Source: a virus (taxonomy: Duplodnaviria > Heunggongvirae > Uroviricota > Caudoviricetes). From it: DNA of 18,236 nucleotides. Both the position numbers and the translations under genes were made by a program. The notes beneath the pieces are model-generated. The model had not been told where the DNA came from, did no database searches, and saw only the letters and a list, made by a program, of their open reading frames with translations. Positions 1 through 18,236 of this stretch are shown one piece after another. The stretch's first letter is position 1. Each line of letters opens with the position of its first letter. The DNA lies in the IMG/VR virus record IMGVR_UViG_2695420732_000030, positions 1-18,236 of that record, one strand, 5' to 3'.

Positions 1-1236
1 CTATGATAACCGCGCATTCAACATGGCTATCTGTTCGTCGTTCATGTCATCAATCCACATACCGTAAATTTCATACACCATCTGCGCAGTTTCATGCCCC
101 ATTTGGCTGGCTATAAATGCCGGGTTCGCTCCTGCCGTCAACAGCCAGCAGGCAAAAGTATGCCGCGTATGGTACGGATTACGGCGGCGAATACCAGCAC
201 GTTTTACTGCTGCATTCCACCTTGCCCCCAAACTGCTTACCGAGTAATAAGGTTTTTGTTTTCCGTTACACACCCTGGGCATGAAAACAAAATGCAGTTT
301 TTGCTTTTCGGTTCTGCCGTACTCCCGATGATAAAAGGTGATTTCGCTTTTGCGATGATGCCCGGTCAGTTTGTATTGCTCCTTCAGTGCTTCAAGAGCA
401 GGCTGCAGTAGTGTTACTGTCCGGATCCCGGCATTTGTTTTTGGGGGACCGAACATATCAAGTATCGTCAGGTTTCTTCTGACATTCACTATTCCCTTTT
501 CGAGATCCACATCCTCCCACGCCAGAGCTGCCAGTTCCCCGTGACGAAGTCCTGAGTAAACTGCAAATTTCCACATGTTCTGGCTCTGTCCTTTTTCACT
601 TTCCATTAATGCATTGAATTCTGTTTTAGATAACGGATCAGGCTTTATTCTGTTTCGCTGTAATTTTTTTACTCCTTCAAATGGTTTGGTTGATATAAAT
701 CCCGACTGATACGCAAAACGTAACAGCGAACAGAGCAGGGCGATATAGTTATCAACTGTGCGCACGGTTCTTCCTTTTTTGTTGGATCTTGGATTATCCA
801 GGTAAAGCGTTTCTCCATGCAGCAGTTCATTCCGGTAGTTTAAGATATCGCTATAACGAATATGTGATATCAGGGTACTTTCACAAATTATTATTCTGAG
901 TGTTTTTAATTGTGATTTCGTTTTCTTCATTGTGTTTGTTGTTAACTCTGTCTCTTTAATTTTTGTCCAGATATCACAAAGCTCTCCGAACGTTTTTATG
1001 ACTCTCGTTGTCACCATTTTTGCCCCAGTGCTGGACTGGGGAAAACGTCTTAAATACTCAAATTCACCGGAGTTTATTTCATGAACTATCAGCGCTCTTA
1101 AATTTCCGGCCTTTTTAATATTACTGTTTGTAATCTCCCAGCCTTTTAATGTTTCCCGACATCGTTTTCCTCGAAACATGAACCAGATGCGAATGTATCT
1201 ACCTCTAATCTCGACACCTGTTGGTAATTTAGACAT
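1..1236 (-). CDS. intR: Tyrosine recombinase / prophage integrase, 411 aa, complete (stop at 1-3)
   Basis: 411-aa ORF with ATG at 1236; length and position (first gene, followed by xis-ralR-recT-recE) match the Rac integrase. Its start is 1 nt from the xis stop (TGAtATG). Confidence 0.88.
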   Translation of the reverse strand: MSKLPTGVEIRGRYIRIWFMFRGKRCRETLKGWEITNSNIKKAGNLRALIVHEINSGEFEYLRRFPQSSTGAKMVTTRVIKTFGELCDIWTKIKETELTTNTMKKTKSQLKTLRIIICESTLISHIRYSDILNYRNELLHGETLYLDNPRSNKKGRTVRTVDNYIALLCSLLRFAYQSGFISTKPFEGVKKLQRNRIKPDPLSKTEFNALMESEKGQSQNMWKFAVYSGLRHGELAALAWEDVDLEKGIVNVRRNLTILDMFGPPKTNAGIRTVTLLQPALEALKEQYKLTGHHRKSEITFYHREYGRTEKQKLHFVFMPRVCNGKQKPYYSVSSLGARWNAAVKRAGIRRRNPYHTRHTFACWLLTAGANPAFIASQMGHETAQMVYEIYGMWIDDMNDEQIAMLNARLS

Positions 1237-1237
1237 A

Positions 1238-1453
1238 TCATGAGTCTTTGATAAACTGATTTATCTTTGGATAGTTGTACCAGATAATCCCTCGTTTGCT
1301 GTCTGGCTTACCTAAAGGAGATACTCGTTTGAAGTGGAAGCCCTCCACCCAACAGTTCTGGCGGTATGCTTCAATTTGTCTGGCCCCCAGACCAGTGCGA
1401 AGCATCAGGCCGTATTCAACCATCCACTCTTCATTAAAGATTACTTGTGCCAT
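1238..1453 (-). CDS. xisR: Excisionase-like protein (YdaQ/XisR-like), 71 aa
   Basis: Track ORF 1238..1477 trimmed to the internal ATG at 1453, which has a GAGGTGA Shine-Dalgarno 5 nt upstream; product [23 protein letters not shown]... sits immediately upstream of int in the same operon. Confidence 0.72.
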
Positions 1454-1552
1454 CGCATCACCTCTGGCAGGCGCCAATGTTAGACTGAAATTGACGCCCG
1501 ATGTTGATTATTAATAATCAGCTATGAAGTTTTAATTTGAATACAATGCAAT

Positions 1553-1741
1553 TCACGAGGACTGAAGTTTCTCGCAATTAAAATTTATCAGTTTTACTTT
1601 CTGCTCTCTGGAAACGCCTGCTTCTTTTTTACCTGAGAGCATTTTTTCGCATTCTGATTTCGTTAGTTTAGATTTTGAATATCTTGTCCAGTTAGTAGGA
1701 GTGCCACCTTCCTTTTCAATAGTGGCGGTAATTTTATACAT
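1553..1741 (-). CDS. ydaC: Small phage protein, YdaC-like (DUF1187-like), 62 aa from the SD-supported start
   Basis: Track ORF 1553..1813; the internal ATG at 1741 has a perfect GGAGG SD at 5-nt spacing and avoids an 80-nt overlap with ralR. The upstream ATG at 1813 has no SD. Position between xis and ralR as in Rac. Confidence 0.55.
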   Translation of the reverse strand: MYKITATIEKEGGTPTNWTRYSKSKLTKSECEKMLSGKKEAGVSREQKVKLINFNCEKLQSS

Positions 1742-1928
1742 GAACACCTCCGTTATTATTTCCAGTGGTTCGTTTATTCCATCTTTCGAGTGCTTCTTTT
1801 TCACTTCCACCATAACCGGTTCGGGATTCGCATCCGTTACACTTCGCTCGGTAATATCCTGAAATGACTTTCACCGTTACTGATGGACAACCACAAAATG
1901 GACATGGTTTAACATTGTCATATCTCAT
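1734..1928 (-). CDS. ralR: Restriction alleviation protein Lar/RalR, 64 aa
   Basis: Translation MRYDNVKPCPFCGCPSVTVK...RAKCNGCESRTGYGGSEKEALERWNKRTTGNNNGGVHV with CPFCGC/CNGC zinc motif, as recalled for Rac RalR; track ORF trimmed to the ATG at 1928. Confidence 0.8.
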   Translation of the reverse strand: MRYDNVKPCPFCGCPSVTVKVISGYYRAKCNGCESRTGYGGSEKEALERWNKRTTGNNNGGVHV

Positions 1929-1984
1929 AATTTTTCTCATAAAAAATATTTCAAGTTGGCGGTGCATTACACCGCCAGGCTGAA

Positions 1985-2794
1985 TTATTCCTCTGAATTA
2001 TCGATTACACTGTATTCCCCGGTTAATACAGAGGAATCTGCAGGATCGATTGTCAGTGGTTCCTTTTCATCCATTGATACTGCACGCTGGATCTCAATTG
2101 ATACGGGCAGATATTTGAACAGGCGACGAATAGCCGTTTTCTTTGCCATTTCTTCCCAGTGAGTTACCCACGGCCCGTTATTACCAGCTTTACTCAGGCT
2201 GCGCACCAGCTCAATCTGTTTGCGCGTCATAACTTCAAACTGAGTACCTCCGTCTTTCAGTCTTGCGACAGCATAGACGTGGGTAACCGGGGCATCTTCG
2301 TTTTCTCCCGGGCGGTGTATTAACTTTTCATCAAGGCCAAATTCGAAGCTAAACTCGTCACCTTCACGGACAACACGGGCTGACAGGCTGGCGATTTGAC
2401 CAGAACGGCGAGCCAGATCAATCATGCCGCGATAGCCAATGATTAGCTGAACGTTCTTTTTACCGCTCTTTTCGTTTTTATTACCAAAAGGCAGTAAATA
2501 TGCATGACCGAGGGCGCTACCTGGCTCAAGTCCGAGCTGTGAACACTGTACGATCGCACTGACAAAACTCATAGTGTCACAGTTTCCTAACGCCGGAACT
2601 TTACTAATTTCTGTGGTGGCGATACGGATCATACGTTCAGCCGTCATATGGCGTGGAAGAGCTGCTGCCAGTTGCTCTTTCATTGCCGGGCTGTTAATCA
2701 CGCACAGCACATCCTTATCGTTAACTGCTGCTGGTGCACGGTTTCCCTGAGTTTTTTGCAGATCGGCTTTTGCGATAGGTGGTTGCTTAATCAT
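1985..2794 (-). CDS. recT: RecT single-strand annealing recombinase, 269 aa
   Basis: Protein from [24 protein letters not shown]... matches RecT as recalled; ATG at 2794 has an AAGGAG SD 8 nt upstream; the start overlaps the recE stop by 8 nt (ATGATTAA), as known for recE-recT. Confidence 0.92.
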
Positions 2795-5459
2795 TTGCAT
2801 ACTCCTTAGCCCAGCGGGGCAGTGATAACGTCTTAATAGCTGGCCATTCATCGGTATTTAGGCAGTCAGCCAGGGTCCGCAGATTGCGGTGATATTCCTG
2901 CTGGCCTGCCAGTTTTGCTTCTTCGCCCATCATGAAAATCTCAACCGGATAACGTCCGCATTCAACAGTTGTGCTGGCAACCAGAAAAACGAAAGTTGGC
3001 TGCACGCCAAACTGTGCTTCATAACCGTCACTGTAGAATGCATCCTGAACGTGATAGCGGTAGTCGTAATAAGCCGTTTTGAATCGTTGAATATCCGCTG
3101 TGGTTTTCACGTCCATGATCCAGTGAAATTCAGGAATAATTTTGTCCGGACGGCACCGACACAAAATTCCTGTTTCCGGATCTTCCCAGTAAATTGATGA
3201 TTCAGCGTGTCCGGCGCTTTCAACAAGCCATTGCCCCAGCGGCAAAGCCATAACGCTTTGATACATGAGTTCAATTTTCCGGCCTTCTTCCGCAGTGATA
3301 ACCGTTTTTCCTGTGCTTGCGCATTCCATCAGAAACGCTTTCTCTTCTTCTTTTCCGGCGGTTGTACGGCGGTTAAATTCAGGTGCTACGATAAAGCGGT
3401 TACTGAATTCTTCCGGTTCAAGTACCCGGCAGTGGAAAGCGGTTCCTAAATCGAGCGTTTTTGTCTTTGTAGTGTCCACGGGGGCATTTTTACGCCACAA
3501 ATACAGTGCCGGAGTATCAGCAATGTCATCGAGCTGAGACTTACTGACACCGGGACCCGCGTGGTAATTCTCATTCGAAATTCCGTAATAAATACCTGGC
3601 TCTATGTCTTCTACGATTACGGGATCTGCGACTTCGCCAGTTTCATCACTGCAATCGCGATGCGGATCGCTGCCAGCATTCTCATTGTGCGGATGTTCAG
3701 CGCCTTCCATTTCCTCCGGATCTTTTTCCTTAGCTTCAACCTGATTCTCTTCACCGAATGTTTCCTGGTATGTTGCGTCGCCCATCACCGCGCCACAATC
3801 AGGGCAGTTGCCGCCACCGCTCTGACCGCAGGCGGTGCAGACTTTTTCCGGTTCCTGTTGCGCTACTGGTTCGGATTGTTTCGTTTCTGGCTCGTTTTGT
3901 AACGCATTTGGGCTGTTTTGTTCCGCTTTTTGGTCGTTCCGTTCCGATTCATGCTGGTTCTGGTTCACAGAATCGCGAGTCTGGATCCCCTTGACCCATT
4001 TCGGATCATTAGGGTCGCTAATCCCCTCAACAAATTCACCACGCGATACAGCAAGTAACTTATCGGCGTCAGGCTGGCTGATATTGGCTGCCTGCATAAT
4101 TTTGTTTACTTCGTCAGCGGTGACTTTTACTTGGTTAGCGGAACTCACCTGCGACTGAGCATCCAGCGACTGCGCGTTCTGGCCATGTTCAGTTGTATCC
4201 GGTTCCATTGTTTCAGTTGTTGCCTGTTCACCTGCCATTGCGTCAGATGGTTGTGGTTTTTCTTCTTCTGTTTCACGCTCAGTAACCACCTCGCGGTTAA
4301 TTTCTTCCAGGATATCTTTTTCCGGTGTATGCCGGGCAGCTGTGAGAGTTTCCTTGCTGGGGTTCTCGTGATCAGTTTCCGTCAAATAGGCGTTGATATA
4401 CCCCTGAAGGCGTCCCGGGTAGTGATAAAATTCAGGGTGTGCGCTTCGGATAAGTGCAAAAATAGCGGCGCGGGAATAGTCCAGAATACCCGGGGTTGCA
4501 CGAAGTGCTGCGGACCATTCTTTGAACGGACTTTCTTTGTTCAGGACTACTTCTTTTGCGCGACGATAAACGCTGCCCGGAATTTCATAAATATTAAAAT
4601 CCATCGGAAGTGTGGCTGCTGCAATCTCCACATCCAGTGTGTCGAGGGTGTGTACTAAATTCGGATTGCGATCGGTTTTGTTCCCACCGCCAGCATTAGC
4701 ACCGGAAGCCGTGCGGGTGATGCGTGAAACACGATTTCCTTTCATCCACTCTTTTGTCAGCAGACCCCGATAAGTGTAGTCAGCGTCCAGGTATGCTTCG
4801 AAAAAAGCAGTTATTAGTCCCAGGTCTGAATTACCAGGATTAGGGAAAACTTTGTCAGTGTCACGAACCAGTTTGTGGAGGTCGCGAATCTCCAGCGAGT
4901 CGAGCAGACTGGTTTTATGCGAAATAGCCAGGGCAGTAACAGCCGGTAGTTCTTCAGCCCGTGCAATGTGTAATGCCTGGAGTTCGTCGCGTGAAACGTG
5001 CGTTACTGGTTTTTCGCTGCCGTGTTGAGCAAGCCAACGAATGGGCAGTTCCTGACCGGAGACAGGCAGAAGCATGCTCTCCTCAATCTCAGTCATGTCT
5101 TCGCCGTTGATGTTGGTATTGTCAGTGCTGGCTGGTTTATCCTGAACAGAGGGTGACGGGGCGATAAATACCATTGTGATGCCATCCTCCCCGCCTTTTT
5201 CGTATCGGTTGCAGAATTCCGTATCAAATACGCCTTCTGGTGGGAGGTCATCAACAACGGGCAAATTGACGCGAACAGGTTTTTTAAAGTCATCTTCATC
5301 GTAGCCAGCATCGTCAATCGCAACAGCACCACGGGAGATGGCAATGGATAATTTTTTCGCTTCAGCCCAGTAAAAACCGCCTTTAATACCGAGACGTTTT
5401 CTTACTTTGTCATTTTTGGCTTCGTAATACAGTGGGAAAACTTGTTTATCGGTGCTCAT
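2787..5459 (-). CDS. recE: Exodeoxyribonuclease VIII (RecE), 890 aa variant
   Basis: C-terminal ~280 aa ([24 protein letters not shown]...[12 protein letters not shown]...) resemble the RecE PD-(D/E)XK nuclease domain; N-terminal and central acidic linker as recalled for RecE but divergent and longer than the K-12 form (recalled as 866 aa); ATG at 5459. Confidence 0.9.
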
Positions 5460-5527
5460 TGTTTTTTAACCTCAACTCAGATTAAAATTATTGCGAGTGA
5501 TGAATAAATGTCCCGGGTTCTTGACTC

Positions 5528-5555
5528 AGGCCTGCGCTGAGTGCAGGCCTTTTTC
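5528..5555 (+). terminator. GC-rich hairpin (AGGCCTGC-N7-GCAGGCCT) followed by TTTTT on the plus strand, between racC and recE
   Basis: Perfect 8-bp stem at 5528-5535/5543-5550 and T-run 5551-5554. The U-tract is on the plus strand only, so it would terminate transcription antisense to the recET operon. Confidence 0.3.
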
Positions 5556-5559
5556 CCAT

Positions 5560-5835
5560 TCAGATTTCGCCTTTTTGTTCCATCTCAATCAGAGTTGCCA
5601 TAATCCTGTCTTTTTTCTCTGCTGGAATATTCTTTATGATGTGCACCATGCACATTTTTTTTACACCTTCGTGAAGTGTTTTAACGTTGCCTGATGGACC
5701 GTCGATATCAACCACGGTGAATGGGGTTTCTTTATTTTCTGTTTTAATCACGTAGCCAATGAGTTTTCCTTCCAGGATAACTTCGTGAACAACGTCATCA
5801 GTAGTAACAACAGTGGCTTCATAACTGGTAATCAT
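5560..5835 (-). CDS. racC: RacC-like protein, 91 aa
   Basis: Translation from MITSYEATVVTTDD... matches RacC as recalled; track ORF trimmed to ATG at 5835 with an AAGGAG SD at 6-nt spacing. Confidence 0.8.
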   Translation of the reverse strand: MITSYEATVVTTDDVVHEVILEGKLIGYVIKTENKETPFTVVDIDGPSGNVKTLHEGVKKMCMVHIIKNIPAEKKDRIMATLIEMEQKGEI

Positions 5836-5909
5836 GTTTTTCTCCTTAATTAAGGTTGAGCGAATCCCTGCCATTGCTGGCATAAATTCAGTTTCGGATA
5901 GTCAGTTAA

Positions 5910-6080
5910 TTAAAGTTCGTGTGCCATCTGGTCTTTTTCGGCACAGATTTCACTACAATATTTTTTCATTTCCGTCGTTGGTATAACTCCACGCATGAAA
6001 TGAAGTGGTCTTGTAATGATTTTGCTTTCTTCAATTTCTTTATTGCAAAGGTGATAAGCACATTTTATTTTCTTAGTCAT
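5910..6080 (-). CDS. ydaE: YdaE-like small Cys-rich (zinc-binding) protein, 56 aa; not in the ORF track
   Basis: Hand translation of the minus strand from ATG 6080: [56 protein letters not shown]. The ATG overlaps the kilR stop (TAATG). Position between racC and kilR as in Rac. Confidence 0.65.
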   Translation of the reverse strand: MTKKIKCAYHLCNKEIEESKIITRPLHFMRGVIPTTEMKKYCSEICAEKDQMAHEL

Positions 6081-6301
6081 TACCATGACTCCGCCTTTAC
6101 AGGTAAACCATCACGACCGAGGAAGACTCTAATCATGCAGTCAGAAATGCATGTTTTTGTAGTCAGGCTACGAATATAAAGTTTTCGCTTTTTAATATTG
6201 TTTGCCGAGGCGATATATGTCCGACCTTCATGAAGAACATAATCGCCAGGAGTCACACACTGACGTGGTATTTCATCAGTTCCGAAGTGATGAGCAATCA
6301 T
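6080..6301 (-). CDS. kilR: KilR, FtsZ-targeting cell-division inhibitor of Rac, 73 aa
   Basis: Translation [46 protein letters not shown]... matches KilR as recalled; ATG at 6301 has a GGAG SD 7 nt upstream; track ORF trimmed by 4 codons. Confidence 0.8.
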
Positions 6302-6465
6302 AATTATCTCCATTTTTACAAATGAATTTTGTCGATGCGGTGCCTGGTGCCTCCAGGTGACGTTAACCAGTTAACAATTAACGCCGGATAATCCACCCAT
6401 AACACTGATGCTTTTAACTGTGCCGCGTGCGCTTAGCCGCATTCACCGCATCACAAAATTCACTT

Positions 6466-6512
6466 TAAAAAGGCGGACATCAGTCGAACTTCAAGAAAAA
6501 ACTGATGCCGCC
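6466..6512 (-). terminator. Candidate intrinsic terminator on the minus strand (12-bp interrupted stem, then UUUUUAAAG)
   Basis: GGCGGaCATCAGT (6472-6484) pairs with ACTGATGCCGCC (6501-6512) around a 16-nt loop; on the minus strand the T-run corresponds to A 6467-6471. Lies ~180 nt downstream of the minus ORF ending at 6692 and upstream of kilR. Confidence 0.35.
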
Positions 6513-6691
6513 AAGACTACACACAGCAGTGTTGTTAGTCACAACCGGAGGCGCACTCCCACCATTTAAATTTAACAGACAAGACCGACTCTTTATGGAT
6601 ATCGGAAATGCGCCTTCGTGTTGTGCCCGGTTTTATTTCACCACCTCCGGGCTTCGGTGGTTTTCGTTATTCCCCAACAGCGAAAATTAGG

Positions 6692-7042
6692 TTAATCTGA
6701 ATATCCCCCAACAGATGGAAGGATTTTTCTATGCTCGAAAATCAGACCTTGAAGGTTGCCTGCCCTGATTGCGGCAGTGAGATGCTCAAGCGGCCCGATG
6801 ATTTTGACTTTGACACTAATTTCGTTGGCGTTAGTTGTGCCGAATGTGGTCGAGAAATCACTAAGGACGATGTTATTAAGCAAGGAAAAAATGTAGTTCA
6901 GAAACAAGTCAATGACATGCTCCGGAACACCCTCAAAGGCAGCGGGTGGAAGTTTAAATAACCCATGTATCGCACTAAAGTGTTCCGTTACTTCTGTAGC
7001 GTCTATGGTAAGTTTGATAGGCGCTATTTTCACTCCCGTCAT
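6692..7042 (-). CDS. Hypothetical protein, 116 aa, at the position where K-12 Rac carries sieB; fully antisense-overlaps the plus ORF 6731..6961
   Basis: ATG at 7042 with GAGGTGA SD 5-6 nt upstream; near-consensus sigma70 promoter ~70 nt upstream on the same strand (7119-7147); candidate terminator downstream (6466-6512). No recognisable family. Confidence 0.42.
   Translation of the reverse strand: MTGVKIAPIKLTIDATEVTEHFSAIHGLFKLPPAAFEGVPEHVIDLFLNYIFSLLNNIVLSDFSTTFGTTNANEISVKVKIIGPLEHLTAAIRAGNLQGLIFEHRKILPSVGGYSD
6731..6961 (+). CDS. Hypothetical zinc-ribbon protein, 76 aa (CPDCG-x22-CAECG)
   Basis: ATG at 6731 with AAGGA SD; two CxxC pairs 22 residues apart; about 70% purine at codon position 1. 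Lies entirely inside the antisense ORF 6692..7042, so one of the two may be a shadow frame. Confidence 0.45.
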   Translation: MLENQTLKVACPDCGSEMLKRPDDFDFDTNFVGVSCAECGREITKDDVIKQGKNVVQKQVNDMLRNTLKGSGWKFK

Positions 7043-7118
7043 ACATCACCTCAAATCTTTTCCCTTAACGCCGGGTGGCGGAACTAAAACCTACAGCGCC
7101 GTGCTGTTCTCGATAGAA

Positions 7119-7147
7119 ATATTAGTGACACGTATATTTTAAGTCAA
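7119..7147 (-). promoter_or_regulatory. Near-consensus sigma70 promoter on the minus strand: -35 TTGACT, 17-bp spacer, -10 TAATAT (PL-like position)
   Basis: Reverse complement of 7119-7147 reads TTGACT-N17-TAATAT; sits between the repressor-gene terminator and the 116-aa minus ORF, pointing toward the kilR-recET-int operon. Confidence 0.5.
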
Positions 7148-7243
7148 CAGCAAGGCGTATTATATTTTTGATTTTGTAACTATGTAAATGTTTTTCAAGG
7201 GAAAAATATTAGTTATACAGCTGATTTGCAGAAGTTATGGCAC

Positions 7244-7277
7244 AAAAAAAACCGACTAAGACGTCGGTTTTTTTTTG
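7244..7277. terminator. Bidirectional intrinsic terminator (A8-CCGAC-loop-GTCGG-T9)
   Basis: AAAAAAAACCGACtaagacGTCGGTTTTTTTTT; 25 nt downstream of the repressor stop (7303) on the minus strand and downstream of the 6731..6961 plus ORF. Confidence 0.7.
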
Positions 7278-7302
7278 TTGTGGGTGGGGTAGTGAGCGGT
7301 GG

Positions 7303-7764
7303 CTACTGGTTACGTTTCTTTAGTGCCAGCATGTTCTCGAAGGCTTCCTCGTAGAGCTTGTTTAGTCCACGTAGCTGGTTAAGGAGTTTGGCTTTTTCTG
7401 ACGCAGGTAGAATCTCGAAGAGGTTAAGTAACTCTGCCTGTTCTTCATTGACCAGCCTCCATCCTTTGCCTGAAAAGCTATCATCATAAGTATCTGATGA
7501 TCTTACATAATTCATTAAGTCTTTAAGGTCTTCTCGAATGTCCTCTGGTTTTACCTTTAACAGAGCCGCAAATTTTAGCGCAGCGTCGGTATTTACCGGT
7601 ATCTTGCCGTTCAGATACTGGCTAACGGTGCCTTGAGATTCGAATCCCAACAACTCAGCCGCCAACTCTTGAGTCAGCTTCAGCTCTTTTTTTCTTGCAT
7701 TCCATGCGGCTTTTAAATTCTTGCTCGCTTCTGGAGTTGCAATCACTTCGCGTGTTTTTTTCAT
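7303..7764 (-). CDS. Prophage repressor, HTH XRE/cI-type (RacR-like), 153 aa, no S24 peptidase domain
   Basis: HTH motif LTQELAAELLGFESQGTVSQYLNGK; divergently transcribed from a Cro-like gene; the acidic/helical C-terminal half lacks the Ser-Lys autocleavage module. Confidence 0.8.
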   Translation of the reverse strand: MKKTREVIATPEASKNLKAAWNARKKELKLTQELAAELLGFESQGTVSQYLNGKIPVNTDAALKFAALLKVKPEDIREDLKDLMNYVRSSDTYDDSFSGKGWRLVNEEQAELLNLFEILPASEKAKLLNQLRGLNKLYEEAFENMLALKKRNQ

Positions 7765-7800
7765 ACATAGAGTTTATTTGTTTTACCAATATTATCAAAG

Positions 7801-7841
7801 ATAGTCTGACTATTGATCTTTAAAATTAGTAGGGCTAATAT
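7801..7841 (+). promoter_or_regulatory. PR-like promoter (-35 TTGATC 7813-7818, 17-bp spacer, -10 TAATAT 7836-7841) overlapped by the perfect palindrome ATAGTCTGACTAT (7801-7813), a candidate operator
   Basis: Read directly from the sequence in the 107-bp divergent intergenic region between the repressor and Cro-like genes. Confidence 0.5.
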
Positions 7842-7871
7842 TTGCTCGAGGCATAACGTAGAAGGTTGGCT

Positions 7872-8147
7872 ATGAACTTAAGAGACTATTTAAAAGAGAA
7901 ACATATCACCCAGCTACAGTTTGGGAAGCTAACGGGTTTATCTCAGGTGCATGTAAGTCGAGTGCTGGGGGGCTATGAAAGATTCAGCCCTGAAAAAGCA
8001 TTACGTGTTGCTGAAGTAACGAATTTCGAGGTTACACCTCATGAACTCCGGCCTGATATCTACCCGAATCCAACCGACGGTTTACCTGTTGGATGTAAGG
8101 CTAACACACAAAATACACAGGAGTTGATTCATGAAAATCAGGCATGA
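7872..8147 (+). CDS. Cro/YdaS-like HTH DNA-binding protein, 91 aa
   Basis: HTH ITQLQFGKLTGLSQVHVSRVLGG; ATG at 7872 with AAGG SD (track start 7866 is a TTG); first gene rightward of the repressor; its stop overlaps the next gene's start (ATGA). Confidence 0.7.
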   Translation: MNLRDYLKEKHITQLQFGKLTGLSQVHVSRVLGGYERFSPEKALRVAEVTNFEVTPHELRPDIYPNPTDGLPVGCKANTQNTQELIHENQA

Positions 8148-8553
8148 GCACATCGAATCGGTGCTGTTAGCCCTGGCAGCTGAAAAAGGGCAGGCATGGG
8201 TAGCCAGTGCAATTACTGAAGAATATCTGCGCCAGGGAGGCGGCGAATTGCCCCTGGTACCAGGCAAGGACTGGAATAATCAGCAGAACATCTATCACCG
8301 TTGGTTAAAAGGTGAAACGAAAGCGCAAAGGGAAAAAATTCAGAAACTGATCCCTGCGGTTCTGGCAATTCTTCCGCGCGAGCTGCGTCACCGACTCTGC
8401 ATCTTCGATACCCTGGAACGCCGTGCATTACTGGCGGCGCAGGAAGCGTTGAGTACGGCAATTGATGCGCATGATGATGCAGTCCAGGCCGTTTACCGGA
8501 AAGCACATTTCAGCGGTGGTGGGTCGCCCGGCGATTCTGTCGTAGTGCATTGA
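8131..8553 (+). CDS. ydaT: YdaT-like protein (toxic when derepressed in Rac), 140 aa
   Basis: 140 aa starting MKIRHEHIESVLLALAAEKGQ..., same length and position as Rac YdaT as recalled; AGGAG SD at 7-nt spacing. Confidence 0.65.
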   Translation: MKIRHEHIESVLLALAAEKGQAWVASAITEEYLRQGGGELPLVPGKDWNNQQNIYHRWLKGETKAQREKIQKLIPAVLAILPRELRHRLCIFDTLERRALLAAQEALSTAIDAHDDAVQAVYRKAHFSGGGSPGDSVVVH

Positions 8554-8597
8554 TTGAAATTAATCGTGCCGGATTGTTTTGTTCGGTATCAGTTAAA

Positions 8598-8618
8598 TGT
8601 AACGCTGCGAGCGTTACA
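8598..8618. repeat. Palindrome TGTAACGCT-GCG-AGCGTTACA, copy 1 of 3, 13 nt upstream of the O-like gene start
   Basis: Perfect inverted repeat read directly; the same half-site TGTAACGC/GCGTTACA recurs at 8790-8810 and 8998-9016. Confidence 0.6.
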
Positions 8619-8630
8619 AGGTGAAAACAA

Positions 8631-9425
8631 ATGGCTTCAAACTGGATAAAGCTCGAGGTTATTACGCCGGATAAGCCGGAAATATTCAGGCTTGCTGAGA
8701 TTCTGAATATTGATCCAGATGCCGCATTAGGGAAGGTTATTCGCTTCTGGGCATGGGCGGATCAACAAATGATAGACGGTAATGCAGATTGTAACGCTCG
8801 CGGCGTTACAAAAAGTGCAATAGATCGCATCACTTTTATGGCTGGTTTTGCTGATGCGTTAATTCAGGTTGGATGGCTGGTCGAAAATGACGGTGGGCTT
8901 TCTCTACCTAACTTTGAACGTCATAACGGGAAAAGCTCTAAAAAACGGGCGGTTACAAACGAGCGAGTTACAAAAATACGCGAACTGAAACGAAAAGGTA
9001 ACGCTGGCAGCGTTACACAAACGGATCAAAAAGCGTTACCAGAGGAAGAGGAAGAGGAAGAGGAAGATATAAATACTGATCTCCCCCTAAATCCCCCTCG
9101 CCAAAAACGAGCGTCTAAAAAATTCGAGCCGGAGGCTATCGAGCTACCTGACTGGTTGCCGGAAACACTCTGGCATGAGTGGGTTCAGTTCAGGCAGGCA
9201 TTGCGAAAACCGATTCGAACGGAGCAGGGCGCTAACGGGGCGATACGGGAACTGGAAAAATTCCGTCAGCAGGGTTTTACACCTGAGCAGGTGATTCGAC
9301 ACAGCATCGCCAATGAATACCAGGGCTTGTTCGTACCGAAAGGTGTTCGGCATGAGACGTTGCTCCGACAGGTTAACACCGTCTCGTTGCCGGACAGTGC
9401 GATCCCGCCAGGCTTCAGGGGGTAA
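8631..9425 (+). CDS. ydaU: Replication initiation O-like / YdaU-like protein (DUF1376-like), 264 aa, with internal poly-Glu
   Basis: Position immediately upstream of the DnaC-like gene; AAGGTGA SD; palindromic repeats embedded in the coding sequence, as for ori within lambda O; the (GAGGAA)4 tract at 9042-9065 encodes the poly-Glu run. Confidence 0.7.
   Translation: MASNWIKLEVITPDKPEIFRLAEILNIDPDAALGKVIRFWAWADQQMIDGNADCNARGVTKSAIDRITFMAGFADALIQVGWLVENDGGLSLPNFERHNGKSSKKRAVTNERVTKIRELKRKGNAGSVTQTDQKALPEEEEEEEEDINTDLPLNPPRQKRASKKFEPEAIELPDWLPETLWHEWVQFRQALRKPIRTEQGANGAIRELEKFRQQGFTPEQVIRHSIANEYQGLFVPKGVRHETLLRQVNTVSLPDSAIPPGFRG
8790..8810. repeat. Palindrome TGTAACGC-TCGCG-GCGTTACA, copy 2, inside the O-like CDS
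   Basis: Perfect 8-bp arms with a 5-bp spacer; direct GTTACAAA repeats follow at 8952-8959 and 8967-8974. Confidence 0.6.
8998..9016. repeat. Palindrome GTAACGC-TGGCA-GCGTTAC, copy 3, inside the O-like CDS; extra half-site GCGTTAC at 9033-9039
   Basis: Read directly; same half-site as copies 1 and 2, at ~200-bp spacing. Confidence 0.55.
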
Positions 9426-9431
9426 CAGACC

Positions 9432-10172
9432 ATGAAAAATATTGCGACAGGCGGCGTTCTGGAGCGTATCCGCAGACTGACCCCACCACATGTAACCGCC
9501 CCATTCAGAACGGTTGCGGAGTGGCGTGAGTGGCAACTTACTGAAGGCCAGAAACGTTGCGAGGAGATCAACCGTCTGAATCGTCAGTTGCGGGTGGAAA
9601 AAATTCTGAATCGCTCTGGCATCCAGCCGTTGCACCGTAAATGCTCGTTTGCGAATTACCAGGTGCAGAACGACGGCCAGCGATACGCGTTAAGCCAGGC
9701 GAAATCCATCGCCGATGAACTGATGACCGGGTATACAAATTTTGCGTTCAGCGGAAAACCTGGTACCGGGAAGAATCACTTAGCGGCAGCTATCGGGAAT
9801 CGCCTGTTGAAAGACGGTCAGACAGTGATTGTGGTTACCGTGGCTGATGTTATGAGCGCCCTGCACGCCAGCTATGACGACGGGCAGTCAGGCGAAAAAT
9901 TTTTGCGTGAACTGTGCGAAGTGGACCTCCTGGTTCTTGACGAAATTGGCATCCAGCGTGAGACGAAAAACGAGCAGGTGGTACTGCACCAGATTGTTGA
10001 CCGCCGGACGGCATCACTGCGCAGTGTCGGGATGCTGACAAACCTGAATCATGCCGCAATGAGCACGCTTCTTGGTGAGAGGATTATGGACCGGATGACC
10101 ATGAACGGTGGTCGTTGGGTGAATTTTAACTGGGAGAGCTGGCGGTCAAACGTTGGACGTCAGGGTATGTGA
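9432..10172 (+). CDS. ydaV: DnaC/IstB-like AAA+ helicase loader (YdaV-like replication protein P analogue), 246 aa
   Basis: Walker A GKPGTGKNHLAAAIG and Walker B DLLVLDEIG; start 7 nt after the O-like stop. Confidence 0.85.
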   Translation: MKNIATGGVLERIRRLTPPHVTAPFRTVAEWREWQLTEGQKRCEEINRLNRQLRVEKILNRSGIQPLHRKCSFANYQVQNDGQRYALSQAKSIADELMTGYTNFAFSGKPGTGKNHLAAAIGNRLLKDGQTVIVVTVADVMSALHASYDDGQSGEKFLRELCEVDLLVLDEIGIQRETKNEQVVLHQIVDRRTASLRSVGMLTNLNHAAMSTLLGERIMDRMTMNGGRWVNFNWESWRSNVGRQGM

Positions 10173-10197
10173 GAATTTTTAACGAGGTGAATTTTCG

Positions 10198-10968
10198 ATG
10201 GAAACCGTATTACATGCACTGAAAGCGATGGGAAAAGCCAATTCTGTTGAACTGGCGGCACGAATTGATATCAGCCGTGAAGAAGTTATCAACGAACTGT
10301 GGGAGCTCAAAAAAAATGGCGTTGTTGATAAAACGGGTCACACCTGGTTTCTGGCTGTCGAAGGTGAATCCCGGGTAACCGAAGAGCGGCCAGTAAAATC
10401 TGAAACACAGGATATGCTGACCGAAGAGGTCGCTCCAAAAGTTAGCGCTAACATGATGATTGAGTTTATCGCTCAGGAGGGGGCTAAAACCTGTGAAGAA
10501 ATAGCGGGTAAGTTCGGTGTCAGTACTCGCAAGGTTGCTTCCACGCTGGCGGTGGTAACCGCAACGGGGCGGCTGGCACGCGTTAATCAGAACGGTAGAT
10601 TTCGTTACTGCATGCCGGGCGATAATTTACCAGCAGAGCCGAAAGCCGCGCTGGTAACGGAAAGTGATGGTAAGGCCTTTCCTCAGCCAGCAGGTGCTGC
10701 GTTACCAGTCCGGGAAGCCGCAACACAGGAAGAAATTAAAACAGAAACTGTGGCGGACATTGTGCAGCCGTTGCCATCGTTTACCGAAACGCAAGCAGAT
10801 GAGCTGATTTTTCCGTCCCTTCGCAGGGCAAACCTGGCGCTGCGCAGGGCGAAAAGTGATGTTCAGAAGTGGGAGCGAGTCTGCGCCGCGCTGCGGGAGC
10901 TGAACAAGCACCGGGATATTGTTCGGCAGATTGTCGATTCATCCGGTCGTATTGTGTCGGAAAAGTGA
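10198..10968 (+). CDS. Hypothetical phage protein (YdaW/DUF1627-like), 256 aa
   Basis: GAGGTGA SD 7 nt upstream of ATG; position after the DnaC-like gene as in Rac; family assignment is by recollection only. Confidence 0.6.
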   Translation: METVLHALKAMGKANSVELAARIDISREEVINELWELKKNGVVDKTGHTWFLAVEGESRVTEERPVKSETQDMLTEEVAPKVSANMMIEFIAQEGAKTCEEIAGKFGVSTRKVASTLAVVTATGRLARVNQNGRFRYCMPGDNLPAEPKAALVTESDGKAFPQPAGAALPVREAATQEEIKTETVADIVQPLPSFTETQADELIFPSLRRANLALRRAKSDVQKWERVCAALRELNKHRDIVRQIVDSSGRIVSEK

Positions 10969-10983
10969 TTGCCGGAGGCGCTT

Positions 10984-11376
10984 ATGGCAAAAGTATTTAC
11001 ACCAGAAGAGCGGGAAGAAGTGAGGGCGCGCATTGTGGAATTCGTGCGCCTGAGCGGACGAGAAACTTTTCGACAACTGGCAGATAAAACGGGTGTCAGT
11101 AAGACCGCTATTCGTCGTTTATCTGGTGCGCTTGCGGCCAGTGGTGATGTCTGGCTCTCTGGTTGCGGGGTATTTCTATCAGAGCAGGCGTATCGCGTAT
11201 GGCGTAAGACACCGGAGAAGGCTGCTGACCCGACACTGATTCGAAAGTTACCTGACGGAGAAATACGTCGTTACAACAGACGGCAGAACATAATTTGTCG
11301 TGAGTGCCGCCAGAGCGAAGTTATGCAGCGTGTGCTGGCGTTCTATCGGGGTAATTTTCAGGAGGTGATGGAGTGA
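10984..11376 (+). CDS. Hypothetical protein, 130 aa, with CRECRQ motif
   Basis: ATG at 10984 with GGAGG SD at 5-nt spacing (track start 10969 is a TTG); stop overlaps the next start (GTGA). Confidence 0.6.
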   Translation: MAKVFTPEEREEVRARIVEFVRLSGRETFRQLADKTGVSKTAIRRLSGALAASGDVWLSGCGVFLSEQAYRVWRKTPEKAADPTLIRKLPDGEIRRYNRRQNIICRECRQSEVMQRVLAFYRGNFQEVME

Positions 11377-11669
11377 GGGTGAGGGTTTATATCGCCGGTC
11401 CGATGACCGGGTATAAAAATTTCAACCGTGAGGCGTTCCACAAGGCGGAAGAGGAACTGAAACGGGAAGGGCATACAGTCTTAAACCCGGCAGTACTTCC
11501 GGACGGGCTGACACAGCCGCACTACATGGATATTTGCATGGCAATGATTCGTTGCGTGGATGCGATTTACATGCTGAATGGCTGGCAGCGGTCAGCGGGC
11601 GCTAAGGCAGAGCTGGCACTGGCGGAGAAACTGGGACATACGGTGATTTATCAGGAGGTGGCTCAATGA
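11373..11669 (+). CDS. DUF4406 / nucleoside 2-deoxyribosyltransferase-like small protein, 98 aa
   Basis: N-terminal VYIAGPMTG motif typical of this fold; GTG start with GGAGG SD at 7 nt; stop overlaps the next ATG (ATGA). Confidence 0.6.
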   Translation: MRVRVYIAGPMTGYKNFNREAFHKAEEELKREGHTVLNPAVLPDGLTQPHYMDICMAMIRCVDAIYMLNGWQRSAGAKAELALAEKLGHTVIYQEVAQ

Positions 11670-12385
11670 GAGAGGTTAACTATGAGGCGCTTCGTGAAGC
11701 AGCAGAGAAAGCAACTAAAGGATGCTACATCGTAGGGCATACATCGGGCAATCAGCATGGGAATATAACAGGAGTTTTTGTTTGTCAAAAATGGAAAGGA
11801 GAACCCGGTGGCGTAATTGCAGAATGTCATGTTAACTGCCTGGTTGAAACAGATGCTCAGGCTTACGCAAACGCTGAATTTATTGCTGCCTTTAATCCAA
11901 ATGTTGCGCTGGCACTACTGGATGAACGGGAAAGAAACCAGCAATACATCAAATCACGCGACCAGGAGAACGAGGAGATTGCGCTTACGGAAGGGAAGCT
12001 GCTAATCGAAAACGGCCGGCTTGTTGCCGATACGCTACGCCACTTAGCTGATAACGAAATCGACTCTGATTATTTTGCTATCACCTCAACGAATGAGAAC
12101 GGTACTGAAATTGATCATGAGATGGCTATTACCGATTACGCACTGCAAGCTGCCGGAACTGTAGACGAATTGGTTGCGGCGTTGGAATCCGCAGAGAAGC
12201 GCATTGCAGAACTGGAAGCACGGGAAATATCGCTCCCAGAACGTAGCAGCATGCTTCATCGAACAGATTTTCACGATGATTACCAAACGGTAATGGCATA
12301 CAAAGTTTCTGAAGTCATCGCTGCAATCCGCGCCGCTGGCATTCGCATCAAAGGAGAGGAGCATGGAAATAAAACCAGAAGATGA
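11666..12385 (+). CDS. Hypothetical phage protein, 239 aa (possibly Ea22-like, acidic coiled-coil C-terminus)
   Basis: ATG overlapping the upstream stop; no motif confidently recognised. Confidence 0.6.
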   Translation: MREVNYEALREAAEKATKGCYIVGHTSGNQHGNITGVFVCQKWKGEPGGVIAECHVNCLVETDAQAYANAEFIAAFNPNVALALLDERERNQQYIKSRDQENEEIALTEGKLLIENGRLVADTLRHLADNEIDSDYFAITSTNENGTEIDHEMAITDYALQAAGTVDELVAALESAEKRIAELEAREISLPERSSMLHRTDFHDDYQTVMAYKVSEVIAAIRAAGIRIKGEEHGNKTRR

Positions 12386-12719
12386 GTTAAGCAATATCGT
12401 TTTATTTCCGGTAAAAGAGGATGACCCACGTAATCAGGTTAATTTTCTCTATGAGCCATCGGAAAGACCATATTGCCATCACGCCTCTGTCCGGGTTGAC
12501 GAAAAAGAGCGTCAGGTCCGCTGTAAAATCTGCGGTGCAGTTGTGGAGCCATTTGACTGGATGCTCTCTGTGGCGAAAAGAGAAACCAGACTGGCAGATG
12601 ATGTAAGGATCTTGCGCCAGGAGGAACGGGAAAGGCGGAGAAATATAGAAAAGCTAATTCAGATTGAGCGTAACGTGAAAGCGCGGATACGCAGGGTGAC
12701 AAAATCCAGAACTGAATAA
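12363..12719 (+). CDS. Hypothetical protein, 118 aa, with CHH...CKIC cluster and Arg-rich coiled-coil tail
   Basis: ATG at 12363 with AGGAGAGGAG SD; overlaps the upstream gene by 23 nt. Confidence 0.55.
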   Translation: MEIKPEDELSNIVLFPVKEDDPRNQVNFLYEPSERPYCHHASVRVDEKERQVRCKICGAVVEPFDWMLSVAKRETRLADDVRILRQEERERRRNIEKLIQIERNVKARIRRVTKSRTE

Positions 12720-12767
12720 TTAAATTTAGCTCTGTTAAAAATTTAATCCTTAACCGGAGGTATATCA

Positions 12768-12980
12768 ATGTCAAACGCACAGAAAGTTATTAACGCTGAA
12801 AAATATAACGAGTGGGTGAAAAAGTTCTCAGAGCAGATTTTTAAAATTACTGGCGACGAGAATGCGGCAAAAAATGAATTAGAGCCGTGGACACCTGAAG
12901 GTGTCGACCCAAATTATTGCTGGTGGGATGTTGATCCAGTTGATGCTGCAAATGAAGCTATGAGTTATCACAACGATTAA
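12768..12980 (+). CDS. Hypothetical small acidic protein, 70 aa
   Basis: GGAGG SD 8 nt upstream of ATG 12768. Confidence 0.55.
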   Translation: MSNAQKVINAEKYNEWVKKFSEQIFKITGDENAAKNELEPWTPEGVDPNYCWWDVDPVDAANEAMSYHND

Positions 12981-13180
12981 TGTCAGGAGGCCGCCCGAAA
13001 GGGCGGTAATGAAAAGTGACTGAATTAACCAAAGAGAAATTAATCGAAGAAGCCAAATTAAAAATAGCGATTGCGAAATGCTACCCCAATTCAGGGATGG
13101 CACGGGTATAGGGCGAGTTATTCAAAATTGCACTGGCATAGCTGGAAGCAGATCCAGTTAAACGAGTTAACTCAGATCAG

Positions 13181-13894
13181 ATGCACCGAGTCTGCTTAGA
13201 AGCTAATCGCTATTTAGATAAATATGACGCGATGGCGAAAGAGGTAAATAAGTTGCTTGGACGCATCGCCCCGCCAGCGCCAGTATTTAACGGCGAATAC
13301 GGTGACGCATATCAGGGCGCTCGTGAAGACCTGTCCATCTGGAAACGGCGAGCGCTTGAAGCTGATGAGCACGTTCGGCGACTGGAGCAAATCAATGACC
13401 ACATGGTGAAAGAGGCGCAGGGAGAATCACGCATGGGCGAGCCTGTAATACGTGAGCCAGCACCGGTAGTGCCTGAAGAAGCAACTCCGGAAAACGTAGA
13501 AATGCTCTCTGGCTATGTTTCAACGTACAAATTAACCGATAGCGAGCGCGATATTGCTGCCGAAATATGGAACGCCTGCCGCGCCGCCATGCTTCAGGCT
13601 GGAAACTTTCGGGAAAATAAGGGTTCGTCAACCAATAATTTTCGGGAAATCTCGGAAACGTCAACCAACTATCCGGTAACTCCGGATGGTTGGATAAGCT
13701 GTAGTGAGCGAATGCCGGATGATGGTCAGCACGTAATTATTTTATGTGATGGCGCATTCGTTCTTTATGCGCAATATCGAGACGGTGAGTTTTTTGATGT
13801 AGTCCGTAATGGTGATGAATTTTTCGAAACACAGAGCCGCAATGTAACCGACTGGATGCCGCTACCAGAACCGCCGCAGGAGGTGCGCCAATGA
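13181..13894 (+). CDS. Phage protein with C-terminal DUF551-like domain, 237 aa
   Basis: C-terminus WISCSERMPDDGQHVIIL...VTDWMPLPEPP resembles the DUF551 signature as recalled; weak SD. Confidence 0.6.
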   Translation: MHRVCLEANRYLDKYDAMAKEVNKLLGRIAPPAPVFNGEYGDAYQGAREDLSIWKRRALEADEHVRRLEQINDHMVKEAQGESRMGEPVIREPAPVVPEEATPENVEMLSGYVSTYKLTDSERDIAAEIWNACRAAMLQAGNFRENKGSSTNNFREISETSTNYPVTPDGWISCSERMPDDGQHVIILCDGAFVLYAQYRDGEFFDVVRNGDEFFETQSRNVTDWMPLPEPPQEVRQ

Positions 13895-13974
13895 TCTGGC
13901 CTGAAGCCTTTGCAATTACAGGCGTTGCTATAGCTATTGATTTTTTAGTATATGTTATTTGTCGGTGGGGGTAA
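13891..13974 (+). CDS. Tiny hydrophobic peptide, 27 aa (MIWPEAFAITGVAIAIDFLVYVICRWG), candidate membrane peptide; not in ORF track
   Basis: GGAGG SD 7 nt upstream; ATG overlaps the upstream stop (ATGA), suggesting translational coupling; single hydrophobic helix. Confidence 0.4.
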   Translation: MIWPEAFAITGVAIAIDFLVYVICRWG

Positions 13975-14009
13975 AAACGTTCGCCGGGATTCACACCAAA
14001 GGAGGGAAT

Positions 14010-14114
14010 ATGTCGGATGATATTTCACTGGCAATGGAAGGTGCGCTGGCTGTTATTGCTGTTGTGGGCGTTTACTGCCTGGTTGTGTTTTTGATGGATC
14101 GACTAGGGAACTGA
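14010..14114 (+). CDS. Tiny hydrophobic peptide, 34 aa (MSDDISLAMEGALAVIAVVGVYCLVVFLMDRLGN); not in ORF track
   Basis: GGAGGG SD 4 nt upstream of ATG 14010; single predicted transmembrane helix. Confidence 0.4.
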   Translation: MSDDISLAMEGALAVIAVVGVYCLVVFLMDRLGN

Positions 14115-14122
14115 ATTCATTA

Positions 14123-14144
14123 CGATATGGGAATTCCCATATCG
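14123..14144. repeat. Perfect 22-bp palindrome CGATATGGGAATTCCCATATCG
   Basis: Exact two-fold symmetry centred on GAATTC, 9 nt after the second small-peptide stop and upstream of the putative hok promoter. Confidence 0.6.
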
Positions 14145-14156
14145 GGTAAAAACGGT

Positions 14157-14184
14157 TTGCGGTAAAGCGAGAGTTAAGTAGAAT
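14157..14184 (+). promoter_or_regulatory. Candidate hok mRNA promoter (-35 TTGCGG, 16-bp spacer, -10 TAGAAT)
   Basis: Places the TSS near 14191, giving a ~420-nt transcript ending at the 14584-14610 terminator. The 5' end GGGTGCTTGAGG (14191-14202) is complementary to 14566-14577 near the 3' end, as in hok fold-back mRNAs. Confidence 0.35.
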
Positions 14185-14359
14185 TGCTGCGGGTGCTTGA
14201 GGCTATCTGTCTCGGGCATGAACACCAACGGCAGATAGAGAAAAGCCCCAGTTAACATTACGCGTCCGGCAAGACGCTTAACATTAATCTGAGGCCATAT
14301 CTATGCTCTACATACGTAGGTTAGCCTCTTACGTGCCGAAAGGCAAGGAGAAGCAGGCT

Positions 14360-14515
14360 ATGAAGCAGCAAAAGGCGATGCTAATCGCCCTGATCGTCAT
14401 CTGTTTAACCGTCATTGTGACGGCACTGGTAACGAGGAAAGACCTCTGCGAGGTACGAATCCGAACCGGCCAGACGGAGGTCACTGTCTTCACAGCTTAC
14501 GAACCTGAGGAGTAA
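14360..14515 (+). CDS. Hok/Gef-family type I toxin, 51 aa
   Basis: MKQQKAMLIALIVICLTVIVTALVTRKDLCEVRIRTGQTEVTVFTAYEPEE shows the Hok signature (TM helix, RKxLCE, AYE); AAGGAG SD; track ORF 14303..14515 trimmed to ATG 14360. Confidence 0.8.
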   Translation: MKQQKAMLIALIVICLTVIVTALVTRKDLCEVRIRTGQTEVTVFTAYEPEE

Positions 14516-14583
14516 GAGACCAGGCGAGGGAGAAATCCCTCGCCACCTCTCATGTGTCAGGCATCTTCAACGCACCCGCACTT

Positions 14584-14610
14584 AACCCGCTTCGGCGGGT
14601 TTTTGTTTTT
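14584..14610 (+). terminator. Intrinsic terminator after hok (AACCCGC-TTCG-GCGGGTT then TTTTGTTTTT)
   Basis: GC stem with TTCG tetraloop and T-run, read directly. Confidence 0.75.
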
Positions 14611-14735
14611 ATTTTCAATACGTTTGAAGTTATGGACGATGCCGGAATAGAATCAAAAATACTTAAGTAGCGCGCAGGGAGAAGAGGGATGGACCCCGAA
14701 CAGGGGGGTGCTATTTATCTGGAAGGATTCTGTTG

Positions 14736-14909
14736 ATGAAAATTGAAGAATTACGTGAAATTTTTAGTGAAAATGGCCTCTTTGCTGTGCGCGTTGAGAA
14801 TGGGGAAGTTATCTACGCAACGTTAATCCCTGATAATCATGTAATTTTATCTATCGAGGCATTCATTGAATATCTTGAAAGGCTCGGTTTCAAGGTGATT
14901 CGGGAATGA
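14736..14909 (+). CDS. Hypothetical small protein, 57 aa (MKIEELREIFSENGLFAVRVENGEVIYATLIPDNHVILSIEAFIEYLERLGFKVIRE); not in ORF track
   Basis: GGAAGGA SD 8 nt upstream of ATG 14736; hand-translated. Confidence 0.4.
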   Translation: MKIEELREIFSENGLFAVRVENGEVIYATLIPDNHVILSIEAFIEYLERLGFKVIRE

Positions 14910-14968
14910 GTTATAATTCGTAAGCCAGCCTGAACAACTGGCAACCTACAGCGCCATTGGAGACAGCA

Positions 14969-18236: not shown

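What the first reader, a model, noticed from the sequence alone, without database searches (positions are those of the whole stretch)
6302..7300. Variable locus replacing sieB: two mutually antisense ORFs with their own promoter and terminators
Where K-12 Rac carries sieB, this window has a 76-aa zinc-ribbon ORF (plus, 6731..6961) lying wholly inside a 116-aa ORF on the opposite strand (6692..7042). Each has a good Shine-Dalgarno. The minus ORF additionally has a near-consensus sigma70 promoter (7119-7147) and a candidate terminator (6466-6512); the plus ORF is followed by the bidirectional terminator at 7244-7277. Neither product resembles a family I recognise. The sieB/N position in lambdoid prophages is a known hotspot for superinfection-exclusion and defence cargo, so this could be a small exclusion or toxin/antisense module, or one real gene regulated by antisense transcription.
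Basis: partly seen in the sequence, partly recalled or inferred. Interest (0 to 1): 0.75.

Follow-up and report, generated by a model that had tools for sequence, protein, structure and literature searches.

The report
Zinc-ribbon gene nested in antisense ORF
A small prophage cargo gene for a zinc-binding protein lies entirely inside a second reading frame on the opposite DNA strand, and comparison of many phages shows that evolution keeps both frames readable, which makes this a rare, well-supported candidate for DNA that is read on both strands.

Summary
The cassette (about 6684-7054) replaces sieB-ydaF-ydaG of K-12 Rac.

The plus ORF (6731-6961) belongs to a named but uncharacterised family, NCBIfam NF047912 (ECs_2282), at 81.6 bits against a cutoff of 37. 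It is under clear purifying selection (omega 0.15-0.28).

The minus ORF (6692-7042) is not a chance shadow ORF.
- In 16 deep lineages it keeps a strong SD and ATG and stays open across the whole zinc-ribbon gene.
- Only 1 of 118 Leu/Ser codons creates an antisense stop, against 11 of 52 in the 5 lineages that lack the minus start (Fisher 9e-6).
- The pair moves as a unit between pL operons, tail modules and baseplate modules. The long ORF always points the same way as the host operon.
- Its amino-acid sequence is only weakly constrained (omega 0.8-0.95), although a few sites show skewed codon choice.

- the promoter is the repressor-controlled early-left promoter;
- the "terminator" at 6466-6512 is the 3' hairpin of the KilS/DicF-like sRNA;
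- the terminator at 7244-7275 ends the repressor gene.

The zinc-ribbon gene has its own covarying terminator hairpin at 6996-7027.

Best reading: a reverse-oriented moron bridged by a translated antisense ORF. The function of both products is unknown.

The parts
6684..7054 (.). Variable cassette that replaces sieB-ydaF-ydaG of K-12 Rac. The left edge falls at 6662-6688, depending on which allele is compared.
   Evidence: blastn against K-12 (L018) and three other alleles (L002-L004): homology ends at 6661-6687 and resumes at 7055. A 99.4-99.7% identical cassette occurs in only 2 of 5426 complete E. coli genomes.
6731..6961 (+). Zinc-ribbon gene of 76 aa with motifs CPDCGS...CAECGR. Member of the NCBIfam ECs_2282 family.
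   Evidence: NF047912 scores 81.6 bits against a cutoff of 37. PGAP annotates it in the near-identical locus. Differences per site by codon position are 0.217/0.202/0.525, and pN/pS is 0.28. Omega conditional on the other frame is 0.15-0.21.
6717..6723 (+). Shine-Dalgarno sequence GGAAGGA of the zinc-ribbon gene.
   Evidence: Read from the sequence. An AGGA-type SD is conserved in the homologues.
6692..7042 (-). Long antisense ORF of 116 aa that covers the whole zinc-ribbon gene in exact antisense register. It is the first ORF of the early-left transcript in this cassette.
   Evidence: - The ORF is listed.
- A homologous open ORF with SD and ATG is present in 16 of 21 plus-protein clusters.
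- Antisense-stop codons are 1/118 against 11/52 in lineages without the minus start.
- The minus family has 63 clusters, all called 'hypothetical'.
- It is annotated as HK639_45 in phage HK639.
- It matches phrog_29546 at E 3e-6.
- Omega is 0.81-0.95.
- Site-specific codon bias is shown.
7046..7051 (-). Shine-Dalgarno sequence GAGGTG of the long ORF. It lies inside the cassette.
   Evidence: Strong SDs of the GAGGTG, GAGGGT or GAGAGGTG type precede the ATG in every lineage that has the long ORF.
6996..7027 (+). Hairpin followed by a U-rich tail (7028-7035), 35 nt after the plus stop codon. Inferred to be the intrinsic terminator of the zinc-ribbon gene. It is embedded in codons 6-16 of the long ORF.
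   Evidence: Fold energy is -14.9 kcal/mol, and the region's z-score is -3.0. The arms show compensatory changes across lineages. The plus-sense RNA is more stable than the minus-sense RNA in 17 of 20 lineages (Wilcoxon 0.006). The simple terminator scan did not flag it.
6625..6714 (+). Conserved structured element 5' of the zinc-ribbon gene.
- A5' arm GCCCGG (6625-6630) pairs with CCGGGC (6647-6652).
- That partner lies in the loop of hairpin B, ACCACC (6640-6645) / GGTGGT (6656-6661).
- Direct repeats follow: TTCCCCAACAG (6670-6680) and TCCCCCAACAG (6704-6714).
   Evidence: Both helices covary in 20 lineages, and the same element precedes sieB in K-12 Rac. There is no Rfam match and no strand preference in stability.
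6466..6562 (-). Homologue of K-12 sRNA KilS in the kilR 5' region, with a DicF-like 3' terminator hairpin. It lies in the flank, not in the cassette.
   Evidence: The K-12 annotation lists ncRNA kilS. Rfam DicF scores 41.4 bits, below the gathering score of 48. KilS was verified by northern blot in PMC8175672.
7119..7188 (-). Two tandem leftward sigma-70-like promoters, 7188->7159 (11/12) and 7147->7119 (9/12). Inferred to be the pL-type early-left promoters. They lie in the flank.
   Evidence: Promoter scan. The flank is 97-99% identical in prophages with other cassettes. Putative operators AAATATTAGTnAYAC lie at 7117-7131 and 7204-7218, with weaker copies at 7780-7794 and 7829-7843 in the repressor-cro intergenic region.
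7244..7275 (.). Bidirectional intrinsic terminator just downstream of the repressor gene (7303-7764, minus strand). It lies in the flank.
   Evidence: 13-nt perfect inverted repeat flanked by A8 and T8. It sits in the conserved right flank.
6080..6313 (-). kilR (FtsZ inhibitor), the gene downstream of the cassette on the early-left strand.
   Evidence: NF008465 at E 1.8e-47.

Best explanation
The cassette is a mobile, reverse-oriented moron.

Shown:
- A small zinc-ribbon gene of the ECs_2282 family carries its own 5' structured element and its own terminator hairpin.
- It is inserted against the direction of a phage lytic operon. Here that operon is the repressor-controlled early-left operon leading into KilS, kilR and recET.
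- On the operon strand, a ribosome-binding site and ATG sit just beyond the moron's terminator.
- From there an ORF runs, in exact antisense register, across the whole moron to about the zinc-ribbon start codon.
- Selection keeps this long frame open and keeps its start signals.
- The amino-acid sequence of the long ORF is only weakly constrained.

Inferred:
- The long ORF is translated as the first cistron of the lytic transcript. Its main role is in cis. Ribosomes bridge about 350 nt of otherwise untranslated antisense RNA, protecting the operon from Rho/NusG-dependent polarity, RNA decay and pairing with the moron's mRNA.
- Convergent transcription and full complementarity make expression mutually exclusive. 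The zinc-ribbon protein is made in the prophage state. On induction the long ORF is made and the zinc-ribbon mRNA is silenced.
- The zinc-ribbon protein is a lysogen-expressed cargo. Its position suggests exclusion, defence or a regulatory role, but its molecular target is unknown.
For: The plus gene is real:
- NF047912 membership.
- Third-position-biased substitution and pN/pS 0.28.
- Omega 0.15-0.21, with no bootstrap replicate reaching 1.

The long ORF is maintained by selection:
- SD and ATG are conserved in all 16 clusters that have it.
- Antisense-stop codons are 1/118 against 11/52 (Fisher 9e-6). Frames are open in 15/16 lineages against 1/5 (Fisher 0.004).
- Distinct codon types per column: Leu 1/22 and Ser 2/23, against a background of 18-20%.
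- Starting from divergent long-ORF proteins (Brenneria, Erwinia, Klebsiella, Rahnella), the nested CPxCG...CxxCGR ORF is always present, in the same register.

The pair is a mobile unit whose long ORF points the same way as the host operon:
- pL operons.
- After the tape-measure gene in tail modules.
- Inside a baseplate module.

The zinc-ribbon gene has its own terminator:
- A covarying hairpin that is more stable in the plus sense.

Sequence constraint on the long ORF is weak:
- Omega 0.81-0.95.
- A viable 34-aa truncated form occurs in Yersinia.
- The AlphaFold model has low confidence (pLDDT 63) and gives no fold match.

Polarity is a real issue at this locus:
- kilR in K-12 Rac is silenced through NusG (PMC5793797, which cites Cardinale 2008 for Rho/NusG silencing of foreign DNA).
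- The K-12 sieB allele has no bridging ORF.
Against: - No transcript or translation data exist for either strand.
- No convincing promoter was found for the zinc-ribbon gene.
- The long ORF is also kept in phages that have N or put antitermination, where Rho polarity should matter less (HK639, L013, L016, L185).
- Several plus-synonymous sites show codon choices that fix the minus amino acid. Examples: Pro CCC in 12/13 gives Gly, Cys TGC in 15/16 gives Ala, and Ile is never ATT. The Fisher combined p is 1.5e-7, assuming independent lineages. This points to some protein-level function of the long ORF, not translation alone.
- The conserved N-terminal 'peptide motif' of the long ORF is largely the imprint of the terminator hairpin arms, so it is not independent evidence of coding.
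Confidence: 0.45

Rival explanations
1. Both ORFs encode functional proteins that form a two-state pair written on the same DNA. The zinc-ribbon protein acts in the prophage, for example in exclusion or defence. The long-ORF protein, made only from the lytic transcript, neutralises or replaces it so that the phage escapes its own cargo. This would be analogous in logic to P22 SieB/Esc/sas.
For: - Same structural evidence as the best explanation.
- Codon-choice bias at plus-synonymous sites fixes Gly, Ala-Ile-Arg, Asp and Ile in the minus frame.
- Omega across all 24 lineages is 0.81, with 3% of bootstrap replicates reaching 1.
- Asp14 of the long ORF is invariant, at the cost of a mismatch in the minus-sense hairpin.
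- The ORF is retained in phages with N or put antitermination.
- The module sits at the sieB position and shares its 5' element with sieB.
- The plus protein gives a weak hit to the PADLOC candidate PDC-M14A (E 9.7e-7).
Against: - Omega in the ECs_2282-proper clade is 0.95 (0.67-1.41).
- A 34-aa truncated long ORF is found on 23 Yersinia contigs.
- The structure model has low confidence and no fold or family match.
- The codon-bias test assumes independent lineages.
- There is no evidence of any interaction between the two products.
Confidence: 0.27
2. The minus ORF is an untranslated shadow ORF. The exact antisense register of any gene is poor in stop codons, and only the zinc-ribbon gene is real.
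For: - In this window alone, the chance of an open antisense frame is about 0.19.
- The minus frame has pN/pS of about 1.2-1.3 in the overlap.
- PGAP annotates only the plus gene.
- That this register is stop-poor is general knowledge: the antisense stops correspond to sense TTA, CTA and TCA.
Against: - Antisense-stop codons are 1/118 against 11/52 in relatives that lack the minus start.
- A strong SD and ATG are conserved at the same place in 16 clusters, down to about 40% plus-protein identity.
- The ORF always ends within about 40 nt of the plus start codon.
Confidence: 0.07
3. One reading: a self-contained exclusion or toxin/antisense (type I TA-like) module in which each ORF has its own promoter and terminator.
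For: - The locus is a cargo hotspot, and the plus gene is fully complementary to a transcript from the other strand.
- Type I TA loci are present elsewhere in the window: RalA at 1557-1735 and a sok-like element at 14191-14365.
Against: - The promoter and both 'terminators' lie in flanks shared with prophages that carry other cassettes.
- In other phages the long ORF starts 8-40 nt after the preceding operon gene, which leaves no room for its own promoter.
- Neither product is a short hydrophobic toxin.
- No TA or toxin family is hit.
Confidence: 0.05
4. The long minus ORF is the only real gene (as annotated in phage HK639), and the zinc-ribbon ORF is its shadow.
For: Several deposited phage genomes annotate only the long ORF.
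Against: - Substitutions concentrate at plus third positions, with plus omega 0.15-0.21.
- The CxxC pairs are invariant, while the facing minus residues toggle between Ala, Thr and Ser.
- The plus gene exists without the long ORF in 5 lineages.
- The plus gene has its own SD and terminator hairpin.
Confidence: 0.02

Closest known systems
Morons of lambdoid phages: autonomous promoter-gene-terminator units inserted between operon genes and expressed from the prophage (for example lambda sieB and rexAB, and HK97 gp15 after the tape-measure gene). This comparison rests on my own knowledge.
   Same: - It is present or absent between otherwise homologous prophages.
- It sits at known cargo positions: the sieB slot, after the tape-measure gene, and in a baseplate module.
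- It has its own terminator hairpin.
- It is oriented independently of the host operon.
   Different: - The opposite strand of the whole moron is itself an ORF with conserved start signals that selection keeps open. I know of no described moron with this feature.
- No promoter was identified.
Antisense overlapping gene pairs reported in bacteria: the EHEC pairs nog1/citC, laoB/ECs5115, ano/ECs2385 and pop/ompA, and Pseudomonas olg1/olg2 (PMC9927249, PMC5960689, PMC8850804, bioRxiv 10.1101/2020.11.18.388249).
   Same: Two ORFs lie on opposite strands with a long overlap. One frame dominates the substitution pattern.
   Different: - Here the short, strongly constrained gene is nested inside the longer, weakly constrained one.
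- The pair is conserved down to about 40% (plus) and 23-30% (minus) protein identity.
- It is mobile between phage modules.
- The evidence here is comparative only. Those published cases rest on ribosome profiling or phenotypes.
sieB of Rac, lambda and P22, including the P22 sieB/esc/sas antisense switch. The P22 part rests on my own knowledge (Ranade and Poteete 1993).
   Same: - Same genomic slot and same orientation as Rac sieB.
- The same conserved 5' structured element precedes sieB in K-12 and the zinc-ribbon gene here.
- An antisense relationship is part of the regulatory logic.
   Different: - No sequence similarity to SieB.
- The product is a soluble-looking zinc ribbon, not a membrane protein.
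- The K-12 sieB allele has no long antisense ORF.
HK639_45, the first annotated gene after pL and the putL antiterminator RNA of phage HK639 (NC_016158).
   Same: It is homologous to the long ORF and occupies the same position as first cistron of the early-left transcript. The nested zinc-ribbon ORF is present there too.
   Different: In HK639 only the long ORF is annotated, and the upstream leader is a put RNA. In this window the leader belongs to a Rac-type immunity region.

Membership tests
NCBIfam NF047912 (ECs_2282 family putative zinc-binding protein) | HMM score above the curated cutoff. | tested here: met
   81.6 bits against a cutoff of 37, E 2.8e-23, covering the full profile 2-60/60.
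NCBIfam NF047912 (ECs_2282 family putative zinc-binding protein) | Two CxxC pairs (CPxCG ... CxxCGR) in a stand-alone protein of about 60-95 aa. | tested here: met
   C11, C14, C36 and C39 are invariant in the alignments. Nearly all of the 107 representatives of 50%-identity clusters are 58-96 aa.
NCBIfam NF047912 (ECs_2282 family putative zinc-binding protein) | Zinc binding. | not testable with these tools
   The model shows a zinc-ribbon-like N-terminal part followed by a C-terminal helix, at pLDDT 67. Only generic zinc-ribbon fold hits were found, all with E > 0.7.
Phage moron | Variable presence between otherwise homologous phages, at inter-gene positions of operons. | tested here: met
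Phage moron | Own transcription terminator. | tested here: inconclusive
   A covarying hairpin with a U-rich tail, more stable in the plus sense. The U tract is short, the simple scan does not flag it, and termination itself was not tested.
Phage moron | Own promoter, active in the lysogen. | tested here: inconclusive
   No good sigma-70 match lies upstream of the plus gene. A conserved structured element and direct repeats are there instead. Expression cannot be tested with these tools.
Antisense overlapping protein-coding gene pair | Both ORFs have start signals and are conserved as open frames beyond chance. | tested here: met
   (1/118 against 11/52 antisense-stop codons; Fisher 9e-6).
Antisense overlapping protein-coding gene pair | Purifying selection on the amino-acid sequence in both frames. 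| tested here: inconclusive
   Plus-frame omega is 0.15-0.21. Minus-frame omega is 0.95 (0.67-1.41) in the close clade and 0.81 (0.63-1.00) overall. Site-specific codon bias gives a combined p of 1.5e-7, assuming independent lineages.
Antisense overlapping protein-coding gene pair | Both products are translated. | not testable with these tools
   No expression data are available. No paper mentions ECs2282.
SieB superinfection exclusion protein | Sequence homology to SieB. | tested here: not met
   Neither ORF has a Pfam or NCBIfam SieB hit. Only the position and the 5' element are shared.
Type I toxin-antitoxin system | A short hydrophobic toxin plus an antisense RNA antitoxin with its own promoter. 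| tested here: not met
   No toxin family is hit. Neither product is a short hydrophobic peptide. The minus strand has no cassette-internal promoter.
   DicF scores 41.4 bits, below the gathering score of 48. The stretch aligns almost base for base with the annotated K-12 kilS region.
PADLOC defence candidate PDC-M14A | Full-length match to the model, with the partner gene present. | tested here: not met
   Partial match only: profile positions 18-89 of 152, 27 bits, E 9.7e-7. No partner gene was looked for. No paper mentions PDC-M14.

The most novel reading that the evidence does not exclude
One stretch of phage DNA encodes two working proteins on opposite strands that form a life-cycle switch. 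The zinc-ribbon protein acts in the prophage, for example to exclude or defend against other phages. The antisense-encoded protein, made only when the lytic operon fires, counteracts or replaces it. RNA complementarity enforces that only one of the two is made at a time. The module has spread as a unit through early and late operons of temperate phages of Enterobacterales.
Probability: 0.25. Interest if true: 0.9.

Novelty: new variant of a known kind. Interest (0 to 1): 0.72.

Why it matters
Long antisense protein-coding overlaps in bacteria and phages are disputed. Most candidates are young, lineage-specific and supported only by expression data.

This pair offers strong comparative evidence instead:
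- the antisense frame has been kept open, with conserved start signals;
- this holds across deep divergence and across moves between unrelated phage operons;
- related lineages that lack the antisense start serve as an internal control.

If the long ORF works in cis, it shows how phages can carry reverse-oriented cargo inside operons without breaking them. If both products work, it is a compact two-state switch encoded on both strands.

Either way there are practical consequences:
- frame-specific synonymous mutations make the question directly testable;
- annotation pipelines currently report one strand or the other, never both.

Tried and rejected
- Family searches. Pfam, NCBIfam, PHROGs and PADLOC give no informative hit for the long ORF, only phrog_29546 of unknown function.
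- PDB sequence search found nothing below E 0.01.
- Exhaustive HMM search with the plus family found a small family of stand-alone small proteins and no informative domain fusions.
- YdaG or YdaF homology of the long ORF's N terminus: none.
- The conserved 'IAPIxLxIDAT' peptide motif as independent evidence of coding: rejected, because it is the imprint of the two arms of the terminator hairpin.
- A promoter for the plus gene: no convincing sigma-70 match.
- The 5' element as a nutL or put site: not supported. In phages that have N or putL, those lie upstream of the long ORF, not here.
- Literature on ECs2282, HK639 gp45 and PDC-M14: nothing relevant.
- Strand preference of the 5' element: none detected.
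Full report
**Setting.** The window is a Rac-like prophage. On the minus strand it carries recE (2787-5459), kilR (6080-6313; NF008465, E 1.8e-47) and an HTH repressor (7303-7764). On the plus strand it carries ydaS- and ydaT-like genes from 7866. By blastn, window 5801-6683 and 7055-7087 match K-12 Rac on either side of sieB-ydaF-ydaG. Other E. coli prophages share both flanks at 90-99% identity but carry different inserts. This exact cassette occurs in only 2 of 5426 complete E. coli genomes. Recognisable relatives occur in 33.

**The observation.** Both ORFs, both Shine-Dalgarno sequences and the bidirectional terminator at 7244-7275 are present. The two ORFs lie in exact antisense codon register. 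In that register, stops on the other strand arise only from sense TTA, CTA or TCA codons. With 5 Leu and 3 Ser in the plus gene, the chance of an open antisense frame in one sequence is about 0.19. The window alone therefore proves nothing.

**The plus ORF is a real gene of a named, uncharacterised family.**
- It scores 81.6 bits against NCBIfam NF047912, 'ECs_2282 family putative zinc-binding protein' (cutoff 37).
- PGAP annotates it in near-identical loci.
- Homologues at 57-99% identity occur in Cronobacter, Hafnia, Klebsiella, Citrobacter, Yersinia and others. CPDCG...CxxCGR is invariant.
- In 12 unique homologous DNAs, differences per site by codon position are 0.217/0.202/0.525, and pN/pS is 0.28.
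- An overlapping-gene estimate made in the style of OLGenie gives omega 0.15-0.21 for this frame, with no bootstrap replicate reaching 1.
- An exhaustive HMM search finds only 107 representatives of 50%-identity clusters. Almost all are stand-alone proteins of 58-96 aa.
- Structure prediction gives a zinc-ribbon-like N-terminal part and a C-terminal helix at modest confidence. Fold hits are generic.

**The minus ORF is not a chance shadow ORF.** Loci were gathered through the plus protein from genomes, viral contigs, deposited phages and metagenomes.
- They fall into 21 plus-protein clusters.
- In 16 clusters there is a strong SD (GAGGTG, GAGGGT or GAGAGGTG type) and an ATG about 80-100 nt beyond the plus stop. 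From there the antisense frame runs open across the whole zinc-ribbon gene and ends within about 40 nt of its start codon.
- The only exception is a Yersinia variant that stops after 34 codons.
- The other 5 clusters lack that start, and 4 of them have interior antisense stops.
- In 16 deep lineages (median nucleotide identity 0.57), 1 of 118 Leu/Ser codons is TTA, CTA or TCA. In the 5 lineages without the start, the figure is 11 of 52, which equals the local background of about 19% (Fisher 9e-6; by lineage 15/16 against 1/5, Fisher 0.004).
- Counting each codon type once per alignment column, to damp relatedness, gives Leu 1/22 and Ser 2/23. Both Ser cases lie at plus codons 2 and 4.
- A profile of the long-ORF proteins finds 63 clusters of 'hypothetical proteins' of 93-116 aa across Enterobacterales.
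- Divergent members from Brenneria, Erwinia, Klebsiella and Rahnella were traced back to DNA. Each contains the nested CPxCG...CxxC(G/S)R ORF on the other strand, in the same register, with its own SD.
- Two of the 16 deep lineages came from this minus-based sampling. Removing them does not change the result.

**The pair is mobile, and the long ORF points the same way as the host operon.**
- pL operons: after cI, after N, or after the putL antiterminator RNA of phage HK639, where the long ORF is annotated as HK639_45 and the zinc-ribbon ORF is not annotated.
- Directly after the tape-measure gene in siphovirus tail modules.
- Inside a myovirus baseplate module.
- In several of these the long ORF begins 8-40 nt after the preceding gene, so it must be read from the operon transcript.

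**How far the long ORF's sequence is constrained.**
- In the overlap, the most variable minus-frame position is position 1, which faces plus position 3. The naive pN/pS is 1.2-1.3.
- Conditional on the plus frame, omega is 0.95 (0.67-1.41) in the close clade and 0.81 (0.63-1.00) over 24 lineages. Any constraint is weak.
- Some plus-synonymous sites are nevertheless strikingly uniform while others vary freely. Pro22 (column 25 of the alignment) is CCC in 12 of 13 lineages (background 12%), giving Gly. The second Cys is TGC in 15 of 16, giving Ala. Ile43 (column 46) is ATC 13, ATA 3 and ATT 0, giving Asp or Tyr. The conservative combined p is 1.5e-7, assuming independent lineages. Lineages without the long ORF do not show these preferences.
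- The 27 codons outside the overlap have a coding-like pattern (0.404/0.308/0.589; pN/pS 0.60). This region is not independent evidence, however.
- Its conserved 'IAPIxLxIDAT' motif is the imprint of the two arms of a hairpin at 6996-7027, which is followed by a U-rich tail.
- That hairpin shows compensatory changes across lineages. It is more stable as plus-sense RNA in 17 of 20 lineages (Wilcoxon 0.006), because G-U pairs in the plus sense become C-A mismatches in the minus sense.
- I read the hairpin as the zinc-ribbon gene's own terminator. This is an inference. The U tract is short, and the simple scan does not flag it.
- The AlphaFold model of the long ORF has low confidence, and no fold or family is recognised.

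- Both leftward promoter candidates (7188->7159, 11/12; 7147->7119, 9/12) lie in the right flank, which prophages with other cassettes share.
- A 15-mer, AAATATTAGTnAYAC, occurs at 7117-7131 and 7204-7218. Weaker copies lie at 7780-7794 and 7829-7843, between the repressor and cro-like genes. This is the layout expected of OL/OR operators.
- These promoters are therefore the pL-type promoters of the whole early-left operon.
- The 'terminator' at 6466-6512 is the 3' hairpin of the homologue of K-12 sRNA KilS (annotated b4833; verified by northern blot in PMC8175672). It gives a sub-threshold DicF hit.
- The terminator at 7244-7275 follows the repressor gene.

**Mechanism.**
- Shown: the architecture and its conservation.
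- Inferred: the zinc-ribbon gene is a reverse-oriented moron, and the long ORF is the first cistron of the lytic transcript. Translating it bridges the antisense stretch.
- That polarity matters at this locus follows from K-12. There kilR is kept silent through NusG (PMC5793797, which cites Cardinale 2008 for Rho/NusG silencing of foreign DNA), and the sieB allele has no long antisense ORF.
- Full complementarity of the two mRNAs implies mutually exclusive expression.
- The long ORF persists in phages with N or put antitermination, and a few minus-frame residues appear fixed. Both facts keep open the more novel reading that the long-ORF protein itself has a function, possibly directed at the zinc-ribbon protein.
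- The molecular role of the zinc-ribbon protein is unknown. The only hints are its position, the 5' element it shares with sieB, and a weak partial PADLOC hit (PDC-M14A, E 9.7e-7).

**Novelty.**
- The plus family is already named. No paper in the library mentions ECs2282.
- The papers on antisense overlapping genes that I located do not appear to cover this pair. I checked only one of them in detail.
- A moron whose entire opposite strand is a conserved, start-equipped ORF appears to be undescribed.

**Verdict.** This is a real and unusual feature. It is a new variant of known kinds (moron; antisense overlapping genes). The comparative support is strong, but there is no expression evidence yet.

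Noticed in passing
window 6625-6714 (also L018 2062-2171 and 18 other loci): A structured element lies just upstream of the zinc-ribbon gene. A 5-6 nt upstream segment pairs with the loop of a GC-rich hairpin, which gives interleaved or alternative helices. Both helices covary, with six pair types each. Two direct repeats follow (TTCCCCAACAG here, TTCCACAGTCAA in other lineages). The same element precedes sieB in K-12 Rac. There is no Rfam family and no clear strand preference, and its function is unknown.
   Followed up: partly
window 6466-6562 (-) and 6294-6484 (-): The kilR leader carries a homologue of sRNA KilS with a DicF-like 3' hairpin (DicF 41.4 bits, gathering score 48). It also gives a sub-threshold STnc100-like match (41.1 bits, gathering score 47). 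The layout of repressor, promoter, small ORFs, DicF-like RNA and division inhibitor parallels the dicB operon of Qin; that parallel is from my own knowledge.
   Followed up: partly
window 7117-7131, 7204-7218, 7780-7794, 7829-7843: The repeated 15-mer AAATATTAGTnAYAC lies next to the leftward promoters and in the repressor-cro intergenic region. These are likely OL/OR operators of this immunity type. The count is only marginally above chance (6 matches; 9 of 200 shuffles reach that number).
   Followed up: partly
window 7093-7107 (-): A small hairpin, ACAGC-ACGGC-GCUGU, followed by AGGUUUUAGUU lies in the leader between the leftward promoters and the long ORF, inside the conserved flank. It could be an attenuator of the early-left transcript.
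   Followed up: no
window 1557-1735, 14191-14365, 16549-16797, 16910-17118, 17119-17178: Rfam matches above the gathering score elsewhere in the window: RalA antitoxin sRNA, a sok-like antitoxin RNA, three tRNAs, STnc100 and AgvB (anti-GcvB sRNA).
   Followed up: no
L013 4199-4303 (Yersinia enterocolitica prophage): This is the one lineage where the long ORF is cut to 34 codons by a CTA codon in the zinc-ribbon gene. It is seen on 23 contigs, so it is not an assembly error. It is a natural test case for whether the overlapped part is dispensable.
   Followed up: partly
L008 2188-2652, L101 2507-2971, L102 2483-2851: In some lineages the long ORF has an N-terminal extension of 30-60 residues (123-155 aa in total). 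These extensions have no similarity to each other.
   Followed up: no
L003 1896-2396 (E. coli C7 prophage, same slot): Another allele of the cassette carries a different convergent pair, a 77-aa plus gene and a 101-aa minus gene, which overlap by only 39 nt. Reverse-oriented cargo at this slot recurs, but full nesting does not.
   Followed up: no
L178, L179, L182 (environmental metagenome contigs): Distant 93-94-aa relatives of the zinc-ribbon protein have a C-terminal extension and no antisense partner. Their 11, 17 and 12 Leu/Ser codons include 0, 5 and 2 antisense-stop codons respectively. They may represent the ancestral, non-overlapped state.
   Followed up: partly

Follow-up and report, generated by a model that had tools for sequence, protein, structure and literature searches.

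With its operators OL, the early leftward promoter of phage lambda, PL, is separated from PR by the repressor gene and lies within the immunity region, near the left boundary of that region. It has three operator positions and drives genes for recombination, kil, xis and int. The mRNA of lambda cI is leaderless. In the classical definition of a lambdoid immunity region, PL and its operators must lie just inside the left boundary.

A leftward promoter of this kind has been characterized in CP-933P, a cryptic lambdoid prophage of E. coli O157:H7, where PL has three operators and the same hexamers as PR, a PL reporter fusion is repressed ~100-fold by PaaR2 and by YdaS, and the paaR2 transcript was shown to be leaderless (PMC8630535). 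For the Rac prophage of E. coli K-12, the RacR operator consensus is WTAGGC-N3-GCCTAW (PMC9638921), and ydaG, ydaF, kilR, racC, recE, xisR and intR go up 40-100-fold on RacR depletion (PMC6765115; PMC11014345; bioRxiv 10.64898/2026.09.06.749655). In the searchable literature we found no description of a PL of Rac between racR and ydaG, only transcriptome data. We observe that the RacR operator pattern matches five times in 5 kb of K-12 MG1655 Rac, with three matches at OR and two that bracket a minus-strand TTGACA-N17-TATAGT between racR and ydaG. Judged from these letters, positions 3127-3168 of that locus (L004 in our numbering) evidently represent the PL/OL of K-12 Rac.

Layout of the prophage and its immunity module

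The window, that is, the whole 18,236-nt stretch analysed here (positions 1 to 18,236 of IMG/VR record IMGVR_UViG_2695420732_000030), is a Rac-family lambdoid prophage of E. coli, and the same gene order is found in E. coli genomes that carry close relatives and in phage Rac-SA53 (Table 1). The early-left genes kilR, ydaE, recE, recT, the xis-like ORF and int all lie on the minus strand, between positions 1 and 6301, downstream of the promoter candidate considered below. Homologues of the 153-aa repressor, with 58-99% identity, occur in the same gene arrangement, and a Pfam search found no LexA/S24-type cleavage domain in this repressor. Runs of A and T flank the terminator behind the repressor gene on either side.

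Table 1. Coordinates of the genes, promoter candidates, operator candidates and transcript features in the window.
Feature	Position	Strand	Basis or remark
int	1-1236	-	NCBIfam tyrosine recombinase match
xis-like ORF	1238-1477	-	gene order as in relatives
recT	1985-2851	-	NCBIfam RecT, 453 bits
recE	2787-5459	-	NCBIfam exonuclease VIII, 1643 bits
ydaE	5910-6086	-	NCBIfam YdaE, 87.5 bits
kilR	6080-6301	-	NCBIfam KilR, 159.5 bits
116-aa ORF of the preliminary description	6692-7042	-	coding status doubtful; no NCBIfam match
76-aa ECs_2282-family CxxC zinc-binding gene	6731-6961	+	NCBIfam ECs_2282_CxxC, 81.6 bits (cut-off 37)
Leader of the putative PL transcript	7055-7118	-	7088-7118 specific to the immunity type; 7055-7087 common to K-12 Rac
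Predicted start of candidate PL	7110-7114	-	placed by the usual distance from the -10
Candidate PL, -10 TAATAT	7119-7124	-	sequence; part of the 9-mer CTAATATTT (7117-7125)
Candidate OL1, TTAGT-GAC-ACGTA	7122-7134		PWM rank 239/18,224; one good half-site only
Candidate PL, -35 TTGACT	7142-7147	-	sequence
Candidate OL2, ACAGC-AAG-GCGTA	7147-7159		PWM rank 274; weak
Distal promoter-like site, TTTACA-N18-TATAAT	7159-7188	-	11/12, best sigma-70 match in the window
Candidate OL3, ATTTT-GTA-ACTAT	7171-7183		PWM rank 31/18,224, found without reference to register
Third copy of CTAATATTT	7204-7212	-	no usable -35
Bidirectional intrinsic terminator after the repressor gene	7244-7275		13-nt arms AAAAAAAACCGAC and GTCGGTTTTTTTT, 100% complementary, 6-nt loop
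153-aa CI-like HTH repressor	7303-7764	-	Pfam HTH_3, 1.1e-09
OR region	7765-7871		PR, PRM candidate and three 13-mer sites
PRM candidate, TTGATA-N16-TAAACT	7798-7793 (-35), 7776-7771 (-10)	-	sequence
OR 13-mer sites, form WTAGY-N3-RCTAW	7826-7838, 7801-7813, 7777-7789		PWM ranks 2, 1 and 10
PR, TTGATC-N17-TAATAT	7813-7818 (-35), 7836-7841 (-10)	+	reads into ydaS
ydaS (Cro-like)	7872-8147	+	Pfam YdaS_toxin and HTH_3; RefSeq annotation of relatives
ydaT	8131-8553	+	divergent from the repressor gene, like ydaS

A blastn search against K-12 Rac yields only three homologous stretches in this region, 6021-6683, 7055-7087 and 8125-8551, and the K-12 repressor RacR is unrelated to the 153-aa repressor. 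Because the homology with this heteroimmune prophage ends at 7087 and resumes at 8125, we define 7088-8124 as the immunity-specific block. Besides the repressor gene with its terminator, the block comprises the two promoter candidates, the divergent intergenic region and ydaS, which is the last gene of the heteroimmune module. The leftward promoter candidate lies ~25 bp inside the left edge of the block.

We also looked for sites of the CII-like protein YdaT, whose published site is TTGATTN6AATCAA. A TTGATT-N6-AATCAG sequence, with one mismatch, occurs at 8124-8141 at the ydaS/ydaT junction, a PRE-like place, and the same sequence occurs at 1504-1521, directly upstream of the xis-like ORF, where it overlaps a minus-strand promoter-like site (1535..1507) in a PI-like place. 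The pattern gives four matches in the window against 1.7 expected, which is weak statistical support, and a YdaT box at the promoter candidate was rejected, all four matches lying elsewhere.

A conserved leftward promoter candidate

The site TTGACT-N17-TAATAT on the minus strand would be, in the reading to which we give a probability of about 0.75, the early leftward promoter (a PL analogue) of the immunity module of this Rac-family lambdoid prophage. The preliminary description had given this sequence for 7147..7119, and the window has exactly these letters, with a spacer of 17 bp. It had also placed the site just beyond the repressor-gene terminator, and, read leftward, it follows the 7244-7275 inverted repeat at a distance of ~97 bp. 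The PL-like position proposed at that stage is well supported by the module boundary, by the conservation of the position in relatives, by a -10 context shared with PR, and by the precedents of K-12 Rac and CP-933P. To call the site near-consensus or close to ideal, on the other hand, was an overstatement, as the consensus match is only 9/12 (5/6 in the -35 and 4/6 in the -10). Sites with at least 9/12 matches number 28 in the window against 22.8 +/- 5.7 in shuffled sequence; the bare motif match is no more than chance and carries no weight alone, and we rejected it as evidence. The support for the candidate comes from its context and not from the motif match alone.

Transcription usually starts 5-9 nt downstream of the -10 hexamer, and in relatives an A is located 7 nt past it. 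The surroundings of the candidate are ~74% A+T. On the plus strand, a promoter-like TCGATA-N17-TATATT at 7110-7138, with TTGATA in most E. coli variants, stands face to face with the candidate PL and could yield an RNA of ~135 nt ending at the bidirectional terminator; weak plus-strand Rfam matches near 7110-7275 appear to be driven by the terminator.

We fetched loci from Enterobacter, Hafnia, Serratia and metagenomes whose repressors are 92, 74, 71, 69, 68, 68, 63 and 58% identical to the 153-aa protein. All of these loci keep the same gene arrangement, and each has a TTG(A)NN-N17-TAATAT-like site at the candidate-PL position downstream of the repressor gene; among relatives carrying an equivalent promoter site, repressor identity spans 58-100%. 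The equivalent sites are fixed at 31-41 nt upstream of a conserved leader motif, in surrounding DNA that is only ~59% identical. Position and spacing are the same in 15/15 sequences (14 relatives and the window), and 13 of these score at least 8/12, the sites of L007 and L008 reaching only 7/12. A TTG(A)-type -35 hexamer stands at the same place in ten relatives, and the -10 is TAATAT in eight of ten family members, always 17 bp from the -35, with TTATAT in L011 and TATTAT in L009.

The immunity type is present in ~3% of complete E. coli genomes (179/5,426). In an alignment of six E. coli variants of this type with the Enterobacter locus L013 (alignment A6), the candidate PL hexamers are invariant at 11 of 12 positions, including all six -10 columns, and the -35 of L013 is TTGACA. 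The six E. coli variants agree at every hexamer base, although their flanks differ, and in A6 there is variation immediately upstream of the -35 and in parts of the spacer. The OL/PL segment 7088-7302 shows 90-95% identity in 175/180 E. coli carriers, and three relatives aligned over 7055-8300 are 97-99% identical across the whole stretch.

A second site competes for the role of leftward promoter, namely the distal TTTACA-N18-TATAAT located 40 bp upstream of the candidate PL, and the main leftward promoter might be this one, the proximal site being secondary or inactive. The distal site is the top sigma-70 match of the window, at 11/12 with a perfect -10; it also falls within the immunity-specific block, is overlapped by candidate OL2 and candidate OL3, and keeps a score of 8-11/12 across the E. 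coli variants. Nevertheless, only 4/12 of its hexamer positions are invariant in A6, and its -10 becomes TATTAT, CATAAT, TATCAT or CATCAT in other E. coli variants. The site is missing in Enterobacter L013, which encodes a repressor of 92% identity with the same recognition helix, and in all of the more distant relatives. Moreover, its spacer is 18 bp long, and nothing at PR corresponds to it; the -10 context that recurs at PR is that of the proximal site. Because the proximal hexamers are kept at 11/12 positions and the distal ones at only 4/12, the TTGACT-N17-TAATAT site, and not the distal one, is by its pattern of conservation the conserved promoter of the family. The distal site was rejected as a conserved family PL and retained as a rival for this particular prophage, in which it could be the main start, an alternative that we consider unlikely. 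It may instead serve PL as A/T-rich upstream DNA, or be a secondary promoter specific to this lineage; its A/T-rich sequence covers about -40 to -75 of PL, with TCAAAAATATAAT at about -47 to -59, and might work in the manner of an UP element.

Likeness to PR and candidate operators

The three 13-mer sites of OR have centres 25 and 24 bp apart. The predicted start of the PRM candidate is the A of the repressor ATG (7764), which has no Shine-Dalgarno sequence, and the repressor mRNA is probably leaderless.

The 9-mer CTAATATTT that includes the -10 of the candidate PL has only three copies in the 18 kb, all oriented with early transcription: those of the two -10 elements, of PL and PR, and one at 7204-7212. 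The third copy lies 87 bp upstream of the PL -10, within a 30-nt direct repeat (7102-7131 and 7189-7218), and is invariant in the E. coli variants and L013 despite diverged flanks. An ungapped comparison of the OR segment 7765-7850 (86 bp) with all 86-mers of either strand put first, self excluded (rank 1/36,301), the register that aligns the -10 hexamers of PL and PR, with 41/86 identical positions, a score that is only narrowly above the next ones (40 and 39) and that includes the hexamers that set the register.

Across the family, the spacers of PL and PR co-vary, the within-phage identities summing to 85 against 71.5 +/- 5.5 when permuted (exact P = 0.003 over eight phages). The two spacers are identical at 13/17 positions in L007 and L015, and at 12/17 in L011 and L017. 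In the window alone they agree at 8/17, no better than cross-phage pairs. The recognition helix of the repressor is QGTVSQY here, QS[STA]VSHY in L007, L014, L016 and L017, QATVSHY in L011 and QASVSHY in L009, and these differences between subgroups go in step with different spacer sequences.

Operator-like sequences at 18,224 positions were ranked with a weight matrix, for which the OR sites of this phage and of the relative with the 92% identical repressor served as input. The earlier reader had seen no obvious copy of the 7801-7813 palindrome over the candidate PL, and indeed the matrix gives no strong match in 7088-7242; we rejected a complete OR-type palindrome at PL, the best rank in the PL region being 31/18,224. 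Three weaker 13-mers can nevertheless be placed in an operator model that was partly derived after inspection of the data. Candidate OL1 overlaps the -10 and the spacer of PL in a register identical to that of the OR site 7826-7838, candidate OL2 abuts the -35 of PL by 1 nt, as the palindrome 7801-7813 abuts the -35 of PR, and candidate OL3 coincides with the place that the OR site 7777-7789 takes once the -10 hexamers of PL and PR are superposed. The centres of these weak 13-mers are 25 and 24 bp apart, which is the OR spacing. Candidate OL1 keeps its ACTAA arm unchanged in the E. coli variants, but not its centre, where two of three bases differ, or its second arm, which has changes at two positions, A/C at one and, in a single variant, T/C at the other. 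Substitutions in the few aligned variants cluster around the candidate operators.

From these sequence comparisons we conclude that the family probably has a PL/OL built like PR/OR, with operators that appear degenerate in this member, and that control by the repressor is likely. The preliminary description had left repressor control unclear; the weak operator-like 13-mers in OR register and the co-varying family spacers now speak for it, while repression in this particular prophage is what we infer. In the preferred reading, sigma-70 RNA polymerase would use TTGACT and TAATAT with their 17-bp spacer and start at about 7110-7114 on the minus strand. In a lysogen, the 153-aa CI-like repressor would probably keep PL off by binding degenerate operators laid out as at OR, of which the first would overlap the -10 and spacer, the second touch the -35 and the third lie farther upstream, and this binding would possibly be aided by cooperation with OR, 704 bp away.

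A different arrangement would be that the PL of this immunity type is not shut off by ordinary promoter-overlapping operators, of which only half-sites are seen. It could be controlled through long-range cooperation with OR at 704 bp together with the conserved extra CTAATATTT copy at 7204-7212, or after initiation, the invariant leader (ACGGCGCTGTAGGTT..GTTCCGCCACCCGGCG, 7064-7104) governing kil-recET-xis-int. This leader segment is common to heteroimmune Rac-like and Klebsiella phages and has no nut, put or Rfam match. We regard such an arrangement as distinctly unlikely.

The candidate could also be a functional promoter outside repressor control, constitutive or otherwise regulated, that serves the small genes after it (ydaG and ydaF in relatives) as a unit of the lysogenic-conversion type. 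Such a unit would fit the lack of a convincing OR-like operator over the candidate PL, the PL spacer of this phage, whose likeness to the PR spacer is at chance level, and the gene cassette directly downstream, which is exchangeable, as morons often are. However, the candidate PL belongs to the immunity-specific block and not to the exchangeable cassette, the K-12 equivalent is bracketed by two RacR operators with ydaG and ydaF silent until RacR drops, and the PL spacer is nearly a copy of the PR spacer in L007, L015, L011 and L017 (12-13/17). In addition, unrepressed reading into kilR, which encodes an FtsZ inhibitor, would be harmful unless terminated. We give this explanation little chance of being right. 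It is very improbable that the site is a chance match in A/T-rich intergenic DNA with no promoter function, as the ordinary number of 9/12 matches and the ~74% A+T of the region might suggest, given hexamers that are invariant while neighbouring bases vary, the same spacing and position in relatives down to 58% repressor identity, and a CTAATATTT context common to PL and PR and confined to three sites in the window.

Transcript path and comparison with known systems

From the candidate PL, the transcript would run through the conserved leader, antisense across the convergent zinc-binding gene, through the DicF-like RNA region, and then through kilR, ydaE, recE, recT, xis and int. The start at the candidate PL, the repressor control and the extension of the transcript to int are all inferred.

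In relatives, the 33 bp of the leader that are common to K-12 run up to the ribosome-binding site and start codon of ydaG. The leader is invariant among the E. coli variants and recognizable in all relatives and in a heteroimmune Klebsiella phage; over 7055-7108 (minus strand), and also in L005 and L007-L017, an invariant primary sequence, ACAGCACGGCGCTGTAGGTTTTAGTTCCGCCACCCGGCGTTAAGG, is observed. Searches downstream of the candidate PL revealed neither an N gene nor a nut site, nor any put-like RNA. Rfam gave no match on the minus strand of 7040-7118, and only the sub-threshold plus-strand matches IS128 and FuFi-1 touch this region. The consensus fold of the leader is weak (-2.1 kcal/mol, 8 pairs), its single-sequence fold is no better than that of shuffles (MFE z = +1.26), and a comparison with the annotated putL-like RNA of HK639 revealed no significant similarity. 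A put-like or nut-like RNA in the leader was rejected on these Rfam, fold and HK639 putL comparisons. An early terminator made of the hairpin 7093-7107 followed by AGGTTTTAGT was likewise discarded, as its 5-bp stem is weak and the U-run is missing in distant relatives.

Beyond the leader, a 367-bp segment (6688-7054) replaces the ydaG-ydaF cassette of relatives. It contains two overlapping ORFs, of which the 76-aa one has two CxxC pairs and is convergent with PL. Identities to the Klebsiella phage and to HK639 are, respectively, 78% and 71% for the plus-frame protein, 57% and 52% for the minus-frame translation, and 77% and 74% for the DNA. The substitutions in the overlap fall on the third position of the plus frame, and the minus-frame pattern is non-coding, while in the first 27 minus-frame codons of the 116-aa ORF, which lie outside the overlap, the changes are mildly biased to the third position. 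The records of HK639 and of the Klebsiella phage annotate the antisense (minus) ORF, of ~102-115 aa; this annotation looks like a mis-call. To treat the 116-aa ORF as a pure shadow ORF is not fully justified, given the bias in its first 27 codons. Because two phage records annotate the minus strand and these codons are third-position-biased, we consider the 116-aa ORF, on its substitution pattern, doubtful rather than false. The promoter had been described as pointing at the 116-aa ORF and at kilR-recET-xis-int. The operon genes do lie downstream on the minus strand, but the place of first gene probably does not belong to the 116-aa ORF, for which the support is poorer than for the plus-strand 76-aa ORF. 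The PL transcript would run against a convergent gene, whichever ORF is real, and in K-12 Rac the leftward path is likewise opposed by a convergent gene, sieB.

Two minus-strand RNA matches, both below the Rfam thresholds, lie on this path upstream of kilR. One is DicF-like (6471-6525, 41.4 bits against a gathering score of 48, E = 4.8e-07) and the other is to STnc100 (6294-6484, 41.1 bits against 47). In K-12 Rac, this region carries the annotation of the small RNA KilS.

The promoter would be the switch location for KilR, a cell-division inhibitor, for the RecET recombinase and for excision of a Rac-type prophage, and its position is useful for annotation and for engineering or inducing such prophages. 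The degenerate candidate operators and the invariant leader are of mild interest.

The locus resembles lambda in the position of the candidate PL inside the immunity region, in its three operator positions, here candidates, and in the kinds of genes downstream. It differs from lambda in having no recognizable N gene, nut site or put-like RNA downstream of PL, in a repressor without a LexA/S24-type cleavage domain, in the convergent gene that lies in the path of the transcript, and in candidate operators that are much weaker copies of OR than those of lambda.

With K-12 Rac, the locus shares the order repressor, terminator region, promoter, ydaG, ydaF, kilR and recET, as well as the last 33 bp of the leader. 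In K-12, one operator ends 1 nt into the -35 and a second overlaps the -10, with centres 25 bp apart, an arrangement like the one proposed here. In contrast, RacR and its operator are unrelated in sequence to the repressor and operators of this phage, the K-12 operators are near-perfect copies of those at OR, the K-12 promoter is nearer to consensus (11/12), and its leader is ~100 nt longer.

CP-933P differs in that its repressor PaaR2 is another protein, followed by a toxin-antitoxin pair, and in that its operators are GTTTAGTAA-type repeats with clear OR copies at PL, whereas those proposed here are degenerate. Nevertheless, both have a leftward promoter beyond the repressor operon of a ydaS/ydaT-type immunity region, operator repeats at PL that resemble OR, here only as weak candidates, hexamers that repeat those of PR, and a leaderless repressor transcript, which is predicted here and was shown for paaR2. 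The locus introduces no new principle; the same layout is experimentally established in CP-933P and can be read in K-12 Rac.

Follow-up and report, generated by a model that had tools for sequence, protein, structure and literature searches.

A probable prophage immunity switch on the lambda plan with a DicA-type repressor, a distant YdaS relative and YdaT in a Rac-like Escherichia coli prophage

Which kind of control is exerted by a short helix-turn-helix (HTH) repressor that is encoded divergently from a Cro-like gene and ydaT: that of a toxin-repressor module of the RacR/YdaS/YdaT type, as a first-pass annotation of this DNA had proposed, or that of a phage immunity circuit? We analysed the locus within the whole of an 18,236-nucleotide stretch of a tailed-phage record (IMGVR_UViG_2695420732_000030), called the window here. 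All three genes, in the arrangement described, and the palindrome were found at the positions given in that annotation, and its description of the region as a prophage immunity switch was upheld.

7303-7764, minus strand: immunity repressor, an open reading frame (ORF) of 153 aa with a lambda-CI-like N-terminal HTH domain at about residues 12-80 and a DicA-like helical tail at about residues 103-152.
7872-8147, plus strand: Cro analog of 91 aa, divergent from the repressor, a marginal YdaS-family HTH protein.
8131-8553, plus strand: YdaT of 140 aa, CII analog, a tetrameric HTH activator.

Across the window, the gene order was intR, xisR, recET, kilR, the switch and replication genes, and the window matched Rac-site prophages adjoining ttcA. 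We consider it highly probable that a Rac-like lambdoid prophage of E. coli, integrated at the Rac attachment site next to ttcA, has its immunity (lysis-lysogeny) switch in this region. It is just as probable that this switch follows the lambda plan with non-lambda parts, namely a DicA-type repressor in place of RacR, a Cro-like protein and the CII-like YdaT. Such a region is a matter of ordinary lysis-lysogeny control, and the switch is of a known kind. The identities of the genes and their domain make-up, established by sequence and homology, are set out below.

Pfam matches of the repressor were confined to HTH_3 and HTH_31. An S24 peptidase domain was absent at E<=0.01 (PF00717), and neither an Ala-Gly nor a Cys-Gly dipeptide occurred in the 153 residues. 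Since the repressor has no S24 domain, RecA-stimulated self-cleavage is excluded. These results bear out the earlier description of a 153-aa HTH repressor lacking a LexA/S24-like autocleavage domain; a cleavable C-terminal domain, which would have contradicted it, was absent from the Pfam matches. Relatives bearing PF00717 aligned with the repressor only over residues ~16-90, and its N-terminal domain was 53-55% identical to the N-terminal domains of S24-carrying repressors. The best PDB sequence match was the lambda CI N-terminal domain (phmmer, E 2.6e-4), and the AlphaFold2 model (pLDDT 73), in which the C-terminal part was predicted as two helices, matched 1lmb with a TMt of 0.78 in Foldseek, the range for lambda-CI-type matches being 0.76-0.83. 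The model matched solved structures in Foldseek only via the N-terminal domain; structure matches such as Stl and EspR were ignored because their rmsd was above 13 Å. In hhalign, the repressor family aligned with DicA over residues 24-153 versus 15-133 (probability 94.9%, E 4.6e-8). The tail shared 38% identity with DicA residues 91-132 (BLASTP, E 8e-6) and was matched by PHROG 5736, and it contained an LLxLFxxLPxSE motif, as in DicA, which was common to a second Rac-site repressor. The NCBIfam DicA model NF007257 gave the repressor 35.1 bits, far below its cut-off of 101, so the protein is to be regarded as a distant DicA relative and not as a DicA ortholog. A tail-only search of 1.8 billion representative proteins returned four matches, all of them close relatives or fragments and none of them DicA, and thus does not inform on the wider distribution of the tail. 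The alignments indicate that the repressor is a DicA-family member with a lambda-CI-like N-terminal domain and that its resemblance to DicA is distant; the DicA-type tail probably mediates oligomerisation. The protein was 100% identical to one annotated as dicA in phage Rac-SA53 (GenBank KU052037).

The Cro-like protein matched Pfam YdaS_toxin (PF15943) marginally, with 30.9 bits against a cut-off of 30, as well as HTH_3, and it shared 32% identity with K-12 YdaS over 50 aa (E 4e-7). It fell into PHROG 35, and RefSeq names the gene 'YdaS family'. Judged by these matches, it is a distant YdaS relative only. Homology to DicC was also considered and rejected, as no similarity was found. Compared with the 'dicC' product of Rac-SA53, the protein was 99% identical over 82 aa and carried another 9-aa tail. 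The cro-like ORF and ydaT overlap by 17 nt, in agreement with the translational coupling proposed earlier. However, a gap of 9-10 nt separates the two genes in Rac-SA53 and four related loci. By this comparison the overlap is peculiar to this mosaic variant, with the qualification that an Enterobacter locus overlaps too.

The 107-nt intergenic region between the repressor and the cro-like gene contained two promoter-like elements and three candidate operators.

7771-7798, minus strand: PRM-like promoter, with -35 TTGATA (7798-7793) and -10 TAAACT (7776-7771).
7813-7841, plus strand: PR-like promoter of the cro-like/ydaT operon, TTGATC (7813-7818), a 17-nt spacer and TAATAT (7836-7841).
7775-7791, no strand: candidate operator O3, TATTTGTTTTACCAATA, with core TTGTtttACCA, between the PRM-like -10 and -35.
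7801-7813, no strand: candidate operator O2, a perfect palindrome, ATAGTCTGACTAT, between the two divergent -35 hexamers.
7825-7839, no strand: candidate operator O1, ATTAGTAGGGCTAAT; it overlaps the PR -10 and forms a 5-5-5 palindrome whose core is TAGTaggGCTA.

The PRM-like promoter agreed with the consensus at 9 of 12 positions in the promoter scan. Its -10 ends only 7 nt ahead of the first base of the start codon (the A of ATG, at 7764), so a repressor transcript without a leader is predicted; the leaderless cI and paaR2 mRNAs are experimental precedents (PMC8630535). T1, A2 and T6 of this -10, together with its distance to the start codon, were invariant across eight diverged intergenic regions. 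The PR-like promoter matched the consensus at 8 of 12 positions, which is under the threshold of the consensus scan and explains why it was unlisted there. TTGATC and TAATAT each kept their position in most of the eight aligned related regions, and the -10 of K-12 PydaST is also TAATAT (PMC11879457). Its earlier description as near-consensus was therefore overstated, conserved as the hexamer positions mostly are, and so was the overlap of its -35 with the palindrome, the two having a single base in common.

Relative to the predicted starts of PRM and PR, the latter near 7848, the centre of O2 (7807) is at about -43 and about -41, respectively, and relatives showed one substitution in it (ACTA to GCTA in E. 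albertii; in the inner arm or spacer in Enterobacter). When the intergenic region was shuffled, a perfect 6+6 palindrome arose in 19% of shuffles with a spacer of 0-5 and in 4% with a spacer of exactly 1, so that the O2 palindrome by itself is within chance and not statistically unusual. On the other hand, related sites are present 24 and 25 bp either side of O2, and sites on both sides at 22-27 bp occurred in 0.3% of shuffles, in a test that was, like the operator consensus, partly post hoc. O3, 24 bp away, has two mismatches to the O2 palindrome core, and the core of O1 was largely retained in Rac-SA53 and Enterobacter with a variable spacer. Heteroimmune relatives showed dyad symmetry at the O3 offset from the repressor ATG (~21 nt), and dyads recurred at matching offsets in them. 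An operator role, which had been proposed for the palindrome, is thus supported by the two related sites flanking it and not by the palindrome alone, and we infer that O1-O3 are operators of the repressor. The repressor would bind these three related dyads, 24-25 bp apart, and occupation of O1 and O2 would occlude PR; the promoter of the repressor gene itself contains O3 and has O2 ~43 bp upstream. In such an arrangement the repressor would keep the prophage silent, and loss of repression would allow PR to transcribe the Cro analog and YdaT.

On the far side of the repressor gene, a putative terminator is followed by leftward promoter-like sites.

7244-7276, no strand: bidirectional intrinsic-terminator-like hairpin, CCGAC/GTCGG between an A-run and a T-run, located just past the end of the repressor gene.
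7119-7147, minus strand: candidate PL, TTGACT-17-TAATAT, leftward beyond the terminator.

The hairpin, unlisted by a consensus terminator scan, was read from the sequence and confirmed by RNA folding (dG -17.3 kcal/mol, z = -5.8; none of 200 shuffles folded as well), and it was kept in the E. albertii and Enterobacter loci. The candidate PL was kept in E. coli, E. albertii and Enterobacter, where it reads TTGACA-17-TAATAT. A second, stronger-looking leftward promoter, TTTACA-18-TATAAT (7188-7159), was not conserved in Enterobacter. With a matrix derived from the OR sites O1-O3, no clear OL operators were picked out near the leftward promoters. An exact match to the operator core at 6160-6170, inside kilR, was set aside as probably due to chance.

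YdaT was 94% identical to K-12 YdaT, an identity by which ydaT is a true ortholog of the K-12 gene. It matched Pfam YdaT_toxin (PF06254; E 5e-11) and PHROG 163, 'CII-like transcriptional activator', and its PDB relatives were 3c4r and 8bt1. As a tetrameric activator, YdaT recognises a defined box in a sequence-specific manner (PMC11879457), and H56, R57 and W58 are retained here, the first two being DNA-binding residues of YdaT (PMC11879457). Such a box, and a promoter-like element beside it, were found at the start of ydaT.

8124-8141, no strand: YdaT-box, TTGATTcatgaaAATCAg, straddling the ydaT start codon.
8098-8106, minus strand: extended -10 of a PRE-like leftward promoter, TGT-TAGCCT.

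The YdaT-box has one mismatch to TTGATT-N6-AATCAA and was kept in most related loci; the K-12 box, ATGATTCATGAAAATCAA, has been footprinted and is required for YdaT-dependent activation of leftward transcription (PMC11879457). The start of the PRE-like promoter is predicted near 8091, which places the centre of the box at about -41.5. In a box-anchored ungapped alignment of K-12, Rac-SA53, a heteroimmune E. coli prophage, Hafnia, Serratia and Enterobacter, a TAnnnT hexamer was present 20-21 nt left of the box in every locus shown, mostly after TGn or Gn. In CP-933P, the PRE promoter sits between ydaS and ydaT (PMC8630535). In K-12 the YdaT-dependent promoter PracR4 has been placed 190 bp from the box, not adjoining it (PMC11879457). 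YdaT binds the inverted repeat that spans its start codon, and we infer that it turns on the leftward PRE-like promoter 20 nt away; the resulting transcript would cross cro and enter the repressor gene in antisense orientation.

The Pfam names YdaS_toxin and YdaT_toxin also invite another interpretation, in which the locus is an atypical toxin-antitoxin, or toxin-repressor, module whose rightward genes are toxins silenced by the repressor for host benefit or addiction. In K-12, silencing of racR is lethal through ydaS and ydaT (PMC5700373, PMC5700377), and expression of K-12 YdaT, to which YdaT here is so closely related, leads to filamentation and death (PMC11879457). However, this toxicity works via misregulated host rcsA (PMC11879457), the YdaT of CP-933P is non-toxic and both YdaS and YdaT were shown to be regulators there (PMC8630535), and lambda CII is also toxic when overexpressed, yet it is not deemed a toxin (PMC5917428). 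In addition, the three genes occupy the exact positions of cI, cro and cII between recombination and replication genes, YdaT is a sequence-specific tetrameric activator whose box is conserved here, and, the historical Pfam names aside, toxin folds or families were absent from the cassette. Published work speaks against membership of the type II toxin-antitoxin systems and regards YdaS as a Cro analog and YdaT as a CII analog, both harmful when overexpressed (PMC5917428, PMC8630535, PMC11879457). We consider a toxin-repressor module improbable. The value of the present analysis is mostly that of a correction, because naming a cassette without RacR a 'RacR/YdaS/YdaT toxin module' would extend a disputed annotation to it.

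If the locus is an immunity switch, is it a working one? The trio, with an intergenic region of 106-107 nt, was also found in E. albertii, Enterobacter, Hafnia, Serratia and Salmonella (three of the related loci came from a scan of genome contigs and the remainder from exact-protein look-ups). Of 5426 complete E. coli genomes, 180 (~3%) carried the cassette, among them Shiga-toxin-producing and enterotoxigenic strains. Any single record of the E. coli collection covered at most 78% of the window, which implies heavy mosaicism. This mosaicism, the cryptic nature of many Rac-site prophages and a view confined to 18 kb, too short for the late genes to be judged, would fit a decayed remnant, in which the ORFs of a defective prophage are intact and the switch no longer works. 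Such decay is nevertheless very unlikely, since all three ORFs are intact, the cassette is 98-100% identical in the best E. coli genomes listed, family-invariant residues are spread over both repressor domains, and both the YdaT-box and the promoter hexamers are retained in different genera; moreover, the switches of the cryptic K-12 Rac and CP-933P prophages are still functional (PMC8630535, PMC11879457).

A sister prophage with the same backbone carried a third, different repressor/cro pair adjoining the same ydaT, from which it follows that the repressor/cro cassette is exchanged as a unit. Rac-site prophages swap repressor/cro cassettes in this way and retain ydaT and the YdaT-box, with the recombination junction exactly at the cro end. 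That the locus might be the K-12 RacR-YdaS-YdaT switch in an orthologous but sequence-diverged form, repressor family and operators being shared, is suggested by the shared chromosomal site and backbone, the nearly identical ydaT and the RefSeq name of the cro-like gene, but on sequence grounds this is already refuted and next to impossible: the repressor has no detectable similarity to RacR (BLASTP E=26; hhalign probability 1%), RacR operators are absent, the resemblance of the Cro-like protein to YdaS is limited to 32% over 50 aa, and the cassette is swapped as a unit in the sister prophage. RacR operators (WTAGGC-n3-GCCTAW) were sought at up to three mismatches in 7740-7900 and at up to two across the window, and the same scan recovered the known sites in K-12. 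The earlier assignment to the RacR/YdaS/YdaT type and the alignment to the K-12 proteins proposed with it therefore held for YdaT, were marginal for the distantly YdaS-like protein and failed for the repressor.

The immunity switch proposed here resembles several characterised systems in part. With K-12 Rac it shares the integration site and prophage backbone, a near-identical YdaT and YdaT-box, the PR -10 TAATAT, and a divergent operon layout with three inverted repeats ~25 bp apart, as described for RacR (PMC9638921). In contrast to K-12 Rac, the repressor is unrelated to RacR, which has been described as having two HTH domains, the operator sequences differ, and the cro-like gene overlaps ydaT by 17 nt, these genes being 22 nt apart in K-12. 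The CP-933P PaaR2/YdaS/YdaT locus of O157:H7, as described, likewise has a non-cleavable HTH repressor, several dyads in an intergenic region of ~100 bp and a Cro-like YdaS, and its repressor mRNA is leaderless, a property that is predicted only in the present case. There, YdaT activates PRE and the switch is bistable (PMC8630535); its YdaT is ~30% identical to Rac-type YdaT (PMC11879457). Unlike in CP-933P, the repressor gene here is followed not by paaA2-parE2 toxin-antitoxin genes but by a terminator. Phages carrying CP-933P-type YdaT were also found by tblastn. The fold of the repressor N-terminal domain is common to lambda (Foldseek, 1lmb), whereas the repressor here is without an S24 C-terminal domain and so without RecA-mediated cleavage. 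Lambda has the tripartite operator spacing of OR1-3; its repressor mRNA lacks a leader, one operator is situated ~42-43 bp ahead of the promoter that transcribes the repressor gene, and a leftward promoter that depends on an activator is found where cII begins. These features are paralleled here by the three dyads and the predicted leaderless start, by O2 and by the PRE-like promoter at ydaT. YdaT is not a CII homologue at the family level, and the repeat that it binds is inverted, not direct (PMC9986795). In Rac-SA53, the immunity genes are annotated dicA, dicC and ydaT, and rem adjoins hok; the replication genes differ from those of the window, and cro and ydaT are separated there by a gap in place of the 17-nt overlap and the different 9-aa Cro tail seen here.

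Similarity to the Qin DicA/DicC/Rem system of K-12 bears on how the switch might be turned off. Both systems have a short non-self-cleaving repressor composed of an HTH domain, a linker and a C-terminal helical tail, a divergent cro-type gene, and a hok-rem pair right of the immunity region. They differ in that ydaT is absent from Qin, DicC is no relative of the Cro-like protein, and the N-terminal domain of the repressor here resembles that of lambda CI more than that of DicA. A scan of the whole window revealed no LexA boxes beyond chance.

14736-14909, plus strand: Rem-like ORF of 57 aa, candidate antirepressor, ~7 kb downstream, with its own promoter-like site at 14624-14653.

This ORF is shorter than Qin Rem (83 aa) and alike at the N-terminus only, with 65% identity over 26 aa (E 9e-11) restricted to the first 26 residues, and it was 70% identical to the 'rem' product of Rac-SA53. 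Of the 60 best E. coli matches, at least 19 had it at a distance of 6-9 kb from the cassette, a co-occurrence that could reflect shared prophage ancestry rather than function. In Qin, Rem relieves repression by DicA (PMC10448788). By analogy, an antirepressor of the Gifsy/Qin type would most likely be the induction route, for which the Rem-like ORF is the candidate.

Taken jointly, the observations raise a tentative possibility, to which we give the lesser chance, that a CI-DicA chimeric repressor is switched off by a Rem-like protein and not by RecA, and that YdaT controls a small CII-like regulon via class-II-positioned boxes in Rac-type prophages. The same tentative reading would make the extended -10 adjoining the cro/ydaT box the true PRE, in K-12 included.

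A candidate second, unreported YdaT-box was also seen between xisR and the RalA antitoxin sRNA, around 1490-1535, with the same geometry on both sides and an identical sequence in K-12. If these secondary observations hold, Rem-type antirepressors would govern a second family of non-cleavable repressors, and K-12 Rac would be predicted to have a PRE next to its YdaT-box as well as a YdaT-box upstream of ralA/xisR.

Computational follow-up of the switch locus found all three ORFs where the first-pass annotation had put them, and its observation proved real, if partly overstated.

7303-7764, minus strand: repressor ORF, 153 aa, with Pfam matches
7872-8147, plus strand, divergent from the repressor: Cro-like ORF, 91 aa, with Pfam matches
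8131-8553, plus strand: ydaT ORF, 140 aa, overlapping the Cro-like ORF by 17 nt

The Cro-like ORF matched Pfam YdaS_toxin at 30.9 bits (cut-off 30) as well as HTH_3, and the 140-aa ORF matched YdaT_toxin. The left part of the window carries intR, xisR, ralR/RalA, recT, recE, ydaE, and kilR, and to the right of the switch genes lie a replication initiator, a DnaC-like loader, nin-type genes, hok/sok, tRNAs, and prophage sRNAs. The nearest matches are Rac-site prophages next to ttcA in Shiga-toxin-producing E. coli, O157:H7 among them. From this gene context and these matches, we conclude that the locus is the immunity region of a Rac-like lambdoid prophage. Since the best coverage of the window by any single record is at most 78%, the element is a mosaic.

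The reading of the locus as a switch with a non-cleavable repressor was correct: the only Pfam matches of the repressor were HTH_3 and HTH_31, and an S24 domain is absent. The label "RacR type", on the other hand, fails for its name-giving part, because the repressor is unlike RacR and RacR operators are missing. The repressor showed no similarity to K-12 RacR (E=26), its family profile gave RacR a probability of 1%, and a scan for the published operator WTAGGC-n3-GCCTAW (PMC9638921) found none in the window while recovering the K-12 sites; RacR is thus ruled out as its family. YdaT is 94% identical to K-12 YdaT, whereas the Cro-like protein shares just 32% identity over 50 residues with K-12 YdaS. 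Residues 12-78 of the repressor match the lambda CI N-terminal domain by sequence (E 2.6e-4), and its AlphaFold2 model (pLDDT 73) fits the lambda CI N-terminal fold (Foldseek 1lmb, TMt 0.78). The N-terminal segment is 53-55% identical to N-terminal domains of S24-peptidase-carrying repressors, a similarity that ends at about residue 90. Over the last 42 residues, identity to the end of K-12 DicA is 38%. A full-length alignment of the family profile with DicA reached a probability of 94.9% in hhalign (E 4.6e-8), a PHROG of ~133-aa regulators matched the tail, and the NCBIfam DicA model matched weakly, at 35 bits (cut-off 101). Neither an Ala-Gly nor a Cys-Gly dipeptide occurs in the sequence. 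The CI-like N-terminus, the DicA-like tail and profile, and the lack of both dipeptides make this a DicA-family, non-self-cleaving repressor with a CI-like DNA-binding domain. One deposited phage genome already has annotations for the components of the switch: in GenBank, Escherichia phage Rac-SA53 (KU052037) has an identical repressor protein annotated dicA and a Cro-like gene (99% identical) named dicC, followed by ydaT.

The toxin-repressor behaviour attributed to the locus is a dated framing, based on 2017 K-12 papers. Later papers make YdaS and YdaT analogs of Cro and CII that are harmful when ectopically expressed (PMC5917428; PMC8630535; PMC11879457), as lambda CII likewise is (PMC5917428). 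The conserved regulatory sites in the window fit this Cro/CII-analog view, and the system is an uncharacterised immunity region of lambdoid type, in which the repressor is DicA-type and YdaT is the CII analog.

The candidate promoters and operator, named after their lambda counterparts, and a terminator are as follows.

7813-7818 and 7836-7841, plus strand: PR-like promoter, TTGATC-17-TAATAT, consensus match 8/12
7801-7813: palindrome ATAGTCTGACTAT, candidate operator
Minus strand, ending 7 nt before the repressor ATG: PRM-like promoter, TTGATA-16-TAAACT, scan score 9/12
7244-7276: strong hairpin terminator
7147-7119, minus strand: candidate PL, TTGACT-17-TAATAT, conserved, beyond the terminator hairpin

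The PR-like promoter, described earlier as near-consensus, has its hexamers, but its match lies below the threshold of the consensus promoter scan, which did not report it. The hexamer positions are kept across eight aligned intergenic regions, most of which retain TTGATC and all except one TAATAT. T1, A2, and T6 of the PRM-like -10 are invariant in this alignment; together with the short distance to the ATG, this predicts a leaderless repressor mRNA, a feature that experiments have established for lambda cI and PaaR2 of prophage CP-933P (PMC8630535). The palindrome said to overlap the -35 is present, but shares only one base with that hexamer. Perfect 6+6 palindromes occurred in 19% of shuffled intergenic regions, so that ATAGTCTGACTAT alone is not significant, but its core TAGT-N3-ACTA recurs twice nearby, at 7827-7837 (one mismatch, overlapping the PR -10, 25 bp from the palindrome) and at 7778-7788 (two mismatches, inside the repressor promoter, 24 bp from it). 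Flanking sites on both sides at 22-27 bp, a distance range picked with lambda in mind, were seen in 0.3% of shuffles, and K-12 RacR operators are likewise ~25 bp apart. Near relatives largely keep the dyad cores and vary in the spacers; heteroimmune relatives have different dyads at the same offsets. The central site lies ~43 bp upstream of the predicted repressor start, and lambda CI at OR2 activates PRM from the equivalent position.

On the leftward side, a promoter TTTACA-18-TATAAT (7159-7188, 11/12) precedes the PL candidate, which is the more widely conserved of the two: E. coli and E. albertii keep the upstream promoter, whereas Enterobacter does not. A position matrix made from the three dyads revealed no clear OL operator beside the leftward promoters. 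Downstream of candidate PL, the GC-rich segment GGCGCTGTAGGTTTTAGTTCCGCCACCCGGCG (7070-7100, minus strand) is kept even in the Enterobacter locus despite diverged flanks, and could be an RNA element, nut-like or of another kind.

K-12 YdaT, a tetrameric HTH activator, footprints ATGATTCATGAAAATCAA at the start codon of its own gene and turns on leftward transcription into racR (PMC11879457). In CP-933P, YdaT recognises TTGATT-N6-AATCAA and activates PRE between ydaS and ydaT (PMC9986795; PMC8630535).

8124-8141: YdaT-box TTGATTCATGAAAATCAG, candidate YdaT site
8106-8098, leftward: PRE-like hexamer, TGT-TAGCCT

Two YdaT-boxes with at most one mismatch occur in the window, against 0.11 expected. 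When loci were aligned ungapped on the box, a TAnnnT hexamer lay 20-21 nt to its left in every locus shown, preceded in most by TGn or Gn; the counterparts of the hexamer here are TATGAT in K-12 Rac, TATGCT in a heteroimmune E. coli prophage, TATTCT in Hafnia, and TACCAT in Serratia. With this spacing, the box is centred at about -41.5 relative to a leftward promoter, a class II arrangement, and the box-adjacent promoter is predicted to be the PRE analog.

In K-12 Rac (3650-3695), a good -10, TATGAT, lies 20 nt leftward of the footprinted YdaT-box, with the geometry of the related loci. PracR4, the promoter reported to depend on YdaT, was instead assigned a position ~190 bp from the box (PMC11879457). 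The box-adjacent promoter may be the real PRE, which is a reinterpretation rather than a contradiction, since the published constructs would contain both candidates. A second YdaT-box-like inverted repeat, TTGATTattaatAATCAg (1504-1521), identical in K-12 Rac, sits in the region separating xisR from the RalA antitoxin sRNA (Rfam RF02694, 225 bits, 1557-1735). It is flanked 20-21 nt on either side, the spacing of the PRE-like promoter, by -10-like hexamers (1477-1482 and 1542-1547), TAACAT on the xisR side and TACAAT on the ralA side, each pointing toward its gene. For the Rac locus, the 2025 YdaT paper describes no YdaT sites other than the intergenic region and the box at the ydaT start, and xisR goes unmentioned in it.

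A sister prophage with the same backbone has another DicA-like repressor/cro pair beside the same ydaT, indicating that repressor and cro move as a cassette. Comparison with Rac-SA53 placed a recombination junction at 8118-8147, where the cro-like gene ends, which explains the alternative tail and 17-nt overlap of this variant: the two Cro-like proteins are identical to residue 81 and then differ in a 9-aa tail, coded by the ydaT Shine-Dalgarno and YdaT-box segment common to heteroimmune prophages. Repressor homologs (57-92% identity) were found in Enterobacter, Hafnia, Serratia, Salmonella, and E. albertii, and in every homologous locus the intergenic region measures 106-107 nt and is accompanied by a Cro-like gene of 82-88 aa and a YdaT gene. 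Of 5426 complete E. coli genomes, 180 carry the E. coli cassette (7303-8120).

RecA-stimulated cleavage of the repressor is excluded because it has no S24 domain, and no LexA box was found in the window. DicA and Gifsy repressors are inactivated by small antirepressors, Rem being that of the K-12 cryptic prophage Qin (PMC10448788).

14736-14909: Rem-like ORF, 57 aa, directly after hok/sok, as in Qin
14624-14653: promoter-like site of the Rem-like ORF

The ORF shares 65% identity with Rem across 26 residues and 70% with the gene annotated rem in Rac-SA53. Among its best 60 E. coli matches, at least 19 have the cassette 6-9 kb away on the same strand, where ~2 of 60 would be expected under independence, shared prophage ancestry being the obvious confounder. 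We hypothesise that the Rem-like protein could induce the prophage as antirepressor of the 153-aa repressor. This link, the box-adjacent PRE, and the second YdaT-box at ralA/xisR are more interesting than the switch itself. In one O157:H7 genome, RefSeq labels the counterpart of the Rem-like ORF merely a truncated pseudogene.

Elsewhere in the window, a 17-bp palindrome, TAACGCT-N3-AGCGTTA, occurs three times (8600-8616, 8792-8808, and 8999-9015; two copies exact, one with a single mismatch) within the replication-initiator gene (8631-9425, PHROG 2509) and shortly before it; the initiator probably binds these repeats, or they are repeats of the origin. Two fully overlapping ORFs occupy opposite strands of 6692-7042: a minus-strand ORF of 116 aa with a good Shine-Dalgarno (phrog_29546) and a plus-strand ORF for a 76-aa zinc-ribbon protein with CxxC pairs (phrog_4852). 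A tRNA cluster (Met/Ile-type CAT, Arg TCG, and Arg TCT) within 16549-17178 is followed by the prophage sRNAs STnc100 (16910-17118) and AgvB (17119-17178, minus strand, scoring just at the gathering threshold), a combination typical for prophages of enterohaemorrhagic E. coli.

Follow-up and report, generated by a model that had tools for sequence, protein, structure and literature searches.

The window, i.e. the whole stretch of 18,236 bp that was analysed, is a Rac-like lambdoid prophage of E. coli. An unannotated gene on its plus strand (8631..9425) encodes a replication initiator of 264 amino acids and is followed on the same strand by the gene of a DnaC-like helicase loader (9432..10172). 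The latter is annotated ydaV in the closest E. coli genomes and its product matches the profiles IstB_IS21 (5e-19), NCBIfam PRK12377 (2e-151) and DnaC (6e-91). The initiator consists of an N-domain (aa ~11-96) that is predicted to fold as a winged helix, a disordered linker (aa 97-162, as taken from the AlphaFold2 model) and a DnaT-like C-domain with its tail (aa 163-264), of which YdaV is the presumed partner. The N-domain (MAxxWIK...PNFERHNG) matches phrog_2509 at E 1e-91, is found by tblastn in 84 phage records and belongs to a family of 6,463 clusters at 50% identity (E <= 1e-3); fold comparison returned generic winged-helix matches only. The C-domain and the terminal peptide ...VNTVSxPDSxIPPGFRG align weakly (E ~1e-3) to residues 76-179 of E. 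coli DnaT, and a weak NCBIfam DnaT match covers aa 246-264. The original prediction had called the gene O-like, which holds for its position and for its C-terminal half, since this half alone matches the PHROG 'O-like' family 678, but no similarity of the initiator to lambda O was detected (BLASTP E > 2) and no Pfam match, Phage_rep_O included, was obtained.

Three perfect palindromes had been predicted in and just upstream of this gene. Indeed, reading of the sequence and a pattern search for GTAACGC-N5-GCGTTAC (GTAACGCNNNNNGCGTTAC) gave three matches with 0 mismatches, at 8599-8617, 8791-8809 and 8998-9016, which are separated by 192 and 207 bp and are referred to here as sites U, A and B. 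A count over the whole window, proposed at the time as a check of local enrichment, confirms it: three palindromes were observed against 0.07 expected, 0 of 200 shuffles gave three, and no further match was found elsewhere in the 18,236 bp at up to two mismatches. The first two palindromes have 8-nt arms (TGTAACGC/GCGTTACA, 8598-8618 and 8790-8810) and the third has 7-nt arms (GGTAACGC...GCGTTACA). Site U (TGTAACGC-tgcga-GCGTTACA, 8598..8618) is intergenic, between the end of the upstream ydaT-like ORF at 8553 and the initiator ATG at 8631; it lies 13 nt 5' of this ATG and adjoins the Shine-Dalgarno sequence AAGGTG. Site A (TGTAACGC-tcgcg-GCGTTACA, 8790..8810) and site B (GTAACGC-tggca-GCGTTAC, 8997..9017) are within the gene and encode in frame CNARGVT (aa 54-60) and GNAGSVT (aa 123-129) respectively, therefore the earlier remark about recurrent 'VT' peptide motifs is correct. 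Both encode segments where the protein is least constrained: a loop of the predicted winged-helix domain that is modelled with low confidence (site A) and the disordered linker (site B).

The half-site GCGTTAC is present ten times in the window against 1.75 expected, and seven of the ten fall within 8599-9039, where the shorter GTTAC is found nine times (49 in the whole window). Extra half-sites and direct repeats had also been claimed. A trailing lone half-site GCGTTAC (9033..9039, plus strand) and a direct repeat at 8943-8974 (period 14, 2.2 copies with Tandem Repeats Finder) do exist, but the half-sites inside the repeat are all imperfect, i.e. GGTTAC (8951-8956) and AGTTAC (8966-8971), both on the plus strand. 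AGTTAC matches a perfect CGTTAC at +335 in five lineages (L045, L047, L049, L050 and L099), and GGTTAC may be coding sequence only because it overlies the conserved RALTN peptide. The left arm of site A is preceded, at 12 nt, by a degenerate direct half-site, GTAATG (8779..8784, plus strand). Sister lineages have the perfect GTAACG there (offset +148), as do 12 of 32 close relatives, position 8783 being T or C. Directly after the trailing half-site comes a 27-nt all-purine tract on the plus strand (9041..9067), (AGAGGA)4.5 followed by TATAAATA, which encodes EEEEEEEE and is a candidate element for unwinding or for an R-loop. Together with site B and the trailing half-site, this tract corresponds to aa 107-146, inside the disordered linker. 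The search for an adjacent AT-rich unwinding element, suggested in the original prediction, hence leads to a tract that adjoins the sites but that is purine-rich and not strongly AT-rich (~48% G+C, AT skew 0.5-0.6). No other repeat cluster was found in the window's replication module, no DnaA box within 1 kb of the region and no half-site in the repressor/cro intergenic region (7765-7865).

Conservation was examined in a comparative set of 56 non-redundant homologous loci (representatives) spanning Enterobacterales, Pseudomonas, Burkholderiales, Planctomycetota, Verrucomicrobiota and others, with hosts from at least four phyla. In these loci the palindrome occupies two fixed places in the gene, at about +148/160 and +346-391. 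At up to two mismatches, 108 matches were counted in the segments that reach from -60 to +480 relative to the start of the gene (30.2 kb in total) compared to a single one in the flanks of the same loci (166.6 kb). Site A is present at +148/151/160 and site B at +346 to +391, with 50 matches each among the 56 representatives, and a counterpart of site U is observed at -32 to -44 in enterobacterial relatives only, often with extra direct half-sites. In the reverse direction, an unsorted sample of 120 viral-contig stretches carrying the exact palindrome was analysed: an N-domain homologue is encoded in 100 of them, and 165 of the 187 motif instances are at the U, A or B positions. The palindrome is essentially diagnostic of this initiator family.

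The distance of ~200 bp from one site to the next had been presented as atypical of lambdoid origins. This spacing is a conserved feature. The core, however, is the third site: the relatives have there 3-6 closely packed half-sites, after which come the trailing half-site and the polypurine tract, and 0-3 direct GTAACG half-sites at a 12-nt period precede site B. The junction CGTTACC(T/A)AGAG at the trailing half-site is conserved in nearly all lineages. A helical phasing of the A-B distance (198-237 bp) is unsupported, because the Rayleigh R is only ~0.2 on unique distances.

The palindrome is under nucleotide-level selection across phyla, as seen from frozen synonymous positions, the use of two frames and one non-coding copy. 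In site A the third-codon entropy over 47 lineages is 0.15 bit for GGT, 0.15 for AAC, 0.0 for xGC and 0.15 for GTT, compared to 1.5-2.0 bits at other fourfold-degenerate sites, while the translation of site B uses frame 1 in 40 lineages (GNAxSVT) and frame 0 in nine (VTxxAL). The arms are constant and the spacers variable, both across phyla and among 32 unique close relatives, site U included. Furthermore, variant half-sites define the classes GTCACG (L115, L147, L156, L157, L169, L170 and L206), GTTGCG (L116) and GTCCGC (BUCT711 and epsilon15). The change is concerted, affecting both palindromes of the gene (A and B) as well as the direct repeats and the trailing position, where variant lineages carry their own half-site (GCGTGACCAGAG, GCGCAACCAGAG, GCGGACCAGAG); the peptide is altered in these lineages (GHAPxVT, GCAPSAT), yet the dyad symmetry is kept. 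Half-site variants follow the initiator (N-domain) lineage and not the host, and the downstream gene differs by lineage, being lambda-P-type, DnaC-type, DnaB, DUF1064, DUF3268 or RuvC.

As for the tract, the strongest purine/pyrimidine strand asymmetry in 2.2 kb is found at +360 to +450 in 49 of the 56 representatives. The lowest-GC 30-mer is also found there in 31 of the 56, the window not being among these: its own lowest-GC 30-mer near the gene is intergenic, at -58, which counts against the predicted origin. Most lineages have a (GAGAA)n tract encoding REEKRRE, so that the purine tract persists with another peptide. Selection for a linker that is charged and disordered could in part account for the tract.

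The explanation that we favour, with a probability of roughly 0.65, is that the palindromes bind initiator dimers through the predicted winged-helix N-domain and, together with the half-sites and the polypurine tract, constitute the prophage origin inside the initiator gene. The existence and local uniqueness of the sites, the winged-helix fold of the N-domain, the DnaT-like character of the C-domain, the nucleotide-level selection, the concerted change and the tracking with the N-domain were obtained by computation, and the last three, as comparative evidence, back the original proposal of a candidate origin with initiator-binding sites. The yield of N-domain homologues in the reverse search, the lambda-like layout, the strand asymmetry of the tract and the position of A and B in little-constrained parts of the protein also speak for this reading. 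The conserved core of the predicted origin is site B with the lone half-sites, the trailing CGTTAC (9034-9039) and the tract 9041-9067. From this we infer the identity of the binding protein, that the purine tract opens, how the helicase is loaded, any autoregulation and the replication activity, as follows. Early transcription of the rightward operon would lead to synthesis of the initiator, which would bind to site B and to the half-sites around it (8951-9039), and also to A and U further away. The resulting nucleoprotein complex would destabilise the purine tract (9041-9067), presumed to be of low stability, and the AT-rich segment 9068-9078. The DnaC-like YdaV would bring DnaB of the host, which the DnaT-like C-domain would transfer to the opened region. 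Site U, just 5' of the ribosome-binding site, may let the initiator limit its own expression.

Several observations count against this origin. The predicted recognition helix (GFADALIQ) is hydrophobic, and no clear residue-to-base correlation between the predicted recognition helix or wing and the four half-site classes was seen by eye. The core in the window, with one palindrome, one perfect and two imperfect lone half-sites, is much sparser and more scattered than the four contiguous iterons of lambda, and the A-B distance lacks helical phasing. Moreover, such a nearly constant half-site over several phyla is not what initiator-origin pairs usually show, those of lambdoid phages (O and its iterons) being quick to diverge. 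In the searchable literature no description of these sites was found (motif strings, oriJ/YdaU and epsilon15 origins), nor any binding or replication work on a member of the initiator family. A search of the plasmid collection returned a single match, CP088505.1, probably an episomal phage, which is suggestive of autonomous replication but is no proof of it.

A bolder reading, which we regard as rather doubtful, is that the half-site and the (GAGAA)n/(GAGGAA)n tract form a new origin-opening element acting through an R-loop or bubble with direct DnaB-DnaC loading. Beside the bound initiator, either the early transcript, which is rich in purines, or a structure of the H-DNA type would give rise to a stable R-loop or a bubble of single-stranded DNA, and the DnaT-like C-domain would load DnaB-DnaC directly onto it. 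If true, a form of the restart primosome that is independent of PriA and targeted by sequence would serve as a phage origin, over a range extending from Proteobacteria to Planctomycetota and with next to no change in the recognition sequence.

The sites could also be operators at which the initiator does nothing other than regulate its own gene, by transcriptional roadblock or translational occlusion, the origin being elsewhere. In iteron plasmids, winged-helix Rep dimers do repress their own gene at inverted repeats, and the contact of site U with the Shine-Dalgarno sequence, the location of every site inside the transcription unit and the small number of sites in the window's core are in line with such a role. 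The original prediction had mentioned autoregulatory operators as an alternative, and site U may be one. However, site U is confined to the enterobacterial clade whereas A, B, the trailing half-site and the purine tract are universal, the polypurine junction and the arrays of lone direct half-sites are unexplained by a pure operator, and the replication module lacks a second repeat cluster; autoregulation as the only function thus appears unlikely. Binding by a different dimeric protein, which had been envisaged as well, would involve a host factor or a phage regulator such as the window's Cro-like protein, CII-like protein or repressor. The palindrome-binding protein is, after all, deduced from comparison, and a universal host factor could explain a half-site kept across very distant hosts. 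Yet these hosts belong to at least four phyla while the variants follow the initiator lineage, neighbouring genes vary between lineages, and both the half-site in the repressor/cro intergenic region and nearby DnaA boxes are missing. Such a reader is held to be quite improbable, because no other gene is consistently linked to the sites.

Each palindrome can fold into an RNA hairpin of 9-10 bp (-12.6 to -16.3 kcal/mol, z-scores -2.0 to -3.8), and the first one adjoins the ribosome-binding site, so that a role in stability, processing or translational control of the early mRNA, instead of double-stranded DNA binding, has to be considered. Complementarity alone does not account for the data, given that the arm sequence itself is invariant. 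Departures from symmetry are for the most part non-wobble, with 51 'other' cells against two G-U cells (plus strand, sites A and B summed), the lone direct and trailing half-sites co-vary with the palindromes although they cannot form hairpins, and no meaningful Rfam match was obtained; the hairpin explanation is accordingly very improbable. Finally, peptide pattern and reading frame are shared by two of the three copies, as would be expected if the palindromes were a by-product of a repeated peptide (GNAxSVT), or of chance, with no function at the nucleic acid level. One copy is non-coding, though, site B uses the other frame in nine lineages, synonymous positions are frozen, variants change the peptide and keep the symmetry, and chance predicts 0.07 copies. 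The shuffle count, the frozen synonymous positions and the frame switch effectively refute this reading. A terminator or promoter function was rejected, counts being at or below shuffle expectation; the sole call resembling an intrinsic terminator is on the minus, non-transcribed strand at site B (one found against 2.3 expected). Host transcription-factor sites (the TyrR box TGTAAA-N6-TTTACA, GntR and LacI-type operators) were discarded as well, on misfit of spacing and sequence and on host range.

The predicted origin is best read as analogous, and not homologous, to lambda ori, in which dyad-symmetric O-binding iterons at gene offset +348 to +432 are followed by a purine-rich A+T tract (PMC5043065). 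In both cases the origin, predicted here, lies in the initiator gene, in the linker segment between the DNA-binding N-domain and the loader-recruiting C-domain, and shows ~19-bp sites with dyad symmetry and an uncontacted centre (PMC5043065; presumed for the window) and a purine-rich tract, of putatively low stability in the window, directly 3' of the sites. The helicase loader gene likewise comes next, in an early rightward operon after cro-like and cII-like genes. The differences concern the palindromes, which are ~200 bp apart in the window compared to four contiguous iterons with ~20-24 bp spacing in lambda; the lone direct half-sites at a 12-nt period added in the window's relatives; and the tract, (GAGGAA)n/(GAGAA)n in the window family but a ~40-bp A+T-rich block in lambda. 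Besides lacking the sequence and the Phage_rep_O Pfam domain of lambda O, the window initiator has a DnaT-like C-domain, and its half-site is conserved across phyla while lambdoid iterons are phage-specific.

Rac of E. coli K-12, reported to have an active origin, oriJ (PMC3945230), is of the same prophage type as the window, with the same slot (racR/ydaS/ydaT - initiator - ydaV) and a homologous YdaV. Only the C-terminal 124 aa of K-12 YdaU align to the window initiator, the C-domain showing 79% identity over these 124 aa. In contrast, the K-12 YdaU N-domain is DUF1376, and K-12 ydaU has five direct ACAGATGTTCAA-like repeats and not GTAACGC palindromes. Hence the window holds a different origin-specificity module. 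The palindrome travels with the N-domain in module swaps, as observed with K-12 YdaU, where the C-domain is shared and both N-domain and repeats differ. The K-12 oriJ papers concern this different N-domain.

Closer counterparts of the N-domain are the homologous ones of the initiators of Salmonella phage epsilon15 and E. coli phage TL-2011b (PHROGs 2509, 9474 and 3926), which are annotated 'primosomal protein I' / 'replication initiation protein'. These phages also have two in-gene palindromes, direct half-sites, a trailing half-site and a polypurine tract, and no origin is annotated in either record. They differ from the window in that epsilon15 carries GTCCGC-N7-GCGGAC at +65 and +344 and another C-terminal region, and in that TL-2011b pairs the N-domain with a lambda-P-type loader.

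In the window as in iteron plasmids, initiator dimers may bind inverted repeats and monomers direct repeats, with autoregulation. The predicted origin resembles those of pPS10 (RepA), F (RepE) and R6K (pi) in having a winged-helix initiator, predicted in the window, and direct and inverted repeats of one sequence. However, the window initiator has no sequence or specific fold match to these Rep proteins, DnaA boxes are missing, the sites are inside coding sequence and the repeat period is 12 nt in the relatives (degenerate in the window) as opposed to ~22 bp (iterons are reviewed in PMC5043065). The likeness to E. coli DnaT lies in the weak alignment of the C-domain and terminal peptide and in the weak NCBIfam match given above. 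DnaT is not known to have an origin-binding winged-helix domain, and it acts in PriA-dependent restart and not at a sequence-defined origin.

Taken as the origin, these sites give a concrete prediction for a very common class of Rac-like prophages of E. coli and Shigella, and the prediction extends to epsilon15-like, TL-2011b-like, Xanthomonas CP2-like and Pseudomonas phages. The initiator is now annotated 'hypothetical protein' and has no Pfam model, despite more than 6,000 N-domain clusters at 50% identity. The signature of two palindromes, a trailing half-site and a polypurine tract is usable for automatic annotation of origins and of their specificity classes, and with the natural half-sites GTAACG, GTCACG, GTTGCG and GTCCGC the evolution of initiator-origin specificity can be studied in a case where the site is within the gene of its presumed reader. 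Furthermore, the DnaT-like C-domain would tie phage initiation to the restart primosome of the host.

The window, a Rac-like lambdoid prophage of E. coli or Shigella, is 97% identical over 7200-10300 to the closest complete genomes, whose annotation runs intR, xisR, recT, recE and kilR, then a DicA-like repressor, the Cro-like YdaS and the CII-like YdaT, and past YdaT a 'hypothetical protein', ydaV and a DUF1627 protein. The first of the last three corresponds to the ORF at 8631-9425 (264 aa), called here the initiator, and the next gene, ydaV (9432-10172), encodes a DnaC/IstB-type loader. The late region of the prophage carries a tRNA cluster (Met-CAT, Arg-TCG, Arg-TCT) at 16549-16800, which is found at the equivalent place in an O157:H7 relative, annotated there as Ile/Arg/Arg.

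The original prediction placed three palindromes in and just upstream of the initiator gene. Sequence reading and a pattern search of the window confirmed that GTAACGC-N5-GCGTTAC is present in three perfect copies, at 8599-8617 (site U), 8791-8809 (site A) and 8998-9016 (site B), with arms of 8 nt in the first two and 7 nt in the third. Their enrichment is indeed local: 0.07 copies are expected, no shuffled window reached three, and no further match with up to 2 mismatches was found elsewhere in the 18,236-bp window. Site U, in the 77-nt gap that separates the ydaT-like ORF from the initiator gene, directly adjoins the gene's Shine-Dalgarno sequence; sites A and B are inside the gene, in frame. 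The half-site GCGTTAC occurs 10 times in the window versus 1.75 expected, and 7 of the 10 fall within 8599-9039, the additional half-site predicted at 9033-9039 among them. The direct repeat is real too, with a period of 14 at 8943-8974, but the half-sites inside it are imperfect only (GGTTAC, AGTTAC).

The initiator is modular on tblastn. Its N-domain (aa 1-137) is found in phages of Escherichia, Klebsiella, Xanthomonas, Ralstonia, Pseudomonas, Vibrio and Salmonella (epsilon15), and its C-domain in Gifsy-1-type 'O' proteins. An N-domain profile retrieved 80 viral and 80 genomic loci, the latter spanning Enterobacterales, Pseudomonas, Burkholderiales, Planctomycetota and Verrucomicrobiota as well as MAGs labelled Akkermansia, Thermoanaerobaculia and Ignavibacteriae, with N-domain identities to the window from 43% to 99%. 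Almost all loci carry two copies of this palindrome, at gene offsets +148/151/160 (site A) and +346 to +391 (site B); the third, site U (-32 to -44), is restricted to the enterobacterial clade. Allowing up to 2 mismatches, 56 non-redundant representatives gave 108 matches within -60 to +480 (30.2 kb) versus a single one in 166.6 kb of flanks. The core TAACG/CGTTA is kept in 47-50 of 50 copies at either site, and the five spacer bases are free, but T...A is favoured at the outer spacer positions. In the reverse test, the exact palindrome was scanned in the viral-contig collection and the unsorted first 120 stretches were taken: 100 encode an N-domain homologue, several of the remaining ones are cut off at contig ends, and 165 of 187 motif instances occupy U, A or B positions. 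The N-domain family comprises 6,463 clusters at 50% identity (E <= 1e-3) and has no Pfam model. A 52-kb circular E. coli 'plasmid' with no replicon type (CP088505.1, L251) encodes at 5990-6760 a family initiator with palindromes at +148 and +357, beside a Mu-like transposase, and may be an episomal phage that depends on this module. Furthermore, the IMG/VR contig L366 holds nine GTAACG/CGTTAC half-sites at 700-1230, one perfect palindrome among them. An ORF is called in this stretch only at its 3' end, and an N-domain homologue was not detected; the contig may use the same recognition sequence in an intergenic origin, the initiator being encoded elsewhere.

Around site B, diverse lineages have a common layout. 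The palindrome comes after an array of zero to three GTAACG half-sites in direct orientation, with a 12-nt period, a lone trailing half-site follows 5-17 nt past it, and a polypurine tract directly abuts the latter, being (GAGAA)n, CGTTACCTAGAGAAGAGAAGAGAAGA, encoding REEKRRE, in most lineages and (GAGGAA)n, encoding EEEEEEEE, in the enterobacterial clade. In the window these elements are two half-sites with imperfections, at 8951-8956 and 8966-8971 (sister lineages have a perfect CGTTAC at the latter), the palindrome at 8998-9016, the trailing GCGTTAC at 9033-9039 and an all-purine run of 27 nt at 9041-9067, with TATAAATA after it. In 49 of the 56 representatives, purine/pyrimidine strand asymmetry within 2.2 kb is strongest at the tract, and in 31, chiefly in high-GC hosts, the tract is the lowest-GC 30-mer; the lowest-GC 30-mer of the window is intergenic, near site U, and not at the tract. 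As for the AT-rich element envisaged beside the sites, the tract abutting the half-site is purine-rich but not strongly AT-rich. GAGGAA copy number is polymorphic, with 1-3 units absent in most of 32 unique close relatives, so that the acidic run and the tract length vary within E. coli.

The initiator has no Pfam match but matches PHROG 2509 'replication initiation protein' (E 1e-91). An AlphaFold2 model built on 25 homologues predicts with confidence an N-domain of four helices and a beta-hairpin (aa ~11-96) and a three-helix C-domain (aa 163-240), joined by a disordered linker (aa 97-162). Site A falls in codons of a low-confidence loop (aa 49-60), and site B, like the purine tract, in those of the linker; thus, in the model, the cis elements sit at the least constrained parts of the protein. 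A family profile matches E. coli DnaT in its C-terminal half (residues of DnaT; E ~1e-3), the entire C-domain aligns with DnaT residues 76-179, and the terminal peptide ...VNTVSxPDSxIPPGFRG is almost identical in both; in the window it is RQVNTVSLPDSAIPPGFRG (9366-9425, aa 246-264). This alignment and the near-identical tail suggest that the phage protein engages the helicase-loading machinery as a DnaT mimic. P0012, the form most common in E. coli, has 376 aa and a cluster of 429 member sequences; it is the window protein with ~114 aa inserted in frame into the disordered linker (window 9083-9116, between aa 151 and 163), shortly after the purine tract on its 3' side. This insert carries a PD-(D/E)xK-like 'GRIDIVV...GIELD' motif, and its sole Pfam match is a weak one to REase_MTES_1575 (E 0.23).

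An origin inside the initiator gene is a classical principle. In lambda ori, the part of O that codes for the linker contains four iterons of 18-19 bp, dyad-symmetric and bound by O, at gene offset +348 to +432 and, after them, the purine-rich A+T tract ACAAAAGAAAAAAGAAAAGA (PMC5043065). The window layout is the same in kind, with a reader domain encoded upstream, sites and an easily opened purine-rich tract in the linker, and a loader-recruiting domain and loader gene downstream. However, no similarity between the initiator and lambda O was found and the proteins are unrelated; moreover, unlike in lambda, the window sites are dispersed, with lone half-sites, and the tract is a polypurine run, not a strongly AT-rich one. 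We propose an initiator-binding origin. Initiator dimers would bind the palindromes and monomers possibly the lone half-sites. Once the complex formed at site B had destabilised the tract beside it, the DnaT-like C-domain would deliver DnaB-YdaV. An autoregulatory role for site U is possible as well. As a possible variant, a purine-rich transcript would form a putative R-loop at the tract. We found no description of these palindromic sites in the searchable literature and no origin annotation in the epsilon15, TL-2011b and 'phage Rac' records.

The constraint on the palindromes is on the nucleic acid. In a codon alignment of 47 canonical lineages, third-position entropy at site A is 0.15 bit for Gly50 GGT, Asn51 AAC and Val59 GTT and 0.0 for xGC, versus 1.7-1.9 bits for the remaining invariant Gly and Val codons of the domain. 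Two reading frames are used at site B: xGT-AAC-GCx (GNAxSVT) in 40 lineages, GTA-ACG-Cxx (VTxxAL) in 9. Site U is non-coding, and polymorphism among the 32 close E. coli relatives affects the spacers but spares the arms. A peptide by-product or chance is no longer a serious explanation of the palindromes. Their symmetry could also reflect RNA hairpins, but departures from it are mostly non-wobble, which argues against such selection, and no Rfam family matches; this explanation is no longer serious either.

Lineages without the canonical motif have their own palindrome in the same positions, and the variant half-site recurs in their direct repeats and trailing half-site. This is the case for GTCACGC/GCGTGAC (comparison loci L115, L147, L156, L157, L169, L170 and L206), GTTGCGC/GCGCAAC (L116, with nine GCGCAA) and GTCCGC/GCGGAC (Klebsiella phage BUCT711 and Salmonella phage epsilon15, at +65 and +344/353). 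The site A peptide shifts with the half-site (GNAxSVT, GHAPxVT, GCAPSAT) and dyad symmetry is retained. YdaU of E. coli K-12 Rac has only the C-domain in common with the window initiator (79% over 124 aa); its N-domain is instead DUF1376, and the equivalent part of its gene has a distinct set of five direct repeats. These ACAGATGTTCAA-like repeats (NC_000913.3, locus L167, 4261-4563), in the region equivalent to site B, are candidate oriJ iterons for the DUF1376-type N-domain. Moreover, the gene downstream of the initiator is of lambda-P type, DnaC type, DnaB helicase, DUF1064, DUF3268 or RuvC, depending on the lineage (L003, L126, L156, L005, L162, L113, L153, L002, L049 and L250). Given this domain swap and the varying downstream gene, the initiator N-domain is the sole protein element always linked to the sites, and binding by another protein is no longer a serious rival. 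The one that still is, operators without origin function, is compatible with an initiator-binding origin. For the family, one N-domain and origin signature beside such varied downstream genes means that the helicase-recruitment half of the module is freely shuffled.

Follow-up and report, generated by a model that had tools for sequence, protein, structure and literature searches.

A seven-gene block of an Escherichia coli prophage is probably a mosaic accessory stretch of the lambda ren/nin type

A close described counterpart of the locus analyzed here is the ren-nin region of phage lambda, in which the pR operon runs from P through ren and the genes ninB to ninI to Q. A second relevant element is Ea22, a protein of three-part mosaic architecture that biases development toward lysogeny in lambda and Stx phages, that has been reported to form tetramers in both, and whose C-terminal domain in Stx variant 2 is DUF551 (PMC10834534).

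The window (the whole stretch of DNA that was analyzed, 18,236 nucleotides) contains seven open reading frames, all on the plus strand, between a YdaU/DnaC-like replication pair (8631 to 10172) and a downstream flank of hok/sok, DUF1367, YbcO and a DUF1133/Q-type antiterminator. We consider it probable (about 0.8) that this block is a mosaic accessory (ren/nin-equivalent) stretch in the rightward delayed-early operon of a Rac-type lambdoid E. coli prophage, rather than one functional system. Lambdoid accessory regions of this kind are known, and the families present here (Ren, DUF4406, Ea22 and DUF551) are already catalogued. The genes, which span the 10198 to 13894 given in an earlier sequence-only reading, are as follows.

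10198 to 10968, plus strand: g1, 256 aa, tandem winged-helix protein, DUF1627 family
10984 to 11376, plus strand: g2, 130 aa (135 aa with TTG 10969), lambda Ren homologue by sequence, DUF977 family
11373 to 11669, plus strand: g3, 98 aa, DUF4406, predicted minimal nucleoside 2-deoxyribosyltransferase (NDT)/DNPH1 fold, GTGA overlap with g2
11666 to 12385, plus strand: g4, 239 aa, Ea22 homologue with Ead_Ea22 N-terminus, coiled coil and short C-terminal domain, ATGA overlap with g3
12363 to 12719, plus strand: g5, 118 aa, CHCC zinc ribbon and, C-terminal to it, a 55-residue basic helix
12768 to 12980, plus strand: g6, 70 aa, small acidic protein (pI 4.4)
13181 to 13894, plus strand: g7, 237 aa, N-truncated coiled coil and C-terminal DUF551, acidic (pI 4.1)

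These are real genes, with strong Pfam matches for five of the seven, PHROG matches for all seven and dN/dS values of 0.09 to 0.74; the intact genes are under purifying selection. The family calls made previously (DUF4406, Ead/Ea22 and DUF551) are correct by Pfam.

All seven genes had been described as translationally coupled, with overlaps of ATGA, GTGA or up to 23 nt. All three kinds of overlap are real (GTGA at 11373 for g2/g3, ATGA at 11666 for g3/g4, and 23 nt at 12363 to 12385 for g4/g5), but g1/g2, g5/g6 and g6/g7 do not overlap. Tight coupling would be limited to g1 through g5, where the only other junction is a g1/g2 spacer of 0 or 15 nt (15 nt if g2 starts at ATG 10984); spacers of 48 nt and 200 nt precede g6 and g7, respectively. 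The first gene starts 25 nt downstream of the DnaC-like gene with GAGG 10 nt before its start, and g6 has GGAGG 7 nt before its start. The window has exactly three copies of the cassette CAGGAGGTG-N5-RTGA (11359, 11652 and 13877), compared with 0.04 expected by chance. Translation would proceed largely by coupling, from Shine-Dalgarno sequences that appear to lie within the last part of the preceding gene in each case. The unit appears to continue beyond 13894, where it had been taken to stop, since two small membrane ORFs that were absent from the original ORF set extend the operon:

13891 to 13974, plus strand: 27-aa hydrophobic membrane ORF, coupled to g7 via the ATGA cassette CAGGAGGTGCGCCAATGA
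14010 to 14114, plus strand: 34-aa membrane ORF with AGGAGG upstream

The 27-aa ORF carries no annotation in the RefSeq relative, and the 34-aa ORF is WP_001278450.1 in relatives, where it lies between the DUF551 gene and hokD.

Promoter-like and terminator-like sites within 10198 to 13894 show no excess over the shuffled expectation, and none flanks the block genes. Since the block lacks both a promoter and a terminator of its own, its transcription would most likely start at pR and include cro, ydaT, ydaU and the ydaV-like genes once the phage is induced or infects a cell. As an extension of the rightward early operon, the block would be silent in a repressed lysogen. An alternative is that the genes are lysogenic-conversion cargo that the repressed prophage expresses to the benefit of the host (morons). 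Lambdoid prophages do carry accessory genes at this location, and the neighboring hok/sok and sRNAs (AgvB and STnc100) are autonomous prophage cargo. However, the lack of promoter-like excess and of flanking terminators, a G+C content of 0.43 to 0.55 that is similar to that of the flanks, the co-orientation and coupling of the genes with the early operon, and the action of the homologues Ren and Ea22 in phage development (PMC3640518; PMC10834534) make this alternative very improbable.

The g1 product matches Pfam DUF1627 over residues 91 to 245 (4.4e-97; 322.6 bits versus a cut-off of 28.1) and phrog_630 (8e-133), with weak winged-helix matches at residues 3 to 60 and 86 to 137. Its dN/dS is 0.36 to 0.45, and its differences from a 98.9% identical relative are concentrated in the interdomain linker (codons 59 to 74). 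DUF1627 is named "LygF" in some phage records, a name for which a literature search returned nothing functional; the only mentions of the family in the literature use it as a synteny marker close to the Pas sRNAs.

The likely start of g2 is ATG 10984, which has GGAGG 5 nt upstream and is also the PGAP start in the 98.9% identical relative. Its product matches Pfam DUF977 (5.4e-41; 140 bits versus a cut-off of 22.1), phrog_142, "Ren-like exclusion protein" (1.3e-42), and lambda Ren itself by BLASTP (29% identity, E of 4e-9), with which it has a C-terminal ECRQS..M.RVLA.Y motif in common. Judged from these alignments, g2 is a homologue of lambda Ren, and it lies in a Ren-like position downstream of the replication genes, with the DUF1627 gene between it and the DnaC-like gene. 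Because of this homology, its most likely role would be to shield phage development from Rex-type exclusion. Both g2 and g5 had been read as Cys-cluster proteins; this applies to g5, in which C38, H40, C54 and C57 are invariant, but not to g2, where only the second Cys of the CxxC aligns with Ren. The statement that none of the genes has an established function was likewise too strong, because genetic phenotypes have been published for Ren and Ea22. In contrast, the view that these are accessory, non-housekeeping genes between the replication genes and Q is borne out, with no match to a characterized essential phage function.

The g3 product belongs to DUF4406 (3e-38; 130.6 bits versus a cut-off of 22), a sister family of PF05014, against which it scores 14.8 bits, below the threshold of 28.8. 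Sequence searches of the PDB with g3, as a single sequence and as a profile, gave no sequence-level match, and those with g1, g2, g4, g5 and g7 yielded no meaningful relatives. In structure prediction, which had been proposed as a check, the AF2 model of g3 (pLDDT 89.5) matches NDT, DNPH1, MilB and BcmB in a Foldseek search of the PDB (probability 1.0, TMq 0.69 to 0.78 for most, best E of 8e-5), and the top 49 matches consist of these enzymes and one uncharacterized Enterococcus faecalis protein (7m5h). Based on the model, we are confident that g3 has the Rossmann-like NDT/DNPH1 N-glycosidase fold. Tyr6, Asp53 and Glu80 are invariant among 30 homologues and, in a comparison of spacing, are placed like Tyr7, Asp62 and Glu88, which are mutated in C. 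thermalis NDT entries. The dN/dS of g3 is 0.17. We propose that g3 most likely acts on a (deoxy)nucleoside or nucleotide, splitting its N-glycosidic bond via a ribosyl-Glu80 intermediate, and that the nucleotide pool would thereby be altered. In a literature search, DUF4406 turned up in three papers, none of them functional. A more specific version, in which g3 is a minimal phage nucleotide N-glycosidase that destroys or remodels a specific nucleotide early (a defense signal, a dNMP or a modified nucleotide) and may pair with the preceding Ren-type winged-helix protein as a two-gene counter-exclusion module, is speculative, and we think it unlikely.

The next three genes would form one Ea22 cassette. 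The g4 product matches Pfam Ead_Ea22 (PF13935; 4e-31; 108.9 bits versus a cut-off of 27) and lambda Ea22 (68% identity over 44 aa, E of 4e-17) and by sequence similarity is a true Ea22 homologue. The g5 product matches phrog_1621 (1.7e-54), and its AF2 model (pLDDT 72.8) has strands at residues 43 to 46 and 51 to 54 and a helix at residues 63 to 117; a fold search with this model gave only a nonsignificant match to a TFIIB zinc ribbon (E of 0.27). In P0125 and P0122 the same module is fused in frame after ...AEKRIAELEARE. The g5 protein is thus a detachable Ea22 C-terminal module, here a separate ORF that would be expressed as a separate protein. The 23-nt overlap of a g5-type gene with an Ea22 gene is also found in phage ArgO145. 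The g6 product matches phrog_4659 (3.7e-50) and has no Pfam match; it travels with g5, downstream of which it is also found in O157 prophages and ArgO145. The dN/dS is about 0.1 for g5 and 0.13 for g6.

The 200-nt gap between g6 and g7 is not intergenic but holds the N-terminal remnant of the g7 frame:

12985 to 13007, plus strand: AGGAGG and then a G+C hairpin with a GAAA loop, the hairpin separating that Shine-Dalgarno sequence from GTG 13016
13016 to 13180, plus strand: g7-frame remnant, N-terminal 55 codons in frame with g7, with TAG at 13109 to 13111 and at 13139 to 13141

The RNA fold of 12970 to 13030 has an energy of -18.3 kcal/mol (z of -3.2). We rejected the hairpin at 12990 to 13007 as a canonical terminator because it has no T-tract, and O157 locus L003 has the same 12985 to 13007 element, letter for letter, ahead of an intact gene. 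The first ~140 nt of the remnant, up to a recombination joint (near 13127 to 13156), are identical to the 5' end of an intact 123-aa O157 gene except for GAG-to-TAG and TCG-to-TAG changes. In locus L005, the frame of a related pL-operon gene is open, starts at an upstream ATG and encodes 314 aa. Both TAG codons are present in all 8 hybrid alleles examined, and neither 7 viral contigs nor locus L001 yielded a hybrid allele lacking the two. Amber readthrough by a phage suppressor tRNA was also rejected, because the three tRNAs have anticodons CAT, TCG and TCT. Since the two in-frame TAG codons cut the frame, g7 is N-truncated; translation may nevertheless begin at ATG 13181, which has no Shine-Dalgarno sequence and is also the PGAP start in relatives. 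The g7 product matches Pfam DUF551 at residues 170 to 233 (5e-21; 75.8 bits versus a cut-off of 22), and the gene has a dN/dS of 0.38 to 0.74 and a 33-nt tandem duplication at 13604 to 13668. We conclude that it encodes an Ea22-variant-2-like coiled-coil/DUF551 protein that is truncated or decaying.

The two nonsense codons, the gene remnant and its recombination scar could mean that the whole block is decaying, functionless cryptic-prophage DNA, as could a frameshift in g4 of the 98.9% identical relative (a 1-nt insertion at window position 12008) and the relatively high dN/dS of g4 and g7 (0.4 to 0.7). However, g1 through g6 are intact and have good ribosome-binding sites, the dN/dS of g3, g5 and g6 is 0.09 to 0.17, the coupling cassettes are kept, and genes of the block are also found in inducible Stx phages. 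We therefore regard wholesale decay as quite improbable.

The distribution of the genes bears on whether they work together. The whole block is present in 26 of 5,426 complete E. coli genomes (97 to 98.9% identical), while its parts are far more frequent (g1 plus g2 in 431, g3 in 1,216, and g5 plus g6 in 476); any one complete genome in the collection covers at most 78% of the window. Here the block is joined to a YdaU/DnaC-type replication module and to a DUF1367/YbcO/DUF1133 late-control module, and in L001 the same block adjoins a DnaT-like/P replication module. O157 prophages keep g1, g2, g5 and g6 without g3 and g4, or have other inserts, Stx2a phage ArgO145 has the g4-g5-g6 module in its pL operon, and a g7-type gene is found elsewhere upstream of xis/int. 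No conserved DUF4406 neighborhood was found across species; in 80 loci from other species, other block genes occur once or twice. Within E. coli, DUF977 adjoins DUF4406 in 8 of 12 sampled copies, and the order replication genes-DUF1627...DUF551-34-aa ORF-hokD recurs in several prophages, so there may be some importance to position and perhaps to cooperation between pairs of genes.

This bears on the possibility that the seven genes are one coherent system, e.g., for counter-defense or for DNA or nucleotide modification around the DUF4406 enzyme, with DNA-binding and zinc partners. The tight packing and coupling of g1 through g5, the common DUF977/DUF4406 adjacency, and weak g3 matches to PHROG families annotated as MazG-like pyrophosphatase or hydrolase, which hint at nucleotide chemistry, are consistent with such a system. 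Against it are the rarity of the full set relative to its parts, the other-species loci, the O157 prophages, and the truncation of one member and frameshifting of another in a near-identical relative. In addition, a PADLOC (PADLOC-DB) scan gave only generic winged-helix similarity for g1 and g2 and no match for g3 through g7, and an NCBIfam scan of all seven proteins gave nothing specific. We consider a coherent system most unlikely. Nor is the block "cargo," as had been suggested, in the moron sense, given its lack of its own promoter and terminator and of a distinct composition. Instead of a functional unit, we see a patchwork in which five or more modules have been exchanged independently. 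The modules would be the winged-helix pair g1 and g2, the putative enzyme g3, the Ea22 cassette, the remnant at 13016 to 13180, and g7.

The block has little significance beyond annotation. Its value lies in corrections: a Ren homologue, a free-standing Ea22 C-terminal zinc-ribbon module, an amber-truncated Ea22-variant-like DUF551 gene and a 200-nt remnant. DUF4406, which has a confident NDT/DNPH1 fold and which about one-fifth of complete E. coli genomes carry, would reasonably merit biochemical work, though without urgency.

Compared with the lambda ren-nin region, the block has the same position, from the replication genes to Q, and similarly small, overlapping genes read by coupling. Only Ren is common to both: the nin genes are replaced by DUF4406, the Ea22 cassette and DUF551, DUF1627 intervenes between the helicase-loader gene and the Ren homologue, and hok/sok, DUF1367 and YbcO follow further downstream. 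Both the Ead_Ea22 N-terminus and the coiled coil of g4 recur in the lambda and Stx-phage Ea22 proteins (PMC10834534). The C-terminal domains of these proteins are swapped mosaically, and g5 is such a domain in P0125 and P0122. However, Ea22 normally lies in the leftward operon, in the exo-xis region, while here it is in the rightward operon after the replication genes and the zinc-ribbon module is a separate ORF. Stx Ea22 variant 2 has its DUF551 in common with g7, which is truncated and lacks the Ead_Ea22 N-terminus. The modeled Rossmann-like fold of g3 is that of NDT, the DNPH1/Rcl dNMP N-hydrolases and the MilB/BcmB CMP N-glycosidases, but these enzymes have 119 to 167 aa compared with 98 aa for g3, which therefore lacks the C-terminal part. 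Equivalent regions are found in Rac-type and lambdoid prophages of E. coli O157:H7 and O145 in RefSeq, which have the DUF1627...DUF551-34-aa ORF-hokD frame in common with this locus.

The window covers the half of an E. coli Rac-type lambdoid prophage that runs from the integrase to Q, with the following layout:

Minus strand: integrase, RecT, RecE and the RalR/RalA toxin-antitoxin locus
7303-7764: HTH_3-type (cI/RacR-like) repressor gene, after the RalR/RalA locus
7866-10172, plus strand: YdaS/Cro-like, YdaT-like, YdaU-like and DnaC/IstB-like genes, followed by the block
10198-10968, plus strand: g1, DUF1627, a tandem winged-helix protein
10984-11376, plus strand: g2, DUF977
11373-11669, plus strand: g3, DUF4406, 98 aa
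11666-12385, plus strand: g4, Ea22 homologue
12363-12719, plus strand: g5, zinc-site protein
12768-12980, plus strand: g6, 70-aa acidic protein
13181-13894, plus strand: g7, carrying DUF551
Beyond the block: hok/sok, a strong terminator, DUF1367, YbcO, a DUF1133/Q-type antiterminator, three tRNAs and two sRNAs
16910-17118, plus strand: sRNA STnc100
17119-17178, minus strand: anti-GcvB sRNA AgvB

The RalA sRNA, antitoxin of the Rac prophage RalR/RalA type I system, lies at 1557-1735 (Rfam, 225 bits). The hok/sok-type type I locus at 14191-14515 (Rfam sok, 107.9 bits) encodes a 51-aa HokD-like toxin (14360-14515), upstream of which an in-frame ATG at 14303 opens a 70-aa ORF containing the toxin; the strong intrinsic terminator downstream is at 14584-14601. 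Downstream of the Q-type gene, 16549-17178 holds tRNA-Met(CAT), tRNA-Arg(TCG) and tRNA-Arg(TCT) and then the two sRNAs, STnc100 and AgvB, a position typical for EHEC prophages. Among the complete E. coli genomes of the collection, coverage of the window never exceeds 78%.

All seven plus-strand ORFs read from the sequence alone are present at these coordinates and are genuine genes, five of their products matching Pfam families far above threshold and all seven matching PHROGs. In pairwise comparisons with diverged alleles, dN/dS is 0.09-0.17 for g3, g5 and g6, 0.3-0.45 for g1 and g2, and 0.4-0.7 for g4 and g7. Variation in g1 is concentrated in the linker between its two domains.

The sequence-only reading described seven translationally coupled genes. 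Based on the coupling cassettes and the junction layout, this is well supported from g1 to g5 but does not extend across the 48-nt g5/g6 spacer or the 200-nt g6/g7 spacer, where ATG 13181 has no Shine-Dalgarno sequence. A 25-nt spacer separates the DnaC-like gene from g1. There is no overlap between g1 and g2: a mechanically called TTG at 10969 abuts the g1 stop codon, and GGAGG lies 5 nt ahead of ATG 10984, the start that PGAP uses in relatives. The g2/g3 junction is GTGA, g3/g4 is ATGA, and g4 and g5 overlap by 23 nt. A uniform cassette, CAGGAGGTG-N5-RTGA, is found at g2/g3 (11359-11376), g3/g4 (11652-11669) and the junction of g7 with a 27-aa ORF (13877-13894), three sites in the window compared with 0.04 expected. 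The predicted coupling of g7 to this previously unlisted ORF is likewise well supported. The Shine-Dalgarno sequence of the cassette translates to Gln-Glu-Val and so gives the upstream proteins a QEVxx C terminus, and the cassette may double as a short stretch of homology through which modules are exchanged. Two small hydrophobic ORFs, each with a strong Shine-Dalgarno sequence, prolong the operon: 13891-13974 (27 aa), unannotated in RefSeq relatives, and 14010-14114 (34 aa), annotated as WP_001278450.1. We found no enrichment of promoter-like or terminator-like sites in the block, and its base composition is unremarkable.

The proposal that the block is a single cargo unit did not survive comparison with 5426 complete E. 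coli genomes. At a coverage of at least 80%, the whole 3.7-kb block is present in only 26 (97-98.9% identical, mostly O145 and other STEC), far fewer than carry its parts (g1+g2 in 431, g3 in 1216 and g5+g6 in 476), and these parts are recombined elsewhere. One O157 prophage has DUF1627-DUF977-g5-g6-123aa-DUF551, lacking g3 and g4, and another has DUF1627-hyp-DUF4406-DUF4752-hyp-Ea22-hyp-DUF551. In Stx2a phage ArgO145 an Ea22-g5-g6 module, with an identical 23-nt overlap, lies in the leftward operon, and g6 is always preceded by g5 in O157 prophages and ArgO145. In L001, the locus of a 98.9% identical relative, the neighbors of the same block are a replication module of the DnaT-like/P type and a late region with RusA/DUF968. 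DUF977 adjoins DUF4406 in 8 of 12 sampled E. coli copies; outside this species, in a set of 80 DUF4406 loci, homologues of g2, g4, g5 and g7 occur once or twice. What is conserved is a frame of replication genes, DUF1627, variable genes, DUF551, the 34-aa ORF and hokD.

The spacer upstream of g7 is itself a gene remnant. Positions 13016-13180 share the g7 reading frame. From 13016 to a joint at ~13156, only two substitutions, GAG to TAG (13109) and TCG to TAG (13139), distinguish the sequence from the 5' end of a gene that is intact (123 aa) in O157:H7 prophages; near 13127-13156 there is a switch to a different allele. Another genome has this second allele in its leftward operon, ahead of xis/int. 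There an upstream ATG with a good ribosome-binding site opens the frame, which encodes 314 aa with an analogous N terminus (...ELARIALASLEADPV...). The in-frame remnant with its two amber codons, together with the allele switch, shows that g7 (237 aa) represents the last four fifths of a recombinant gene, the first 55 codons having been cut off. The joint is present in 38 of the 5426 genomes, and all eight hybrid alleles examined carry both TAGs, which are therefore a fixed feature of one lineage. Amber suppression by the prophage tRNAs was rejected, since these are not suppressors. At 12985-13018, AGGAGG is followed by a 7-bp G+C hairpin with a GAAA loop and GTG 13016; when folded, the hairpin, between Shine-Dalgarno sequence and start codon, would restore normal spacing. 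O157, in which the downstream gene is intact, has the identical hairpin. Within g7, a 33-nt tandem duplication (13604-13668; NFRENKGSSTN / NFREISETSTN) lies in the linker ahead of the DUF551 domain.

g4 is a bona fide Ea22 homologue. In L001 (12926-13189; window position 12008) a 1-nt insertion frameshifts it, leaving a pseudogene and a "hypothetical protein." This frameshift and the g7 truncation show that parts of the block are dispensable in lysogens.

The g5 model is a small zinc ribbon, with an invariant C38/H40/C54/C57 site, followed by a 55-residue basic helix; a fold search with this model found no significant neighbor. In other genomes the g5 module continues an Ea22 N terminus and coiled coil as an in-frame fusion at ...AEKRIAELEARE|IKPEDEL..., and the AEKRIAELEAREI motif of these fusions is also found in g4, there ahead of a different C-terminal domain, which identifies g5 as an Ea22 C-terminal module turned separate ORF. 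In P0160, an E. coli protein of 201 aa, roughly the first 85 residues of g5 run in frame into the C-terminal part of Ren/DUF977; this further recombination product shows that g5 can precede a Ren gene. In Ea22 variant 2 of Stx phages, DUF551 makes up the C-terminal domain (PMC10834534); it also occurs in YfdS of prophage CPS-53 (PMC4776307). Thus the Ea22 mosaic takes in three or four of the seven genes. A pro-lysogenic phenotype has been published for this mosaic (PMC10834534), and g4, g5 and g7 might modulate the lysis-lysogeny decision in an Ea22-like manner.

g2 matches phrog_142 (1.3e-42) and is 29% identical to lambda Ren (E, 4e-9), sharing the C-terminal motif ECRQS..M.RVLA.Y; by sequence, it is a Ren homologue. 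Toothman and Herskowitz reportedly found in 1980 that Ren protects lambda from Rex exclusion, and g2 may have a similar anti-exclusion role. Like lambda ren, it sits just past the replication genes of its operon, and in lambda cro-cII-O-P-ren form a single pR transcript (PMC3640518). The block would be transcribed from pR within the early operon.

The g3 model is confident (pLDDT 89.5), and its best structural neighbors are nucleoside 2-deoxyribosyltransferases, DNPH1/Rcl and the CMP N-glycosidases MilB and BcmB. Y6, D53 and E80 are invariant, with spacing resembling Y7/D62/E88 of the C. thermalis enzyme. g3 scores too low for PF05014, and a C-terminal segment present in these structural neighbors is missing from it, so it represents a sister family and is not itself a member. 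Glu80 would mediate N-glycosidic cleavage. A counter-defence use of DUF4406, as a minimal phage nucleotide N-glycosidase, seems improbable. We found no link between the block and known defence systems.

Three small points are new at the level of annotation: the truncation of g7 by amber codons, the status of g5 as an Ea22 module that has become detached, and the uniformity of the QEV coupling cassette. Every block protein has near-identical RefSeq entries and a catalogued family, and an accessory stretch between the replication genes and Q is a textbook region type of lambdoid prophages.

Follow-up and report, generated by a model that had tools for sequence, protein, structure and literature searches.

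What lies between 13891 and 14162, where an early gene gives way to a hok/sok toxin module, and does any of it act on that module? The question arises in an 18,236-nt stretch of tailed-phage DNA, analyzed here in full and referred to as the window (positions 1 to 18,236 of IMG/VR record IMGVR_UViG_2695420732_000030). An earlier note, made from the bare sequence, had described two tandem hydrophobic micro-peptides, a perfect palindrome, and a repeated motif in this segment, and every one of these features is present. Our analysis suggests that the segment is probably a mosaic junction within the nin-type early region of an E. coli prophage, lambdoid and of STEC type, where a pair of genuine micro-protein genes and a pair of sequence relics stand between an Ea22/DUF551-type gene and hok/sok.

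Two micro-protein genes between an early gene and hok/sok

The window matches many O157/O145 chromosomes at 99.7-100% identity, and the locus has replication genes on one side and a NinB-like DUF1367 gene on the other. The junction would join an Ea22/DUF551-type early gene to a hok/sok module of the hokW/hokD type. The former, an Ea22/EaA-like gene at 13181..13894 on the plus strand, carries a C-terminal DUF551 domain (Pfam, E=5e-21) and is annotated in RefSeq as a DUF551 domain-containing protein. The latter, at 14191..14611 on the same strand (Rfam sok, 107.9 bits; Pfam HOK_GEF, E=5.9e-22), comprises the hok mRNA leader with its tac box, mok (14303-14515), hok (14360-14515), fbi (about 14566-14578), and a terminator (14584-14611); its hok is annotated hokD in RefSeq, and the 933W annotation reads mokW/hokW/sokW. 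The hok mRNA 5' end can be placed at 14191, where the Rfam RF01794 sok/hok-leader model starts. A candidate sigma-70 promoter, TTGCGG-16-TAGAAT, ends 7 nt before this position with its -10 hexamer at 14179..14184 (plus strand); it qualifies as a promoter, with promoter and start both placed from the model start and from conservation, as 33 of 34 distinct hok upstream regions share AGTTAAGTAGAATTGCTGCGGGTGCTTGAGGC. The homologous promoter called in locus L009 is TTGGCG-17-TAGAAT.

The first of the two small genes, pep1 (13891..13974, plus strand), is supported by its ORF, its homologues, and its pattern of selection, and encodes the 27-aa single-helix micro-protein MIWPEAFAITGVAIAIDFLVYVICRWG. 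Its ATG (13891-13893) overlaps the TGA of the DUF551 gene (13892-13894) as ATGA, its own stop is a TAA at 13972-13974, and its Shine-Dalgarno sequence, GGAGG at 13879-13883, lies 7 nt upstream of the start within the last codons of the DUF551 gene (CAG GAG GTG). The start-stop coupling that had been proposed from this arrangement is borne out by its relatives, of which we found 462 confirmed by tblastn in IMG/VR; 92 GenBank phage records also have one. Only 3 of about 220 pep1 loci are without the ATGA overlap, which is found behind more than 20 distinct upstream C-termini (DUF551, L0139-type, and others), and the loci carry GGAGG, GGAGGA, or something similar 7-10 nt upstream of the start. 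With its conserved stop/start overlap and a Shine-Dalgarno sequence that lies within the gene before it, pep1 has the makeup of the second member of a translationally coupled pair, and its translation would be coupled to whichever Ea22-like gene precedes it. The sequences downstream of pep1 homologues vary among pep2, the hok promoter, and terminators, which indicates that pep1 is an autonomous gene, and it is present without hok in many phages. Among 30 distinct nucleotide variants, pN/pS is 0.30 in the ORF frame versus 0.87 and 1.65 in the shifted frames, with a value of 0.41 in the antisense frame that is also low; the ORF frame is free of stops while the other frames carry them, variable sites fall at the three codon positions in the ratio 13/11/24, and one variant has an in-frame 6-nt deletion. 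PGAP does not call pep1, so a gene with hundreds of copies has been missed by standard annotation, and it may exemplify very small genes expressed only via upstream coupling. One phage has a TAG at pep1 codon 3. Proteins of 121 aa that fall into one cluster with pep1 were considered as possible DUF551-pep1 fusions and rejected, as pep1 is not part of them and the grouping is an artifact of clustering.

The second gene, pep2 (14010..14114, plus strand), encodes the 34-aa single-helix micro-protein MSDDISLAMEGALAVIAVVGVYCLVVFLMDRLGN and has its own GGAGG at 14001-14005, 4 nt before the ATG, so that the description of two tandem one-helix peptides, each with a GGAGG-type ribosome-binding site, is confirmed in the sequence. 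It is annotated as RefSeq WP_001278450.1 and as ECs_5710 in the Sakai prophage Sp6, and its 344 relatives in IMG/VR are restricted to Escherichia/Shigella prophages. In nearly every locus examined the pep2 stop precedes the hok mRNA start or tac box by 44 nt or by 76-78 nt, and pep2 is found at the same distance upstream of hok in four of five GTDB loci; a Shigella locus, L293, has pep2 without hok. As the sampled pep2 loci are mostly near-identical, this seemingly universal linkage to hok rests on about three divergent lineages. The pN/pS of pep2 is 0.43 in the ORF frame versus 0.60 and 1.53 in the shifted frames, only moderately below the nearer of the two, and only the ORF frame is free of stops. 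A divergent clade of 29-30 aa, with about 50% identity, differs mostly at synonymous sites. Both reading frames are thus kept in homologues under purifying selection for coding sequence, which answers the check on conservation that the earlier note had proposed.

The other proposed check, ribosome footprints, is available for pep2. Ribosome profiling of E. coli O157:H7 Sakai grown in LB identified a translated intergenic small gene, XECs145, with a RIBOseq RPKM of 346.1, a ribosome coverage value (RCV) of 4.35, and a coverage of 0.99 (Huecker et al. 2017, PMC5597208). The XECs145 product (ECs_5710, WP_001278450.1) is identical to pep2 over all 34 residues and its gene likewise lies upstream of mok/hok in a lambda-like prophage (Sp6), so pep2 is translated in growing Sakai cells. 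The same report predicted an inner-membrane location and classed the gene as "real"; its published ORF is drawn 20 codons longer at the 5' end, into pep1, and the report gave no function, hok linkage, or family analysis (PMC5597208). The study used a cut-off of 30 aa, below which the 27-aa pep1 falls, and hence we can only infer the translation of pep1. Neither peptide is listed in the Enterobacteriaceae microproteome supplements, and a study of hokW (PMC8621323) neither annotated nor discussed them and left the upstream ORFs unmentioned. Taken as a whole, the conservation and profiling data make it probable that both ORFs are real, conserved genes for one-helix membrane micro-proteins.

A probable duplicated junction and a probable KilA-N remnant

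The 11-nt sequence GGGTAAAAACG occurs exactly twice in the window, at 13969-13979 and 14144-14154, as had been noted; if mismatches are allowed, the similarity between the copies reaches about 19 nt. The suggestion that it is a motif following each element did not survive comparison with related loci, where pep1 homologues end in GGTTGA, GGATAA, or TTATAA as frequently as in GGGTAA. The repeat is not statistically exceptional, as the window has three independent local 11-mer repeats where about 1.9 pairs are expected, and its meaning is to be read, on sequence comparison, from homology and not from statistics. Copy 1 (GGGTAAAAACGTTCGCCGG, 13969..13987, plus strand) takes in the final two pep1 codons with the stop codon, followed by a degenerate version of the -35 region of the hok promoter, and matches the junction GGGTAAAAACGGTTTGCGGG of the 933W/L191 type. 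In 933W and L191-L206, AAACGGTTTGCGG and the hok -10 come immediately after the pep1 stop, and the 933W homologue of pep1, MTWPEAFANVGTVMAVVLVVYSICRWR, ends directly at the hok promoter. Copy 2 (GGGTAAAAACGGTTTGCGG, 14144..14162, plus strand) is identical to the pep1-end/hok-promoter junction of D-type loci and contains a relic of the pep1 3' end, which leads through an A-tract (about -44 to -38) into the hok promoter -35 hexamer TTGCGG (14157-14162); in relatives it reads GGGCAAAAACG or GGGCGAAAACG. Both copies would therefore represent one duplicated junction, from the end of pep1 to the start of the hok promoter, that flanks an insert of pep2 plus the palindrome. A target-site duplication of the transposon type was considered for the 11-bp repeat and rejected, as the ends of the insert are without inverted repeats, the insert was not found at other targets, and the similarity of the copies goes beyond 11 bp.

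Lambdoid phages carry short conserved boundary ("linker") sequences at their mosaic joints. The GGGTAAAAACG(G)TT.GC.GG repeat and the palindrome resemble these in sitting exactly where homology between phages starts or stops, from which we infer that recombination may have taken place at one or both of them.

The palindrome itself, CGATATGGGAATTCCCATATCG at 14123..14144 (no strand assigned), is perfect over its 22 bp as first described. No other site in the window comes within three mismatches, and none of 200 shuffles gave one; the palindrome is a conserved, non-chance element. Over the same 22-bp extent it corresponds to the codons C-GAT-ATG-GGA-ATT-CCC-ATA-TCG of the D-M-G-I-P-I-S motif of phage KilA-N genes, and phage vB_EcoS-613R10 has the order pep1, antisense KilA-N gene with the palindrome, hok. 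This combination of codon identity with a gene at the same map position in relatives marks the palindrome as a probable KilA-N remnant; it would be what remains of a gene lying antisense between pep1 and hok in related phages. Unlike in those phages, the KilA-N reading frame is lost in the window, where stops appear within 1-2 codons on either strand and the palindrome is the trace that survives, perhaps together with about 17 nt beside it. In type C hok loci the left flank matches antisense KilA-N codons at 19 of 24 positions, a score that 0 of 300 shuffles reach (type C scores of 12-14 versus a null maximum of 9-10; type B is borderline). For the left flank in the window, similarity to KilA-N genes does not reach significance (P=0.29), and the remnant argument for this lineage consequently rests on synteny and on the related loci. 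We also considered that pep2 might have arisen on the strand antisense to the lost KilA-N gene; the similarity was not significant (P=0.155). These comparisons remove two false leads at this locus, namely the repeated motif and an operator built expressly for it.

Present-day role of the palindrome

A remnant may still have been kept for use, as a hairpin or a binding site centered near -57 of the hok promoter. This possibility is raised by the KilA-N genes themselves, in which the palindrome arms are frozen at synonymous sites: across 21 distinct gene contexts the arm codons CCC, ATA, and TCG are each found in 21/21 and GAT in 20/21, with the central 4 nt varying, whereas the codons of the conserved QGTWVHP motif vary freely (Pro is CCC in 1/21). 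The constraint in these genes suggests that the palindrome may be a functional cis-element, and it could reveal how the KilA-N regulators, which are common in phages, are controlled or how phage modules recombine. That the palindrome is a functional cis-element today and not just a fossil, whether as a protein site or as an RNA hairpin, seems to us a tentative and on balance doubtful proposition. As a protein site it would bind a dimeric phage protein, such as the KilA-N protein of a co-resident prophage, and so control the hok promoter. As a hairpin in plus-strand RNA it would end or stabilize the upstream transcript and insulate the hok 5' end.

Several observations from noncoding copies favor a function. 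Upstream of hok the palindrome is kept with at least four different left flanks and two different right flanks, and in Gifsy-like contigs noncoding copies lie just before an intrinsic terminator, beside dinI-like genes. As RNA it would form a 9-bp stem with a 4-nt loop, which is present in the minimum-free-energy fold, and the three asymmetric substitutions found among copies upstream of hok each leave a G.U pair on the plus strand. Against this, many hok loci (933W type, mEp460 type) are without the palindrome, one locus has lost an arm and another has a 1-nt bulge, the Gifsy-like variants include true mismatches, and the distance from palindrome to -35 differs by context (13 nt versus 37 nt). 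Nor does the palindrome serve as an intrinsic terminator, as it is without a U-tract, is followed by GGUAAAAACGG, and is absent from the calls of the terminator scan. In the Gifsy-like contigs an Rfam search of the palindrome-plus-terminator element returned only STnc100 and IsrI, elsewhere in the loci. A precedent was sought in Roi of HK022, which reportedly binds a site inside its own gene; it does not apply, as the HK022 nin region has no such palindrome, nor any with arms of at least 8 nt, and the KilA-N genes that bear the palindrome are not closely related to Roi. A literature search on the palindrome and on WPEAF found nothing relevant.

A broader reading, which we think unlikely, would join both parts of the insert: the palindrome, as C-GATATGGG-nnnn-CCCATATC-G, would be a widespread and undescribed cis-element of phages, enterobacterial and other, constrained at the nucleotide level in KilA-N genes, reused in noncoding form upstream of hok and before dinI-adjacent terminators, and recognized by a factor that might be the KilA-N protein itself, while pep2 would be a third component of the hok module. 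If this were true, recognition of the palindrome would link antirepressor-type regulators to hok expression, and pep2 would add to prophage hok modules a protein by which the insertion or toxicity of Hok is tuned.

Proposed accessory membrane proteins rather than toxins

Returning to the reading of the segment as two genes and two relics, the products of pep1 and pep2 would be single-pass membrane helices, of about 27 aa in the first case and of 34 aa, made from a strong Shine-Dalgarno sequence of its own, in the second. Their features point to non-lethal accessory proteins of the inner membrane that would act as modulators in the membrane, perhaps of Hok insertion or of some host protein. AcrZ, MgtS, and KdpF belong to a class of small E. 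coli proteins that span the inner membrane once and modulate larger proteins there. The peptides resemble this class in their size range (25-35 aa), single hydrophobic helix, strong ribosome-binding site, and, for pep2, translation during normal growth; the likeness is one of analogy only, as pep1 and pep2 are prophage-borne and have no sequence similarity to these proteins. Prophage hok/sok loci of pathogenic E. coli are currently treated as two-part RNA-controlled toxin modules, and pep2, which lies against the hok promoter, and pep1, which often does, are candidate overlooked partners of hok that would be easy to test.

The earlier note had instead proposed that the peptides could be additional membrane-active toxins or holin-like modulators; that they act with Hok in this way, with the palindrome as their operator or that of hok and with a shared regulatory role for GGGTAAAAACG, we consider quite improbable. 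Both peptides are short hydrophobic helices adjoining a type I toxin, pep2 belongs to the hok neighborhood in that it ends just upstream of the hok promoter and is linked to hok in the loci examined (L293 excepted), and HokW assists in the release of phage (PMC8621323). On the minus strand, a promoter-like site from 14034 to 14007 could yield an RNA antisense to the pep2 ribosome-binding site, but such matches are within chance (5 found versus 3.1 +/- 1.9 expected). No family assignment supports a toxin or lysis function: neither peptide has a match in Pfam or NCBIfam, where the neighboring hok scores E=5.9e-22, and PHROG gave weak matches only, to families of unknown function. The hokW-sokW/hokD locus of Stx phages (933W, Sp5) is the very module that lies directly downstream of pep2 here, and the peptides differ from it in having no Hok/Gef similarity and no mok-like leader. 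The silent mRNA, antisense RNA, and leader ORF of Hok/Gef regulation were not found for either peptide, the only Rfam antisense/leader match being the hok leader from 14191. Holin or antiholin function is likewise disfavored, as the locus is outside the lysis cassette and neither peptide belongs to a lysis family. Further, pep1 is co-translated with an early gene and occurs without hok in many phages, GGGTAAAAACG is not conserved as DNA, and the efficient translation of pep2 in growing, uninduced Sakai lysogens (RCV 4.35) argues against a strong toxin.

Finally, it is very improbable that both ORFs are reading frames open by chance, lying in a spacer or leader that has been conserved through recent common ancestry or through constraint at the DNA or RNA level, as might be argued from the near-identity of most pep1 and pep2 copies, the low antisense pN/pS of pep1, its lack of a PGAP call, and the single TAG codon: copies that have diverged to 50-60% amino-acid identity retain their start and stop, reading frame, length, and Shine-Dalgarno sequence and have changed mostly at third positions, indels are in frame, the ATGA overlap persists after unrelated C-termini of the upstream gene, other frames carry stops, and ribosome footprints cover 99% of the length of pep2 at a high RCV.

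Genomic setting of the two peptides

The window represents a lambdoid prophage from Shiga-toxigenic E. coli, and many O157:H7 and O145 chromosomes match 701 nt around the interval of interest at 99.7-100% identity. Its gene order opens with minus-strand integrase and early-left genes, followed by a repressor/cro/replication block and a plus-strand run of small early genes including an ead/Ea22-like gene. Next come a plus-strand DUF551-domain gene (13181-13894), two micro-ORFs encoding one-helix peptides of 27 aa (pep1) and 34 aa (pep2), the hok/sok toxin-antitoxin module (mok 14303-14515, hok 14360-14515), and a NinB-like DUF1367 gene. The RefSeq annotation of the locus includes the DUF551 gene, hokD and, as a 34-aa "hypothetical protein", WP_001278450.1; pep1 is absent from it. 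The placement of every element in the earlier note was confirmed in the sequence. Overall, the locus is ordinary prophage mosaicism, the two peptides being new members of a broad class, the small membrane proteins.

Some otherwise identical prophages carry a RelE/ParE-plus-HTH toxin-antitoxin pair 3' of hok on the opposite strand (comparison locus L001, 3919-4600) where the window (14620-14950) has a 58-aa PHROG_340 gene; the stretch right behind the hok terminator is another mosaic joint. The 3' end of the hok mRNA (14524-14605; fbi region and terminator) weakly matches the Rfam family IsrK, a Salmonella prophage sRNA (26.5 bits; gathering score 50). Elsewhere, ORF 8631-9425, which from its position we take to be a replication gene, contains a tandem GAAGAGGAAGAGG repeat (9041-9067), and the exact 11-mer TGCTTCTTTTT occurs twice near the excision region (1619 and 1791, 172 nt apart).

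Conservation, coupling and hok linkage of the peptide genes

The ATG of pep1 (13891-13974, plus strand) overlaps the DUF551 TGA as ATGA, with GGAGG 7 nt upstream. Relatives were detected by tblastn in 92 GenBank phage records, including Stx phages, other lambdoids, P1-like SJ46 and 813R1, 120-134-kb myoviruses and 37-kb siphoviruses, and a pattern scan yielded 462 confirmed relatives in IMG/VR. They are 24-29 aa long, with the consensus M-x-W-P-E/D-A-F-(apolar helix)-I-C-R-W-G-stop. Across 30 distinct nucleotide sequences of 27 codons, variable sites are distributed 13/11/24 by codon position, the ORF frame has no internal stops, and pN/pS is 0.30 in that frame and 0.87 and 1.65 in the shifted frames. 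The mirror antisense frame gives 0.41, as expected because wobble positions coincide, and has no start, Shine-Dalgarno or coupling features. An in-frame deletion of 6 nt is seen in one lineage. In Shigella phage POCJ13 (L003, 1512-1595), codon 3 has changed from TGG to TAG, and pep1 is therefore a pseudogene there; that record annotates two minus-strand "hypothetical proteins" over this stretch (1517-1784), probably spurious calls on the pep1 mirror frame.

The start-stop coupled layout proposed in the earlier note holds well beyond the window. The ATGA overlap is present in all but three of about 220 pep1 loci, behind more than 20 different upstream C-termini (the DUF551 type ...PEPPQEV.Q, ...GLISAEDVLR, the L0139 zinc-ribbon type and others), and its retention behind so many endings is a signature of translational coupling; pep1 would be made by coupling or re-initiation as ribosomes terminate on the Ea22-like gene. 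On its 3' side lie pep2, the hok promoter directly, an intrinsic terminator or unrelated sequence, and this variety indicates that pep1 is an autonomous unit attached to Ea22-like genes; hok adjoins it often, not always. The exact pep1 sequence appears in GenBank solely as "hypothetical protein" in a few submitter annotations, and no literature on it was found. Judging from its conservation, pep1 is a real, widespread, mostly unannotated gene, essentially undescribed so far.

The second gene, pep2 (14010-14114, plus strand; GGAGG 4 nt upstream), has 344 relatives in IMG/VR and is ECs_5710 of prophage Sp6 in the current Sakai record. Its pN/pS is 0.43 in the ORF frame, the only stop-free frame, and 0.60 and 1.53 in the shifted frames. 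The peptide corresponds to XECs145 of Huecker et al. 2017, whose ORF was extended on the 5' side; that study predicted an inner-membrane location and classed it as "real" (PMC5597208). Its translation, predicted in the earlier note, is borne out by that ribosome profiling: in LB, RNA RPKM was 79.1 and footprint RPKM 346.1, with a ribosome coverage value of 4.35 and a coverage of 0.99, and in BHI the corresponding values were 121.3, 150.1, 1.14 and 0.84 (PMC5597208).

Throughout the loci inspected from IMG/VR and GenBank, the distance from the pep2 stop to the hok mRNA tac box downstream is 76-78 nt where the palindrome lies between them and 44 nt where it is absent. The 44-nt spacing characterises a divergent 29-30-aa clade (MLVLKCALAITAVMAIYCLAIVLMDRLSD) with a GTG start and AGGAGG, found in phages mEp460_ev081, Tritos and HannyBb, which has neither pep1 nor a DUF551 gene upstream and still abuts the hok promoter. 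Both clades share A-L-A-x-x-A-V-x-x-x-Y-C-L-x-x-x-L-M-D-R-L, with many synonymous differences. GTDB, with one genome per species, holds only five pep2 loci, all Escherichia/Shigella-type, with hok directly downstream in four. The only pep2 seen without hok is in a Shigella flexneri locus (L293, 1201-1400), where an intact pep2-like ORF (…LMERLSD) is followed by unrelated sequence replacing the hok promoter and gene. As read from these alignments, both peptides show purifying selection, and pep2 a physical linkage to the hok promoter. Thus pep2 is a real gene tied to hok; it was beforehand present, uncharacterised, in databases and one ribosome-profiling catalogue, and earlier work seems not to have remarked on how strictly it goes with hok.

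Near-identical E. coli-phage-type pep2-hok loci in MAG contigs labelled Collinsella, "Candidatus Scatousia" and Haemophilus (L291, L294, L295) are most likely binning contamination. Loci of the mEp460/Tritos type (L009 1056-1497, L011 1016-1515, L291-L295) have 450-700 nt of conserved noncoding sequence upstream of the pep2-like ORF, within which lie a conserved hairpin (minus-strand sequence GTCCGCTTTGAGCGAGGAGTGGAC) and TTGAAT-17-CATATT, a candidate pep2 promoter.

Each peptide has 18 consecutive apolar residues, from which a single-pass inner-membrane helix is predicted. The suggestion that they are additional toxins or holin-like modulators finds little in its favor: neither belongs to the Hok/Gef toxins or to the holins, and the efficient translation of pep2 while uninduced lysogens are growing speaks against a potent toxin. 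They may rather be accessory proteins without lethal effect, with Hok or a membrane protein of the host as a possible target. A minus-strand promoter-like site (14034-14007; TTGCCA-16-CATATT) is no more than chance would give in this region; its RNA would run antisense to the Shine-Dalgarno of pep2 and the 3' end of pep1, which would be relevant were pep2 a type I toxin.

The repeated 11-bp sequence and the hok promoter

Exact matches to GGGTAAAAACG occur in the window at 13969-13979 and 14144-14154. The window contains three independent local exact 11-mer repeats, against about 1.9 pairs expected by chance, and since such repeats are not rare this one needs a biological rather than a statistical argument. 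Copy 1 consists of TGG-GGG-TAA, with which pep1 ends (W-G-stop), and then AAACG; homologues of pep1 terminate just as well in GGTTGA, GGATAA, TTATAA or AGATAA, and GGGTAAAAACG is therefore not conserved as a DNA motif. In phage 933W and loci L191-L206, the pep1 stop is followed at once by AAACGGTTTGCGGG and the hok -10, and L191 reads ...TGGGGGTAAAAACGGTTTGCGGG, matching window copy 2 and its tail exactly. It follows that copy 2 preserves what is left of a pep1 3' end, joined to the hok promoter, and what had been read as a repeated motif is better described as duplicated junction relics.

The tail of copy 2 would supply the hok -35 (TTGCGG, 14157-14162), 16 nt from a -10 of TAGAAT (14179-14184), with the mRNA 5' end placed at 14191, where the match to the Rfam sok/hok-leader model starts (107.9 bits); at L009 a promoter scan calls the homologous TTGGCG-17-TAGAAT. 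The copy 2 A-tract lies at about -44 to -38, and relatives carry GGGCAAAAACG or GGGCGAAAACG. The copy 1 tail, TTCGCCGG, would be a decayed version of the hok -35 region. It looks as though a 933W-type pep1/hok junction received about 165 bp (pep2 and palindrome), duplicating about 19 bp. Between pep1 and pep2, copy 1 also folds as a stem-loop (13962-13989; GUCGGUGGGGGU-AAAA-ACGUUCGCCGGG) with the pep1 stop codon at the loop.

The palindrome and KilA-N genes

The 22-bp palindrome (14123-14144) is perfect and unique in the window within 3 mismatches, and 0 of 200 shuffles produced one. An IMG/VR scan for its 18-nt core found at least 119 loci. Among the matches listed, with the window and earlier loci counted, 75 of 122 core-bearing loci have it upstream of hok, in at least four left and two right contexts, and in most of the remainder it lies inside KilA-N-domain genes, where C-GAT-ATG-GGA-ATT-CCC-ATA-TCG encodes D-M-G-I-P-I-S, then ...KGG...QGTWVHP. 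In Escherichia phage vB_EcoS-613R10, the order is an Ea22-like gene, ATGA-coupled pep1, a bidirectional terminator, an antisense KilA-N gene containing the palindrome, the hok promoter and hok; the window has the same order, except that pep2 and palindrome stand where this phage has a complete KilA-N gene. At type C hok loci (one class of hok upstream region), the 24 nt left of the palindrome match antisense KilA-N codons for S-E-L-I-Q-S-F-K at 19 positions, scoring 12-14 where the null reaches at most 9-10; type B loci are borderline, and for the flank in the window itself the similarity is not significant (P=0.29). We conclude from these comparisons that the palindrome probably originated from a KilA-N gene.

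A complete, codon-unbiased scan found 77 D-M-G-I-P-I-S-E-L sites, with 21 distinct nucleotide contexts in KilA-N genes (IMG/VR loci L012, L045, L055, L058, L076, L083, L094, L298, L302, L320 and L377-L405). The arm codons are nearly fixed (Pro CCC, Ile ATA and Ser TCG each 21/21, Asp GAT 20/21), the four central bases vary (GGA/GGG, ATT/ATC), and the QGTWVHP motif of the same genes uses 3-4 codons per residue, with Pro CCC in just 1/21. The constrained unit has the same 22-bp extent as the window palindrome. This synonymous-site freezing points to a DNA- or RNA-level element embedded in KilA-N genes; it is the one surprising item, outside the earlier interpretation, and merits its own follow-up.

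The palindrome at hok may accordingly be more than a fossil, acting as an RNA hairpin on the plus strand, as a site bound by a dimer and centred near -57 of the hok promoter, or as a linker for recombination. Consistent with this are the invariant arm codons beside variable central ones, and noncoding copies that precede an intrinsic terminator next to dinI-like genes. However, the palindrome is missing from many hok loci and has lost an arm at one, its distance from the -35 differs between contexts (13 nt or 37 nt), and it lacks a U-tract, all of which argues against an essential role at hok. The noncoding copies, in Gifsy-like lambdoid contigs (L301, L308, L318, L324, L334, L338 at about 6063-6110, L346 and others), are a near-identical hairpin, CGATATGGGGATTCCCATATCG, 9 nt before a canonical terminator, GGCCTCTTCGGAGGCCTTTTT, just upstream of the dinI-like gene; the hairpin and terminator together have no Rfam family. 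Three asymmetric substitutions were seen in the palindrome, and all keep G.U pairs on the plus strand.

Follow-up and report, generated by a model that had tools for sequence, protein, structure and literature searches.

The window, that is, the whole stretch of 18,236 nucleotides that was analyzed, covers the left half of a prophage of the Rac family. It bears the prophage genes intR, xis, rcbA, ralR/RalA, recT, recE and kil, a repressor region, ydaT and ydaV, DUF1627, DUF977 and DUF551 genes, and three tRNAs. The cassette studied here lies at the early-to-late junction of this lambdoid prophage, in a neighborhood made up of two tiny ORFs, hok itself, a 58-aa ORF, the DUF1367 and DUF1364 genes, and a DUF1133 Q-like gene. 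The features of the cassette are collected in Table 1. For comparison, we used 30 related loci, of which two are from unclassified records and the others from Escherichia, Kluyvera, Citrobacter, Photorhabdus and Pantoea.

Table 1. Features of the hok cassette, with coordinates in the window
Feature	Position	Strand	Basis or remark
Candidate hok promoter	-35 TTGCGG 14157-14162; -10 TAGAAT 14179-14184	+	16-nt spacer
Predicted full-length hok mRNA, about 417 nt	14191-14607	+	Rfam start, terminator, MFE
tac (translational activator), mRNA 5′ end, GGGTGCTTGAGG	14191-14202	+	fold, Rfam, conservation in 30 loci
ucb / anti-SD AAGCCCC	14243-14249	+	RNAalifold with mok SD; Rfam with tac
mok Shine-Dalgarno (SD) GAGG	14291-14294	+	8 nt 5′ of mok ATG; conserved in related loci
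70-aa Mok-like ORF enclosing hok in the same frame	14303-14515	+	ORF list
Sok-like antisense RNA, predicted, about 70-77 nt	14311 to about 14235	-	collinear with K-12 sokC
Putative Sok promoter	-35 TTGCCT 14346-14341; -10 TAACCT 14323-14318	-	17-nt spacer
dcb GCCTC, alternative mok SD partner in the open conformation	14324-14328	+	Rfam, forced fold
hok Shine-Dalgarno AAGGAG	14345-14350	+	9 nt 5′ of hok ATG; CAAGGAG near-invariant
hok (hokD-type) toxin ORF, 51 aa	14360-14515	+	Pfam PF01848, HokD identity, hokD naming in RefSeq
Small hairpin with the Tyr47 codon UAC-G (14498-14501) in the loop	14493-14507	+	RNAalifold
3′ UTR hairpin, presumably forming the 3′ end of the processed mRNA	14516-14551	+	inverted repeat I2
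fbi (fold-back inhibitory element), CTTCAACGCACCC	14565-14577	+	pairing with tac
Intrinsic terminator AACCCGC-TTCG-GCGGGTT, then TTTGTTTTT	14584-14610	+	terminator scan

The 51-aa product had been attributed to the Hok/Gef family, and the Pfam search bore this out: the HOK_GEF profile was matched with 78.7 bits and E=2.4e-22 at a cut-off of 22, residues 6-47 of the toxin spanning the full profile of 42 positions (1-42). The toxin differs from HokD of the related loci in a single residue out of 51, and this substitution, A42T, is present also in two homologues (L011 and L012). The NCBIfam library contained no model naming this toxin, the Hok subfamily model giving 46.7 at a cut-off of 73 and the HokA model 38.3 at a cut-off of 89. 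The assignment was made by Pfam together with DNA identity to hokD, which settle the predicted toxin as one of the hokD type. The enclosing Mok-like frame reproduces the mok-hok layout annotated for mokC/hokC of K-12, and 23 of the 30 related loci likewise retain an upstream ORF in frame with hok.

As read from the sequence, the -10 hexamer TAGAAT is separated by 6 nt from G14191, the proposed +1. All 30 related loci have a -10-like hexamer at -12 to -7 from the conserved GGG, 29 of them conforming to TAnnnT; the forms encountered are TAGAAT, TATAAT, TATATT, TACAAT, TAAGAT, TAGACT, TACTAT and TATTAT, with GAAAAT in one locus, and the sequence farther 5′ of the -10 is unrelated among groups of the loci. 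The hok and Sok promoters were both absent from the output of a consensus promoter scan, because one hexamer in each agrees with the consensus at only 3/6 positions. The hok -35 fits at 3/6, the Sok -10 is TAACCT, and both promoters are weak by consensus. Since the scan missed them, positional conservation and the K-12 sokC annotation were used instead. The candidate hok promoter of the original prediction gained support in this way, both of its hexamers being found where it had placed them and the position of the -10-like hexamer being kept throughout the 30 loci.

The 5′ end of the transcript is supported by Rfam. The family RF01794 (‘sok’) matched the plus strand at 14191-14365 with 107.9 bits (gathering score 59); this is a full-model match (positions 1-157), which reaches the hok AUG. 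The search with a covariance model had been proposed as a check of the locus, and the match started exactly at the expected 5′ end, 14191. The terminator scan likewise confirmed the strong intrinsic terminator that had been noticed after the toxin gene, with a stem at 14584-14601 of 7 bp (5 G-C) and a TTCG loop followed by TTTGTTTTT. The predicted span from 14191 to about 14607 agrees with the earlier estimate of an mRNA of ~420 nt. Both transcript ends are those that we infer from sequence. The hairpin at 14516-14551 in the 3′ UTR is conserved with covariation in the 30 loci (alignment columns 342-368), and, by analogy with plasmid R1 (PMC9841398), it is presumed to act as the trimming stop.

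The tac/fbi helix and its conservation

The 5′-terminal GGGTGCTTGAGG and the downstream CTTCAACGCACCC form a 12-pair duplex in which C14571 is bulged out and one pair, 14201.14566, is G.U. The original prediction had pointed to complementarity between the two ends of the mRNA and had offered RNA folding as a way to check it. Folding of the full-length RNA (14191-14611) showed the pairing of 14191-14202 with 14565-14577 as the outermost, closing helix of the minimum free energy (MFE) structure, which has -163.8 kcal/mol, the shuffled sequences averaging -126.8 (z = -6.3). Moreover, 14565-14577 is the best partner for the 5′ end across the entire mRNA. Judged on this sequence alone, the complementarity exceeds chance only modestly, since 123 of 2000 mononucleotide-shuffled 3′ UTRs (6%) pair with the 5′ end at least as stably.

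The fold-back helix is kept in 30/30 loci, with 99.4% of the cells paired, and sliding the 3′ partner by 1-3 columns as a control left only 20-58% of the cells paired. At pair 4 of the helix, 17 loci have U:A and 11 have C:G; of the remaining two, one has U.G and the other is mismatched. The helix as a whole has 11 double changes, and the observed covariation was attained in 0 of 500 shuffles. The distal half of the helix also compensates, as seen from A12:U in Photorhabdus versus G12:C in Escherichia and from A11:U in a Citrobacter locus (L043). The Escherichia copies have a bulged C that is absent from Photorhabdus, which shifts the register between copies by one column; this made counting covariation by column unreliable in the distal half, so that duplex folding was performed for each sequence separately. 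The fbi elements of the comparative set were found by a pattern requiring GC[AG]CCC, which biases the set towards the proximal half of the helix.

Furthermore, RNAalifold applied to the 30 full-length mRNAs gave the tac/fbi closing helix together with the pairing of ucb to the mok SD, with compensatory changes in 17 of 79 pairs. The tac/fbi energy, computed for a 14-nt tac against 22 nt ending at fbi, is -17.1 kcal/mol for the window sequence with its G.U pair (U14566) versus -19.8 kcal/mol for the close relatives with G-C, and in one locus of the comparative set (L009) tac is mutated. The comparative evidence is decisive and settles the tac/fbi pairing as genuine. As read from the alignment, the compensatory changes indicate continuing selection on RNA structure within the family.

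Alternative mRNA conformations and the antisense Sok RNA

In the full-length hok mRNA of R1, the tac/fbi helix closes the molecule and ucb sequesters the mok SD, while after 3′ trimming tac occupies ucb and the SD is either free or paired to dcb; a metastable 5′ hairpin arises in the course of transcription (PMC9841398). For the cassette under study, the closed form was obtained with RNAalifold for the full-length mRNAs, where tac/fbi is accompanied by ucb paired against the mok SD GAGGC (alignment columns 56-61 with 101-107). The partners of the open form are seen elsewhere: both the Rfam consensus and inverted repeat I1 pair tac with ucb, and the helix GAGGC (14291-14295) / GCCUC (14324-14328) is part of the RF01794 consensus.

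Constrained folding placed the open fold of the full-length RNA 10.4 kcal/mol above the MFE (-153.4 vs -163.8). For the RNA ending at 14556, just 3′ of the conserved hairpin 14516-14551, the open fold came within 0.8-1.3 kcal/mol of the MFE (-133.7 to -134.2 vs -135.0 kcal/mol). In the ViennaRNA optimum for the RNA ending at 14560, ucb and the SD stay closed and tac enters a local 5′ hairpin, an analogue of the metastable hairpin of R1. In other words, the open form of the shortened RNA is predicted to be near-isoenergetic with the MFE structure and is not the MFE itself. The calculated energies fit a switch that would be triggered by the loss of fbi, and as such are suggestive, not decisive.

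The antisense RNA, which originally could not be pinned down, was placed by homology to the annotated sokC of K-12. The sokC annotation (NC_000913 16952-17010) aligns to 14311-14235 of the window, and the whole hokC/sokC alignment to the window has a mean column identity of 78%. The range of 14250-14360 expected earlier for Sok was roughly right, except that it merged the RNA (14311-14235) with its promoter (14318-14346). The predicted 77-nt Sok would comprise a single-stranded 5′ tail of 15 nt, a long hairpin and UUUUCUCU, with a folding energy of -31.8 kcal/mol (z = -4.65), and its tail covers the mok start codon. The pairs of the hairpin covary among the 30 loci (A:U in 21 and G:C in 9 for one pair; G:C in 20 and A:U in 9 for another). 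TAACCT precedes by 6 nt the position aligned with the 5′ end of K-12 sokC. The Sok promoter region is near-invariant in the 30 loci; it overlaps dcb and the hok SD, so that this conservation is not creditable to Sok alone. Judging from these data, the sequence features of a Sok gene, namely the putative promoter, the 5′ tail, the hairpin and the U tract, are all present.

The strand of the Rfam match deserves attention. In K-12, RF01794 hits the sense strand of hokC (L002 402-554, minus), and the annotated sokC lies on the opposite one (L002 453-511). The model therefore describes the open form of the hok leader. This means that the Rfam family named ‘sok’ models the sense hok leader, and a match to it marks the strand opposite the antitoxin.

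A separate observation concerns the coding region. The small hairpin around the Tyr47 codon has 3 bp, and two of the three pairs covary (alignment columns 309:323, C:G 16 / U:A 14; 310:322, G:C 20 / A:U 7; the third pair is 311:321). TadA-dependent A-to-I editing that recodes Tyr to Cys has been reported for the hokD mRNA (PMC12214031). By analogy, A14499 is a putative TadA editing site (Tyr47 to Cys), matching the reported site in hokD.

Relatives and distribution of the cassette

One of the closest known systems is hok/sok (parB) of plasmid R1, the prototype of type I toxin-antitoxin systems. The two have in common the hok ORF with the overlapping mok ORF, the elements tac, ucb, mok SD, dcb and fbi, whose alternative pairings agree, the 3′ UTR hairpin and the terminator, as well as the cis-antisense Sok with its promoter inside the mok/hok translation-initiation region. 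The R1 locus is plasmid-borne, whereas that of the window is prophage-borne, and outside the hokD group, plasmid hok loci resemble the window at the DNA level over only about 75 nt around the mok/hok initiation region.

Among the chromosomal loci of K-12, hokD (relF) of the Qin prophage has the same toxin as the window at 50/51 residues, and its DNA is 96.2% identical over 14346-14660, including the 3′ UTR, fbi and the terminator. However, in K-12 hokD the promoter, tac, ucb, the mok start and the Sok segment, all present in the window, are missing, and the gene follows immediately on relBE. Its homology begins only at 14346, so that K-12 hokD is a leaderless remnant of the intact type seen in the window. 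In the hokC/mokC/sokC (gef) locus of K-12, the first 14 nt, GGGTGCTTGAGGCT, are identical to those of the window, and the leader, the mok frame in phase with hok and the Sok layout are the same. In place of fbi and the terminator, both present in the window, K-12 hokC has IS186. The Sok/sokT hairpin of the window is 18 nt longer than that of sokC, an extension common to hokD-type loci, and the Sok -10 is TAACCT in the window versus CACTCT in sokC.

The cassettes of phage Rac (MN652886.1), Rac-SA53 (KU052037.1), 933W and PPompW are 88-96% identical to that of the window, with point differences only. These Rac-family and Stx phages also share the gene order, i.e., replication genes, small ORFs, hok, a rem-like ORF, DUF1367, DUF1364 and a Q-like gene. 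Phage Rac is annotated with mok and hok, 933W with hokW/mokW, and PPompW with ‘gef: phage maintenance protein’; the Rac, Rac-SA53, 933W and PPompW records carry no annotation of a Sok RNA.

In the best-matching genomes, the same prophage adjoins ttcA and has hokD in the identical slot. The original prediction noted that K-12 Rac has no hok at this position, which is correct: in K-12 Rac, ydaW directly adjoins the rzpR pseudogene, and hok is absent because the stretch with hok, DUF1367 and the Q-like gene is missing there. The suggestion that the locus is strain-specific cargo was wrong, since the cassette is matched in 4726 of 5426 complete E. coli genomes (87%), almost always annotated as hokD, and is carried by the Rac and Rac-SA53 records. 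The coverage of the cassette is at least 80% in 2964 of the matching genomes, and a positive genome has it at a median of 2 places (maximum 10). In about 3000 genomes, it is 89-99% identical with intact ends. The homology in E. coli typically starts between 14144 and 14178 and stops at 14602-14610; these limits coincide with the promoter and the terminator, and hence the cassette is a self-contained unit. We also found it in 79 phage records, including phage Rac, Rac-SA53, 933W, VT2-Sakai and PPompW, and on some plasmids. A 2026 preprint catalogued 44,248 Hok homologues and reported their enrichment in prophages (bioRxiv 10.1101/2025.08.07.668861).

Proposed mechanism, alternatives and meaning

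All sequence elements of the R1 regulatory model are present in the window and in register. We conclude that the locus is very probably an intact hokD-type hok/sok cassette working by the RNA mechanism of the R1 type. By analogy with R1, the weak promoter would yield a stable mRNA of about 417 nt, in which the 5′ tac is bound to the 3′ fbi and ucb holds the mok SD, such that the full-length RNA would be neither translated nor bound by Sok. Slow trimming from the 3′ end would then take off fbi, allowing tac to move to ucb and leaving the mok SD free or paired to dcb; translation of mok would drive the coupled translation of hok. Under normal conditions, the short and unstable Sok would bind the processed mRNA around the start of mok, forming a duplex that would then be destroyed. 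When transcription stops, either upon loss of the prophage DNA or upon host shut-off by an infecting phage, Sok would decay first, and in its absence the membrane toxin Hok would be made, damage the inner membrane, and kill or arrest the cell. The 3′ processing, the instability of Sok, the toxicity and the biological role are those that we infer from the R1 model. The chromosomal hokA, hokB and hokC failed to mediate post-segregational killing (bioRxiv 10.1101/2025.08.07.668861), which makes the role of the prophage copy uncertain.

The main alternative is a hok relic that has decayed or fallen silent: it would look complete, yet be unexpressed or non-toxic and persist only by hitch-hiking in the prophage. 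Precedents for such decay are provided by K-12 hokD, which has lost its leader and is homologous only from 14346 on, by K-12 hokC, where fbi was lost to IS186, and by the mutated tac of locus L009; the reported failure of chromosomal hok loci in post-segregational killing, the weakness of both promoters by consensus and the G.U pair in the fold-back helix point in the same direction. Against this, each element that the R1 model needs is present and in register, and the toxin gene has an uninterrupted frame with a single residue changed from HokD, A42T, a change found also in L011 and L012. Also speaking against decay are the roughly 3000 genomes that carry the cassette at 89-99% identity and with its ends intact, as well as the compensatory changes, which argue for ongoing selection on RNA structure in the family. 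We consider the relic explanation improbable, and an intact, R1-type cassette remains our preferred reading.

Two further proposals are very nearly without credit. One holds that the 5′ and 3′ ends match by chance, the 3′ UTR being rich in G+C, and that the mRNA has no fold-back regulation. The 6% of 3′ UTR shuffles that pair as stably with the 5′ end would permit it for this sequence alone; however, the site is the best in the whole mRNA and closes the MFE structure, and the pairing recurs with compensatory changes in 30/30 loci from five named genera and two unclassified records, while in the slid controls only 20-58% of the cells are paired. The covariation effectively refutes the chance explanation. 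The other proposal, of equally negligible probability, concerns the 3′ UTR and terminator (14524-14605), which could be taken for an IsrK-like trans-acting sRNA controlling the downstream antirepressor/Q module, given a sub-threshold match to the full isrK model (Rfam RF01394, 26.5 bits, E = 0.0004-0.0014 in local searches). This score is far under the gathering score of 50 and reflects mostly the generic hairpin-plus-terminator shape, whereas the true isrK of Gifsy-1 (79.3 bits) is located after the Q gene and overlaps the C4/a1b1 antirepressor-control RNAs; hok is not mentioned in the IsrK paper. The IsrK-like candidate was rejected as sub-threshold and as differing from Gifsy-1 isrK in both position and system.

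Both the hok/sok family and its RNA mechanism have been described before, as has its occurrence in prophages and even in phages of the Rac type, and the locus by itself matters little for discovery. It is of practical use in annotation: RefSeq lists only the hokD CDS for these loci, and the mok ORF, Sok and the predicted mRNA ends are transferable to thousands of genomes. Moreover, the intact copy in the window shows the form that K-12 hokD had before relBE came directly upstream.

As to the biological role, one may imagine that the cassette is a sensor of transcription shut-off which gives lysogens abortive infection against superinfecting phages and does not serve prophage stability, with lethality tuned by TadA and cross-protection by Sok. 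We regard this as a rather unlikely, speculative view. If it were true, TadA editing at A14499 would tune the lethality of the toxin, and the Sok RNAs of near-identical copies could cross-protect, thereby linking the fates of co-resident prophages.

Putative editing-site hairpin and Rfam matches in the hok locus

The hokD mRNA is reported to carry a TadA A-to-I editing site, which changes Tyr to Cys (PMC12214031). In the hok mRNA studied here, a 3-bp hairpin presents the codon for Tyr47 in its loop (see the table), and two of the three pairs covary among the 30 aligned hok loci, one pair being C:G in 16 and U:A in 14 loci, and the other G:C in 20 and A:U in 7. Judging from the sequence, the hairpin with A14499 matches the hokD site and represents a putative editing site.

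RF01794, which Rfam calls "sok antitoxin", matched the hok mRNA leader in the sense orientation (14191-14365, plus strand) rather than the antisense RNA. The K-12 hokC/sokC locus (L002) gave a match at 402-554 on the minus strand, opposite to the strand of the annotated sokC. Annotation from RF01794 matches would place Sok, the antisense antitoxin RNA, on the wrong strand and would also make it too long.

The hok 3′UTR showed a resemblance to the Rfam model of isrK (14524-14605, plus strand; 26.5 bits, below the gathering score of 50), which spans the 3′UTR hairpin, the 3′ fold-back element (fbi) and the terminator. We judged this resemblance to be due to chance; the true isrK of Gifsy-1 is located in a different context.

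Sequences flanking hok and other RNA genes of the prophage

Two tiny hydrophobic ORFs lie shortly upstream of hok, neither having a match in Pfam or NCBIfam. The 27-aa ORF shares an ATGA overlap with the stop of the DUF551 gene, while at the position of the 34-aa ORF a related strain has a 105-bp "hypothetical protein" gene in RefSeq. The perfect palindrome that follows is not flanked by a run of T on either strand, and could serve as a protein-binding site or form an RNA hairpin. Downstream of hok, the 58-aa ORF had no family match; its position is occupied by rem in K-12 Qin and phage Rac.

Features of the hok surroundings and other RNA genes in the window
Feature	Position	Strand	Remarks
RalA small RNA	1557-1735	+	225 bits, full length
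27-aa ORF	13891-13974		tiny, hydrophobic; shortly 5′ of hok
34-aa ORF	14010-14114		tiny, hydrophobic; shortly 5′ of hok; MSDDISLAMEGALAVIAVVGVYCLVVFLMDRLGN
Perfect 22-bp palindrome	14123-14144		CGATATGGGAATTCCCATATCG; between 34-aa ORF and hok promoter
Tyr47-codon hairpin	14493-14507		3 bp; UAC, then G, in loop
Promoter-like site	14624-14653		TTGAAG, 18 nt, TAGAAT; directly 3′ of hok terminator
58-aa ORF	14733-14909		downstream of promoter-like site
STnc100	16910-17118		175.6 bits; after three tRNA genes
AgvB	17119-17178	-	56.2 bits, just at gathering score 56; after three tRNA genes

RalA lies opposite a ralR-like ORF, and the two are a second type I toxin-antitoxin pair of the same prophage. 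The three tRNA genes 3′ of the DUF1133 Q-like gene are Met-CAT (annotated as tRNA-Ile in a related genome), Arg-TCG and Arg-TCT. Together with STnc100 and AgvB (region 16549-17178), they give the late region an arrangement that is typical of Shiga-toxin-producing E. coli prophages.

Damaged copies of the cassette

In other genomes, several of the copies on the chromosome show visible damage. The 5′ element of the mRNA (tac) is mutated in L009, and a recognisable hok leader is absent from L010, L027 and L040, being replaced in L010 and L027 by the same unrelated upstream sequence. The hokC-type locus L017 has lost fbi, as has K-12, where IS186 occupies its place. The cassette thus exists in decayed as well as intact forms side by side.
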